Origin: Scenedesmus sp. PABB004
Lineage: Eukaryota
Direction: 5' to 3'
Assembly (NCBI GenBank): GCA_014905635.1
Contig: JABVCE010000041.1
Span: forward strand, 62,001 to 126,000
Length of the DNA: 64,000 bases
The position numbers were made by a program, and so were the translations under genes. The notes under the pieces were generated by a model that saw only the letters and a program-made list of their open reading frames with translations, was not told the origin of the DNA and did not search any database. This document shows positions 1-64,000 of the stretch, piece by piece (the first letter of the stretch is position 1; the number at the start of each line of letters is the position of its first letter).

Positions 1-3000
1 GAGGGAGGCAGGGAGGCAGGGAGGCAGAGGGGCGGTCAGCCTCTCCAGCACGCCACGCGCGGCCGCCGCGCGCCCCCCGCGCCACCACGCCGCCGCGCGC
101 CCGCACCAGCTGCCCTCCTGTCCCTGCAGCTTCTTCTGGCAGGGCCTGCCGTTGAAGTCGCGCGTGCAGGCGGGGTAGGCGAGGCCGCGGTCGCTGGAGA
201 TGTTGTACACGGTGCCGGCGACCTGGGGGAGGGGACGGGTGTGGGCGCGGGGACGGGCGTGGGTGTGTGGGACGGGTGTGTGGTGGGTGGGTGCGCGTGG
301 ATGTGTTGCGGGGGGGGGGGGGGGGGAGGAGTGCGTGTGCGGCTGCACGCGCGCGCGCGCGCGGCGGCGGCAGGGCGAGCAGGGGTGCGGGCAGGGGCGC
401 GCGGGCGCGGGCGCGCACCGCGACCCAGTCTGCGGTGGGGCTGAGGCCGAGGCCCTCGGTCTCGATCTGCCTGAACGTCACGCGCCGGTCCGACCGCCCG
501 CCGCCGCCGCCCATGCCCGAGAGCGCCGACACCGCCATCGTCGCGCCGCCGGCGTTGTCCCACCTGCGCGAGGGCGCGGGCGCGGGCGCGTGCGCGTCGC
601 GCGCGGGTCGCGCCCCGCAGAGACGCCACCCGCGCACGCCGCCGCGGCGCGGCGCCCTCGCGCTGCCGTCCCACGCGCGGTCGCGGGGCGGCGGTCGCGG
701 CCCCCCCTCCAGGCCCCCACCAGTTGCGCAGCGCGGCGGTCTCGGGGCGCTCCGGGTCGAGCAGCACGGTGCTGCTGCTGAGCGTGGAGAGGGACTTGCC
801 GTTGAAGTCGCCGACGCGCGCGCCCTTGATCGCGACGACCGGGTGCCCGCCTGACGCGGCCGCCGCCTCCAGCGCGTCGCCGGGCGCGTGCACAAACTTG
901 TCCCACAGCGTCACCTGCCGCGGCGCGCGGGGGCGGCGCGGGCGTGAGGCGGGGCGGGGGCGCGGGGCGCGCGGCGGCGGGAGGCGCCGGCGCCGGCGCG
1001 GCGCGCGCTGCTGCGCTGCTGCTGCGCTGCATGCGCTCCGTGCTGCTGCTCCGGCGGCGGACGCGCGCACGCGCACGCGCGCACGCGCGGCGGCGCGCGG
1101 TCACCTCGACGCTGCAGCCCGAGTCGTCGCGAATGACGAGGTTGCGCTTGCGCGTCTCGCTGCCGTCCTTGCGCGTGATGAGGCCCCACGGCGCGGCGCT
1201 CTCCAGCACGCCGACCACGTCCACCACGCCGCCCGCCTCGGTCGCCTGCAGCTCGCTCAGCTTCTTGAACTGACGCGCGGGCGCGCGGGCGCGGGCGCGG
1301 CGGGTGCGGGCGCGGCGGACGCGCGGGCGTGAGTGCGCGGCTGCGCCGCCGCGCGCCCCGCCGCCCCCGCGCCTCCTCCTCCGCGCGACCCCCTCCGTCC
1401 CCAAGCCAACACACGCGCAGCCAGGCACGCGACACCAGCCCTAAACCCAATGCGTGAATGACATGCAGAACCTAAACCCCGGCCGCCCGCCCGGCCGCCC
1501 TCAGGGGTCTCACGTTGAACATGATGAACGGGATCGCGGCCGCCTCGGGGTCCTCGTCCGCGGGCGCGACGACGCTGGAGCGCTCGAGGTAGATCTCATA
1601 CTCGTGGGGCGTGGTGTTGAACTTGGGGTTGCGCGGCTTCAGGCTCGCCTTGCTGATCGTCACCACGCGCCCGAGCTGGCCGCGGGGTGCCGGCGGCGGG
1701 CGGGGTGGGCGTGGGTGGGGGTGCAGCGCGAGGGCGCGCGCGCGGCGGCGGCGCGGCCGTTCGCCTGCGAGGCGCGAGCGCGCCCGACCCAACGCCCGCC
1801 GCCCGCGCCGCCCGCGCGCCCTGCCGCACCCAACACACATGCGCACACACACCCACACCCCCACCCGCGCGCGCACCTGCACCAGGTCTGCGTACTGGTC
1901 GACCTGGTCGTTCCACGCGGTCGCCCGGATCTCGCTGCCGTCGGCGTCGACGAGGTCAAAGCTCATCAGCTTGCCCTCGCTGCGCGGGTTGGACCAGCGC
2001 CGCACGTCGCCCTTCTGCGTCACGCGCGCGCGGATCGTCCAGCGCGCGAGGTAGGGGTTGAGCGCGCTCACCGGCACGATGCGCGGCGGGTCGGCGCTCT
2101 GCGTCACGGGGCCGCCGCCGCCGCCGTAGCCGCCGCCGTAGCCGCCGCCGCCGCCGCCGGGGCGGTACATGCCGGGCGCGGAGCCCGGCGCCGCGGCGGC
2201 CGCGGGCGCGGGCGCGCCGAACATGCCACCGGCGGCGGCGGGCGGCGGGCCGCCGAAGCCGCCGCCGCCGCCGTGCGGCGGGGCGCCGTAGCCGCCGCCG
2301 GGCGCGGGCGCGCCGCCGGCCGGGGGCGGGCCGCCGTAGGCGCCGTACTGCGGCGGCGGCGCGCCGCCGAGGTGCTGCTGCGCGGGGCCGGGGGCGGGCG
2401 CGTCGGGCACGGGCTGGGGGTCGCCGATGATGTCGGGCCACTGCGCCACGACGTCGAGGTTCAGGAAGATCAGCAGCCTGGAGGGGCGGGGGGAGAGCGG
2501 TGGGGGAGAGCGGTGGGGGAGAGCGGTGGGGGCGGGTGAGGGAGGGGAGGGGCGCGAGCCCCACGGGGCGAGCGGCGCGGGCCGCCGCTGCTGCGCCGGC
2601 GGCGGCGCCCGCGCGCGCTGCGCGATGGTGCGCGCGGCCCGCGGCGCGGGCCGTGGCAGGGCGGGGGCGGGCCAGGGGGCCCGGGCGCGGCGCCGCGGGC
2701 CCGGCGGCCGCGCGCGCGCGCGCGCAGCGTGGCCCAGCACGGCGGCGCCGCTGCTGCTGCTGCGCGCCGCGCCGCGCCGCCGCCCAGCCCGCCGCGGCGC
2801 GCACTTTTTGGAGGCGTTGGCGGCGCTGCCTCCCAGCTTCTTGTTGCCCACCAGCTCGCGCACGGCGATGACGGAGCCGCGCTGGATGGCCCCGCTGTCG
2901 ACCTGCTCCCGCAGCTGCGTGGCGAGCAGCGCGACGCACTTGTAGACGCCGTCGCTGCAGGTGATCTTGGTGCGGCGCGGGCCGGCGCCGTCCTTGGGCG

Positions 3001-3210
3001 TGATGTGGGTCATGTCTGCGCAGCGCGCGCAGCAGCATCGCGAGATGGCCGCCCGGCCCCCGCCCGCGCCGCGCCCGCCGCGCCCGCCGCGCCGCGGGGG
3101 CGGTGCGCGCACTCACCCAGAACCTGGACGTAGATCGTGCCCCCCGTAAAGTTCTCTTCCGCGAGGGCCTGCGCCAGCACGCCGCTGGAGAGGGCGGGCG
3201 GGCCCGCCAT
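1..3210 (-). CDS. RPA1: Replication protein A 70 kDa subunit (multi-exon; 3' end runs off the window)
   Basis: ATG at 3210 ([12 protein letters not shown]..). Spliced exons give the RPA70N OB fold (KITCSDG..ALLATQL), DBD-A ([57 protein letters not shown]), DBD-B ([51 protein letters not shown]) and the start of the DBD-C Zn finger ([16 protein letters not shown]). Confidence 0.95.
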
Positions 3211-3640
3211 GGCGCCGCCCGGCTGCTGTTCCCGCGCGCCGCGCGCTGATCGAACGCCCGCCGCGGCGGCCGGCCGGCCGCGCGGGGCGAGGAGAGCGAG
3301 CGCGCGCCCAGGGGGCGTCGCGAGCGACGGAGCGCGCGCTGCGAACGGCCGGGGTGGGCCCGGGGTCGCGGGCGTTGTGCCGGAGCCGCGGGGCGGGGGC
3401 GCGCATGCACCGGCGGCGCAGCGCGCGCGCCGCTGCCGAACCCCGCCGTTCGAGCGCGGCGCGCGCGCCGCCGGCGCTTTGGACCCGCTGCGCGGCCGGC
3501 ACGCGTTGCAGAGCCGGCGCACGGCCGCCAGCGCCAGCCCCAGTCGCCTGAACACGCGCGCCGACCGACGTGGCCGCGCCGCTGCGCTCGGCTGCCGCGG
3601 CTCCGCTCGCCGGCGGCCGCCGCCGCCGCACTGCGCCCGC

Positions 3641-5359
3641 TCAGCGCCCGAAGACGGCCTCCAGCTCGTCGGGTCGCAGCTCCCTGGCGGCGTGACGGCG
3701 CGCGGCGGGCGCGTTGCGGCGGCACACGCTGCCGCAGCGCGGGGGCCGCGGCCCGTCGCGGCGACGGCGCGGCGCGCCGGCGCTCACACGAAGCCGCCCG
3801 GCGGCAGGTCGCGCGGCAGCACCCAGCCGCCGATGCGCACGCGCGTGAGCATCAGCAGGCGCAGCCCGGCCGCCGCGACGAGCAGGCGCACCTGCGCGGC
3901 GGGCGGAGACGGCGCGGCACGCGTCGGGCAGCTGCTGCTGCCGCCGCCGCCGCCCGCCACAGCCCTGGCGCCAACCGGCGCACCTCGCGCGTCTTGCCCT
4001 CTGACACCTCCAGCGCGAGCGTCGTGCGCCCGCCGCGCGGCGCGCCGCGCGGCGGCGGCAGCACGCGCAGCGCCTTTGGCGCGACGTGCACGCCCTTCAC
4101 GACCGTGCCCGCCGCGAGCGCGTCGAGCTCCCGCTCCGTCGGCGGCGCCGGCAGAGCGACCCGGTACTCCTGCGCGGGCGGCGGCAGCGAGGGGCGGCGG
4201 GCGGGGAGGGGGTCCGCCGCGGGCGGCGTGGCGAGCTGCTGGCCCTGGCGCGGCGCGGCACGCCGCGTCCAGCCGCCCCCAGCCGCCTGGCGGGCCGGGC
4301 CGCGCCTTGAGCACGTTTGACGAGGGGTGGATTACGCGGTTGGCCCAGTCGCCTGCGCGCCGACGCGGCGCGGCGCGGCCTGAGCCAGCGGCGGCGCACA
4401 CCGCGCGCGCGCATCCGCCCACGATACCCATGCTGAGACCAGCCATCCGTTGCGGGTCGCAACGTCTGCCCACGCCCCCAGCCTCCCCCCCCCCCCCCCC
4501 CCCCCGCCGCACCGTCGTTGGTGACAAAGATCAGCCCCGCCGTCGCGACGTCGAGCCGCCCCACCGTGAACAGCCGCGGCGGCAGCGCGCCCTGGCGCGG
4601 CGCCGAGCGCGGCGCGTGAGCGGCGGCCGCCGGCACGCGTGCGCGCCCCGGCGCGCCGCGGCGCCAGCGCCGCGCACCGGGTGCCGGCGGCGCCACGCCT
4701 CCAGCCAGGGCGCGAGCAGGTCCACCGCGCGCCGCTCGCCCGCGCTGGAGCAGATGTAGCCGGGCGGCTTGTGCAGCGCAAAGTAGTGACGCGCCGGCGG
4801 CGCCGCGCCCGCGCCGACGCGGCGCCCGCCCACCTGCGGCGCGTGCGCTCAGGCCCCAGCCTCGCGCGCCGGGCTCGCGCGGTCGGCACAGGCCTCGCCG
4901 CCGCCCGGCCGCGCCCGGCCGGCCGGCTCGCGGCGCGCGCACCTCGAGCGTGTCGGCGCCCGGGCGCACGCGGCGCGCCGGGTCGGTCACGACCACGCCG
5001 TTCACCGCGACGCTGCCCTCCCGGACCAGCTCGATGCACCGCCGCCGGCTCGCCACGCCCGCGGCGGCGAGCGCCTTGGCCAGCCAGTCGCCGCCGCTCG
5101 CGTCGCCACCGCTCGCGCTGCCGTCGCCGCTGCTGCCGCGGCTGCCCTCCTGGCGGAGCTGCTGCTCCTGCCGCGCTCCCGGCGGGATCCTGGGACCTGG
5201 AGCTGCGCGCTGGGCGGCGTCCCGGGGCTGCTGCCGCGCTGGTCCTGGCCTGCGCGGCCCGCTGCCGCTGCTGCTGCCGCCGCGCGCCCCGGCGCCAGCG
5301 GCGCACGCCCGCCCCCCAGGCGGACTCCGCCAGGAGACACGGCGCGCGTGCTGCAGCAT
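3641..5359 (-). CDS. Organellar RsuA/RluB-family (SVR1-like) pseudouridine synthase with S4 domain, multi-exon
   Basis: Transit-peptide-like N-terminus. S4 domain WLAKALAAAGVASRRRCIELVREGSVAVNG, then YFALHKPPGYICS, catalytic RLFTVGRLDVATAGLIFVTNDG, HPSSNVLK|EYRV, VSEGKTREVR and LTRVRIGG. Last exon RELRPDELEAVFGR-TGA at 3641. Start codon is inferred. Confidence 0.9.
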
Positions 5360-5666
5360 CACGCCATGGCAGCGGCGGCAGCAGCGGCCGCCCGCCGCCG
5401 GGGCGCGGGCCGGCAGCGAGGGCGGCAGGCTCGGCTGCCGCGCGCACGGCTGGCCTGCCCCGCCTCTCCTGGGTGGCTGTTGCTTGGGGCGCTGCTCGGT
5501 GGACTGCAGCGGGAGGCACGGCCGCGCGAGCACGTGCCGGCGGCGCACGTCAGGGCTCAGCGAGCGGTTCGACCGCGGCCCCAACTCCCCTCGTGCCGCC
5601 CCCCCCCCCCGCCGCCGCTCGAGCGTGCGCCGCCGCCGCCGCTCGAGCCTGCGCGGCGCGCGCCGC

Positions 5667-6549
5667 TCAGCCCGACGCCGTGTCCGCGGGCGCCTCGCCG
5701 CTCCCGCCGCCGCCCGCCGCGGCGCCCGTGCCGCCGCCGGCGCGCGCCGCGCCCGGGTCGCGCAGCTCGCCCTTGCCCGCCGCGCCGCGGCCGGCGCGCG
5801 CCGCGCCCGGGTGGGCCATCCGGGGCAGCCCGGTGGCGGGGTTGACGTCCGCGCCGCCGCCGCGCCCGCGCCCTCGTTGTCGGCGCGCGTGCCCGCGGCG
5901 GCGCTGCCGCCGCTCAGGTCGTCGCCGCCGCCGGCGGCGTCGAGCGCGGGCGCAGCGCCCGGGTCCCGCGCGCGCGCGGCCGCCTCGGCCGCGGCGGTCG
6001 GGCTCGGGTCGCCCGCGTCGGCGCTGCCGCCGCCGCCGCCGGCGGCGCCCGGCGCGGCGTCGGGGCGCCCCGGGTGGTGGATGTCTCGCGCGCGCGCGCC
6101 GCGCGGCTCCGCGCCGTGGCCGGCCGCGGCGTTGAGCGAGCTCGTGTCGGCGGGGCCGTCGGGGTGGCGGTCGGGCGTCGCCGTGTCGGGCTCTCCGGGC
6201 TCCGCCGTGAAGCCTGCGCGCGGGCCCGGGAGCGCGGCGGAGCGTTGCGAGGTGCGACTGGCGCGAGCGCGGCCGAGCGTTGCGAGGTGCGACCGGCACG
6301 GCGTGCGGCGAGCTGCGGCGTGCGCGCGCCCGCCGCACCCGTGTTGCCGGGGTCGGTGAAATGGCCCGTCTCGCGCCCACCGCCGGCGCCGCCGCCGCCC
6401 GGCGAGCCGCTGCTGCCGTGCGCCGCGCGGCGCGGCGCGGCCGCGGCGCGCAGCCGGGCGCAGGGCGCGGCCAGCTGGCCCTGCAGGGCGCCCTGGGTGG
6501 CGCGCAGGGCGCCCTGGGAGGCCGCGACCAGGCCGACGACGGCACGCAT
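5667..6549 (-). CDS. Hypothetical hydrophilic Gly/Ala/Asp/Pro-rich protein with transit-peptide-like N-terminus; apparent frameshift near 5850-5875
   Basis: ATG 6549 (MRAVVGLVAASQGALRATQGALQ..), GT-AG intron 6214-6338, then GFTAEPGEPDTATPDRHPDG... Recurring HPG / RDPGAA motifs continue in a shifted frame to a stop at 5667. Confidence 0.5.
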
Positions 6550-7077
6550 CGTTCGCGGCCGGCGGCGACGCATCGGCCGCGAAACGAGCCTGGGAGGTCC
6601 CGCAGAGGGGCCCGGGCGGCGGGTCGGCTTGGGGCGGGCTGCAGAGTGGCTGCGGTGCCACGGCGCGCTCTCGTGCGGCGCGGAGGCGAGCGTCGGCGGC
6701 GTCTTTACTCGCGACGCACGCCCGCACACACGTCCGCCGGGCCCCCCCGCACACAAGTACGCCCGCGCTGGTGGCAGCGCGCCCCCCTCCCCCTCCCGCG
6801 CGCACAGCTTGCTCAGTGCTGAGGGCGCGAGGCTCGTGCGAGCCGGGCTCAGCGTGCCTCGGCCAAATCCGAGCGATCAAAGCGACCCGTGGGGTCGTCG
6901 TATACATGGTGCTGCTGAGCAGTGCGCGTCAAAACAGCCGGCCGCCGCGCGGCCGCGCCCGACCAGCAGCCGCGCGCGCGCCGGCGGCGGCGGCGCCGCA
7001 AGTGCTGCGCGCGTGCGGGTTGCCGCACGGCACGCAGATCAAGGTGCTCACCGGGCCAGCAGGCAGCGCAGGAGCGC

Positions 7078-9558
7078 CTACCAGGGGCTGCGGGCGCGGG
7101 CGCGGGCGGCGCAGTGGCGGTGCGGCGGGGGGCGCGTCGGCGCGCGCGCTCGCGTGCGTTGGTCGCCGCGCGGCGCCAGCGTGCCGGCCGGCCCGCTGCG
7201 CGCGCTCCGCGGCAGCAGCGCGGCGCGCGCTCGGCGGCGCTCACGTGACGCCGTTCTCCAGGTTGCTGTAGGCGCCGGGCACCGACAGGGTGTCGCCGCC
7301 CGCGAGGACCTGCGCGCGCGGGCGCGCGCGCGTGCGGGCGGCGAGGTGAGCGCGGGGGCGGCGCGCCTGCGATGGCACACACACGCACGCGCGCGCGCGC
7401 GCGCGCGCGCGCACGCACCTCGCTGTCGGCCGCGGCGGTGCTCTGCGCGCCCGACGCGGCGGCCTGGATGTCGCCCTCGGCGTCGGCCTGCTCCGCGTCG
7501 GTGGCGCCGTTGAAGTTCCAGCCCCACTCGAGCAGCGCGCGGCGCGCGGACGAGAGCTCCTCGCCCAGCAGGCTCAGCATGCGGCGGCCCGCCGCGGCGG
7601 GCGCGGGCTTGGTCGTCGGCGCGGGCGTGCCCTTGGCGGGGATGAGCACGGCGTCGATGCCGTGCACGATCGCCTGCGCGCGCGCCGCGGCAGGGGGCGA
7701 GGCCGCGAGCGTGCGCGTCGTGCGCGCGCGCGCGCGAGCGGCGTGCCGCGGCGCGCGCCGGGCCGGCGCGGCGCGGTGCGCGAGCGGCGCGCGGCGCAGG
7801 GGTGCGCGTGTGTGTTCCGGCGTCGCACCTGGCCGACGTGCACGTTGGCCTTGAGCACCTTAGCCGTGGTGCCGCTGTCGGCGAACACCTCGACGTCAGA
7901 GTAGGGAGCCTTCAGGCTGCTGCCCGCGGGCGGCTTGACGCTGCGGCGGCGGCGGCGGCGGCGGCGCGGCGGCGGGGGCGGGCGCGCGTCGGCGGCGCGC
8001 GGCGCGGCCGGCTCGGGCGCGGCAGCGCCGGCGCCGGCGCGCGCCCTGCGTGCCGAGTGCGCGGGCGGCGCACTCACACGTTGTACTTGATCGTCAGGTT
8101 GTGCCCGGGCAGGGTGGTCGGCACCGACGCGCCGTTCTTGAGCGTGCCGGGCAGCCCTGCTCCGAGCTGGCGCACGCCGGGGACGACGTGGTACTTGATG
8201 ATCGCCGCCGCCTCGGCGGGGCTCGGCGCGGCGCCGCCGGTGAGCTTGAGCTCGGCCTTGACGATCGCGGCGTTGTTGGGCACAAACACGGTCAGCGGCG
8301 CGCGCCCGCCCGCGAGCGTGTCGTTGAGGCCGGCGTAGAGGTACGCGTGGCAGAAGGTGGAGATGGTGAGCAGGCGCAGGCGGCAGAGGGCGGCAAAGCT
8401 GGTGAACACATTGTCTGGCGCGGCCGCCGCGTGGGCGAGGGCGGGCGCAGCGGGCGGCGGCCGGGGTGAGGGGGCGGGCGCCTGGGTCACGCAGCGGCCG
8501 CGCGTCCGCGCCGCTCACCGCTGAGCAGGACCTTGTCCACGGGGTGCGCGCTCTTGTTGTCGTCGATGGCAAAGTACTTCTTCACGTTTGCGACGTTGCC
8601 CTGCACGTCGGTGACCTTGACGCTCTTGTCCGGGAGGCGGCGGAAGAGCAGGTTGTTGGGCGGGCCCGCGAGCGTCGCGACGACGCGCGCGTCGCCCCTG
8701 TCAAAGATCTCCTCCGCGCGCACGTTGTGCCCGAGGATGAGGTGCTGCGCGACGAGCTGCTTCGCGAGCAGCGGCCGCGCCGCGAGGTCGGCGGCCGTGA
8801 GGCCCATGGAGCCCAGGAAGTCGGTGATGGCCTTGTCGTTGGGACTGGCGTCGGCGATCGCGCGCGCGATCGGGACGGGTGAGCGGGCGGTGAGGGAGCG
8901 GGCGGGGTGGGCGCGCGGCGGCGCGGGCGCGTGTGGGGCGGCGCGCGCGGCGGCCTCGCGCGGGGGCGGCGGCCGCGTCGCGCGCTCACACGAGGAGCGT
9001 GTAGTGGGCCTTGGGCGCGTTCAGCTTCGCCGTCATGCCCGCGGCGTCGAGCAGCACGGCGGCGAGCTTGAAGCCCTGCTTCTCCAGCGCGGCCTTGACA
9101 TCGGTCTTGTTCTGCGCCTGCGCGCGCGCGGCGGCGAGCGGCGGCGGCGGCGGGTGACCCCCGGAGCGAGCCCGGGCGGGCGCAGCGAGCCGGGAGGGTG
9201 GTGGTCCAGAGTCGTCCGGGAGCGGGAGGGGCCGCGGTCCAGGCCGGCGTGAGCCGGGTGGCACGCGCGGGGCAGCTCGCCCTGCACGCGATCGATCGCG
9301 GGCGCTCCCGCGGCGCCTGGGGCAGCTGGCGCACACACTACGCTGCGCTTTCAGCTGGTGGCCGTGCCGTTTGGCGTGCTTTTTGCCAGTCACACTCCGA
9401 TCGAGCAGCAGCCGCGCCCGGCGCCCTGGACCGACCGCGACCCGCGCGCTGCAGCCTAGAGCATGCCGGAAATCTGTCGATCGTGAAGGCCGGCTCACCT
9501 GCGCGGATGCGACGGCGCAGAGCGCGAGCGCCAGGAGCAGCAGCCTCGCGGGCGACAT
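7078..9558 (-). CDS. Secreted fasciclin (two FAS1 domains) protein, paralog A
   Basis: Signal peptide MSPARLLLLALALCAVASA. FAS1 H1 motifs YTLLVPNDKA and LTVFVPNNAA, a KYHVVPG core, and H2 motifs HPVDKVL and VHGIDAVLIP. Acidic C-terminal tail ends ..ENGVT|PW-TAG via a final micro-exon (7078-7087). Confidence 0.9.
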
Positions 9559-10400
9559 CCTGGGCAGCGTGCGTGGACGGCTGGCGCGGGACGGGGCGGG
9601 CGCAATGATCGAGAGCTCTGGGCGCGGCGGCGGGGGCGCGGCTAGCGAGAGGTGGCACCGCCAGGTTTAGCGAGAGGGTGCGTGCAGCCCCGTGGTCACG
9701 TCTCTTGCCGAGACAGGCCGCGGTCCGGGGAGGCTGGCTGGAGGCGCGGCGTCGCCCAGGCGTTACCCTGCGAGCAGCCAGGCCAGCTGCGGCTCGAACA
9801 TGCAGCGCACTTGCGGCAAGGGTGGCGGCCGCCGCTCGCGCAGGCGCGGGCCCACCAGGTGCCGGGGGAGCGGTGCTGGGGCAGCTGACCGAGCAGTGCG
9901 GAGCCGGTCGCCCCGATCTCCGCGACCGCGACGCTGCCAGCCGCCTGGGGCCGGCGCCGAGCGTGTCGCTCGCTGACCGGAGCCTGGCTGCGGTGGGTCC
10001 GCAGTTCCGGTGGTCCGCAGCAGTTACTCGACCTGTCCCGGGGACAAACAGGCCTTCCGTCTGGGGGACGGACGCCTGGAATGGCAAAGAGAGAGACGGG
10101 CGCGAAGTCTCAATACATATGGCCAGCACACGCGCGTCGCGCGCAGTTTTTGTGCGTATGTACGCGCGCACGGCCGGCGCAGGCGTGTGCGGCCGGTGGT
10201 CGACGAAATGCGTGTGTGCAGCACACCCCCATGCAGCGCGCCCCGCGCCGTGCAAGCTGCGACCGCCCGGCTGCGCCACGCGGCGCGCGACCGCGCCCGC
10301 CGCCAGTGGGGCTGCCCCACTTCCGGCAGGGGCTGGGCCGCCGCCAGCCGCCTCGTACGGATCGCGAGCTCCCTCCCACTCAATAAAAGAGCACGCGCGC

Positions 10401-12936
10401 TTACCAGGGGCTGCGGGCGGGCGGCGGGCGCGGCGCGGGGCGGCGCGGGGCGGCGCGTCAGTGCCTCGGCGCGCCGCGCGCGCGCGCGGCCGAGCAGCTT
10501 ACGCTCGTGCCGCGCGCAGGCAGCCGCGCGGCACGCGCGGCCGCGCGCCGCGGCCCCGGTCGCACCTGACGCCGTCCTCGATGTCGTCGTACGCGCCCGG
10601 CACGCTGAGCGCCTCGGCGCCGTACTGGCTCTCGTACGCCGCGTCCGACACGCTCTGGTCGCCGTCGACGGCGGCGTCGATGTCGCTCTCGGCGTCGTCC
10701 TCCTCCGCGGTCACGCCGCCATTGAAGCGCCAGCCCCAGCCGAGCAGCGCGCGGCGCGCGGCGGTGAGCTCCTCGTCGAGCAGCGCGAGCATGCGGCGCC
10801 CCGCGGGCTTGGCGCCGGGCGTCGCGACCGCGGCGGGGCGCGACGCCGTGCCGGGCGCGGTCGCGTTGGCGGCGGGCGTCGGGCCGGCCGCGGGGATGAG
10901 CACCGCGTTGATGCCGTGCACGATAGACTGCGCGGCGCGGCGCAGGGGGGAGGGCGGCGCGCTCAGCGCGGCGCGGCGAGCGCGGCGGCGGCAGCGGCGG
11001 CGGCAGGCGAGGCCGGCGCGGCGCGCCCCCGTGCTGCCGCCGGGCGCGCGGGGGGGGGGGGGGGGGGCGGACGTGCCGCTGCGGGGCGGGGGCCCGCGCC
11101 CTGCAGGCCCTGCAGGCCCTGCAGGCGCACCTTGCCGACGTAGACGTTGGGCTTGAGCACCTTGGCCTTGGTGCCGCCGGTCGAGTCGATGGTCACCTCG
11201 GCGTACGGGCGCTTGAGCTTGCTGCCCGCGGCGGGCTTGACGCTGCGGCGGCGGCGGCGGTCGGCGGGGCGGCGGCGGCGCTTTGGCGGCGGCGGCGCTT
11301 TGGCGGCGGCGGCGCACGCTGCGCGTGCGCGCGCGCTCTTCCCCGCGCGCATGCAACAGCCGCCGCCGGCGCGCTCACGTCGCGTACTCCGCGACGAGCG
11401 TCTGGCCCTGCAGCGTCGTGACGGGCTTGCCGCCGCGCAGGCTGAGCGGGGCGTAGCTGCCGAGCGTGTGGATGCCCGGGACGACGTGGTACTTCAGCAG
11501 CTCGGCGGTGCGCGCGGGGCTGGGCGTGTCGCCGCCGGTGAGCTTGACGGCCTTGTTGAACGCGGCGTTGTTGGGGCCAAAGAGCGTGAGGTTGCCGGCC
11601 GAGAGCGGGGCCTCGAGGCCGGCGTACGCGATCGCGCGGCAGAGCGCGGAGATGGTGAGCGGGCGGAAGGCGCACAGGTCGGCCAGGGAGTAGAAGATGC
11701 TGTCTGCGCGGGCGGGAGGAGGGGGAGGGGGGAGGAGCGGGCGGGGAGGGCAGGGGGCGGGGAGTGGGCAGGGGGCGGGGAGGGCAGGCGGGGCGCAGGC
11801 GCGGGCGGGGAGGGCGGGCGTGGGCGCGCGCGCGGGGGCGGGGCGCGCGCGCCGCGGGCGCGCGTGCGCCGCCTGATTCGCAGCCGCCGCGGCGCGGCGC
11901 GCCCGCGCGCCCGCACCGCTGAGCAGGACCTTGTTGACGGGGTGGGCGGTCTTGTTGTCGTCGATGACGATGTACTTGCCCACGGTCGCAGTGCCGCCCT
12001 GGACGTCAGTCACAGTGACCTTGCCGTCGGCGCCGCGGCGGAAGAGCAGGTCGTTGGGCTTGCCCGCCTTGGTCGCGACGACGCGCGCGTCGCCCTTGTC
12101 AAAGATGTCCTGCGCCCGCACGTTGTGCCCGAGGATGAGGTGCTGCGCGACGAGCTTGCGCGCGAGCACCGGGTCGCCCAGCACCGCCGCCGGCGTGAGG
12201 CCCATCTTGGCCAGGAAGTCGGTGATCGCCTTGTCCGTGGGGCTGCGGCGGGCGCACGCGACCGGGTGAGGAGGTTGGAGGGCGCGGGCGAGGGCGGGGC
12301 GAGGGCACGGCGGTGGGCGCGGGCGGGCGGGCGGCGCGGCGGAGGCGCGCCGGCGGGCGGCCGGCAGGCACGGCGGCGCGCGGCGGGCGCGGGGGGAGGC
12401 GTGTGCTCCCTGCTCACACGAGGAGGGTGTAGTAGGCGGCGGGGTTGTCGAGCGCCTTGGTGACGTTGGCCGCGTCGAGCAGCGCCGCGGCGAGCTTGAA
12501 GCCCTGCTTCTCCAGCGTGCCCGTCACGTCGGTCTTGTTCTGCGCCTGCACGCGGCGCGAGCGCACCGGGGCGCGGCGGGTGAGGGCGCGCGGGCCGGCG
12601 CCGCGATCGCGGATCGCGGCGCCACCGCGGCGGCGGCAGGGAAGCAGCGGCGGCAGCCGCCCAAGGGGTGAGTCCGCGCCCCGGGACGGATCGCTCGGCC
12701 GCGATCGGCGCCGGGGACTGGCAGCGCCGCAGAACGGTGCCCGCCGCGCGGATCCGGCGCCCGTGCGCGGCCGGGCGCTGGGCGCATGATACGGTCGGTC
12801 ACCCCCGGACTTCGCTGACCGCCGTGCCGCAAAATGCCGCTGCGGCCGCGCGAGTAGCAAGCTCATAACTGGGCCTCACCGTCGCGCCGCCGACGGCGAG
12901 CAGCCCCAGCAGCGCGAGCACGAGGACCGCACGCAT
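10401..12936 (-). CDS. Secreted fasciclin (two FAS1 domains) protein, paralog B (tandem duplicate)
   Basis: Signal peptide MRAVLVLALLGLLAVGGA. Exons are collinear with paralog A (AQNKTDV..LEKQGFKLAA..YTLLV; KLVAQHLILGHNVRA; IDDNK.AHPV.KVLLS; LTLFGPNNAA; KYHVVPG; IVHGINAVLIP). Ends ..EDGVS|PW-TAA via micro-exon 10401-10410. Confidence 0.9.
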
Positions 12937-13533
12937 CGTGACTGCGCTGCTCGCTCTGCGCGGCGGAGAGCTCCTGGCTGGTCTGGGGAGTGCGCGGGGT
13001 GCGGTGGGTGTGGTGCTGGGGCGCGGGCGGGCGCGCGCTGGGTGCGCCGCCCGCGAGAGCCCCGCGAGGCCTCCTCAGCTGCCGGCATCGAGAGTGAGGG
13101 GGTGCCCCAGCGCCCGGAACGCGTCACGTGCCCCACGCGCGTCCGAGAGCGCGATCGGGGCGCGCCGCGCCGCGGCGTCGCCGCCGGCGCGCTCCCGGTG
13201 ACGCCGCGCTGCTCGAGTGGTGGCGCCGCCATCGCGAGCGGGCGTGCGCCGCCTCCGCCGCGCTCGTGGGGAGGATCGTGGCTCGGAGGGTGGCCAGTTT
13301 CCAATGGCGCCGGGACAAACTCCCAGTCGCCCGCGCACGCGCGCGCCCGCCACGCTGCGTGGCGCGCCGGCCTCTCCTGCGCCCGCCTGCGCCGCCCGGG
13401 TTGGTTGAGTTCCCTGGCCCGCCCCCGCACGCACGCGGCCTCGCCGCCCCGCTCTCGCCTCTCGCTCTCGCCCGCCCGCGCAGGGCGCCGGGGCCCACCC
13501 GCTCGACCCGGGCACCGCCGCGCGGCGCGCGCC

Positions 13534-15427
13534 TCAGATGCTGGGCGGCATCTTATCAAGGAGGAGCCACAGCCCCGCCACGTCCTCCGCGTCGGGGTCG
13601 GGCTGCACCGCGAGGAAGTGGAGGCCCCCGAGGCCGGCCTTGGCCTCCTCCCAGCCCTCCGCCTCGCCGATCGAGTCGGGGCTCGGCCGCCAGCCGCCGT
13701 AGCGCCAGCGCTGGTTCACGCCCGTCTCGAGGATGAGGCAGCTGCGCTCAACGTCCGCCTTGACGCCTGCCGCGGCGCGGCGACGCGCGGAGACGCGCGT
13801 GAGCAGCGCCGTCGCGCGGCAGGGGCCGCGGCTGGCCGCGAGCGGCGGCGGACGGCGGCGTGCAGTGTGGCGCGGTGCAGCACGGCGCGCACCCGAGATT
13901 TCGAGGCCGTTTGTCCACGCCGCAAGCGGCAGCGCGCGGCGGCTGAACACGACCACGCCCGGCACGAGGATGTCGGCCGGCAGCTCGCCCAGCCCCGCGG
14001 CGGCGAGGTCAAAGCTGCTGCCAAACATGGTGCCCTGCGCGGGCAAGGCACGGCGCGCGCGGCGGGCGGCGGCGGGCGGCAGCAGCAGGCGGCGTGATCG
14101 GCGTGGGGCAGCGCGAGGCGGCGCAGCTCGGGCTGGCGCTGGCCTGCCCCGCCTCACGCGCGCGGCGCGCGGCGTGCGTGGGCGCGGCCCGCCGCACCTC
14201 CTCCACGGGCTTGAGCATGCCCCGCAGGCTGCCCAGCGGTAGCTGCACAAACGCCCACTTCTCGCCGCGCAGCGCGTCCGGCAGCGGCTGCGGCGCGCGC
14301 GGGCGCGCGGGCGGGCGGCGCCGCGCGGCGTCGGCTCCCGCGCGGCGCGGCTCCCGCGCGCGGCGCGAGAGGTGCGGCAGGTCTGTGGCGGCGCGCGGCT
14401 GTGGTCACCTCTGGGGGCCCGAGGTCAATGTCAAACATGCTGCTCGCCTTGTCGCTGTACCGCGGGTCGGTGCGGTACACAGACTCCAGCCGCGCCTCGA
14501 GCAGGCCTGGCCCGAGGGGCGCCGCGCGCGCGCGCCACGCGTGAGCGCGCGCGGGGGCGGCGCGCGGCCCGTGCGCGCGCGCGGGTGCGGCGCGTGCGCC
14601 GCACGCGCACCCATGATGCTGAAGCAGCGCCGGCTGGGCAGGGGCTTGATGTTGAGCTCGCTCAGCGCGCGGCTGATGATGGTCGACATCTGCCCCCGGA
14701 AGAAGCGCACCTTGGTGGGCGGCACCGCGCCCGGCCGCGCCAGCACCGCCTCCAGCGCCTTGCGCAGCTGCGGGCGGGGGAGCGTGCGGACCGCGGTCAG
14801 CGCCGGGGCGCGGCGGCCGCCGCGCATCGCGCGCCCGCGCGCGCCGTGCTGCTGTAACCCGACCGACGAGCCCGCCGCCGCGCGGCGCGGGCCAATCGGG
14901 CGCCGCGGCGGGCGCGCGCGGCGGCGCCGGCGCGGGCAGCGCGCGCGACCCTCGCACCCCGCCGCCGCGGCGCGCCGGGCGCCCGCCGCGCCGCGGCGAG
15001 CGGTCGTGCGTGGGCGCGCGGGCCTGGGCCGCCCCTGGCGCGCCCCCGCGCGGCGCCCCGGGCGGCGAGCGCGCACCTCGACGCTGTTGATTTTGCTGTT
15101 CGGAAAGTACTGGCTGTACTCGAAGGAGCGGTCGGGGCTGCAGATCAACAGCTCCCACACCTTCTTGCCGCGCTCGTCCAGCAGCGGGCGGCTGCAAAAG
15201 TCGAGCTCCAGCACGTCGGAGGTGGGCGCGCTCGCCGAATGCCCGCCGCTGCTGCTCGGCGCCGCCTCCTGCACCGCCGCCGCCTCGCTGGCGCTGCGCA
15301 CGCGCTGAGAGCGGGCCATCCCCCGCGCGGGCGCGGCCGCAGCGGCGCGCAGGCCGGCGAGCGGCCGCGCCCGCGCCAGGGCGCGCGCCTGCGGCGCCGC
15401 GCCGGCCGGGGAGCGGGCGAGCTGCAT
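13534..15427 (-). CDS. TAB2: Chloroplast RNA-binding protein of the Tab2/ATAB2 family, multi-exon
   Basis: Transit peptide, then ELDFCSRPLLDERGKKVWELLIC, YFPNSKINS, RFFRGQMSTII.RAL..L.IKPLPSRRC, PLPDALRGEKWAFVQLP, RRALPLAAWTNGLE, LILETGVNQRW and WEEAKAGLGGLHFLAVQPDPD..GLWLL. Confidence 0.95.
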
Positions 15428-15735
15428 GCTGGCCGTAGGGCGACCGCCACGCGCGGCGCTGGGGCTGCGGAGGAGCAGAGCGCGACCGCGTGCGCGCGGT
15501 CTGCGCAGCTGCGGCGCGGCGCCAAAACTGGGCGAGTTGGCGTGCTGGCGGTCGCCTCCGAGCGGCGCGGGCTGCTGTGGACGGCCACCGGGCGGGCGCG
15601 GCCGCATGCGGCGCCGGCGCGCCGGAGATCGCGGCGGCGCAGCGGCCGCCAGGCCCTGGCCGAGCGCGGGCGCGGGCGCCGTTGCCCGTCGCAGCTCAAC
15701 CTGGGCCGCCGCCCCGAGCAACTTCTCTCGCCTAC

Positions 15736-17394
15736 CTACAGCAGTGGCGGCAGCAGGCGGCGCGGCAGGCCGGCCACCACGCCGCCCGCGCCGTGCGCGC
15801 CCTGGCCGGTCAGCGCGGCGGCGTCGCCCAGGACGCCCTCGAGCGGCCGCGCCGACAGGCCCGCGCCCGCGCGCGGCCACAGCGCGCGCGCGGCGTCGCT
15901 CCAGGCGGCCGCCTCGGCGCCGCGGCTGGGCAGCGCGGTCAGCAGCTGCGCAAAGCGCCACGCGAGCGCGGCGCGCAGGCTCGCGTGCGCGGGCGCGCGG
16001 CCGGCGGGCTGCTGCTGCGCGTCCGCCAGCCTGCGGCGCGGCGAGCGCGCGGCACGCGGTGAGGGGCGGCGGCAACGGCGGCACAGCGCGCGCGCGCGCG
16101 CGACGCCCCGGTCGGCCCGCCCGGGCGCGCTCACCGCGCGGGGTCGCCGCCGAGCAGCTTGGCGCACTCGCGCAGCATGCCCTCCGCGTACATCACGCGC
16201 GCGCTGCGTGCGTACGTGCGCGCGAGCAGCAGCAGCACCGGCGCCAGCCCCGCGCCCGCCTCGCCGTGCGCCGCCTCGGCGCCGCGCAGCGCGCCACTGA
16301 GCGCCTCCTCTGCCGCGTCCCACTCGCACCGCGCCATGTGCACCTGCCGTGGCGTCAGCAGCGGGCGGCAGCGGGCGGGCGGGCGGGTGGGCGGTCGGGC
16401 GGTCGCGCCGGCGCCGCCGGCAGCTGCCCCGCCGGCTGTGGGCAGGCGGGCGCGCCACGGCGCCGGCCGGGCCACGCCGCAACGCCGGCCGCGCACCTGG
16501 GCCGCCCCGAGCGCGACGTCCGCGGCGACCTCGTGCTGCAGCCGCGCGCTCAGCCCCGCCGCCGCGTCGCTCGCGATGCTCGGCGCCCCGCCGCCGCCGC
16601 CGCCACCGCCGCCGCCCAGCGCCTGCTGGGCGTCGCTGTAGCTGGCGCTGGCCGCGTCCAGCAGGTCTTGGGCGAGCGCCGCGTCGCCCGCCGCCTTGTG
16701 CGCGACCGCTGTCAGCAGGCCGCCCGCGGCGCCCCCCTGGGCGCCCGGCTGCTGCGCCGCGAGCGCGCGCTGCAGCCGCGCCAGCGCCTCCGCCGCGGCG
16801 TCCGGCTGCGCCGCCGTGGCGTGCGCCACCAGCAGCTGCGTCGCCAGCCGCAGCGGCTCGGGCGCGGCGCCGCCGCCGTGCGCGCAGGCGGCGGCCTCGT
16901 CGTCCCGCCCCGCCGCCAGCAGTGCGCGCGTCGCCTGCAGCTGTGCCAGCCCCGCCAGCGCCGCCGCGGGCGGGCCCGCGGCCGCTGCCGCGGCCGCCGC
17001 TGCCTGGCTCGCGGCCGCCGCCTGCGCCCAGTCGTGCTCCGCCGCAAACGCCTCGCCCAGCGCGAGGTGCAGCCGCGCCGCGTCCGCGCCGGCGGCGGGG
17101 TCGGGCTGCATCGCCAGGCCCGAGCGCAGCACGTCGACCGCGGCCGGGCCCTGGCCCTGCACGGCGCGCGGCGCGCCCCGCGGCGGCGCGCGCGTCAGGC
17201 GGCCGTGCGTGCGACGGCGGCGGCGGGCGCTGCAGCAGCAGCGGCCGGCTCGCCTTGAGGTCGGCCCACACGTAGCCCAGCAGCTGCTCCACGACCCCGC
17301 CGCCACCGGCGCCGCTGCTGCACCAGCGCCGAGCGCCGCCCGCCAGCGCCGCCGCGGGCGCCGGCACCAGGCGGCACTGGCGGGCGAGGGCCAT
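15736..17394 (-). CDS. TPR-like alpha-helical repeat protein, probably mitochondrial
   Basis: N-terminus MALARQCRL..ARRWCSS resembles a mitochondrial presequence. TPR-like helices LHLALGEAFAAEHDWAQAA, WDAAEEALSGALRGAEAAHG and LLLLARTYARSARVMYAEGMLRECAKLL. Three introns give a continuous frame. Confidence 0.7.
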   Translation of the reverse strand: MALARQCRLVPAPAAALAGGARRWCSSGAGGGGVVEQLLGYVWADLKASRPLLLQRPPPPSHARPPDARAAAGRAARRAGPGPGRGRRAALGPGDAARPRRRRGRGAAAPRAGRGVCGGARLGAGGGREPGSGGRGSGRGPARGGAGGAGTAAGDARTAGGGAGRRGRRLRARRRRRARAAAAGDAAAGGARHGGAAGRRGGGAGAAAARARGAAAGRPGGRRGRPADSGRAQGGGRRGARPRPAGRGQRQLQRRPAGAGRRRWRRRRRGAEHRERRGGGAERAAAARGRRGRRARGGPGARPALRRGPAGAVARPPAHSRRGSCRRRRRDRPTAHPPARPLPPAADATAGAHGAVRVGRGRGGAQWRAARRRGGARRGGRGAGAGAAAARAHVRTQRARDVRGGHAARVRQAARRRPRAVSAPGRADRGVARARALCRRCRRPSPRAARSPRRRLADAQQQPAGRAPAHASLRAALAWRFAQLLTALPSRGAEAAAWSDAARALWPRAGAGLSARPLEGVLGDAAALTGQGAHGAGGVVAGLPRRLLPPLL

Positions 17395-17860
17395 GCCTGC
17401 TGCTCCTGCTGCTGCTGCTGCCGCCGCTGCCGCCAGGCGGTTGGCGCGCGCTGCTGCCGCAGCAGCGGGCGGGTGCGGTCCCACGGCCGCGTCGGGACGG
17501 CGATTGGGACGGCGATCGCGCTGCAGCGGGGGCGGAGCGGACTGGCGCGCCAGCGGGAGCACGCGGCGAACGGGCGCCGCGCGAGGGCTCAGTTGTCGTT
17601 GAGGCGGCGGCTGCTCGTCTCGCCGCCACGGCGAGCGGCCGCCACAACGTTCCGCCCCCAGATCTACGCCGTGAGTGTGAGAACCCCGCCAGGACGCGCC
17701 GGCGCAGCAGCAGGCCGGCAGCGGCCCGCCCGCCGGCGCTGCCGCCGCCACCGCAGCCCCAGCGGCCCCAGGCAGCCCCCCTGCGGCAGGACGTGGAGAG
17801 TCACCACGGCGCGGTCCTGGGGGCGCGGCCGCCCAGGCGGGCGCCCGGCCGGCGGCCGGG

Positions 17861-18584
17861 ATGGTCAGCGACGCGGCGCGCAGCGGCGGCGGCGGCGATG
17901 AGGAGGAGGCGCGTGCGCTGCTCGGCGGCCGCGCCAGCGCCGGCGGCGGCGCCGCCGCCGTCACGACGGCGGGCAGCCGCAGCGCGAGCACCGGCGGCGG
18001 CCCCGCGGGCGCCGCCGCGCTCGGCGTCGAGCGCGGCGGCGGCGCTGCCAGCGGCGGCGGCACGCGCAGCGCGGGCACGATGCGCGTGCTGCTCGCCGCG
18101 GGCACGGCGTGCGGGTGGATGTTTGTGAGCAGCCTCCTGATCCTCATAAACAAGCACATCCTGCGCGACCTGGGGTTTGGGTGCGTGCGTGCGCGCGGGG
18201 CCGCGCCGCCGGGCGGCGGCTGCGGCAGGCCGGGGCGCCAGCGGCGGCGGCCGGCGCGGCGCCGCGAGCGGCAGGCGGCGCCTGACGGCCGCCCGCCCGC
18301 GCGCGATCACCGCGGCGGCGCTGCGCCAGGTACCCCATGAGCGTTGCGGGCATGGGCATGGCGACGAGCGGCGCCGCGTCGTACGTGCTCTGCCGCGTGC
18401 TGCACGCGGCGGAGGCCAAGGTCGTCGTCACGCGCGAGTACTGGCTGCGCCGCATCGCACCGGTGGGGTTCTTCATGGCCTCCACGCTCTGGGCGGGTGC
18501 GCGGGGCGCCGTGGCGCCGCGGCGCGGCGGCGCGGCGGCGCGCGCGGCCGCCACCGCCGTCCGTCCCCCGCATGCACGCGCACA

Positions 18585-18623
<39 letters not shown>

Positions 18624-19962
18624 GCGCACGCACACGCGCATGCACACAAGCGCAGGCAACCTGGTGTACCTGTACCTCAGCGTCAGCTTCATACAGGTGT
18701 GCTTGTGGGTGTGTGCTTGTGTGCTTTCAGGGCGGGCGCGCCGCCGCGCGCGCGCACGCGCCGCCGCGCGCGCTCGCTGCCCTGCGCCGCGCTCACTGCC
18801 CTGCGCTCCGCGCCGTGCTGCGCGTGCCCAGATGCTCAAGGCCTTCACCCCCGTCATCACCATGGCCGCGCTCTTTGCCGCGGGGCTCGAGACGCCCAGC
18901 ACGCGGGTGCGGCGCCCGGGGGCGCAGCGGCCGGCGGCCCGCGGGCCCGGCGGCCGCCGCCAGGGCGCGGGGCGCCCGGCCCGCCGCCGCGCGCCGCACC
19001 GCGCCGCGCCGCGCCCGCGTCGTCGCCGTCGCGCACCGTCGTGCGCCGCCGCAGATGATCGGCAGCGTCGTGGCCATCGCGGCGGGGACGGCGCTGGCGG
19101 CGTACGGCGAGGTGCACAACAGCGCGCTGGGCGTGGGCATCATGCTGCTCAGCGAGGCCGCCGAGGCGGTGCGCCTGGTGATGACGCAGCTGCTGCTCAC
19201 CGGCGGCACGCGCATGGGGCCGTTCGAGGGCGTGATGTGGCTGGTGCGCCGCCGCAGCCGCCGCGCCGCGCCGCGCGCCGCCGCCGCCGCCCGGCCGCGC
19301 GCCGCGAGTGCAGCCGCCGCGCCGCGCCCGCTGACGCGCCCTCCCCCGCCTCGGCCCCGCCTCGGCCCCGCCGCCACGTCCGCGTCCGCGCTTGCCCCTG
19401 CGTGCGTCCGCCGCAGGCGCCCGCGTGCTTCCTGTGGCTCATGCTCGGCGCGGCGGTCGTGGAGTGGCCGGCGATGGTCGCGGCGGGGCACGTCGGCGTG
19501 CCCGCGGCGCACCCGCTGCTGTTTGGCGCGGCCGCGTGCATGGGCTTTGCCGTCAACGTCCTCGCCTACGCGACCATCAAGCTCGCCAGCAGCCTCACGC
19601 TCAAGGCGCGGCACCGCGGCACCGCGCCGCGCGACGCGCCGCCGCACCGCACGCACCGCATGCCGCGCCGCCGCGCCGCAGCGCCGCACGCCGCGCCGCC
19701 CGCTCGCGTCGGCAGTGCACGCCGGCCTCGGCGCCGACCTGCCCTCGGCTCGCTGGCGCCCCGCAACCCACTCCCCCAGGTGCTCGGGTGCGTGAAGAAC
19801 AGCCTCGTCATCGTCGCGGCGGTCGTGTTTTTCGCCGAGGAGGTCACGCCGCTGCAGGGCGTCGGCTACGGCGTCGCGACGGTCGCGTTCGGCGTGTACA
19901 CGCAGCTCAAGGTCTCGCAGATCGCGGCAGGGCCGGGCGCCGCCAAGCCAAGCGCGTCGTAG
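17861..19962 (+). CDS. Triose-phosphate-transporter (TPT)/nucleotide-sugar transporter family protein
   Basis: WMFVSSLLILINKHIL..F.YP, GNLVYLYLSVSFIQMLKAFTPV, LAAYGE, EAVRLVMTQLLL, APACFLWL, GFAVNVLAYATIKLASSLTLK|VLGCVKNSLVI, EEVTPLQGVGY. Multiple hydrophobic helices. Confidence 0.92.
18585..18623. repeat. (CGCA)n intronic microsatellite
   Basis: Uninterrupted CGCA tetramer run inside a TPT-gene intron. Confidence 0.9.
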
Positions 19963-20032
19963 CGCCCCGGGCCCGCGCCTGCCCTGCGCCTGTTCTGCAA
20001 ACTCAATCCCCCCGAGCCGACTGGTAAAAGGC

Positions 20033-20037
20033 TTACA
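20033..20037 (-). promoter_or_regulatory. TGTAA polyadenylation signal of the NHL gene
   Basis: TTACA on + (TGTAA on -) about 70 nt past the stop at 20107, in an AT-richer patch. UGUAA is the established chlorophyte poly(A) signal. Confidence 0.55.
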
Positions 20038-20106
20038 GCACGCGTGCGCCAACTGCACGGTCAACTCTGCCGGCGGCGCGCGCACGCTCCCTGCCGGTGC
20101 TGCGCC

Positions 20107-21648
20107 CTAGGAGCGCCCGGCGCCGCGCGGCAGCAGGCTCGCGACCCCGCTCAGCCCGCCCTCACTGCTGCTGCCCGGCGAGCCGGGGCCCTCGGCGCAG
20201 CTGCAGCTGGGCGGCGGCGGGCCGTGTGACGCGTGCCGCGCCGCGGGCGCGTGCGCGCTCGCCCCGGCCGCCGCTGCAGCGGCGCCGCCGTCTGACGTGC
20301 CCTCGCTGTGCAGGCGCTCGTAACCGGCGCTGCGCTGCGACCAGGCCTCGCCGCTGCTGCTGGGTGGTGCCGGCTCGACCTCGGGGGAGTGCGGCGCGCC
20401 GCCGCAGCCGTCGGCCGCGCGGAGCCGCCAGCCGGCGCCGTGCGCGCTGCCAGCGCCGGCGGGCTGCGCCGCCGCCCCGCCGACGGTCGCCACGTCTTCG
20501 GCCTTGGCCAGCAACGCCTGCGGGCGGCAGCGGCGCGCGGGCGCGGGCGTGCGGCGGGCGTGCGCCGCAGCACGCCGCGCAGCTGCCGCGAGGGGCCGGG
20601 CCGGCCTCGGCCCACCTCGCGCGCAGCTAGCAGCGCGCCGGGAGCGCTGCCTGGCGACGACGGCGGCTGCAGCTGCCGCGGTGGCGGGGCGTGCCTGGCA
20701 CGCAGCGCCTGCACGCGCTGCGCCACCCAGCCGGCTGCGCCGTCGGCCGCGGCACGGCCGCCCGCGACGGCAGCGCCGCCCGCCAGCGCCGCCAGGGCCA
20801 GCTGCCACCATGCCGCCCAGCCGGCGCCGCCGCTCGCGTCGGGGCCAGGCGGCGGCGCGGGCGGCGTGCCACCTTCGCACGTGCCGGGCGGCCAGGACGG
20901 CGGGCAGACGCGGCGCAGCAGCCGCGCCTGTGAGTCTTGGAGGACAGCTGAGCCGTCCGGCTGGCAGGCCAGCAGCCAGCTGCCTGCGGAGAGCATGGCG
21001 CCGGCGCCGCCGTCCCTCCAGCCCGCCGCAGACGCGTTTCCCAGCACCGTGGTCACGCGGCCTGCGGCGCGGGGGTCGCGCGGGTGCACCGCGGGCGGCT
21101 GGCCAGCCGCCATGGCGCCCGGCGGGCAGCGGCCGCCGCCCCGGCCCGGCGCCGGACCCATCGCGCGCGCACGCACCACGCGCGCCGGGCTGGAGCGACA
21201 CGACCCGCAGCAGCGCGCCGAGGCCGCCCGTGGCGTCCAGGAGCAGGAGGTCGCCGCCCGCCGCGCCCGCGCCGCGCCCCAGCACGCACAGCGCGCGCGG
21301 CCGGCCGAGCAACGCGACGCCGCGCGGGCCGTCGCGCACGGCTCCCCTGCTGGTGGGCGGCGCGTCGGGCACGCCCGCGAGCAGCTCCGCCGGGCCGCCG
21401 GCGAGCGGGATTGCCCAGACGGCGTTGTGTGTCTTGTCACATACGTACGCCACGCCCCCGTCGACCGCCAGCCCGCCGCCGCCGGCGACGTCGCCGTCGG
21501 CGCGCAGCGTGGCGACGCGCCAGTCGCCGGCGTGGCCCCGGTGAGCGGCGGCGCGGCGCGCGAGGGCGGCAGGCGCGCGCCCCGCCTCGCCGGCGCCGAG
21601 CGGCGCCGCGGCCGCGAGGAGCAGCAGCACGCGGGCCGTGGCGTTCAT
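20107..21648 (-). CDS. NHL-repeat (beta-propeller) type I membrane protein
   Basis: Signal peptide MNATARVLLLLAAAAPLGAG. NHL-like GLAVDGGVAYVCDKTHNAVWAI..LLAG..VRDGP..ALLGRPRALCV and VTTVLG..GWRDG. TM segment WWQLALAALAGGAAVAG. The 3' exon boundaries are less certain. Confidence 0.7.
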   Translation of the reverse strand: MNATARVLLLLAAAAPLGAGEAGRAPAALARRAAAHRGHAGDWRVATLRADGDVAGGGGLAVDGGVAYVCDKTHNAVWAIPLAGGPAELLAGVPDAPPTSRGAVRDGPRGVALLGRPRALCVLGRGAGAAGGDLLLLDATGGLGALLRVVSLQPGARGACARDGSGAGPGRRPLPAGRHGGWPAARGAPARPPRRRPRDHGAGKRVCGGLEGRRRRRHALRRQLAAGLPAGRLSCPPRLTGAAAAPRLPAVLAARHVRRWHAARAAAWPRRERRRRLGGMVAAGPGGAGGRRCRRGRPCRGRRRSRLGGAARAGAACQARPATAAAAAAVVARQRSRRAASCARGGPRPARPLAAAARRAAAHARRTPAPARRCRPQALLAKAEDVATVGGAAAQPAGAGSAHGAGWRLRAADGCGGAPHSPEVEPAPPSSSGEAWSQRSAGYERLHSEGTSDGGAAAAAAGASAHAPAARHASHGPPPPSCSCAEGPGSPGSSSEGGLSGVASLLPRGAGRS

Positions 21649-21953
21649 GGTGGGCGATCGGGGCGGGGGGTGTGCGCAGCGCCGCCGAGCGGCCGCCGAG
21701 CTCGGCTCGAGCCGCCGCGCCGTGCGGGCAACCGCTTCGCGGTTTTGTGCCACGCCGCGCTGTCAGCGCGATCCGCGGCGCCAGCGGCACACATTCCCCG
21801 CCCCCGCGCTCCCCAGGCAGGCGCAGGCGCCGCCGCCGCCCCGCCGCGGCAGCAGCGCGGAGCGCGCAGCAGCGCCGCCCCGCGCCTCGACCGCCCGCCG
21901 CCGGCCGCCGCGCCCGCCCCCGCCGCCCCTCCGCGACCGTCAAGCGCGGCCCC

Positions 21954-24900
21954 ATGCGCCCGCACGCGGTGGCGTGGCGCGGCGGCGCGGCGGCGCTGCT
22001 CGTCCTGTGCTGCTGCGCGCGCGCCGTGGCGCAGGGGCGCGCCAACGACACGCAGCCAGTGCAGCTGCTGCCCACCCTCCCCCTCCCACAGGCCAGCCCC
22101 GCGCCCGGCGCGCCGGCACCGGCGCCAGCCGCGGCAGACGCTGCGCCGACCACCGGCAGCGGGGGGCGCGTGGCCGCCGCCGACGCGGCCAAGGCGCCCG
22201 CGGTGGTGGACGCCGCGGCGTCGCCCGCGCCCGGCGACGGCGGCGACGGCGGTTATGGGACCGACAGCATCGGTGCGCGCCGCGGCCCGCGCGTTGCCGC
22301 CGGCCGCTGCCCGCGCGCGGCCCGCGCGCCGACCGCCGTGCGGCGCGCGGCGCGCGCAGCGAGCCTCGTGGCGCTCGTCCCGGGCTGCGGCGTCGACGGC
22401 AGCCCCTTCCTGCCGCCGGGGCTGGACGGCGGCTGCGAGGTCCAGGTGCGCGGCAGCAGCGCGCGCTGCGCCGCCGCGCGCCGATTGGTTGGTTGCAACC
22501 GCCGCGCGCGCCGACCGCCGTGCCGTCGCAGGGCCTCCTCGACCGGCGGCAGGGTGCAAGCTTCGCGTTTGACCTGCCGCCCGTCGCCCCCAACGCGACG
22601 GCGCGGCCCTACCGCCTGCTGGTGCTCCTGCGCACCGTCGACGGCGACGCGCAGCTGTGCGCCGCCCCCGCGGGGCGCGCCGCCGGCCGCCGCGCGGCGC
22701 GCTGCTGCGAGCCCGCGGACCACGCGCGACGCCACGCTCGTGCCTGCTGCCCGCTGCCCGCGCGCCCGCAGCGGCCTGTCCACGCCCGACGACAACGGCA
22801 CCACCGACGACGTGCCCGACGTGGTGGGCACGCAGGTCTACGCCACCGAGATCACCTCGGAGGTGCTGCAGCGCCGCGAGCGCCGGCGACGGGCTGCTGC
22901 GCTGGCCTGCGTGTGTCCACCAGCCCCCGCCGCCGTTGCGCGCCGCGCCGCCGCTCACCGGGGCCGCGCCGCGCCGTGCCGCCGCGCCGCGCCGCGCAGG
23001 TCATCATCGACGTGCCCTGGAGCGTGGTCTCGTCGACGCCCGGGCGCTACATCATATCCGTCAGCGCCGCGTCCAAGCGGAGCCTCTACACCCTCACGGC
23101 GCGCGCAGGCAGCCGCTTGCGCACGCCCGCTCGCGCCCCGCTCCAGCGGCCGGCCGACGGGGCGCCCGCCGCCGCCGGGCGCCGCGGCAGGTCGACACGC
23201 CCTTCAGCGACGTGCTGCTCGCGGAGCCGGACCTCTCGGCGATGCGCGACCTGCACGCGGCCTGCTGCGTCGCCAGCCGCAGCACCAGCCCGCTCTGCAC
23301 CCAGTTTCTCGCGGCCGCGATCGCGCCCGGGCACAGCGCCGGCGACGACCTTTGCACCATGACGCCGATGACCTGCGACAGCGCGGTGCGCGGCACGGCA
23401 CGCCCCCCCTACGCGCGGCGCCGCGCGCGCGGCGCCCCGTTTGAGAGCCTGGCACGGCGCCGGCCCGCGCGCAGCGCTCCGCACCACGCTGCCCACTGGC
23501 GCGAGCCGCCGCCGTGCCGCCGCGCCGCGCCGCCGCCGCCGCAGGGCCGGCTCACGCAGCTCGCGGTCGCGCAGGGCGGGCTCGAGTGCCCGCGCGGCCT
23601 GCCGGCGAGCCTGGGCAACCTCACCGCGCTGCGCACGCTGGACCTGGCCTTCAACGCCCTCGGCATGCCCGTGTCTGACGTGGCAGCCATCCTGGGGCGC
23701 ATGGCGTCGCTGGAGAACGCGTTCCTGCGATACACCGGCCTCACCGGGCCGCTCGACCCCGGCGGCTGCGCGCTCGTCGCGCCGCCGTCGCTCACGCGGC
23801 TCTCCCTGAGCGGCAACGCCAACATCACCGGCGCCCTGCCGGCCTGCATGCTGCGCGTGCGCGCGCCGCGCGCGGCTGAAGCGCGCGCTGGCCAGCCCGC
23901 GCGCCATGGCCGCCAGCTCCTGCAGCCAGCCGCCGCTGCCCCTCCCCCCTCCTCGCAGGACGCCACGCTGGAGGAGCTGTACATCTCGCAGACCGGCCTC
24001 ACCGGGGCGCTGCCCGACGCGGTGCCGCGGTCGTCGCCGCTGCGGCTGCTCTACGCGATTGGCGCGCCCGACCGCGGCGACGACGCGGGGCTGTCTGGTG
24101 CGCTGCGCTGCGCTGCGCTGCGCGCCGCGCACCCGCGCCGCGCGGCCGCCTCGCTGCGCGCCCCGTGCTGACCTCCGCCGCGCGCAGGCACGCTGCCGGC
24201 GTCGCTGCTGGCCAGCCCCTCCCTCACTTACCTGCACGTCGGCAACAACGCGCTCACCGGCGGCCTCCCGCGCCTCCCGGCGGCGCTGCAGCTGCTCAAC
24301 GTCAGCGCCAACGCGCTCGACGGCACCATCGCCGGTGTGGCGGCCGCGCGCGTGCGGCCCCCGCCGGCGCTCGCGGCCTCGGCGCGCGGCAGGCGCGGCG
24401 GTCGGTGCGGCGCCACCCGCGCCCCCGTGGCGCCCCCGCGCGCGCAGGGCCGCTCCCGGGCGGGCTGGCGACCTTGGACGCGTCGTTTAACCGCCTGCGC
24501 GGGGCGCTGCCCGGTGGGGTCGAGGCCGCGTCCAACCTGACGCTGCTGGACTTTAGCGCCAACCGCCTCACGGGGACGCTGTCGACGGGTGCGGCGCGCG
24601 GCGCGGCGCGCGCGGCTGGCAGCGGCTGCCGCCCAGCCGCGCGCGGCGCACGTCGCGCCCGCCCGGCCCGCCGCGCGCCGCGCCCACGCTGCGACGCACG
24701 CCGCGCGCGCGGGGCGCGCCCACGGCGCGCAGCGCTGCCGGATGGCCTGCTGGTCTTTGACGTCGGCGGCAACGACCTGACCGGGACGCTCCCGCGCACG
24801 CTGCCGGGCTCGCTCGCCTTCCTCGGTGCCGCCGACAACCGCCTGTCCGGCCCGCTGCCCGACCTGCCGGCGCCCTCGGCCCTGCGCTTCGCCCTGCTGA

Positions 24901-26667
24901 GCAACAACTCACTGACCGGTGCGTGCGTGTGTGCGTGCGCTTGTGTACATGTGTGTGTGTGTGTGTGGGGGGGGGGGGGGGCGGCAGCGGCAGCGGCAGT
25001 GACGGCGCGCAGAGCACCGCGCCGGCCGCGCCGCTGGCCGCCGAGCGCCCGCGGCTCGCCGCCGCGCCCCGTCAGGCGGCCTGCCGCCGAGCCTCGTCAA
25101 CGGCAGCGCGCCGGGGCTCGTGGCGCTGGAGCTGCAGGGCAACGCCCTCACCGGCGGCCTGGAGCCGGGCGGCGGCACAGCAGGGACCGGCGGCGGCGGC
25201 GGCGGCCGCAAGCTGCTGCAGGGCGGAGGTGGCGGCGGCGCCGCGTGGGACGCACCAGACCTGACCTACCTGGACCTGTCACGCAACCAGTTCAGGGGTG
25301 CGCGGCGCGGCGCGCGGGGCGCGTGGGGCGCAGCGTGCGCGGGGCAGTGCGTGGCGCGCGGGGCGGCGCGGCGGCCACGCCCGCCTCCTGCCGCCCCCCC
25401 CTGCCGCCGCACGCGCGCGCGCAGGCCCGCTGCCGGCGTCGCTCGGCGCGCTGCCGGCGCTCGTGGTGCTGGACGTCTCGTCCAACGCGCTCACCGGCGG
25501 CCTCGCGCCCTTTGCCGACGCGCTGGTCCTCAACGCGAGCGGCGACGCGCCGGAGCTGCTCCAGCTCAACGCCTCCAACAACCGGCGCGTGCACCGCCTG
25601 CCTGCGCGCTGCGCACGCTGTGCCGCGCGCGCCGCGCACTGCCCGTGCCGCGCGCCGGCCCCACCAGGCCGAGGCCTGCCTCCCACGCCCGCCCCGGGGC
25701 GCCCCCAGGCTGAGCGGCAGCATCCCCGCCTCGCTCGCGTCGGCGCCGCTGCTCGACCCGGCGCGCGTCCAGCCGACGCGCAGGCGCGCGCACGCGAGCC
25801 GCGCCGGCCGCGACGCGGCCCGCCGCCGCCGGGCCCCGGTGCCCGGTGCCCCGGGCCCCACGCTCCCACGGCGGCTGCGTCCCCGCCCCGCAGGGCGCAG
25901 CCCGACCGGGTGCTGGACCTCTCCAACAACTCCCTCTCCGGCGCGCTGCCGGCCTGGCTCGTCACCGCGCCCGCGTCCGTGGCGGAGGCGTGCGGGCAGC
26001 GCTGCGGCGTGGACGTGGCGCTCAACGGCAGCGACATGGCGCTCACTTGCCCGCCGCCGGGCGCGCTGCAGCTCACGCCCAGCACGGCGGCATTCCTGCA
26101 GCGGGCGGGGCTGGGCTGCGTCGACGCGGCCGGCGATAAGGCGCGACGCGGCGGCCGGGTGGCGCCCCGCGGCGCCGCGCGCGCGCGGCCCGGCGCCGCC
26201 ACGCCGCCTCCCGCCCCCGCCCGTCGCGCTGCGTGCAGGTCAACCTGCTGGCCACCGCCAGCGGCCCGGCCCCGCCACCCGCCGCGCCCGGGCCCGCCGG
26301 CGGCCAGGATCCTCGCACCGACGGCGCGGCCGCGGCGCAGCAGCCCAGCGGCGGCGGCGGTGGCCGCGGCGGCGGCCTCGCGCCGGGGGCCATCGCTGGC
26401 ATAGTCATCGGCGCCGTGGCGGGCGCGGCCCTCCTGGCTGGCGCGGCGGCGCTGGGCGCGCGCCGCCTGCGCAAGCACGCCGCGGGCTGGCGCAAGGAGG
26501 AGCTGGGCGGCGGCCCGCACGGCGCGGCGCTCGACGACGAGTTTGGCATGACGCCGGCGCCAGGCGCCGGGCGGGGCTCTGGTGGCGGCGACACGTATGC
26601 GCACACGCCGTACGAGAGTGCCCAGGCGAGCATCGAGATGCTCAGCAGCCGCAAGGACGCGGCGTGA
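21954..26667 (+). CDS. Leucine-rich-repeat receptor-like protein (signal peptide, N-terminal beta-sandwich, Cys cap, plant-type LRRs, TM, short tail, no kinase), paralog 1
   Basis: Signal peptide MRPHAVAWRGGAAALLVLCCCARAVA. Many LxxLxLxxNxLtGxlP repeats (LGNLTALRTLDLAFNALG, LTYLHVGNNALTGGLP, LVVLDVSSNALTGGL, VLDLSNNSLSGALP). TM LAPGAIAGIVIGAVAGAALLAGAAALGA followed by RRLRK. Stop at 26667. Confidence 0.9.
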
Positions 26668-26862
26668 GCTGCGGCGAGGCAGGGGGCGGGGGTGGTGGGG
26701 CACGCTTGCGCGCGTCAGGTTCAGTTGCTGCGGTTGAGCAGGGCGCTTGCGCGCGCCGGGAAAGCTGCGAGCCTGAGGAGTCTGCTGGGCTGCGCAAGGC
26801 GGGCTGTGCTTGCTGCTGCAGCTTGCGGCTTCTGCGCTGCACGCGGGCGGGTGTGCGCAGTA

Positions 26863-29800
26863 GTGTGAAAAGCAGGAGCCGGTTACCACCAGCGCCGTCG
26901 GCGTGTCGCCGCCCAGTCCAGGGCAGCAGCTGCGCCGCTCGTTTCAAACCAACTGCAGCAGCCAGCTGCTGCGCCGCCGGGGGCTGCGCTTGTGCAACGC
27001 GCCGGATCCCAGCCGGCAGCCAGCCACAAAGATCCAAACCCACACGCTCAGCCGGGCAGCGCTCACAGGGCAGCACGCCGCGGCAAATAGATGAGGGAAG
27101 CGCTCTCACACGCAGCGCTGCGTTAGAGTGGGGTGAGCGGGCGAGAGGAAGCGAGGCACTCGCGCAGCCGCGGAAGGGGCATTCGCGCCTAAGGAAGGTG
27201 AGCCAAAGCAGCAGAGGAGGAAGCACTGCAACTGAACTGATATGTAGCAGCCAAGCCCAAGAGGATGGAGGGCAGGGTGAGCCATGTATGAGGGGTGCGC
27301 GCAGGCAGGCAAAAGCAAAAACAATCGCATCATATCACAGTGCGGGCGGCGCGCAGCTGCCGTTTGTTCAAACACGCGCTCACAGCGCGGGGAGGGTGAT
27401 GTCGCTGTACAGCTTGGAGCCCACCACCTGGAACATGCTCACGTAGTCGCCGTCCAGCTCGCTGCGCGCCAGCTTGCAGCTGCCGTCGCCGAGCAGCACA
27501 AACACCTCGCACTCGGACGAGGCGGAGCACGCCGCGAGGCAGGCATTGCGGCTGGAGCCGGTCAGCGTGGTGCCGACCTGCACGCCCACGCTGGTCTGCG
27601 CGCTGCTGCGCAGCACGTAGTCCGCGCCCCCGCCGACCTTGAAGCCTAGCGTGGAGGAGCCCGCGTCCTCGTTGAACACCTGGCAGGTGGAGGTCGCGGC
27701 CGCCCAGCGGTACATGATGCAGGCGTCGGCGGCCTTGCAGCGGTCCTGGCAGGCGGCCACGTCGGTGGCGGCGGTCGTGGGCGCGACCCAGGCAGACTCG
27801 TCGCCGAGGTTGAGGATGTCAGCGCTCACGTCCACCAGCTGGTCCAGGCACTGCTGCACCTGGCCGGCGCGGCGGCGCGAGGTCTTGCCCGACGCGCAGG
27901 GCGTGCAGGCCTGGGTGCTGTCGGCGCCGCCGGACGCGTAGCTGCCGTAGCCGCACTGCGCGCAGGCGGTGGAGCTGGCGGTGTCGTAGCCAAAGCCGGC
28001 CTGGCAGATGGAGCAGTCGCCGGCGACGGTGGACTCGTCCTCCTGGGTGGTGAAGCCGGTGGCACACATGGTGCAGTTGGTGGGGTCGGCCTGGCCGGCC
28101 ACGCCGCCGGCGGACCAGGAGCCCTTGTCGCAGGGCACGGGCACGGCGCCGGCGCCCAGCATCCAGCCGGCCTGGATGACGCAGTCCGTGACGGCTGTGG
28201 CGCCGGTGCTGTTGGTGGTGCGGCCAGCAATGCAGGGCGTGCAGGCGTCGCGCGAGAGGCCGGCGCTCCAGCTGCCGACGGCGCACACGGTGGGCAGGGT
28301 GTTGGTCATGCCCCAGCCGGGCTTGACCTTGCAGTCAAGCTCGCTGGTGTAGGTGGCGTTGGCGGCCAGGGGCGTGGAGGTGAGGAAGTCCAGCGTGTAG
28401 GTGTCCTGGGCGCAGGGCTGGCAGCGGCTGTTGGCCACCGCGGGGCGCGCCTCGGAGTCGCCGTAGGTGTTCTGCTCGCACTTGACCGCCACCAGGGAGG
28501 GCGTGGTCTGGGCCAGGCCCCAGCCCGCAGGCACGAGGCAGGCGTCCTTGGACACGGCGCCGGTGTCAGCGGTGATCAGGCCCGTGCCGCACGCCACGCA
28601 GGGGTTGCGGTTCCAGTCGGCCTTGTACGAGCCGACCGCGCACTCGGTGATGGCGGACGCGCCGTCCAGGAGCTCCCAGCCGGGGGGCGCCATGCAGAGG
28701 GCGGCGCCGGTGGCGGTGTCATCCTTGGTGCGCCAGCCTGGCGGGCAGCGGGCGGCGGGCGAGGCGCGGGCGGGCGTCGGGCGCGGGCCACGCAGGGCAG
28801 AGCGCCGCGGCAGCAGGCGAGCAGAGCGCCGCTGCGCGCAGGCCGGGCGCGCGCGGGCGTGCGCGCAGCGCTGCGCGTGCAGCAGCGCGGCGCTCACCGT
28901 TGGGGCAGGGCGTGCAGGAGGTGATGTCGGCCTCGGCGTCGTTGTACGAGTCGGCAGGGCAGGGCGCGGCGCTGGTGGAGGAGCTCTTGTAGTAGCCGCG
29001 CACGGCCAGGGTGCACGCGGCGGCGCTGGACGAGCCCTCCGCCGCGGTGGTGAGGCCGTCGGGGCACTTGGTGCACGCGTCGGCGTTGTTGAGGCCGCTG
29101 GTGTAGGTGCCCTTGGGGCACGTCTTGCCCGTGGACTTGTCAACGTAGCTGCCGGCGGGGGCCAGGCAGGCGCTGGAGTTGGTGGAGCCGGTGCCCGTGG
29201 TGGTCAGCCCGCTGCCGCACTTCTGGCAGTCGGCCTGGTTGCCGCCGGCGTTGTACGTGCCGACCGGGCACAGGCGGCCCACGAATGAGGTCTTGCCGTC
29301 GGCGCCCTTGGCGGTCGTGCGGCCGTAGCCGGGCGTGGTGAAGCACTGCGACTGCGACTTGGCGCCGGCGAAGGCGGTGGACAGGCCGGAGGGGCAGTCC
29401 GTGGCGCCGTTGGTGGGGTTCACGCGGGCATCGCCGCCCAGGCAGTACTGGCCGGCGGCGCACGGGGTGCACGCGCCGGTGCCGTTGAACGCAAAGCCGG
29501 GCGCGCAGTCTGCGAGAGGCGGGAGGGGGCAGGGCAGGCGCGGGTGAGCCCGGGCAGCGGCGGCAGGCTGCAGCGCGGGTGACGCCCGGCCAGCGCGCGG
29601 TCACCGCCCAGCTGCCAGCGCGGCGCTGGCGCAGCGGATCCACTCACCGCAGGTCTTGGACGCGCCGTCGCGGCGCAGGCGGTAGCCGGTGGCGCAGGTG
29701 GAGCAGACCAGCTCGGAGCGGCGGGTGCCGGGGATGCGCTGGTTGCGGCACGCGGTGCACGCGGCGTTGACGCGGGTGCAGTCGGGCTTGGCCTGGAGCA

Positions 29801-30647
29801 GCTCGCGGGCGGGGAGGCCGTCGATCTCGTCCAGGACGAAGCGGGAGCTCGCGCTGGCGCTGGCGGCTGCCAGCGCCAGGAGCGCGGCCACGCAGAGCAG
29901 CTTGGCGCTCATGGCGACTCCTGGATGCCTAAGCTTGGATTGAGGGGCGCTAGAGGTCGGCGAGCGTGTTGGGCAGCGCGGCTTGGCGGTGGCCTCGCGG
30001 TGTTGAAGGTCGCTGAGTGCGCGTCTATGCTCGGGCGGGCAGGCTGAGAGGCTGTTGGCGATGCCGGGGCGCAGCGGAGCTTAAGTAGCGGCCGGGCGGC
30101 GCCGATGCACGGCGCAATTCACGCAGTTCGCGAAGACGTGATTGGTGGGACACCCTGCAGTTCACTATGATGCCGGGCGCCCGGAGCGCGAATTCTCAGT
30201 GCGCGGCTCGCGGCGCGCGCCAGGTGGTGCAGGAGGTGGACAGAGAGCTGTAGCGGCCATCTGCGCGGCACTGCGGCCGCGCCAGGCGCCGGGCGGGGCG
30301 CGGCCACGGCCATCTCTCATCTTCCGGGCGCGCGCGCCTGGGAAGAGCGGCCGAGGCGGGCGGAGCTGGCCCAGATCTGCTCACAGCACTGTAAGCATCC
30401 TATCGCGCCAGGCTGGAGCGCCTGCAGGGGGGAGTAACCGCGCCGCCGAGCGCGGTCGCTGCCGCGCTCAGCGCCGCCCCCGGCGGCGTTCAGCCGCCCG
30501 CGCAAGCACCCTGAGACCACGCCCAGCGACCAGGCGCGTACGGTGCGGCGTCACGGGCACCGGCGGGGAGGCAGGCGCGGGCGCGCGGAAGCTCTCGGCG
30601 CACACGCTCGCAGCGGCGCGCGCAGCTTCCGGCGGCAGGCAGAGCGC
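26863..30647 (-). repeat. Left arm of a ~3.8-kb near-perfect inverted repeat
   Basis: Reverse complement of 37674-41460. Paired coordinates sum to 68323 (e.g. ATG 29912/38411, stop 27380/40943), and the ORF track lists mirrored near-identical ORFs. Confidence 0.98.
27380..29912 (-). CDS. Secreted Cys-rich protein (744 aa): CxxCPxG ephrin-receptor-like/GCC2-GCC3 repeats plus two C-terminal PAN/apple-like modules; copy 1
   Basis: Exons 29912-29648, 29509-28898 and 28737-27380 (2235 nt, in frame). Signal peptide MSAKLLCVAALLALAAASASA. Repeats such as CPVGTYN..CQKCGSGLTT..GST.SSAC.APAG.Y. PAN-like ACQDRCKAADACIMYRW..CQVF and ACLAACSASSECEVFV..CKL. Strong C-ending codon bias. Confidence 0.9.
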
Positions 30648-30709
30648 TGCCACAACTCTTGGTTACCCCAGAACGCCAAACTGCAGGGATTCCCGCATTC
30701 AAGGCACGT

Positions 30710-33592
30710 TCAATAGCCTTGCGGGTAGTAGCCGTGCGGCGGGGCGTGCGCGCCCGGCAGCACGTAGACGACCTGTGGCTGCTGGTGCTGTGGCGGCTGA
30801 TGGTACTCGGGCAGGTGCCCCTGCTGCTGCCCTGGCGGCAGCTGGTACGCCGGCGCACCGAGCGGCTGCAGCACCAGCTGCGGCACCTGCTGCGGCGCCG
30901 GCTGCAGCACAAAGCCCTGCGGCTGCTGCAGGTAGTAGGCCTGCGTCGCGGGCTGCTGCGCCGGCGCAGGCTGATAGAACGTGGGCTGCTGCTGCGCCTG
31001 GTGCAGCTCCTGCTGCGCCTGCTGCTGCTCCTGCTGCACGCGCGCCACGTCCGTCGAGGTGGGCGGCCGCACCACGTGAGAGGGCAGCCGGATGCCTGCC
31101 CTCCACAGCGTCACGCGCTCCCGCACCTCCTCCCGTGGGTCTGTGGGGTGCAACGGCACGCGCCGCGCCGGCGGCGCCGGGCCCGCTGCCGCTGGCCCCG
31201 CTGGCTCTGCCGGCTCCAGCGGGCTGCCGCCCGAGTCCTGCCCTGCGCCTGACGGCGGGCCCAGCTGCTGCTGCGGCCGCTTGGCCAGCTCCGAGTCCTC
31301 CCCAGCAGCCACGTCCCGCAGCGCGTCCGGCGGCAGCGGCGGCGGCGCCGCCCAGTCCACTGCCGGTGACGGCGCCGCCTCTGCGATGCGTGCCATGGCT
31401 TCCTCCGCGGCCGCCGCCTCGCGCGCCGCTGCGCCGACCCGCGCAGCGAGCCACTGCTGGACGGCTCGATCGTACGCCTGCGGGGCGTGCACACGTGGCG
31501 TTGGCTGGCGCCCCTGCGGCGCTGGCGCGCGCGCTAGCCCCGTCAGCAGCCACAGGGGCCCTGGCCCACCTGCACCGCCTGCGTGACGTCCGGGCCCAGA
31601 GCTCCCGCAGCGGCCAGGAAGGCGGCGGGCGCGCGGCCGTGCGGCGCCATGGCGATCAGGCGCTGCGCGGGCGGCAGCGCCGCCGGCGCCGCCGCCTGAT
31701 CCGCCGCCGCCTGCCTCTGCGTGCCCGCCGCTGCGCCGCCCCTGGACAGGGCGTGCAGGGATGCCAGGCGCGCGGCGGCCTCGGACTGCGTGGCCTGGCG
31801 CTTGGCCGCGCTGGCGGCCGCGGCGCCGCCGGCTGCAGGCCCGCCGCCAGCGCGCTTGATGGGCCGCCGGAGGCTGCTGCCGACGGGCCTGCCGCTGCCG
31901 CCCGTGCCAGCCGCTGCCGCTGCTGCCGGCGAGCCCGCGACCGCAGCGGGCTTGTGTGCCGCGCCGACCGCGGCCGCGCCGACCGTGGCCGCGCCAATCG
32001 CGGCCGCGCCAGCGCCGCTGCTGCCGGCCGCCGCAGCGCCGCCCAGAGCGGCGCGCGCGGCAAGCTCCGTCCGGGCCGGCCTGACGTGGCGAATGTCGCC
32101 CGTGAGCTGCAGCTCCTCCACCGTGCGCTTGACCGCCAGCGTCACCCTGCGCTTGTACGTGGCGCTCAGCTTCACGCCCCCGCCGAGGGCCAGCGTGCCG
32201 CCCGGCGCCGCGTAGCGCTCGCCCACGCCGCCGCTGCGCGCCTCGTCCCAGGCGCGCGTCACCGCGGCGGCGGCCGCTGCCAGGCGCGCGTGGGGCTGGC
32301 TCGCCAGGTCCTCGACCTCCCGGCTGATGGTCGTGCCGGCCAGCATCGCTGGCGACGGGCTCAGCACCGCCAGCACCTGGCGGCACGCCCCGCGCGGCGG
32401 GCGTGAGCAGCGGCGGCGCGCTGCACGCGCGCCGCCAGCGCCCCACGCGCGAGCGCCGCGCGGCCGCGCGCAGCCTCACCGCGAGCAGCTGCAGCGCCAT
32501 GGTGACCTGCCTGTCCTTGCGCGCCTCCGCCAGCCAGGCCTCCAGCACGTCGAGCAGCCGGCTGCTGGTCAGCTGCCCGCGTACTGCCGCCGACGCCGCC
32601 GGCGCGGCGCGGCCGTGCGCGCCGCCCGGCGCCGCGGCGGCGCCGTAGCTCGCAGCCAGCGCGGCCAGCGCGCCGCTGCGCGCCAACCACGAGCTCAGCG
32701 AGCCCAGTAGGCCCAGGAAGCGGCCGCCGCTGCGCGCGCGCGCGCGCGCGCGGGCGGCACGCAGCAGCAGTGAGGACGGCGGCCGTCCGGGCTGGCGCGC
32801 GGCGCGGTGCAGGCAGGCGCCCCGCGCGCGGCTCGCTCACTTGGTGATCGCGCCCGTGGTCGGATCCACCACCCGCGCCAGCGCCTGCTTCTGCGCCGTG
32901 ATGGCCGCCGCCGCTGCGAGGCAGGTGGGGCCCAGCCCCGAGCCGCCCGGCTGCGCTCCTGCCGCCGCCGAGTCGGGCGGCGGCGGCAGGCCCGGCGCGC
33001 CGGGGGCGCCGGGGGCGCCGCCGGCGTCCTGCTCCACCGCCTTGCTGGCGCGCCGCGCCGCGGCGGCGCTGTACGTGCGCAGCCGCGCGCGCAGCTCGCT
33101 GAACACGGCGCGCACCCTGGGCGCGCTGCAGCGCACCGCCGCCGCCAGGCCCGACACCTGCGGCCGGTCCAGCGCGTCCACGAGCGCAAACACGCCCACC
33201 AGCAGCCGCTGCGCCGCCTCGTCGTCGCGCTCGCCCGCGTCGCTGTCGTCGCTGGACGCGCTGTCGTCGCTGTCGCCGCCGAGCGGGCGGCCGCCGCCGG
33301 CGCCCGGCGCCGCGGGCCGCCGCGCGGCGGGCTCATCCAGCGCGGGGCTGAGCGCGCGCGGCGCGTCGGGGCCCAGCGGGTCCTGCCCGGCGAGCGCCGT
33401 CTGCAGCGCCGCCAGCCGCGCCAGCTCCGCCGCGCTCGCCGCCGCCTCGTCGAGCTGCTGCTCCAGCTCCTCCCGCGCCGCTGCCGTCGGCAGCCCCGCC
33501 GCCAGCGGCCGCAGGCCGCCCCCCAGGCGCGCCACCGCCTCCGCGAGCGCCTGCGGGCCGGGCGGCGCGCCGGAGGGCTCCGGCGGCACCAT
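30710..33592 (-). CDS. LUMINIDEPENDENS/PNUTS-like nuclear protein (divergent homeodomain-like segment plus TFIIS N-terminal domain)
   Basis: Homeodomain-like VFALVDALDRPQVSGLAAAVRCSAPRVRAVFSELRARLR. TFIIS-N-like [44 protein letters not shown]-terminal DWAAPP..VAAGEDSE..SPLEP..RRVPL block like LD/PNUTS, then a Q/P/Y-rich tail. Three introns. Confidence 0.7.
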
Positions 33593-33645
33593 CGCCGCAG
33601 AGCAGCGGCGCCGCTGCTGCTGCCGCGGCGGCGACGGCGCCGCAC

Positions 33646-33787
33646 GCGCGCCGGTGCGCCGATCGGGCCGCTCTGAGATGAGCTATCTGCGGCGCGGCGG
33701 CGGCGGACGGGCTGCGCGCCGGTGCGCCGATTGGGCCGCTCTGAGATGAGCTATCTGCGGCGCGGCGGCGGCGGACGGGCTGCGCGC
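33646..33787. repeat. 68-bp tandem duplication in the divergent promoter region
   Basis: GGTGCGCCGAT(C/T)GGGCCGCTCTGAGATGAGCTATCTGCGGCGCGGCGGCGGCGGACGGGCTGCGCGC starts at 33653 and again at 33721, with one mismatch. Confidence 0.95.
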
Positions 33788-34044
33788 TGCGCCGCCGTTA
33801 CTTGGCGGCGACGCCCGGCCGCGGGCCGCAGCCCGCCGGACCCGTCTCGCCACATACACAGACTCGCCTGTGCCAACTCGCCCGGGTGTGCTAGAGCAGC
33901 TGCGCCTGCAGCTGCACGGCCGATCTCCCTGCCCGCAGCCCCCAGCGCGCCCTGGGCGGCCCACGTCCGCGCGCTGACGTCCACCAGGCGGCCGGCGATG
34001 CTGCGCAGGACAGCCGGGCCCCGCTGAGCCGCGGGAGCGCGGCG

Positions 34045-37000
34045 ATGATGTGCAGCCGGGCCTACGCCGGCCGCGCGGCGGGTCGGGTGCGCAATTTCGG
34101 GGGCGCGGCGCGACCGCAGCGCATGCCCCAATCCCCACGCCGCGCGGCGGCGCCATGCGCGGCGGCGCGGCGGCGCCATGCGCGGCGGCGCGGCGGCGCG
34201 AGCCCGCGCCGACGGGCGCCGCCCCACCAACCCGCCGCGCCGCGCCGCCGCCCGCAGGCGCCGCGCTGCCCCGGCTGCGGCCATGGCGCCGCCGCCGTTG
34301 CGCCCGCGCGCCGGCGCGGCGCGGCCGCGGCTGCGTACAGCGGCGCGCTGGCGCCGCTGCCGGCGGGCGAGCCGCTGTGGGGCGGCCCCCGGGCGCCCGA
34401 GCAGCGGCAGCCGCAGCAGCAGCAGCAGCGGCAGCAGGAGCCGCTGCCGGCGCACGCCTGCGCGACCTACGAGCAGCTGAGCGAGCTGCTGGAGGCGCGG
34501 CGCGGCGGCGCGGCGCCGCGCGACGTGACCGCGGCGCTGCACCGCGCCTCGCTGCTTGCGCGGCCGGCGGCGCGGCGCGGCGGTGCTCACGCGCCCGCCG
34601 ACGCGGCGGCCGCGCGGCGGCTCGTGGCGGCGTGCTTGGGCGCGCTGCTGCGCGAGAGCGCCGGCGTCACGCCGCACGACCTCTCCAACTGCCTGCTCTC
34701 GCTGGCCGTCCTGTGCCGGCCGGGCGGCCCCGCCGCGGGCGCGATGAGCAGCGGCGGCGCCGCCCCCGGCGCGGGGGCGGGTGCTCGAATGCAGCAGGCG
34801 GCGCAGCAGGCGGCGCAGCTGGCGGTGCAGCAGGCGGCGCAGCAGGCGGCGCAGCAGGCGGGCGGCGGCGGTCTGTCGGCGCTCATCGCGCCGGCCAGCA
34901 GCCGTGCGCTGGAGCAGCTGCTGGTGGCCGCGGCGCCGCAGCACCAGCTGCAGCAGCTCCTGGAGGTGGCGGCCTGCGACGCGGCGCTGGCGGGCGCGGA
35001 GGCGCACCAGCTGGTGAACGTGCTGTGGGGCCTGGCCGCGCTGCGGCTTCGCCCCGCGCCGCACGTGGCGCAGGCGCTGCTGGCGGCCAGCCAGGAGCAC
35101 CTCGAGCGCCTCGAGCGCCTGGGCGGTGCGCGTGCGCGCACGGGCGGCCCGCAGCAGCGCGCGCCCAAGCTGCTGAGCCAGCTGCTGTGGGCGGTCGCCA
35201 CGCTGCAGCTCGCGCCGCCGCCGGGCTGGGCCGCCGCGTACTGGCGCGCCAGCGGCGGCCAGCTGGCAGCGTATGGCGGGCAGGACGTGTCGAACACTGC
35301 CTGGGCGGCGGCGAGCCTGGGCGCGGCGCCGCCGGCCGACTGGCTGGCGCGCCTGTGCGGGCAGGCCGCGGCGGTGGCGGGAACGCTCAACGGGCAGGGC
35401 CTCGCCAACACGCTGTGGGGCCTGGCGGTGCTGGCGCCCGACGCGGTGCCGCCGGCGACGCTGCTGCGCCTGCTCGAGGCGGCCACGGCGGCGGCGGCGC
35501 GCCTGGACGGCCAAAACCTGGCCAACCTTGCCTGGGCCGCGGCGCGCTGCCTGGCAGCGCCCGGGCGCGAGCAGGACGGCGGCACCGCCCGCGCCGCGCG
35601 GGGCCAGCTGCAGGCGCTGCTGGCCGCGTACGCGCCGCTGGCGCCGCGCCTGGCCCCGCGCGACTGGGCAAATGTGCTGTGGGCGTGCGGCCGCCTGCGG
35701 CTGGCGCCGGGCGAGGCGCTGCTGGCGGCGCTGTGGCGGCGCAGCCCCGCGGGCTTCAGCACGTCCCTCAACCCCCACAGCCCCACGCAGGCCGCGGGCG
35801 CGTGGTCGCCGCAGGCCCTGGCGAGCTGCGCGTGGGGCTGCGCCCGGCTGGGCGCGGCGCCCACCCGCGTGTGGCTGAGCGGCTTTGAGGCGGCCAGCGT
35901 CTGCCAGCTGCACGCGTTCCAGGACCAGCAGCTCGCCAACACGCTCTGGGCGCTGAGCCGGCTGGGCCACGCCCCGAGCGCCGGCTGGCTGTCCCAGTTC
36001 TGGCGCCACGCCGCGCGGCTGCCGCGCGCGCTGGCGCGGGCCGGCGCGGCGGCAGCTGCCGCGCCGCCCGCGGGCAGCGGTGGCGAGGAGCTGCCGGCGC
36101 TGCGGCAGCAGGCCGAGGCGGCGGCGCAGCACGTGGTCATGGTGCTGCAGGCGGCCGCCCGGCTTCGGCAGCCGCTGCCCAGCGGCTGGGCGGAGGAGGC
36201 CGCCGCCGCGCTCGCATCGGCAGCCGCACAGCCGGGCGTGTCGCCGAGGACGCTCGCCGCGGGCGTGCACGCCCTGTCACGGCTGGGCCTTGCCGAGGGC
36301 GGCAGCGGCAGCCTGCTGCTCGCGTGCGCCGGCCTCGACCTGCGGGCACCCGGCGGTGCAGCGCCGCCCCGCCTGGGCGCGAAGGATGCGCTGCAGCTGC
36401 TGGGCGCGCTGCCCGGCCTGGCGCTGGAGCGACAGCACGCCGCCGCCGCGGCCGCGCAGCTGCTGGCGCGCTGCCACGAGCTGCTGCGCCTTGGCGGCTT
36501 CACCCCGAGCCATCTCGTGCAGGTCAGCGCGGCAGCGGCGCGGGCGGCACGCTCCCTGCAGCCTCCCGCCGGCGCTGGCTTGACTGGCGACCTGACGGCC
36601 GCGCTGCAGTTGTGCTGTCACGAGCTGTCAGCGCCGGAGCTGGCGCAGGCGCTGGCGGCGGTGGCATCGCTGACGAGCGGCAGCGCCGCCGCCGGCAGGC
36701 GGCGCGCGGCTGGCTTTGCTGCCTCCGGGGGCGCCGCCGCGCGGCAGGCGCTGGGCGCCATGTCGGCTGGGCAGCTCGCGGCCGCCGCGGCCGGCCTGGG
36801 GGCGCTGGGGTACGCTCCCGACGCCGCCTGGCTGGAGGCGCTGCTGGTGCACAGCAGCTGCCAGCTGGATCGCTGCAGCGACGGCCAGCTGGTGCAGCTG
36901 CTGCATGGCGCCGCGGCCCTGCTGCGCAACTGCGGTGCGGCGGCGGGCGACGGCGGCACGCGCCACGCCGCGGCAGCATGGCTGCAGGCGTGGCAGGCCG

Positions 37001-37638
37001 AGACACGGCACCGGCTGCCCGGCTGGAGCCCCAGCCATCTCCTGGGCGCAGCGGCAGCGCAGCAGCGCATGCTGGCACTGATCCAGCCGCAGCAGGCGGC
37101 GCAGCAGCACGACCAGGCAGCAGCAGCACCAATTATAGCGCTGCTTGGCAGGCGGCTGCTGCCGTCGCCCGGGTGGCGGCACGCGTTCCTGGCGGCAAGC
37201 GCCGCGGCACTGCCGCAGCTTTCGGCGGCGGAGCTGGTGGCGCTGCTGGGGGCCGTGCGGGCCCTGGGCCTCGCGCCTGGGCCAGTGTGGTGCGCGGCGC
37301 TGGCGAGTGAGGCGGCCGGCCGGCGTGGGGCACTCGGCGCCCGGGCGCTGCGGCTGCACCACGTCGGCCTGCTCGCGCATGGCCTGCACAAGCTGGGGCA
37401 CGCAGTGCCGGCTGCACAGCGAGCGGCGCTGCTGGAGTGCGCGGCGGACGCCGCCGGCGCGGCCTCGCCGCAGCAGCTGCGCCAGGCGCTGCAGCTGTTG
37501 CGCCTGGCGGCCTGGTCGCCTGGCGAAGCCTGGGCGCAGCGCGTGTGCGGCACGCGGGAAGCGCTGCCGGCAGCTCTAGCGGCTGCCAGGCTTGAAAGCA
37601 GCTGGCTCCGGTCCTCTGAGCGCCTGCTCAGGATGTAA
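34045..37638 (+). CDS. Octotricopeptide-repeat (OPR) organellar RNA-binding protein, apparently intronless (~1170-1197 aa)
   Basis: One long ORF with repeated ~38-aa units: YGGQDVSNTAWAAASLGAAPPADWL, LNGQGLANTLWGLAVL, WSPQALASCAWGCARLGAAPTRVWL, FQDQQLANTLWALSRLGHAPSAGWL. TGTAA overlaps the stop. Start codon uncertain (34045, 34048 or 34122). Confidence 0.88.
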   Translation: MMCSRAYAGRAAGRVRNFGGAARPQRMPQSPRRAAAPCAAARRRHARRRGGASPRRRAPPHQPAAPRRRPQAPRCPGCGHGAAAVAPARRRGAAAAAYSGALAPLPAGEPLWGGPRAPEQRQPQQQQQRQQEPLPAHACATYEQLSELLEARRGGAAPRDVTAALHRASLLARPAARRGGAHAPADAAAARRLVAACLGALLRESAGVTPHDLSNCLLSLAVLCRPGGPAAGAMSSGGAAPGAGAGARMQQAAQQAAQLAVQQAAQQAAQQAGGGGLSALIAPASSRALEQLLVAAAPQHQLQQLLEVAACDAALAGAEAHQLVNVLWGLAALRLRPAPHVAQALLAASQEHLERLERLGGARARTGGPQQRAPKLLSQLLWAVATLQLAPPPGWAAAYWRASGGQLAAYGGQDVSNTAWAAASLGAAPPADWLARLCGQAAAVAGTLNGQGLANTLWGLAVLAPDAVPPATLLRLLEAATAAAARLDGQNLANLAWAAARCLAAPGREQDGGTARAARGQLQALLAAYAPLAPRLAPRDWANVLWACGRLRLAPGEALLAALWRRSPAGFSTSLNPHSPTQAAGAWSPQALASCAWGCARLGAAPTRVWLSGFEAASVCQLHAFQDQQLANTLWALSRLGHAPSAGWLSQFWRHAARLPRALARAGAAAAAAPPAGSGGEELPALRQQAEAAAQHVVMVLQAAARLRQPLPSGWAEEAAAALASAAAQPGVSPRTLAAGVHALSRLGLAEGGSGSLLLACAGLDLRAPGGAAPPRLGAKDALQLLGALPGLALERQHAAAAAAQLLARCHELLRLGGFTPSHLVQVSAAAARAARSLQPPAGAGLTGDLTAALQLCCHELSAPELAQALAAVASLTSGSAAAGRRRAAGFAASGGAAARQALGAMSAGQLAAAAAGLGALGYAPDAAWLEALLVHSSCQLDRCSDGQLVQLLHGAAALLRNCGAAAGDGGTRHAAAAWLQAWQAETRHRLPGWSPSHLLGAAAAQQRMLALIQPQQAAQQHDQAAAAPIIALLGRRLLPSPGWRHAFLAASAAALPQLSAAELVALLGAVRALGLAPGPVWCAALASEAAGRRGALGARALRLHHVGLLAHGLHKLGHAVPAAQRAALLECAADAAGAASPQQLRQALQLLRLAAWSPGEAWAQRVCGTREALPAALAAARLESSWLRSSERLLRM

Positions 37639-37673
37639 ACACCCCTGAAGTCACAACCTGGGCGTGCCCGTGC

Positions 37674-40600
37674 GCGCTCTGCCTGCCGCCGGAAGCTGCG
37701 CGCGCGCGGCTGCGAGCGTGTGCGCCGAGAGCTTCCGCGCGCCCGCGCCTGCCTCCCCGCCGGTGCCCGTGACGCCGCACCGTACGCGCCTGGTCGCTGG
37801 GCGTGGTCTCAGGGTGCTTGCGCGGGCGGCTGAACGCCGCCGGGGGCGGCGCTGAGCGCGGCAGCGACCGCGCTCGGCGGCGCGGTTACTCCCCCCTGCA
37901 AGCGCTCCAGCCTGGCGCGATAGGATGCTTACAGTGCTGTGAGCAGATCTGGGCCAGCTCCGCCCGCCTCGGCCGCTCTTCCCAGGCGCGCGCGCCCGGA
38001 AGATGAGAGATGGCCGTGGCCGCGCCCCGCCCGGCGCCTGGCGCGGCCGCAGTGCCGCGCAGATGGCCGCTACAGCTCGCTGTCCACCTCCTGCACCACC
38101 CGGCGCGCGCCGCGAGCCGCGCACTGAGAATTCGCGCTCCGGGCGCCCGGCATCATAGTGAACTGCAGGGTGTCCCACCAATCACGTCTTCGCGAACTGC
38201 GTGAATTGCGCCGTGCATCGGCGCCGCCCGGCCGCTACTTAAGCTCCGCTGCGCCCCGGCATCGCCAACAGCCTCTCAGCCTGCCCGCCCGAGCATAGAC
38301 GCGCACTCAGCGACCTTCAACACCGCGAGGCCACCGCCAAGCCGCGCTGCCCAACACGCTCGCCGACCTCTAGCGCCCCTCAATCCAAGCTTAGGCATCC
38401 AGGAGTCGCCATGAGCGCCAAGCTGCTCTGCGTGGCCGCGCTCCTGGCGCTGGCAGCCGCCAGCGCCAGCGCGAGCTCCCGCTTCGTCCTGGACGAGATC
38501 GACGGCCTCCCCGCCCGCGAGCTGCTCCAGGCCAAGCCCGACTGCACCCGCGTCAACGCCGCGTGCACCGCGTGCCGCAACCAGCGCATCCCCGGCACCC
38601 GCCGCTCCGAGCTGGTCTGCTCCACCTGCGCCACCGGCTACCGCCTGCGCCGCGACGGCGCGTCCAAGACCTGCGGTGAGTGGATCCGCTGCGCCAGCGC
38701 CGCGCTGGCAGCTGGGCGGTGACCGCGCGCTGGCCGGGCGTCACCCGCGCTGCAGCCTGCCGCCGCTGCCCGGGCTCACCCGCGCCTGCCCTGCCCCCTC
38801 CCGCCTCTCGCAGACTGCGCGCCCGGCTTTGCGTTCAACGGCACCGGCGCGTGCACCCCGTGCGCCGCCGGCCAGTACTGCCTGGGCGGCGATGCCCGCG
38901 TGAACCCCACCAACGGCGCCACGGACTGCCCCTCCGGCCTGTCCACCGCCTTCGCCGGCGCCAAGTCGCAGTCGCAGTGCTTCACCACGCCCGGCTACGG
39001 CCGCACGACCGCCAAGGGCGCCGACGGCAAGACCTCATTCGTGGGCCGCCTGTGCCCGGTCGGCACGTACAACGCCGGCGGCAACCAGGCCGACTGCCAG
39101 AAGTGCGGCAGCGGGCTGACCACCACGGGCACCGGCTCCACCAACTCCAGCGCCTGCCTGGCCCCCGCCGGCAGCTACGTTGACAAGTCCACGGGCAAGA
39201 CGTGCCCCAAGGGCACCTACACCAGCGGCCTCAACAACGCCGACGCGTGCACCAAGTGCCCCGACGGCCTCACCACCGCGGCGGAGGGCTCGTCCAGCGC
39301 CGCCGCGTGCACCCTGGCCGTGCGCGGCTACTACAAGAGCTCCTCCACCAGCGCCGCGCCCTGCCCTGCCGACTCGTACAACGACGCCGAGGCCGACATC
39401 ACCTCCTGCACGCCCTGCCCCAACGGTGAGCGCCGCGCTGCTGCACGCGCAGCGCCGCGCGCACGCCCGCGCGCGCCCGGCCTGCGCGCAGCGGCGCTCT
39501 GCTCGCCTGCTGCCGCGGCGCTCTGCCCTGCGTGGCCCGCGCCCGACGCCCGCCCGCGCCTCGCCCGCCGCCCGCTGCCCGCCAGGCTGGCGCACCAAGG
39601 ATGACACCGCCACCGGCGCCGCCCTCTGCATGGCGCCCCCCGGCTGGGAGCTCCTGGACGGCGCGTCCGCCATCACCGAGTGCGCGGTCGGCTCGTACAA
39701 GGCCGACTGGAACCGCAACCCCTGCGTGGCGTGCGGCACGGGCCTGATCACCGCTGACACCGGCGCCGTGTCCAAGGACGCCTGCCTCGTGCCTGCGGGC
39801 TGGGGCCTGGCCCAGACCACGCCCTCCCTGGTGGCGGTCAAGTGCGAGCAGAACACCTACGGCGACTCCGAGGCGCGCCCCGCGGTGGCCAACAGCCGCT
39901 GCCAGCCCTGCGCCCAGGACACCTACACGCTGGACTTCCTCACCTCCACGCCCCTGGCCGCCAACGCCACCTACACCAGCGAGCTTGACTGCAAGGTCAA
40001 GCCCGGCTGGGGCATGACCAACACCCTGCCCACCGTGTGCGCCGTCGGCAGCTGGAGCGCCGGCCTCTCGCGCGACGCCTGCACGCCCTGCATTGCTGGC
40101 CGCACCACCAACAGCACCGGCGCCACGGCCGTCACGGACTGCGTCATCCAGGCCGGCTGGATGCTGGGCGCCGGCGCCGTGCCCGTGCCCTGCGACAAGG
40201 GCTCCTGGTCCGCCGGCGGCGTGGCCGGCCAGGCCGACCCCACCAACTGCACCATGTGTGCCACCGGCTTCACCACCCAGGAGGACGAGTCCACCGTCGC
40301 CGGCGACTGCTCCATCTGCCAGGCCGGCTTTGGCTACGACACCGCCAGCTCCACCGCCTGCGCGCAGTGCGGCTACGGCAGCTACGCGTCCGGCGGCGCC
40401 GACAGCACCCAGGCCTGCACGCCCTGCGCGTCGGGCAAGACCTCGCGCCGCCGCGCCGGCCAGGTGCAGCAGTGCCTGGACCAGCTGGTGGACGTGAGCG
40501 CTGACATCCTCAACCTCGGCGACGAGTCTGCCTGGGTCGCGCCCACGACCGCCGCCACCGACGTGGCCGCCTGCCAGGACCGCTGCAAGGCCGCCGACGC

Positions 40601-41460
40601 CTGCATCATGTACCGCTGGGCGGCCGCGACCTCCACCTGCCAGGTGTTCAACGAGGACGCGGGCTCCTCCACGCTGGGCTTCAAGGTCGGCGGGGGCGCG
40701 GACTACGTGCTGCGCAGCAGCGCGCAGACCAGCGTGGGCGTGCAGGTCGGCACCACGCTGACCGGCTCCAGCCGCGATGCCTGCCTCGCGGCGTGCTCCG
40801 CCTCGTCCGAGTGCGAGGTGTTTGTGCTGCTCGGCGACGGCAGCTGCAAGCTGGCGCGCAGCGAGCTGGACGGCGACTACGTGAGCATGTTCCAGGTGGT
40901 GGGCTCCAAGCTGTACAGCGACATCACCCTCCCCGCGCTGTGAGCGCGTGTTTGAACAAACGGCGGCTGCGCGCCGCCCGCACTGTGATATGATGCGATT
41001 GTTTTTGCTTTTGCCTGCCTGCGCGCACCCCTCATACATGGCTCACCCTGCCCTCCATCCTCTTGGGCTTGGCTGCTACATATCAGTTCAGTTGCAGTGC
41101 TTCCTCCTCTGCTGCTTTGGCTCACCTTCCTTAGGCGCGAATGCCCCTTCCGCGGCTGCGCGAGTGCCTCGCTTCCTCTCGCCCGCTCACCCCACTCTAA
41201 CGCAGCGCTGCGTGTGAGAGCGCTTCCCTCATCTATTTGCCGCGGCGTGCTGCCCTGTGAGCGCTGCCCGGCTGAGCGTGTGGGTTTGGATCTTTGTGGC
41301 TGGCTGCCGGCTGGGATCCGGCGCGTTGCACAAGCGCAGCCCCCGGCGGCGCAGCAGCTGGCTGCTGCAGTTGGTTTGAAACGAGCGGCGCAGCTGCTGC
41401 CCTGGACTGGGCGGCGACACGCCGACGGCGCTGGTGGTAACCGGCTCCTGCTTTTCACAC
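37674..41460 (+). repeat. Right arm of the ~3.8-kb near-perfect inverted repeat
   Basis: Reverse complement of 26863-30647 with scattered substitutions and a small indel near 37705. Confidence 0.98.
38411..40943 (+). CDS. Secreted Cys-rich/PAN protein (744 aa); copy 2
   Basis: Exons 38411-38675, 38814-39425 and 39586-40943. Protein matches copy 1 except N>D (SRNAC vs SRDAC, base 27547/40776). Confidence 0.9.
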
Positions 41461-42189
41461 AACTGCGCCCACGCCGCCCGCGCGCTGAGCCAGCGCACGC
41501 GCTCAGCCAGCCAGCGGCCAGCGCGCCGAACGCCGTCCGCGCGCTGCAGCGGCGGCCCCCTCACGTACAGCAGCCTCAACATCATCTCAGCTTCAGCCCG
41601 GCAGGCCAACGCGCGCGCACCACGGGGGCCACCTGCGGGCCCGTGCGCTGGCTGCGGCCAGCACGGCCAGCGCGCGCTCGGCTCGGGGCGCCAGCGGCGC
41701 GGAAGCTTTCAGCAGCTTGGAACCGCGCGGGGAGCCTTACTGACGATCGGGCGGCACTGGCGCTGCGCTGGGGCAGCCTCCTCGGCGGCGCCGCGGTCGG
41801 CGCGCAGCCAACCGCCGCAGCAGAACCACTCTGGTCTGCAGCGCGCGCGCGGCGTGGCCGCCGGCCGACAGCGCCACGCCTCCCGGCCAGTGCCACTCCC
41901 GCGGCCACCACGCGCCCGTCCCGCGCACGGCCCGCTGCGCCGCGGTCGATGGTGCACTCGCCACCCCCGCAGCAGCGCCGAACGCAGTGGTGAGCGGCTC
42001 GCCAAACCGCGGGACGCACGCGCACTGGAGGGAGCGCTCTCTGCCAGGCGGCCGGGGCGCAGCGGCGCCAGGCGGCAGCAGGGCGCGCCGAAACAGCAAG
42101 CGTTCGCTCGCCGCCGGTGCCGCCCGCCGCCCGCACGCTGCAGACCGCCGCCGCCGCAGCCACCCGGGCTCCATTCACCTCTCATCATC

Positions 42190-44661
42190 ATGGCGGCGTG
42201 CCGCGTCCGGCGGCCTTCGGGGCCCGGCGCGGCTGGCCTGGCCCTGCTGCTCGCGGCTGCGCTGGTCGCCGTGGCGCCCGGGGGCGCCCGCGCGCAGGCC
42301 GGCGGCGCCGAGGCCAGCCAGGTGGAGGTTCAGGCCTACCCGCTGGCGCAGCTGCCCGGCTGCAAGGTCGCGGCGGCGGGCAGCTTCGAGCTGCCGGAGG
42401 GTGCGCGGCCGGCGGCGCGGCGCCTGCGGCGGGCCGCGCGCGCAGGCGCCGCCGCCGCGCCCGCGCCAACCGCCTGCCCGCCGCGCCCCGCGCGGCTGCC
42501 GCCGCCAGGACTGCTGGGATCCAACTGCAGCGTGCGCCTGGAGCGCATGGCGCCGGACGACCCGCAGGCGCGCGTGCAGTGCGCGCCACGGGGCGGGCGC
42601 CCGCCGCGGGGCACGGCGCTCCCGCCCACGCTGCGCCCGCCGCGCCGCCCCCGCCCGGGCGGCGGCGCAGGTGTTTGTGTTTTCCCTGCCCGCCGACCTG
42701 CCGCTGAGCGTGGTGCTCGACCTGCACGTCAGCGGCGGCACCGCGAGCATGTGCGGCGGCCGCCCGCACGCCGGCGGCGGCGCCGACGCCGCCGTCTGCC
42801 CGCGGCGGCGCCGCCCGTGCCCCTGCCGGCACCACCGCGCGCGGCGCCCGAGCCGCGCCGCCGCCGCTGGCCGCGGCGCGTGCCAGGTCGCTGTGGTACC
42901 CCGGCGCGAGCGTGGACGAGCCCCCGAGCGCGGTGCAGACGGAGCTGTTCAGCAGCCCCGCGAGCAGCGAGGGCTGGATCAAGATTGCGCCCGAGCTGTC
43001 CGCCAGCCAGGCGGGCAACTACCTGCTGAGCGTGACCGCCTTCAGCGGCACGCCCACCGCCACGCTCACCGTGACGACGCCCGGCGCACGCGTGACGCTC
43101 GCCGAGGGCGAGCGCGCGACGCTCGCGGGCCTGGCGGCGGCGTGCTGCGCGGGCGCGTCGCGGCCCGAGGAGAGCCCCTTCTGCTTCGTCGTGTGAGCCG
43201 CGGCGCAGCCCCCGGGCCACGCGGCCGCGCGCGGCGCGCGGCACGGCGCCGCGCCGCGCGCCGCGCCCACGCGCGCCGCGCCCACGCGCGCCGCCGGCCC
43301 GCAGCGCGCCCGAGAGCCTCGCGCCCGAGCACGGCTGGGAGGTTGACCTGTGCCACCTCGCGCCGAGCGGCTGCGACGCGGAGGGCCACCTCACGCGCCT
43401 CGCGCTGCCAGGGCTGGGCCTGAGCTGCCCCGCCTTCCCCGCCGCGCTGGCCGCGCTGCCCCGCCTCGCGCGCCTCGACCTCAGCGGCAACAACCTCGGC
43501 AACACCTCGCTCGACGACGTTGCCGCGGTGCGGCGCGGCAGCGCAGCGGGGCGCGACGCGCGGCCGCTCGCAACGTGCGGCGCGGCGGCGCGCAGCGTGC
43601 CAACGCTGACGCCGACCGCCGCCCCGGCGCCGCCAGGTGGTGGCCAAGCTGCCGCACCTGGAGGAGCTGGCGCTCGGCTCGACCGGCCTCACCGGCACCA
43701 TCCCCTGCAGCCTCGCCACGCCGAGCCTCAAGGTGCGCCGTTCCCCCCTGCGCTGCCCCGCGCGCCCTGCGCCCCGCGCTCCCTGCCCTGGTCCCGGGCC
43801 CCGCGTCCCTCGCTCCACAGCCCCCTCCATGCCCCCTCCATGCCCCCTCATCCCCGCCCCCCTCCAGGTGCTGGACCTCGCGTACAACCGCATCGAGGGC
43901 GCCCTGCCGCCCTGCCTGCTGGCCAGCGCCACCGAGGTCTACCTCCCAGGCAACGCCCTCTCCGGCCCGCTGCCGGCGCCGCCGCCCGCCAGCCCCCTTG
44001 TCACGCTCTACGCCAACCTCCAGCGCGGGCCCGGCCTCTCGGGTGCGCGGGTCGCACCCGCGCCCCGCCGCTGGGCCGCGCGCGCGGGCCCCGCCGCGCC
44101 GCGCCGCCGCTCAACGTGCCGCGCCGCCCAACGTGCCGGCACCGCGCGCCAGGCACCATCCCCGTGTCGCTCGGCAGCCTGCGCTCGCTGGCGTTCCTCA
44201 ACCTCGCCGGCAACTCGCTCGCCGGCGCGCTGCCGGGGCTGCCGCGGTCGATGCGGCTCTTCAACATCAGGCGCGGAGGGCAGGGAGGGAGGGCGCGGGA
44301 GGGGCGGGGGCGGGCAGGCGGCAAGGGACAGGGGTGGCCCCAGGCGGCGGGTGCCCAGACCGAGCAGCGGGGCGGGGCGGCTCACCCCGCCGCCGCCGCC
44401 GCCGCCACCGCTGCCGCCGCCGCGCCGCAGCGGCAACGCCGTGAGCGGCCGCCTCGGCGCGCTGCCGGCGGGGCTGTGGCAGCTCGACGTGAGCGCCAAC
44501 TCGCTCGGCGGCTCGCTGCCGGCGCTGGCGGGCCTCGCTGAGCTGGAGGTGCTGGCAGTCAGCGGCAACCGCATGGAGGGCCCCCTGCCGGGTGCGCCCC
44601 GCCGCGTCGCGCCGCGCTGGCTTGGCCGCGCGCGGCGTCCTGGGCCGCCCGCTGACGCGCC

Positions 44662-44692
<31 letters not shown>

Positions 44693-46408
44693 TGCCCGCG
44701 CAGCGCTGCCGCCGCGGCTGCGCCACCTCGAGGCGGTGGGCGCGGGCCTGTCGGGCGCGCTGCCGCCGCTGCCGGGCAGCCTGGTGCGGCTGGACGTGAG
44801 TGACAACCGCCTGAGCGGCAATCTCGAGGCGCTCGACGCGACGCACATGGAGGTGCGCCGCTGGGGTTGAGAGTTGAGGCCGCACCGCACCGCGCCGCGC
44901 CGTGGCGCATGCCGCCGCGTGGCCCGCGCCGCCGCGTGGCCCGCGCCGCCGCCGCCGCCGGTGGGCCCCTCCCCTCAACCCTCCTCGCCCTCCGCCACCG
45001 CCGCAGGTGCTGCGCGCGTCCAACAACAGCCTCACCGGCGGCCTGCCCGCGAGCGCCGCGGCGAGCCCCCGCCTCTTCCTGCTGGACCTCGGCTCCAACG
45101 CGCTCACGGGGCCGCTGCCCGAGGCCTGGAGCGGGCCGCGGCTGCAGATGGTCATGCTGGGCAGCAACCAGCTCACCGGTGCGCGGCGCTGCGCAGCGGG
45201 CAGCACCGCGCCACGCGACGCGCCCGCCTGCCGCGGGGCACCGCGCGATGCCCCCCCCACACGCGCGCGCGCGCGCCGCGCGCAGGCTCCGTCCCGCCCG
45301 CGCTCGCGCGCCTGCCCAACCTCGGCGTGCTGCGCCTCGGGCACAACCGCCTCGGCGGCGGCCTCGACGCCTTTGCTGCCGCGCTGCGCGACCCCTCCGC
45401 GCCGCCGCCGGCCGAGGGCGCCGCGCCGCCCGCGCCGCTGAGCCGGCTGTTTGACCTGAACCTCACGTCCAACGGCCTGCACGGCCCCGTGCCGGAGGCG
45501 CTGGCCAACCTTGGCATCTTCAACCCCAACATCACCATCCTGGTGCGCGCTGCGCTGTGCTCGAGCGCGGCGTGGGCGTGCAGGGCCTGGGGGACCCTGC
45601 ACGCGGCGCCGAAACCCTGCCACGCCCCTTGTGGCTGACGGCGGCGGCGGCGCCGCCGCCCGGCAGGTCCCCGGCGGCGACGGCGCCGCGACGATCGCGC
45701 CGCGCGTGCTCGACCTCAGCGGCAACGGCCTCTCCGGCGACTGGCCGGCCTGGCTGCTCAGCGCGGTGCCCGCCACGACCGCGGTGTGCGGCTGCGCCGT
45801 GGGCGTGGAGCTGGGCGGGCCGGCCATGCGCCTCGCCTGCCCGCCCGCCGACGCGCCGCTGCGCGTGACCGACTTTGCCTGGCAGCACGCGGCGGAGCAG
45901 GTGCGCGCACAGCGCCGCCGCGCGCCCGGCGTCCTGCTGCCGCCGGGCGCCCGCGCCCGGCCTGCCGCCCCCGCCCGCGCCGCGCCCTGACGCGCCCGAC
46001 GCCGCGCCCCGACGCGCCGCGCAGCGCTACACCTGCTGGACTGCCGGCGGCGCCGCGCTGCTGCTCGACTTCCTGGGCAGCCCCGCCAACGCGCCGCCGG
46101 GCGAGGCCGACACGACCAGCACCGCGCGCGGCGACGGCGGCGGCGCGTGGGGCGACGCGGCGGCTCGGCGCCGCGGCGCGGTCGCCGGCGCAGTGGTCAG
46201 CGCGCTGCTCGGCGTCGCCGCGCTGGGCGCGCTGAGCTACTACGTCGTCTACCGCCGCCTGGTCGCGCCCGCGCTCGCGGCGCGCGGCGGCGGGCGCTTC
46301 GCAAAGTTCCAGGACGACCCCGCCGCCGCCGCGGCCGCCGCCGCGGGCGCGGGCGCGGCAGTCGGGGCGGGCGCCGCGGGCGTGGCCGCCGTGGCGGCGC
46401 CGCTGTGA
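42190..46408 (+). CDS. Leucine-rich-repeat receptor-like protein, paralog 2 (same architecture as 21954-26667)
   Basis: Signal peptide ..GLALLLAAALVAVAPGGARA. LRRs LARLDLSGNNLG, LQVLDLAYNRIEGALP, LAFLNLAGNSLAGALP, LFLLDLGSNALTGPLP, RVLDLSGNGLSGDWPAWL. TM AVAGAVVSALLGVAALGALSYYVVY followed by RR. No kinase. Confidence 0.9.
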
Positions 46409-46837
46409 CGGCGAGGGGAGCGTGGGAGAAAGGGAGGGATGGTCACGACAGGCGGCGGCGCTGAGATGCGCATGCGGGGGCGCGCACGGCAGCACGGGGC
46501 GAGCGCCGCCACTCTAGACCCCGCGCCGCTGCGACGCGGCAGCGGGCGGCGCTATCGCCGATGCAACACACGCTTCGGGATGCTCGGGCGAGGAGGGAGA
46601 GCAAGCTGCGGCGACCTGCGCGGCACCGCCCGCCGCCGCGTGAGGATGCTGACCTATCGCTCCCAGCGCATCGCTCCAGCGACCCCGCGCGACCGGCCGA
46701 GAGCAGTCCCTGTTCGGCGGCCGGTCAAATCGCAGGCGTTCAGGCCACGGGCGCTCGCGTGCAGCCCGCCACCAGCGGCGCCGCCGGCGCCGACCGGCAC
46801 GCGCGCCTGGCCGCTGGTGCGGCCAGCTGCCCGAGCA

Positions 46838-47124
46838 ATGCGGGCTGCCGTGAGCAGCGGCGGCAGCTGCTGCCCTGCCGCCCGGCGCCCGGCGGCGCGC
46901 GGTCCGCAGCAGCGGCAGCGCGCCCGCCTGGCGCCCGCGGCGTCGGCGGCGCAGCGCCCCCCGTCGCCGCCGGGCTCGCCGCCGCCGGCGGGCAGTGGCA
47001 GCTCGCGCAGCTGGCTGCCGGCGTGGACGGGCGGCGTGCCGCTGCCGTTGCTGGCGGCGCTCGTCGCTGGCCGGCCGCCGCGCGCGCCTGCGACGCCCGC
47101 GCCGTCGCCCGCGCCGGCGTCATG

Positions 47125-47175
<51 letters not shown>

Positions 47176-50100
47176 CCAGCCGGCCGGCGCGGCCGAGCCG
47201 GCCGCGCAGCTGGCCGCCGCGCTGCGCCGGCTGCCGCCGCCGCGCGGCGCGGCCGGCGACGTCGGCCCCGACGGCGGCGCCGGCAGCGAGGGCGCGGCGG
47301 CGCTTGCCGCGCTGCGGCAGCTGCGCGGCGCGTGCAGCGAGGCGGCGTGGGCCGCGTTCGTTGACGCCGTGCAGCGTGCCGCCGCCGACGCGGCCGGCCA
47401 CGCGGCAGGCCCGCCGGCCGCGCTGGGCGGGCAGCACCCCATCACGGTCCTGCCGCCGCTGCCGGCGGCGAGCGCGGCGCGCCTGAACGCAGAGCGGCAG
47501 GCCGAGCGGCTGACCGCGCAGCAGCACGGCCTGCTGGGGTCGAGCGGGCCGCTGGCCTCGCCGGGCGTGGAGGGCGGCGCGGCGCACGCGCAGCAGCAAG
47601 CAGCACAGCAGACGCACGAGAGGCAGGCGCAGCAGCTGGGGGTTGGGCATCATTTCTTCCATGACCCGCTGGCGTCAATGCATGACGCGCAGCCCGGCCA
47701 CAAGGCGTTTGACTGGGCGGCGGTGGTCGCCGACGGCTCTGGCGCCATCGGTGGCGGGCTCAGCGGCAGCAGGAGCAGCAGCAGCAGGAGCGCGCAGGAG
47801 CAGGAGGGACGCCAGTCCGCGCAGGCGGGGCCCAGCGACCAGCTGGGCCACCACGGCGCCGCGCAGCCTACTGCCGGCGGCGCTGCGCCAGGCGGCCCCG
47901 CCGCGCCGCCGTCGGGGCCACCGCGGTACGAGTATCTGGTCTTTGGCGGCGGCGGCGCGCGCTGCTTTGCATACGCGGGAGCGCTGCACGCGCTGCAGAA
48001 GCTGGGGCTGGTGGGGCGCCTCAAGGGCGTCAGCGGCAGCAGCGGCGGCGCCGTGTATGCGCTGCTGGCCGCCCTGCGCATGAGGTGGGCGCCGCGCACG
48101 CGCGGCGCACCGCACTGAATGACGCCCCGCGCGGCCGCGCAGCTGCCGCTGAGCCCGCCCCGCCGCCGCCGCCGCCGCCGCCGCCGGCGTGCGGCACGCG
48201 CCGCGCAGCGTGGCGGAGGTGCAGGCCGCGATGGGGCTGCTCCCCGAGGCCGAGGCGCTGAGCTGGCTGCGACTCAACAGCCGGCTGGGGCTGAGCGACG
48301 GCGACGCGCTCTTCGGCCAGATTGAGGCCGTGAGCGCCCGCCGCGGCCTACGCGTGGGCCTCTAGGCCGCTGCGCGCTCGCCGCAGCTTCGCGCGGCAAC
48401 CTGCCGCCCCGCCCGCGCCGCCCGCCGGCAGGCGATTTCCGCCAAGCTGGGCATCCTCCACCCGAGCCTCGGCGACGTCGCGGCGGCGGCGGGCTGCGAC
48501 GTGACACTCGCCGCGACGAGCCTCGCGCGTCGCGCGCCCGTGTACCTCAGCAGCAGCAGCCACGCCGACATGCCAGTGCGGGACGCGCTGCGCGGTGAGG
48601 CCGCGTGGCGCGCCGCGCCGCGGCGCCGACGGGCCGCCCGGCCGCGCGCCGTCGCCTCACCCCACCCCACCCCCTTTGTGCCCCGCCCCGCCCCGCGCCA
48701 GCGTCGGCCGCGATTCCGTTTTACTTTGAGCCCGTGCGGGTCGGCCCCCGCAACGAGCTGCTCGTCGACGGCTGCCTCACAGGCACGCGCCCCGCGCGTG
48801 CGCGGCACGCTGACCGCACGGCCCGGCGCACGCCTCGCGGCCGCCGCGCGCGCGGCCGCCACAGCCGCGCGCCGCCGCCGCCCGGCCCCCGCGCCGCAGA
48901 CTGCGTCCCGCTGAGCGGCCTCGGCGCCGCCGGGACGTGGGACCCGGGGCGCACGCTCGTGCTCGCGGTGCACGACGGCTTTGGCATCGACGCGCCGGAC
49001 TTTGCTGGCCTGCTGGGCGGCCTCGTCGCGACGTGCATGCAGGCGGGGTTTCACGCCACCTCCCGCTCCGGCATCGACCTCCTGAACTTATGGCCAGCCG
49101 CCGCGAGCGTCAACCCGCTGCAGTTCCGGCTGCCCCCCGACCAGGCGCGGTCCGTGATCGCGGCGAGCCAGGCGCTCGCGGAGGAGGTGCGGCGGCGGCG
49201 GCGGCGCCCGGGGGCCCAGCCGGCGCGCGCGGCGCGCGTCCGCGCCGTCCGCGCGCCCGACCCGCCGCCGCCGCTGCCGCCGCCGCTGCCGCCGCTGCAG
49301 TTTGCCGTGACCAAGATGCGCCAGTGGGAGGCGGCGGCGGCGGCAGCCGCTGCGAGCAGCGGCGGCGCCGCTGCAGCCAGCCGCCCGCGCTCGCCGCTGC
49401 CCGAGGCGGCCGCGAGCCACCTGGTGGCCGGCATGGGCAGCGGCAGCGCCGGCGCCGGCGGCGCCGCGGCGGCGGCGGTGCTGGCGCACAGCCACGCAGC
49501 GCTGCTGGCGGCGGGCCTGCACGGGGGCTTTCGCCATGCGTCGGTGACGCACGCGCTGCAGGCGCAGGCAGCGGAGCGCGCCGGCGCTCCGCCGGGCGAC
49601 CACGAGGCGCCGCCGCCGCGGCGGCACCTGCTCGAGGGGCACCACGCCGCGGCTGCCGGCGCCGGCGGCGACGCGCACGCGCACGCGCAGCGCGGCGGCC
49701 TCGGCAGCCTCGCGTCGTGGGGTGGCGACGACGACTGGGCGGCGGAGGAGCTGGAGAACTTTGCAGGCACGAGCCTGGAGGGCGACGACGAGCCGCAGCG
49801 CGCCGCGCACCTGCCCGGCCAACGCGGCGGCTGGCTCGGCGCCGACGGCTTGCTCGCGAGCGGGGGCCTGGACCCGCTGTCGGGCCTGGGGCGGCTGGCC
49901 GTCGAGCGGCTGCTGCGTGCTGCGGGCTGGTCGCTGCCGCCGCCCGGCGAGGGCGGCCCGGCGGACTGGCACCTCGTGGCGGCGGCGCTCGCGCTGCAGG
50001 GCGCCGGCGAGTGGCCGGCGGCGGCGCGGCACGGCGCCGACGCGCCGGCGGCGCCTGGCGGGGTGGAGCTGGTCGTGGTGGAGCGCGACGGCATCAGCCA

Positions 50101-50260
50101 GCTCTGCCTGGCGTCGCGGGACGAGGACGGCGGCGGTGGTGGCGCGGCCGCCGCCGCGGTGGGCCTGGACAGCGTGGACGTTGGCTGGGGCGCGTGGGGA
50201 CAGCCATGGGGCAGCATGCTCACGACGCTTGAAGACGACGATGGCGCGCTGCGCGGGTGA
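46838..50260 (+). CDS. Patatin-like phospholipase with long low-complexity extensions
   Basis: Oxyanion loop LVFGGGGARCFAYAGAL, nucleophile elbow GSSGG (G-x-S-x-G), then ..MPVRDALR|ASAAIPFYFEPV and LLVDGCLT|DCVP. Transit-peptide-like N-terminus. Confidence 0.85.
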
Positions 50261-50486
50261 GAGGCGTTGTGCACGCACTGATTATTTGTTATTGAAACAG
50301 CGCTGAGCTGGGTGTCTTGCTCCGCGAAGCACCTGCCCATCGCAACCGGGGCCCGGCAGCAGCGCGCGAGCAGTGCCGAGGCGAAACAGCTGGCAGTTCC
50401 GAAACGCGCAGCTGCGCGGGCGCCTGGGCCTGAAGCGCGCGCCGTGAGGTCGTTAACAGCTCAGGCGTGCCACCAGAGCGCGCGCC

Positions 50487-53462
50487 ATGCGGCGGCGCGT
50501 CCTGACGGCGCTGCTGCTGCTCGCGGCAGCGGCGCGGTCAGCAGCGGCGGCGCAGGCGCAGGCTGCGGTCGCGGCAGGTGCGGGCCGTAGCCGTCGAGGA
50601 CGGCGGCCGTGTCGAAGCGCCGCAGCGCGGCGTGGCAGCCTGACCGCGCGCGTCACCGCCGCGCGCTGCTGCTGTACTGACGCCGCTCGCCGCGCACGTG
50701 CCTGACCGCGCGTCCCAGCTGTGTGCCCCTCCAAGGCACCCGTGGTCGTGAGCGACCCATCCACGCCACTGGCGCTGGTTCCGGGAAACAACTACGAGCT
50801 GGGTCCAGGTGAGCGCACGACGGCGTGCCCGGGGCCGCCGGGCGGCGGGGCGCGCGCACGTGCGCGCCCGCCCGGCGCCCGCCGCGTCGCTGCACCAGCT
50901 GCTGCTGCACCAGCTGATGCTGCTGCTGCTGCTTCTGCTGCTGCTGCTCTGCAGGCACCTTCACTCTGGCCGGGACGGTCGAGGTGGAAGCAGGCCAGGC
51001 CCTCTGCGTGGTGGGCAGCCCCGACCGCTCCAGCAGCCCGACCGTGCTGCGCGCGCCGCCGGCGCGCGGCAACGCGAGCGTGCCCCATGCCACGCTGTTT
51101 GGCGGCTACCTGGCGCTGACTAACCTCACGCTGCGCGGCCGCGCGGCGAGCCTGGCCAATACGAGCGACCCCGGCGGCGGCGGCGTGATCGTGCGGCGCA
51201 AGCGCGGCGCCGCGGACGACGGCGAGAGCGCGGCGCTCTACGCGGCGGGCGTGAGCTTCAGGTGGGGCAGGAGGGTCAGGGGGGGGGGTGCTGCCACGCT
51301 GTGCGACGGCCGCGGCGCCGCCGCGGCTGCACGGCCTGCCTGCCTGCCTGTCCCCGAGCGCCGCGGCGGTGCGCAGGTCGATATCGCCTCGCGCCGTGGC
51401 CAACGCCGACGACCCGACCGCCTGGCTGCGCTTCGTCGACACCAGCTGGGCCGACAACGTCTACAACCAGGTCGTGTGCGACACTGGCACGGGTGGGGGC
51501 CCCCTTCCGCGCGCGCGCCGGGGTTGCGGGCAGCACCAGCCAGGCGCTGCTGAGCTGGCGCCAGGGGCCGTCGCCGCCCTCACGCGCCGCCTGCCCCTTG
51601 CGTCAGGCAAGTGGAAGTGTTCCTACGTTGGGCCTGCTGAGACCGCCGGTGCCGCGGGGCTGAGCACGTGCGGCAACGCCACGTTTGAGGGGTCGACCAC
51701 GTTTCGGAACAACACGTTTGGCAGCATCTGGAGCTGGCCCATGGCCAAGTCCAGCGCGCTCATCACGCTGAACTTTCGGGGCCCCTTCACGGCCGAAAAC
51801 AACACCCGCTCCCCTGACGGCACGTCAGAGGGCGACGGGCACGAGGTGTGCTCACCGCGCGGGCCGCGCGCCCGCGTCACGCCTCGCTGCCGCGGTGCAG
51901 CGCTGCGCGCGCGCGCGGGGCGCCGCGTTGACCGCCCGCGCAACGCCCTCACCGCCGCGCGCAGTCAAACGTGTACGCGCCGCCGTTCGGCTCGGTGGTG
52001 TTCGGCCGCGCGACGCGGCTGGTCTTCACCGACAAGGTGGTCATCTCCGGCAGCCGGACCAGCGCCATCGCCCTGGGTGACTACCCGGGGCGGAGCCTCC
52101 CTTGCAGCGTGAGCGTGGGCGGCGTGTTTAACTGCTCGGGCGCCCGCGCCGAGGTGGGCGCCTGCCTGCGCCTCGAGAACACGACCGCCAACCTCAACGG
52201 CAAGGTCTTCTGCCGCGACAACGCTGCGACGTCGGGTGAGCCGCCGGCACGGCCTCGCACATGCGCATGCGCCCTGCGCAGCTCGCTCGAGTGAGCCGCC
52301 GCGACGCGCGCGGTGCTGAGGGGAGGCGGCCACCGCGCGCACTCGGTGCCGCCCCACGTCAGGCGTCGGGGGCTGCATGCTCGCTGATTATGGCTCGGTC
52401 GTGACCTTCAGGGCGCCCGCGCTGTTTGAGCGCAACAAGGCGGGCAACTATGATGATGAGCACATGGTGCGCGGCGCGGGCTCTGACGCGGCGCGGGGTT
52501 CTGCTTGCCGCCGGGCTGACAGCGTGGCCTGGCATCCGGCTCTCGTCTCTCCTAACTCCCCCCATCCCTTCCTCGCTCCCTGCCTGATCCCAGCCTTACA
52601 TGCCTGGCGGCGGCGCCCTGGCAGCGAGGGACTCCACGCTCACGTTTCAAGAAACAGCGACGTTCAACAACAACCAAGTCAGCGGCGGCGGCAGCGGCGG
52701 CGCGATTTACCTGCAGACCTCTCACCTCAACGTCAACGGCAAGGCCACGTTTGTCAACAACTCGGCCGAGAGCGGGATTGCATTGTATGTGCGCCAGACA
52801 CTCGGCGGCGCGCTGTCTGCGTATGGTGGCTCGGCGACGCTCAGCGGCGGCGCCAACTTCACCGGCAACTCGGCAACGGTCGGGGTGTCTGGCGGGGGCG
52901 CCATCTCTGTGCGGGGCGGGCACGTGCTCAAGCTGCTCGGCCCGCGCGTCACGTGCGCGAACAACACAGCAGCAGACTTTGGCGGCTGCTTGAGCGTGCG
53001 CGACTCGCTTGCGGTGAGCTGCAGGCCTGCTGGCTGCCCCGGCCAGCCCGCCTGCGCCCGCCCTGACCCCGCGCGCCCGCCCTGCCCCCCCGCGCGCCCT
53101 GCCCGCAGCGCTTCAAAGCCGACGGCACGTGCATCCAGGGCAACACCGTGCTGGGCAACCTCAACGCCACGGCAGGCGGCGCCGGGGTCTTCATCGGCGA
53201 GGGCGGCACGGTCGACTTCCGGGGCGGCCCGGCCAAGTTTGGGGCCAACGCCGCCGCGCGGCGCGCCGAGAGCGACATCCTCGTCGCGCCGCCGCCCAGC
53301 CCCGACGCCCCGGCCTCCAACTTTACGTGCGCGGGCACGCGCGTGCGCGGCGAGGGCTCCTACGTGATCGAGGGCCCCGTCTGTGCGGAGGACTGCACCG
53401 GCTCAACCTGCACTTGCCCGCGCGGCACCTCCTGGGTGGCGGCACGCTGTCTCTGCGCTTAA
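50487..53462 (+). CDS. Secreted right-handed beta-helix protein with Pmp-like GGA(I/L) and FxxN repeats and a Cys-rich C-terminus
   Basis: Signal peptide MRRRVLTALLLLAAAARSAAA. Repeats TFNNNQVSGGGSGGAIYL, TFVNNSAE..GGALSA, NFTGNSAT..GGGAISV, TFRNN, LFERN. C-terminus CAEDCTGSTCTCPRG..CLCA-TAA. Confidence 0.75.
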
Positions 53463-54048
53463 GCGCACGTCAATTGACTTGCCAAGCTTGCAAGCTTGAC
53501 ATGGCGCACACACTGGCAAACCGGCGGCGGCACTGCTGAACTGGCGGCGCGGGCTGCAGCTTTGGGCGCAGGTGGCGACTGGGCGGCCGCCCAGTCGGTG
53601 CGGCACTGGGGACTCGGGCCTGAAATTGGGTTGCACTGGCCAACCCAAGGGCGCGGCTAGCTGGGACCTCTGATCGTGCAGGTGAGGCGCACGTGGGAGG
53701 AGGGGGGGGGGGGGGCACGCTGGCAGGCGGCAAACCTGCCGGGGCTGTGCGTCGTGCGAGCGGCGCGCACGCCGACGAGCACGCAGCGGCACTCGCGCTG
53801 CGCTGGGCGGCGCGGCTTGTGACCAGCGGTGCGCGCGCGCGTGTGGGACAGCTCAATCGTTGCCCATTGCCCGCCCGCCCTGCCTGGTGCTACACACGCT
53901 GCTCTCCCCGGCCACCCCAAGCCGCGCGCCCCGCCCACCGAGCTGCCCGACCGGAGGGTCGCGGCGCCGCACCGCGCAGCGCGCGGCGTGCTGCGCGGGC
54001 AGGATACAGCTGCGGCCGTCGCACGGCCCTCGCGCTGCGTGTGGCGCT

Positions 54049-54681
54049 TCATTTCCGCTCCTTCTTAGCCTGCGCGCGTGTGCGCGTGCTCGTAAGTGCG
54101 GCGGTGCGCCGTCACACGGCCCGCTCTGTGCTGCCGGCTCGTGGTGCCGCCGCCGGCGCTGCGCACTGCCGCCACGCCCGCGGCCGCCCCTGCAGCGGCT
54201 GCCAGCGCACCTTGTCGATCTCGTCTTTCAAGCCGGCCACAAACTTCTCAGAGAATATGCACACGTCCTCGCCAAAGTCGACCTGCAACGCGCGGCACGC
54301 CGTCGGTTGCGCGTCCCACGGCGGCCCGGCGTGCCCGGCCCGCGTGCCTGGCCCCTCGCGCCCAGGCTCACCAGCTTGACCATGCAGTAGCGCGCCGTGT
54401 CGTTCTTGATGTTGGCCGTGTTGAGCCTGGCAGCGCGGCGCGCGGCAGCAGCAGCAGCGGCGCCGGTCGGCGCGGCGGCGCGGCGCGACCGTGAGCCGGT
54501 CCGTCGCCGCTGCGCGTGTGACGGTGGACCGCGCCCGTGCGGCCACCCCGGCGGCCACGCCGGCCTCCCGCGCGGGCGCCGCTGGCCGCGGCGCGCACTG
54601 GATGATGCCCTGCCGCTTCATGGCCCCCAGGGTGACGACGGTCACGAAAGTCTGCGTCGCCACGAACGTGATCCAGCCCAT
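54049..54681 (-). CDS. 76-aa microprotein resembling DUF1748/Atg44 (mitofissin)
   Basis: Four exons (54681-54599, 54426-54372, 54282-54211, 54069-54049), all joined by GT-AG introns and in phase: MGWITFVATQTFVTVVTLGAMKRQGIIQLNTANIKNDTARYCMVKLVDFGEDVCIFSEKFVAGLKDEIDKAKKERK. The gene model is strong; the family call rests on recalled motif spacing. Confidence 0.7.
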
Positions 54682-55097
54682 GCTGCTGCCTGATCAGATC
54701 AGCGGCATGGGCGGGCGACTCGACGGCGCGCGGCGGCGGCGAGGCGTGCGGCCGGCCGCGGCGTGAGCGGAGTCGCGGCGCGCGGGGACTCCTGGCTGCG
54801 CGGGCGGGCGGCCGTCCTAGCTCTGTGCGGCCGGCGCCCCGCTGCTGCTGGCCGAGCGCCGGCGGGGCCGAGCGGTTGGCACGAGCGCTGCAACCGCTGT
54901 GCCCCGGGCCGAGCGCCCGGCCGGCGGGCGGCGGCAACAGCAGCTGCGACCGGCCCGCAGGTGACACAGTAAGCACGCCGCCGCGCCCCGCGCCGCAGCC
55001 GCTGCTGCCGCGCACGCGTGCGCCGGCGGCGCCGCGCCGGGCCACGCGCCAGGCCCGCTGCGCGCCGCCCGCCCCTCCTCTCTCTCGCCCCTCGACC

Positions 55098-56796
55098 TCA
55101 CATGATCTTGGCGCCCGAAAAGTCCATCTCCGGGTGCGCCGCCATGAAGCGCTTCAGCATCTCCTGCTTGTTCAGCTCCTCGCTCGTCGGCAGGCCGAGC
55201 GCCTTCTGGCGCTGGTCAAACTGCGGCGCAGCGCGGCGCGCGGCGCTCGGCGGCGCTCGGCCGCGCCCAGCGGCCAAGCTCAACCCCTCCCTGCCTGCTC
55301 GCGTGCTGCGCGGCGCCGCGCGATGGCGGTGGGTGCGCACCATCATCTTCTCCACCGTCTGCCGCGTCTCGGGGTCCAGGTCGGTCAGCTTGCTGCTCTC
55401 CGGCTCCACCGCCTGCGCGGCCAGCAACGCCCGCGGTCAGCGGCGCGGCGCCGGCAGCGTGGCGCCGCTCAGCCGCTCAGCCGCTCGCGCGGCCTCGCGC
55501 GTCCTCGCGCGCGCGCCTGCACGTCGATGGCCGGGTCGTCCGCCATGACGCGGCTCCACCAGTGCATGCCCTCCGCCTTGGTCAGCGTCAGCTCCACCAC
55601 GCCGTCGGCTGCGCGGCGCGACGCGGCGCGGTGGGCTGCGCGCGCTGCCGCCGGCGCCGCCGCGGCGATGGCGCCGGCGTGTCGCCAGTCGCCGGCGGCG
55701 CGGCGCGGCGCGCACCCAGGTTCCACATGCAGTCGTCCGGCTTGATGCCCTCCGCCAGCGCGCCCTGCGGCCGCGGCGCGGGCGCGGCAGCACGGCGGCG
55801 CTCCGGCGTCGGCAGGCCGCGCACGCCACCAGCGCGCCGCAGGCCGCGCACGCCAGCGTGCCCGCGCCGCCGCTGCGGCCCAGCGCCCCCGTGCCGCCGC
55901 GCCGCGCCGCACGTCGAGGATGGGCGGCTGGCCCCTGACGCCGACGCGCAGCGCCTGGCGGCGCATGTCGACGTGCAGCTGCTTCGCCTTGACCTCCCGG
56001 CCCACGGGCACGCACACCGCGACCTCGCCGAGCGTCTGCGTCCAGCTGTAGCGGCCCAGGTCCGCGCCGCGGCCGTCGTTGGGCTCTGTGGCAGCAGTGA
56101 CGGCAGCGGCAGCAGCGGCGGCGGGTCGGTACAGGTGCGGGGCGGCGGTCGCGGGGCCCGCACGCCGTGCGGGCGCCGCCGCCGGCGCGCCGCGGCGCGC
56201 ACTCAGGCCCTTGGCGCCCTGGTCCGACTGCTCTGCGCCCAGCTCCGGCGCGTCCTTGGACGGCCCCGCCTCGGGCGCCGGCTCCTGCGCGGCCGCGGCC
56301 GCGGCTGGTGCGGCCGCGCCCGACGGCGACGCCTGCGCCGCGGCGGGCGGCGCTGCTGCCGCCGCCGCGGGCACCGCGGGCGCCGCGGGCGCCGCTGCTG
56401 CGTCGGAACCGCCCGCCTGCGCGCCGTGGCAGGCCGGGGCGCGGCGCGTGAGCGCGTGCGCCGTCGCGAAGCGTCGGCGCGGGCGGAGCAGCAGCCGAGC
56501 GCGCGCACCTGGCCGCCCGGCGCCTGGGGCGCGGGGCTGGCCTTGGCGCCCGGCCGACCGCCACCCAGGAAGCCCGCCTTGAAGCCCGGCTCGCCCTCGC
56601 CCGCTACGGCGCGGTAGGCGTCCAGCACTCGGCGCTTGGCATCTGGGCCCTTGAAGAAGTTGGTCTTGCGGGCCAGGAAGTCGAAAACGCTGCCCAGAAA
56701 GGCGCCCACGTCGCCCTCGTGCCCCAGCAGCAGCCGCCCCAGCTCCCGGTCGAACTCGGTGGGGTCGAACGGCAGCTCCTCGATTGCGCACGCCAT
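55098..56796 (-). CDS. nudC: NudC/BOBBER-family co-chaperone (CS/p23 domain)
   Basis: [116 protein letters not shown]. Confidence 0.95.
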
Positions 56797-57157
56797 CGCG
56801 CTGCGCCGTGCGGCGGCGGCGGCTGCAGCGGCGGCTGCGGCGGAGGACGGGGGCGGGCGGGGGCCTGCGCCAGCGATCTGGCCCGCCGCCGCTGCCGCCG
56901 CAGTCGTGCGGCGCGCCCGCAGCGGCACGTCACTCGGGTCTGTGCGCTGCGCCGCCGGCCGCGCCGCCGCGGGCTGCTGCAGAGCGTGCACGAACGCCGA
57001 CGCCAGCGACGCCGCACTCTGCCTGCCCCTGCCTCTCCGTGCCCACGCGCCAGCCCCACACTTGGCCGCCGCTGCCGCCGCCGGCACCGCTGCTGCGCGG
57101 CCGCCGCGCCTGCCCGGCGCTCCCCAGCGCCTCCCTGCTGGGCATGGCGGCCTTTGA

Positions 57158-58920
57158 ATGATGATCGCTCAGCGCCTGGCCGCGCGCTGCGGCGATGCGC
57201 GGCCGGGCCCCTCGGGCGCTCGCGGGCATCGCAGGGCGGCCCTGGCGCCGCGGGGCGGCCACGCTGGCCAGCGGCGCCGACCCTGGACCAGTGCGACGCG
57301 TCCTCCGGGCTGGGGCGCCCCAGCCGGCCACGCGCGGCCTGCAGCGGGCGAGGGCGCCGGGGAGCAGCAGGAGGACGCGTGCTGGCCCGAGGCCGTGCGG
57401 GAGCCGCTGCAGCCGGACCGCCCAGCCACGCCCGGCGATGGCATCGGATCGTCCGAACAGCAGCAGGTGGGCACCGCGGCCCGCGAGCGCGGCGGTCGGC
57501 GCCGCTGCTGCAGCGTGCGGCGCCGCTGCCCGGCGGCGATTGGCCTCGCGGCGCCCCGCCGCCTCACCCGCACGCGCGCCGGCTGGCCGGCCGCCGCCGC
57601 TCCGCGCACGCGCCGCAGCAGTCCGGCAGCCCCGCGCCGCCGCCGCTGCCGGGCAGCGCCAACGGCGCCGCTGCCGCCGCCGCGCCACGGGGCGCGGCGG
57701 GCCCCGGCGGCGCTGCCGGCGCGGCGGTCGCAGCGGTCGCGGGCGGGGCGAGCAGCGCCGCGCCGAAGCAGCCGCCGTGGCCGCCCGACGTGCCGTGGGG
57801 GCTGGGCAAGGTTGTGCAGGTCATGGGCCTGTGGCTGCTCGCGTACGTCGCGATGGGCCAGCTGCTCGTGCCCGCGCTGCTGGCGCTGCTGGACATCGAC
57901 CAGGCGGCCATGAGCGCGCGCGGCGCGGCGCTGCTCAACCTGGGGCTCGACGTCGGCCAGGTCCTGGTCACGCTGACCATCCTCGTCGCCTGCCTCGCCC
58001 GCTACCGCCCCGGCGAGCGCGGGCTCTTCCCCGTCGCGTGGCAGGGCGGCGCCTGGCTGGGCGCGGTGGCGGCAGGTGAGGCGCGGCGCGGCGGGCAGCT
58101 GGCGCGAGCGCCCGGTGGCGGCGGCAGGCGGCGCGCGGCGCCGCGCGCTGCCCCCGTGTCGACCGCGCCGCGCGGCCGGCCGCGCACAGGAGCTGCCTGC
58201 TTCCCCGTGGTGGACTGGCTGGCGCACAGCAGCGTGGTGGTGCTCTCGGGCGCGGACGGCGGCGGCGGCGGCGCCGACGTGTGGACCGCGCAGGTGCGCG
58301 GCCACGCGGCGCGGGCCGTGCCGGGCGCACGCCCCCGCCCGAGCGCTACGCTCTCTGCTGCGCACGCAAGTCCCTCCCAACGCCCCGTCCTGCTGCCCTC
58401 ACGCCCACTCATCCCCCCCCTGCCACCCGCCGCACCCCAGATTGAGAGCGGGCTGTACGACCGCGACTGGCTCACGTGCGGCGCGTACGTGGTGGTCGTG
58501 AGCCTCTGCGCGCCGCTGTGGGAGGAGGCGATCTTCCGGGGCTTCCTCCTCGCCTCGCTCACGCGCGCGCTGCCGCCGCCCGGGGCCGCGCTGTGCAGCG
58601 CGCTCGTGTTTGCGCTCTGCCACTTCCGCGCCGAGACGTTTGCGCCGCTGCTGCTGCTCGGCCTCGTCTTTGGCGGCCTCTACGTGCGCACCAACAACCT
58701 GCTGCCCCCGATGCTGCTGCACAGCCTGTGGAACATGTACGTGCTCGGCACGCTCGTGCTGCGCATGCGCAGCGGCTGCGACGCCGTCGCCGCGAGCGCG
58801 CACGTGTGCGCCGTCTACGCGGGCCTGCTCGGCGCCGCCGCGCTCGGCCTGCGCGGCGCGGGCGCGCTGCGCGACGCGCGCCGGCGCCGCGCCGCGGCGG
58901 CGGCCGCGGCGCCGGGCTGA
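57158..58920 (+). CDS. CAAX amino-terminal protease family (CPBP/Abi) intramembrane metalloprotease, probably plastid
   Basis: DVPWGLGKVVQVMGLW, CAPLWEEAIFRGFLL (EExxxR), SALVFALCH (FxxxH), NLLPPMLLHSLWN (HxxxN). The 5' exon and start are less certain. Confidence 0.9.
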
Positions 58921-59420
58921 GCGCGCGGGCTGAGGTGTTAACCGGACGCTGCTGCTAGCTGCAAGGCCCGGGGGCAGCAGCTGGCGCGCGCGCCGGCCGC
59001 ATGCCGCGGCGGCGTGGCGTCGCAGCCAGCCAGGGCTGGCTGCGAGGCGCCGCGGCGCCAGGCGCAGGCCAGCACAGCACGTGCGCAGGCACTGCGGCGC
59101 AGCTCGCGGGTCGACGAGGCTGCTCGCGGCAGCCTCTCACAATCGGGCTCTCGAAGCCGCACTTTGAAGCCTGAGATGACGATGGGGCTGCTCATCGCTT
59201 TGCAAACTCGACGTCCCGCCCCGCCGCTCCCCCCACTCCCGCCCCCGGCGCGTGCCCCGATCAGTCGACCATCGCCCGCGCCACTGCGCGCCGCCCGCCA
59301 GCCCCCTCGCTCAGCAGCGCCTGGCCGCTCTCGCTCCGGCGCTCGCGCGCGCCCGGCAGCCGCCTCGCGGGCATACCCCTGCGCCGGGGCGCCGAACCAG
59401 GACCTCCCAGTCGCGCCGCC

Positions 59421-61163
59421 ATGGGCGCGGACGCGGGAGGCCGCGATGCTGTGGCGCCCAGGGACGTGGTGGTCGGCAGCCCGCGCGCAGGCGGCCCCGC
59501 GCCGGCGGCGCCGCCGTCCAAGAACGGCGCGCCCCCTGGCGCGTTCGCCATCACCCTGCCGCCGGCGGAGGGCAAGCACGACGCGCTGCTGGAGGGCATC
59601 CCGCCGGAGCGGCAGCTCGGCCTGCGCTTCGAGCGCATCTGCGCGCACGTCAACACCGACTACGACACCCCCGGCGTGCTCACGCGCCTCCGGCGCGCCA
59701 CCGACCGCGCCGCGCGCGCGGCGGCGGAGGAGCGCAAGCAGAAGCAGGTGCGACCGCCGCCGCGCCGCGCGCGCTCGGCGCTTGGTACCTCGCCGCCCCG
59801 GCGGCGCCCCCCCCCCCCCCCGCCGCCGCCGCTGCCACGGCGCGCAGCTGCGCGGCGGCGGCGCGCCCGCTGCGCAGCGCCCGCGCCCGCGCGCCGCCAG
59901 GCTGCCGGCTCGACCCGCCGCTGCGCCCCGCGCCCGCGCCGCGCGCTGCCGCGCGTCAGATTCTGTTTGACGTGAGCGGCGAGATGCGGCCGGGCGAGAT
60001 GCTCGCGCTCATGGGGCCGAGCGGGAGCGGCAAGACGTCGCTGCTGTCGATCATCTCCGGCCGCGCGCCGCGCGCCGTGACCACGAGCGGGCGCGTGACG
60101 AGCAACGGCGAGAAGTTCAGCAAGGCCGCCAAGCGCCGCGTGGGCTTTGTCCTGCAGGACGACCTGCTCTACGAGGTGCGCGCGTGGGTGGGGGTAAGGG
60201 GGTGTGAGGGGGGTGCAGTACCGGCGGCGGCGTGAGTGTGACGCATTTGCACGCGCGCTCGCGCGGGGGTCCCCCTCCCTGCTCACTCCTCCCCGCCGCC
60301 GCCCGCCGCCCCGCGCCACGTGCGCAGTCGCTGACGGTGTGGGAGACGCTCGGCTACGCCGCGGCGCTGCGCCTGCCGCGCAGCATGGGCGCGGCCGCGC
60401 GCGCGGAGCGCGTCGAGGCGGTGCTCGCGGCGCTGGGGCTCACCAAGTGCCGCGACACCATCATCGGCGGCTTCTTCCGCCGCGGCATCAGCGGCGGCGA
60501 GCGCAAGCGCGTCAGCATCGGTGCGGCGCCGCGCGCCGCGCGCCGCCTCCGCGCCGCGCTGCGTTGGCGCGCAGGCAGGCCCCGCCGCACCCCCTCACCC
60601 CTCTCTCCCTCCACCCCCCCCCCCCCGCCGCCAGGTCACGAGCTGCTGATCAACCCCGCGATCCTGCTGCTTGACGAGCCCACGAGCGGCCTCGACGCGA
60701 CGACCGCGCTGCACCTGCTCGTCACGCTGCGCCAGCTCGCGCTCGGCGGCCGCGCGATCGCGACGACCATCCACCAGCCCAGCAGCCGCCTGTTCATGCA
60801 GCTCGACCGCCTCATGCTGCTCGCAGAGGGACACGTGAGCGCCGCACGCCGCACGCCGCGCGCACGCGCGCCGCGCGGCAGCCGCCGGCGCCGCCGCGCC
60901 CGCGCGGTGCCCCGCGCCCGCGCGCCGCACGCCCACCCCCGCGCCGCCCCGCCCCGCCCCGCCACGCCCCGCCCCGCCCCGCCACGCCCCGCCCCGCCCC
61001 GCGCCGCCCCGCCCCGCCAGGTCATGTACTACGGCGCCGCGTCGGGCGTGGTGCCGTGGTTCAGCGGCCTCGGCTTTGAGATGCCCTACGGCGTCAACGT
61101 GGCCGACTTCCTGCTCGACCTGGCCCAGGGCGAGGTCGAGGGCAGCGAGCCGCCCGCGGGCGC

Positions 61164-61201
<38 letters not shown>

Positions 61202-63290
61202 GCAAGGCCGGCGCCGGCGGCGGCGGCGCCGGCGGCGGCGTGCTGTCGGGGCCGCGCGCCGTGCGCGCGCTCTACAGCAGCTACGAGACCTTCGCGTGCA
61301 CGCACCGGGGCGGCTTCGAGGGCACGCCCGAGCAGGCGGCCGACGTGACGCTCGCGCTCGAGCCGCCGCTGAGCAAGCGCCAGCGCGCCGCCGCCGCGGC
61401 GGCGGCCGCGGCGGGGCTCGACCCCGCGGCCGCGGCGAGCGCGGCGGGGCGGCGCAGCCTCTCGCGCGGCAACGGCAGCCTGCTCGGCCGCAGCCTCTCC
61501 AAGGCGGGCAGCTTCCTGGGGCTCGACTCCATGTCCGGCGGCGCCCGCCGCGGCGACGACAGCGACGACGAGCTCGACTGCGGCGCGGCGGCCTCGTCGC
61601 TCGCAGGCGGCGAGTCGGCCGCGAAGCTGGGGCGCGGCCTCACGCGCATCTGGTCGCGCTCCTCCAGCGCCGCCGCGCTGGCGGGGCCGGCGGGCTTCGC
61701 CGGCCGGCTCGCGGCGGGGCTGGGCGTCGCCGACCGCGGCGGCGCGAGCTACCTCACGCAGTGGCAGGTCCTGCTGCAGCGCTGCATCAAGGTGCGGCGG
61801 CGACGGGGGCGCGCGGGCGCAGCAGGGGGCCGCCCGCCCGCCCACGCGCCGCCCGCCCTCACGCGCCGCCGTCTCACGCGCCACCCCGCCGCCGCCGCCA
61901 GGTGAAGCGCTTTGAGTCGCTGAGCGGCCAGCGCTTCATGCAGGGCGCGATCGTGGCGGTGATCACGGGCATGTTTTGGTGGCAGCGCGGGCGCGGCAAC
62001 ACGCTGCTCGCGGCGAGCGACGTCGTGGGGCTGCTGTTCTTCGAGCTCCTGTTCCCCGCCTTCACCGCGCTCTTCTCCGCGCTCTTCACCTTCCCCAACG
62101 ACTACCGCATGCTGCTCAAGGAGCGCGCGAGCGGCATGTGAGCGCGGCGGCGCGGCGGCACGCGGGGCCGCGCGGGAGGGAGGGAGCGCGGGGAGGGAGG
62201 GCGCAGGCGCAGGCGCGCGCGCGCGGCGCGCGGCGCGGCGCGCCGCCTCTCCCCGCCGCCGCCCGCCCGCCCGCCCGCCCGCCGCCCGTCGCTCGCTCAC
62301 CGCCCTGCCCTGCCCCCCTCGGCCCTCCCTCCCCCCTCTCACCCCCCTCACTGCACCCGCCCCAGGTACCGCGTGAGCGCGTTCTACCTCGCGTCCGCGC
62401 TGAGCGACCTGCCCATGGACTGCGCGCTGCCGGCGATGTTTGTGGTCATCATCTACTTCATGGGCGGCCTCCGCCTCACCGCGGCCGCGTTCCTGGGCAA
62501 CCTGCTCGGCCTCGTGCTCAACGTGCTCGTCGCGCAGAGCATGGGCCTCCTGCTCGGCGTCGCGTTCATGAACCCAAAGACAGCGCAGACGGTGCGGCGC
62601 CGACGCGCGGCGGCGGCGGCCGCGGCTGGGGCTGGCTGCGGCGCGGGGCTGGCTGCGGCTGGGGGCTGCTGCCCCCCACCCGTCACCCCCTCACCACCGC
62701 CAACCACCCCCGCGCCCCCCCCCCCCCCCAAACCCCAAACCCCACCCCCCAGGTCGCGAGCATTATCATGGTGCGCCCCGCGCGCCGCGCGCCGCCTCCG
62801 CGCCGCGCTGCGTTGGCGCGGCGGCAGGCCCCGCCGCGCCCCTCACGCCCCCCCCCTCTCCCTCCACCCCCCCCCCCCCCCCCCCCCCCCGCCCCCCCCC
62901 CCCCCCCCCCGCCCCCCGCCCCCCCCCCCCCAGCTCGGCTTCATGCTCGTGGGCGGCTACTACGTGCGCGGCATCCCGGCCTGGATCGGGTGGGTGCGCT
63001 ACACGAGCTTTGTCTACTGGGGGTTCAACCTCCTGGTCAAGATCGAGTTCAGCGGCGCGACCTACTACGCCTGCGGCGCCGGCGGCGGCCTCGCCGGCGC
63101 GGGCGGCGTCGCGCACACGAGCGAGAGCGCCGCGCCGTGCGCGCCGCTGCCAAACCTGCAGGCCGCGCTGCAGCTGCCGACCGACCCGGGCGCGTCGCCG
63201 GCGCTCGAGATCGGCGTGCTGTTTGCGATGCTCGTGCTGCTGCGCACGGCCGTGTACTACGTGCTGCGCCACAAGACCAAGGCCGCGTGA
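59421..63290 (+). CDS. ABCG-subfamily half-size ABC transporter (NBD-TMD)
   Basis: Walker [10 protein letters not shown]-loop GFVLQDD, signature [12 protein letters not shown], Walker [14 protein letters not shown]-loop TIHQPSS. TMD with [17 protein letters not shown] and [25 protein letters not shown]. Confidence 0.95.
60521..60634 (+). repeat. Intron copy A of a duplicated intron pair
   Basis: GT..AG intron that shares a 43-nt identical block and further aligned blocks with intron 62771-62933. Confidence 0.85.
62771..62933 (+). repeat. Intron copy B of a duplicated intron pair, with an expanded poly-C tract
   Basis: Aligns end to end with intron 60521-60634 and follows the 18-nt exon 62753-62770. 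Confidence 0.85.
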
Positions 63291-64000
63291 GGCCGCTGCT
63301 GCCGGCATCACGCGCCGACGCGCGGCGCGGGCCGCGCGGCGCGCGCGGCGTGCGGGCCGCGCGCGCGCGCGCGCGCACACCCCCTATTGCTGGCCTGGCA
63401 CAATAAGCCCGCCACCGCGCGGGCGGCAATCGACTTGAACCACGTGGCGTTGATCTCTGGCGTCGGCTGGCCGCCGTTGGCACGGGCATTCCCGCGCGCC
63501 GCGGCGCCGGCGCCGACTGCCTGCCTCCCTGGGTGCGCCCGCAGCACTGCGCACTGCGCACTGCGCTCGTAGCGGCAAGGCGGGGGCGGCGGGGGCGGGC
63601 GTGGACCTTCTTGCACATTAGGCGGGAGGGCGCGACGCGGGGGTAAAGGGCCTCGACCCCTGATGCGCGGTGTGGCGTGGCGAGGCGTGCGCGGCTGCGC
63701 CGACGACGCCGCGCCCCGGCTGTCCTCAGCGCGGCAGCGCCGCGAGTCGCAGCGAAAGCCCGGGATCGACAGCCAGGGCCGGCCAGGTGGTGCCGAGGCG
63801 GAGCGCGGCGGGACCGGGACGTCGCTGTGCCGCCGCTGCGTCGGCGCCGCCGCCTGCACGCAGCAGCAGCGCCTCCGCTCCCTCACTTGCGACGCAAATC
63901 GCGACCGCACACCCGCGACCCCCAGCGCGCCCCCACGAGACGCAGCGACCTCGCTGCAGCCGATGCTGTCGGCCTGCTCCGCGCGCGGCTGACCGCCCGC

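What the first reader, a model, noticed from the sequence alone, without database searches (positions are those of the whole stretch)
26863..41460. 14.6-kb gene-bearing palindrome: two ~3.8-kb near-identical inverted arms around a cleanly invertible 7-kb two-gene spacer
Seen: 26863-30647 is the reverse complement of 37674-41460. Each arm is a complete cassette: ~740 bp upstream, a 3-exon Cys-rich gene, and ~520 bp downstream. By eye I found only about ten differences, including synonymous changes at 27647/40676 and 28196/40127, one N/D change at 27547/40776, a few non-coding SNPs and a small indel at the inner end. The spacer holds exactly two divergent genes whose stops lie 62 bp (30710) and 35 bp (37638) from the arms. 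Inference: crossover between the arms would flip the spacer without breaking any gene, giving two isomers, as with plastid IR flip-flop or yeast IR-mediated inversions. Arm-to-arm gene conversion could keep the copies homogeneous while doubling the dose of a strongly codon-biased secreted protein.
Basis: partly seen in the sequence, partly recalled or inferred. Interest (0 to 1): 0.78.

Follow-up and report, generated by a model that had tools for sequence, protein, structure and literature searches.

The report
Young inverted gene duplication in alga
A green-alga chromosome carries two near-identical, mirror-image copies of a secreted cysteine-rich protein gene on either side of two unrelated genes; this is a real but ordinary kind of recent duplication, and nothing yet shows that the middle piece flips.

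Summary
Arms 26839-30647 and 37674-41485 (3809 and 3812 nt) are inverted copies differing by 11 substitutions and three 1-bp indels. They lie around a 7026-nt unique spacer and between unique flanks. Each arm carries a complete 3-exon gene for a 744-aa secreted protein with Ephrin_rec_like repeats and a PAN domain. That protein is identical to an NCBI protein of Scenedesmus sp. PABB004. The spacer holds two intact, divergently transcribed genes.

Best reading: a young inverted segmental duplication of one gene cassette. The geometry would allow a harmless inversion. No data here could show flip-flop or arm-to-arm gene conversion.

Contigs of about 98.5%-identical strains from three metagenome runs carry the arm-2 letter at 5 of 5 polarisable arm differences. 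So the arm-1 letters are derived and all sit on one arm. That argues against a crossover in most of the arm since they arose.

Whether those strains also carry two copies stayed equivocal, so conversion is neither shown nor excluded. The GC3 of 0.97 is normal for a 78.5% GC genome.

This is a new member of a known kind, of low to moderate interest.

The parts
26839..30647 (.). Arm 1 of the inverted repeat (3809 nt, GC 0.724)
37674..41485 (.). Arm 2 of the inverted repeat (3812 nt, GC 0.726), the reverse complement of arm 1
27380..29912 (-). Arm-1 gene. Three exons (29912-29648, 29509-28898, 28737-27380). The 744-aa product has a signal-peptide-like N-terminus, 5 Ephrin_rec_like stretches and a PAN_1 domain plus a second weak PAN-like stretch. 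It carries N690 and is identical to P0001.
38411..40943 (+). Arm-2 gene. Same three-exon model (38411-38675, 38814-39425, 39586-40943). It has three CDS differences from the arm-1 copy: two synonymous and D690.
30648..37673 (.). Unique spacer, 7026 nt, GC 0.796. Its two ends show no colinear homology to each other.
30710..33592 (-). Spacer gene A. Multi-exon, 858-aa hypothetical protein (P0048) with a Q/P-rich C-terminus. No Pfam family and no homologue outside this strain in the one search made. Its stop lies 62 nt from arm 1.
34045..37638 (+). Spacer gene B. A single open frame of about 1197 aa encoding a helical-repeat protein, 47% identical to a Tetradesmus obliquus protein that UniRef names 'RAP domain-containing'. 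It is colinear with that protein up to the C-terminus. No Pfam family. Its stop lies 35 nt from arm 2.
33646..33781 (.). Two head-to-tail copies of a 68-nt unit (99% alike), lying between the divergent start codons of genes A and B
   Evidence: family D5
26140..26667 (+). Last coding stretch of the left-flank LRR / membrane-anchor-like gene. Its stop at 26665-26667 is 171 nt from arm 1, and it converges on the arm-1 gene.
42190..45638 (+). Right-flank LRR-type gene. It has a signal-peptide-like start at 42190, with LRR-like frames further on, and lies in tandem orientation downstream of the arm-2 gene. The extent is approximate.
   Evidence: (D2)

Best explanation
This is a real, evolutionarily young inverted segmental duplication in the nuclear genome of a very GC-rich Scenedesmus. 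One complete cassette was copied in inverted orientation about 7 kb away. The cassette holds about 735 nt upstream, a 3-exon gene for a secreted Ephrin_rec_like/PAN cysteine-rich protein, and about 541 nt downstream. The copy landed on the far side of two unrelated, divergently transcribed genes.

The result is <-cys1 <-geneA | geneB-> cys2->, so all four genes read outward from about 33.8 kb. Both copies are intact and probably both functional (inferred). The arm sequence begins 62 and 35 nt after the stops of genes A and B, so it probably also supplies their 3' ends (inferred).

Since the duplication the arms have been diverging on their own: 8 substitutions in the 3.75-kb interior, with extra changes packed at both edges. 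Homologous exchange between the arms (inversion or conversion) is physically possible but is not needed to explain the data.
For: Structure.
- The arms are 99.63% alike over 3812 columns, with sharp ends, a unique spacer and unique flanks running more than 20 kb on each side.
- The arms differ by 11 substitutions and three 1-bp indels. An artefactual copy built from the same reads would not be expected to do so (inference).

Genes.
- The arm-1 gene model equals annotated protein P0001.
- Pfam gives Ephrin_rec_like at 108.9 bits (cut-off 23.1, 5 stretches) and PAN_1 at 28.8 bits (cut-off 21.4).
- Only 3 CDS differences separate the copies: 2 synonymous and N690D, at a column that varies among 12 family members.
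- Both spacer genes are whole.

Age.
- Arm-to-arm divergence is 0.29% (11/3773).
- Divergence from the related strains is 55/3505 = 1.57% (X1) and 31/2513 = 1.23% (X2) over arm contigs. It is 1.6-4.4% over four spacer contigs (table 8, the listed records only).

Independent divergence.
- At 5 of 5 polarisable differences the related strains carry the arm-2 letter (table 3).
- Seven of the 8 interior differences have A/T on arm 1 where arm 2 has G/C.
Against: - Contig depths hint that the related strains may also carry two copies. In X2 the flank-bridging contig is at depth 3.5 against 6.9 for the arm contigs next to it. In X1 the arm contigs are at 6.4-12.1 against 5.8 for the spacer-side contig. 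Contigs of both runs break near the inner arm edge. If that is so, the duplication predates the strain split, and the low arm-to-arm divergence would need gene conversion.
- Differences are packed at both arm edges: 4 events in the outer 24 nt and 2 in the inner 34 nt, against 8 in 3750 nt between. Conversion that spares the edges predicts this. Error-prone synthesis at duplication breakpoints predicts it as well.
- The 7:1 asymmetry of A/T letters between the arms is odd for two copies mutating at equal rates (binomial about 0.07, my arithmetic). It could partly reflect consensus errors in one arm.
- No reads of the strain itself were seen, so both copy number and orientation rest on the assembly.
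Confidence: 0.55

Rival explanations
1. An older palindrome shared by related strains, whose arms are kept alike by arm-to-arm gene conversion (concerted evolution), as in sex-chromosome palindromes.
For: - The arms differ by 0.29% from each other but by 1.2-1.6% from the related strains' contigs.
- About 2:1 depth of arm contigs over flank or spacer contigs in X2, and partly in X1. Contigs break near the arm edges in both runs.
- Divergence is concentrated at the two arm edges.
Against: - No contig was seen to bridge spacer into arm 2. The only listed one there, X2 record 16, ends at 37664, 10 nt short of the arm. The right flank was not in the laid stretch.
- X1 record 1 runs unbroken from the left flank 1043 nt into the arm.
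- Depths of metagenome contigs are noisy, and two co-occurring strains would give the same picture.
- All 5 polarisable differences are derived on arm 1, so there has been no recent conversion at those sites.
Confidence: 0.3
2. An actively flipping segment. Crossovers between the arms invert the 7-kb spacer often enough that both isomers coexist in a culture or population, like plastid inverted-repeat flip-flop.
For: Geometry only. The 3.8-kb arms are 99.6% alike and inverted, whole genes lie in the arms and spacer, and identical arm sequence follows both spacer genes.
Against: - There is no observation of the second isomer, and no long reads were available.
- The five polarised derived letters, spanning 27358-30244, all sit on arm 1. 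Any odd number of crossovers in that 76% of the arm since they arose would have split them.
- No recombinase-like family was found in either spacer gene.
Confidence: 0.1
3. An assembly artefact: the cassette is single-copy and the second arm was created by mis-assembly.
For: - No reads of the strain were seen.
- The protein database holds only the arm-1 protein form (cluster of 1 sequence). No second, D690 form appeared among the 38 hits.
- The independent metagenome contigs did not show the spacer-to-arm-2 junction.
Against: - The arms differ by 11 substitutions and 3 indels, mostly transitions and not long-read-type errors.
- The palindrome has a 7-kb gene-bearing spacer and unique flanks of more than 20 kb on both sides, unlike fold-back chimeras.
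- All four neighbouring genes are intact at the junctions.
- The four junction flanks are mutually unrelated, so the arms cannot be alleles of one locus.
Confidence: 0.07

Closest known systems
Palindromic segmental duplications with a unique spacer, for example the gene-bearing palindromes of mammalian sex chromosomes (PMC6790999 and PMC13688818: search listing and abstracts only)
   Same: Two long, inverted, near-identical arms that carry whole genes, around a unique spacer. Such arms are substrates for arm-to-arm conversion and for inversion.
   Different: It is hundreds of times smaller (3.8-kb arms), autosomal-type context is unknown, and it sits in a green alga. Conversion is documented for those palindromes and is not shown here. 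Arm identity here (99.6-99.7%) is lower than I recall for the human Y palindromes (about 99.97%, recalled).
Inversion polymorphisms mediated by inverted repeats through non-allelic homologous recombination, such as the human X-linked FLNA-EMD region (recalled, no call)
   Same: A unique gene-bearing segment between inverted repeats of several kb can flip without breaking genes.
   Different: Both orientations have been observed there. Here only one orientation is known, and the phase of the derived letters argues against frequent exchange.
Plastid inverted-repeat flip-flop (established knowledge, recalled)
   Same: Inverted arms around a single-copy region; recombination gives two isomers; copy correction keeps the arms alike.
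   Different: That is an organelle genome at high copy number, with very active recombination and essentially identical arms. This is nuclear DNA with 14 arm differences, introns, and 72-80% GC.
Inverted duplications formed at double-strand breaks or by template switching during replication (PMC10622511 and PMC10766186: search listing and abstracts only)
   Same: A plausible way to form an inverted copy a few kb from its source. Changes are packed at the breakpoints.
   Different: No microhomology or priming inverted repeat at the junctions was established here. The mechanism of origin is inferred, not shown.
Mirror-ordered paralogue pairs in Chlamydomonas chromosome 4: CCP2-LCID ... LCIE-CCP1. 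The gene-number order was seen in passages of PMC12136973. That this is an inverted duplication is my recollection.
   Same: A green-algal nuclear locus where paralogous genes lie in mirrored order.
   Different: It is larger, holds several genes per arm, and the paralogues are more diverged. It was not examined here.

Membership tests
Palindromic (inverted) segmental duplication with spacer | Two long copies in inverted orientation with high identity | tested here: met
   3812 columns at 99.63%. It is the only inverted repeat of 120 nt or more in the window.
Palindromic (inverted) segmental duplication with spacer | Unique spacer and unique outer flanks (not a fold-back at a contig end) | tested here: met
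   The spacer is 7026 nt. Local alignment of the flanks beyond each edge scores within the shuffled range, or off-diagonal. The flanks carry different LRR genes.
Palindromic (inverted) segmental duplication with spacer | Both copies supported by sequencing data independent of the assembly | tested here: inconclusive
   Related-strain contigs bridge left flank into arm 1 (X1 record 1, X2 record 9) and reach arm 1 from the spacer side by only 5 nt (X2 record 14) to 32 nt (X1 record 6). No listed contig bridges spacer into arm 2. The depth ratio is suggestive only.
Palindrome homogenised by arm-to-arm gene conversion | Arms more alike within a genome than the same arm between lineages that share the duplication | tested here: inconclusive
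   Within the genome 0.29%; between strains 1.2-1.6%. Whether the other strains share the duplication is not settled.
Palindrome homogenised by arm-to-arm gene conversion | Conversion tracts seen as derived letters shared by, or moved between, the arms | tested here: not met
   At 5 of 5 polarisable differences the derived letter is on arm 1 only. The other differences (26841, 26854, 26862, 28196, 28867, 30422) could not be polarised.
Flip-flop invertible segment (isomers by recombination between inverted repeats) | Both spacer orientations present among molecules | not testable with these tools
   No long or raw reads of the strain were served. All three runs are short contigs.
Flip-flop invertible segment (isomers by recombination between inverted repeats) | Inversion would leave all genes intact | tested here: met
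   Whole genes lie in the arms and in the spacer, and the junctions are intergenic.
Site-specific invertible switch (recombinase plus short inverted sites) | A recombinase gene in or beside the invertible segment | tested here: not met
   Pfam finds no family in spacer gene A or gene B.
Ephrin_rec_like (PF07699) / PAN-domain secreted cysteine-rich proteins | Score above Pfam's curated cut-off for the domains | tested here: met
   For P0001, PF07699 scores 108.9 bits (cut-off 23.1, 5 stretches) and PAN_1 scores 28.8 bits (cut-off 21.4). Homologues at 42-52% identity occur in other Scenedesmaceae.
RAP-domain / FAST-kinase-like organellar RNA-binding proteins (spacer gene B) | A RAP (PF08373) or FAST (PF06743) domain | tested here: not met
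   No Pfam family was found in gene B or in its three closest homologues. The 'RAP domain-containing' label is a source's name for P0039. Distant hits carry PF06743 or PF08373.

The most novel reading that the evidence does not exclude
The palindrome is older than the split between this strain and the 1-2% diverged strains seen in freshwater metagenomes. In that case arm-to-arm gene conversion keeps its arms alike, sparing only the edges. It would be a miniature, autosomal-type counterpart of sex-chromosome palindromes in a repeat-poor (1.3%), 78.5% GC green-algal nuclear genome, and might also exist as two inversion isomers.
Probability: 0.3. Interest if true: 0.45.

Novelty: new member of a known kind. 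Interest (0 to 1): 0.25.

Why it matters
As it stands, this is a clean, well-delimited example of a recent inverted gene duplication in a compact, repeat-poor algal genome. It is useful for annotation, because the second copy seems to be missing from the protein set. It is also a caution for read mapping and assembly at this locus.

If the arms proved to be homogenised across strains, it would be a tractable small system for measuring nuclear gene conversion and repeat-mediated inversion in a green alga. Long-range PCR across a 3.8-kb arm would be enough. The concept itself is already well known from other eukaryotes.

Tried and rejected
- Whole genome of the window: not held, so no genome-wide census of such repeats and no depth analysis.
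- Runs: three metagenome contig sets only, and no RNA holder listed. Expression and 'dose' are therefore untested.
- The laid stretch was window:25000-37760, one arm plus the spacer, because the tool turns away stretches with a long repeat. The arm-2/right-flank junction was therefore not examined. Only 24 of about 1375 contig pieces and 40 of 76 'other letter' rows were shown, so 28196, 28867 and 30422 could not be polarised.
- Synteny in relatives: two scans of metagenome contigs, with the gene-B alignment A1 and with P0040, confirmed no relative. Which arm is the original therefore stays open.
- Eroded homology beyond the arm edges: none. The outer score of 12.5 compares with a shuffled mean of 12.4. 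The inner score of 18 equals the shuffled maximum but lies off the diagonal.
- Truncation of gene B by arm 2: rejected. Gene B aligns to its homologue up to residue 1381 of 1427.
- Algal TGTAA poly(A) signal to place 3' ends: only 3 occurrences on either strand in 26000-42500, one of them overlapping the gene-B stop. Not informative.
- Recombinase or transposase in the arms or spacer: no Pfam family beyond Ephrin_rec_like, PAN and TNFR-like.
- Earlier notes of this scan: none for this genome. A second look-up failed on a word limit and was not repeated.
- Literature: a search for 'PABB004' gave 15 papers, and neither of the two I opened mentions this locus. Searches for 'inverted duplication / gene conversion / Chlamydomonas / palindrome' and 'CCP1 CCP2 LCID inverted' found no description of a nuclear gene-bearing palindrome in a green alga. 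These few searches do not show that none is in print.
Full report
**1. Is it there?**

Yes. The repeat finder on 24000-44000 reports one long inverted pair, 26851-30623 / 37700-41472, 3773 nt without gaps. A scan of the whole window shows it is the only inverted repeat of 120 nt or more. My script counts 11 mismatches in the ungapped core. blastn extends the match to 3812 columns at 99.63%, with 11 mismatches and 3 gap openings.

A gapped alignment places the arms at 26839-30647 and 37674-41485, which are 3809 and 3812 nt. The spacer is 7026 nt and the whole structure 14,647 nt.

Beyond both edges homology stops. Local alignment of 400 nt outside each edge scores like shuffled sequence on the outer side. 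On the inner side the best match lies off the diagonal.

The differences are unevenly spread:
- Outermost 24 nt: three mismatches and a 1-bp indel.
- Innermost 34 nt: two 1-bp indels.
- The 3750 nt between: eight mismatches and no indel.

**2. What the arms carry**

On the minus strand of arm 1, three frames join through two GT..AG introns of 138 and 160 nt. The CDS is 29912-29648, 29509-28898 and 28737-27380. It encodes 744 aa with 55 Cys, a hydrophobic N-terminus that looks like a signal peptide (my reading of the sequence), and no obvious membrane anchor. The mirrored model on arm 2 (38411-38675, 38814-39425, 39586-40943) differs at three CDS positions: two synonymous and N690D.

A search with exon 3 found 38 proteins. 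The best, P0001, is 744 aa and is named 'Scube1 [Scenedesmus sp. PABB004]' by its source, on a contig of 189,091 nt. It equals my arm-1 model letter for letter. The next best hit is 52% identical, from another Scenedesmus. The family is common in Scenedesmaceae and in metagenomes.

Pfam gives 5 Ephrin_rec_like stretches (108.9 bits, cut-off 23.1) and PAN_1 (28.8 bits, cut-off 21.4). A second, weak PAN-like stretch covers residue 690. That residue's column varies among 12 aligned family members.

So the product is a secreted, cysteine-rich, probably wall- or matrix-associated binding protein. The domain content is shown; the role is inferred.

The strain's genome is reported as 39.8 Mb in 77 contigs, 78.5% GC and 1.31% repeats (PMC12571836, passages seen). 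This fits the window's 78% GC. It also makes the gene's GC3 of 0.97 unremarkable. Gene B has a GC3 of 0.91. The arms are less GC-rich (0.724 and 0.726) than the spacer and flanks (0.80).

**3. The spacer and flanks**

Gene A runs on the minus strand from ATG 33592 to the stop at 30710. It is the annotated 858-aa hypothetical protein P0048. It has no Pfam family, and the one search made found no homologue outside this strain.

Gene B runs on the plus strand from the first in-frame ATG at 34045 to the stop at 37638, about 1197 aa. It is a helical-repeat protein, 47% identical to a Tetradesmus obliquus protein that UniRef calls 'RAP domain-containing'. It aligns to that protein up to residue 1381 of 1427, so arm 2 has not truncated it. 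Pfam finds no family in it or in its three nearest homologues.

Between the two start codons lie two 68-nt tandem copies, 33646-33781.

The order is therefore <-cys1 <-A | B-> cys2->, all transcribed outward. The arm sequence starts 62 and 35 nt after the stops of A and B, so the arms probably supply both 3' ends (inferred).

The left flank ends with an LRR / membrane-anchor-like gene on the plus strand (stop 26665-26667). The right flank starts another LRR-type gene on the plus strand at 42190.

**4. Independent data**

No genome is held for the window. The look-up of sequencing runs listed three metagenome contig sets: X1 and X2 from one study, and X3 from another. No RNA holder was listed.

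I laid them on window:25000-37760, which is one arm plus the spacer, because the tool turns away long repeats. They hold a close relative of the window's organism.

| Region | Run | Other letters / nt laid | Divergence |
|---|---|---|---|
| Arm contigs | X1 | 55 / 3505 | 1.57% |
| Arm contigs | X2 | 31 / 2513 | 1.23% |
| Four spacer contigs | X1, X2 | per contig | 1.6-4.4% |

Two results matter.

First, at the arm differences 27358, 27547, 27647, 30222 and 30244 the relatives carry the arm-2 letter. X1 and X2 show this at all five sites, and X3 at the first three. So the arm-1 letters, including N690, are derived, 5 of 5. The remaining differences could not be polarised, because they were not covered or their rows were not shown. 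Seven of the 8 interior differences are A/T on arm 1 against G/C on arm 2. All known derived letters lie on one arm across 27358-30244. So no odd number of crossovers, and no conversion at these sites, has happened there since they arose.

Second, whether the relatives have two copies is unclear.
- For two copies: X2's flank-bridging contig (26714-26942) has depth 3.5, against 6.9 for the arm contig that follows it.
- For two copies: X1's arm contigs have depths of 6.4-12.1, against 5.8 for the spacer-side contig.
- For two copies: contigs of both runs break near the inner arm edge.
- Against, or neutral: X1's record 1 runs unbroken from 26707 to 27882 across the outer edge.
- Against, or neutral: no listed contig bridges the spacer into arm 2. 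X2 record 16 ends at 37664.
- Against, or neutral: metagenome depths are noisy, and two co-occurring strains would look the same.

**5. Reading**

The duplication itself is very probably real. The arms differ by substitutions, the spacer and flanks are unique and gene-bearing, every neighbouring gene is intact, and the four junction flanks are unrelated to one another.

The simplest history is a young, inverted, dispersed duplication of one cassette. If rates are alike (inference), the interior divergence of 0.21% against about 1.3-1.6% between strains puts its age at a fraction of the strain split.

The packed changes at both edges fit error-prone synthesis at the breakpoints. They fit equally well with conversion that spares the edges.

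But flip-flop and conversion remain possibilities that the available data could not test. The phase of the derived letters speaks against frequent exchange.

**6. Comparison and novelty**

Gene-bearing palindromic segmental duplications, arm-to-arm conversion and inversion mediated by inverted repeats are well known in mammals, birds, yeast and organelles. For this I saw only the listings and abstracts; the rest is recalled.

My searches found no description of this locus, nor of a nuclear palindrome of this kind in a green alga. They were few, and many journals are not in the library.

I file it as a new member of a known kind, with low to moderate interest. The boldest reading still open is an older palindrome homogenised by conversion and shared among strains. 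I give it about 0.3.

Noticed in passing
window 7440-9157 and 10652-12583 (minus-strand frames): An older tandem duplication about 3.3 kb apart, 67-74% identical at the DNA level. The frames read like fasciclin (FAS1)-type secreted proteins, which is my reading of the translation; no Pfam scan was run.
   Followed up: partly
window 33646-33781: Two head-to-tail copies of a 68-nt unit that differ at one base. They lie in the roughly 450-nt gap between the divergent start codons of spacer genes A and B and may be part of a shared promoter.
   Followed up: no
window 38411-40943 (arm-2 gene): The protein database holds the arm-1 protein form only (cluster of one sequence on one contig). No D690 form appeared among the 38 hits, so the arm-2 copy may be unannotated or modelled differently in the public record.
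   Followed up: partly
window 29709-29796 (exon 1 of the arm-1 gene): The related strains in X1 and X2 differ from the window at 11 listed sites within 88 nt. That is far denser than elsewhere in the arm. The signal-peptide/N-terminal region therefore evolves fast, or the alignment there is to a diverged allele.
   Followed up: no
window 26839-30647 and 37674-41485 against their surroundings: The arms are about 7-8 points lower in GC (0.72-0.73) than the spacer and flanks (0.80). Other GC dips in the window, at 8-14 kb and 50-54 kb, include the secreted-protein-like genes at 7.4-12.6 kb.
   Followed up: partly
window 27358-30244, arm 1 against arm 2: Seven of the 8 interior arm differences are A/T on arm 1 and G/C on arm 2. 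This is a one-sided GC-to-AT drift of one copy. It could reflect real asymmetric mutation (for example methylation of one copy) or consensus errors.
   Followed up: partly
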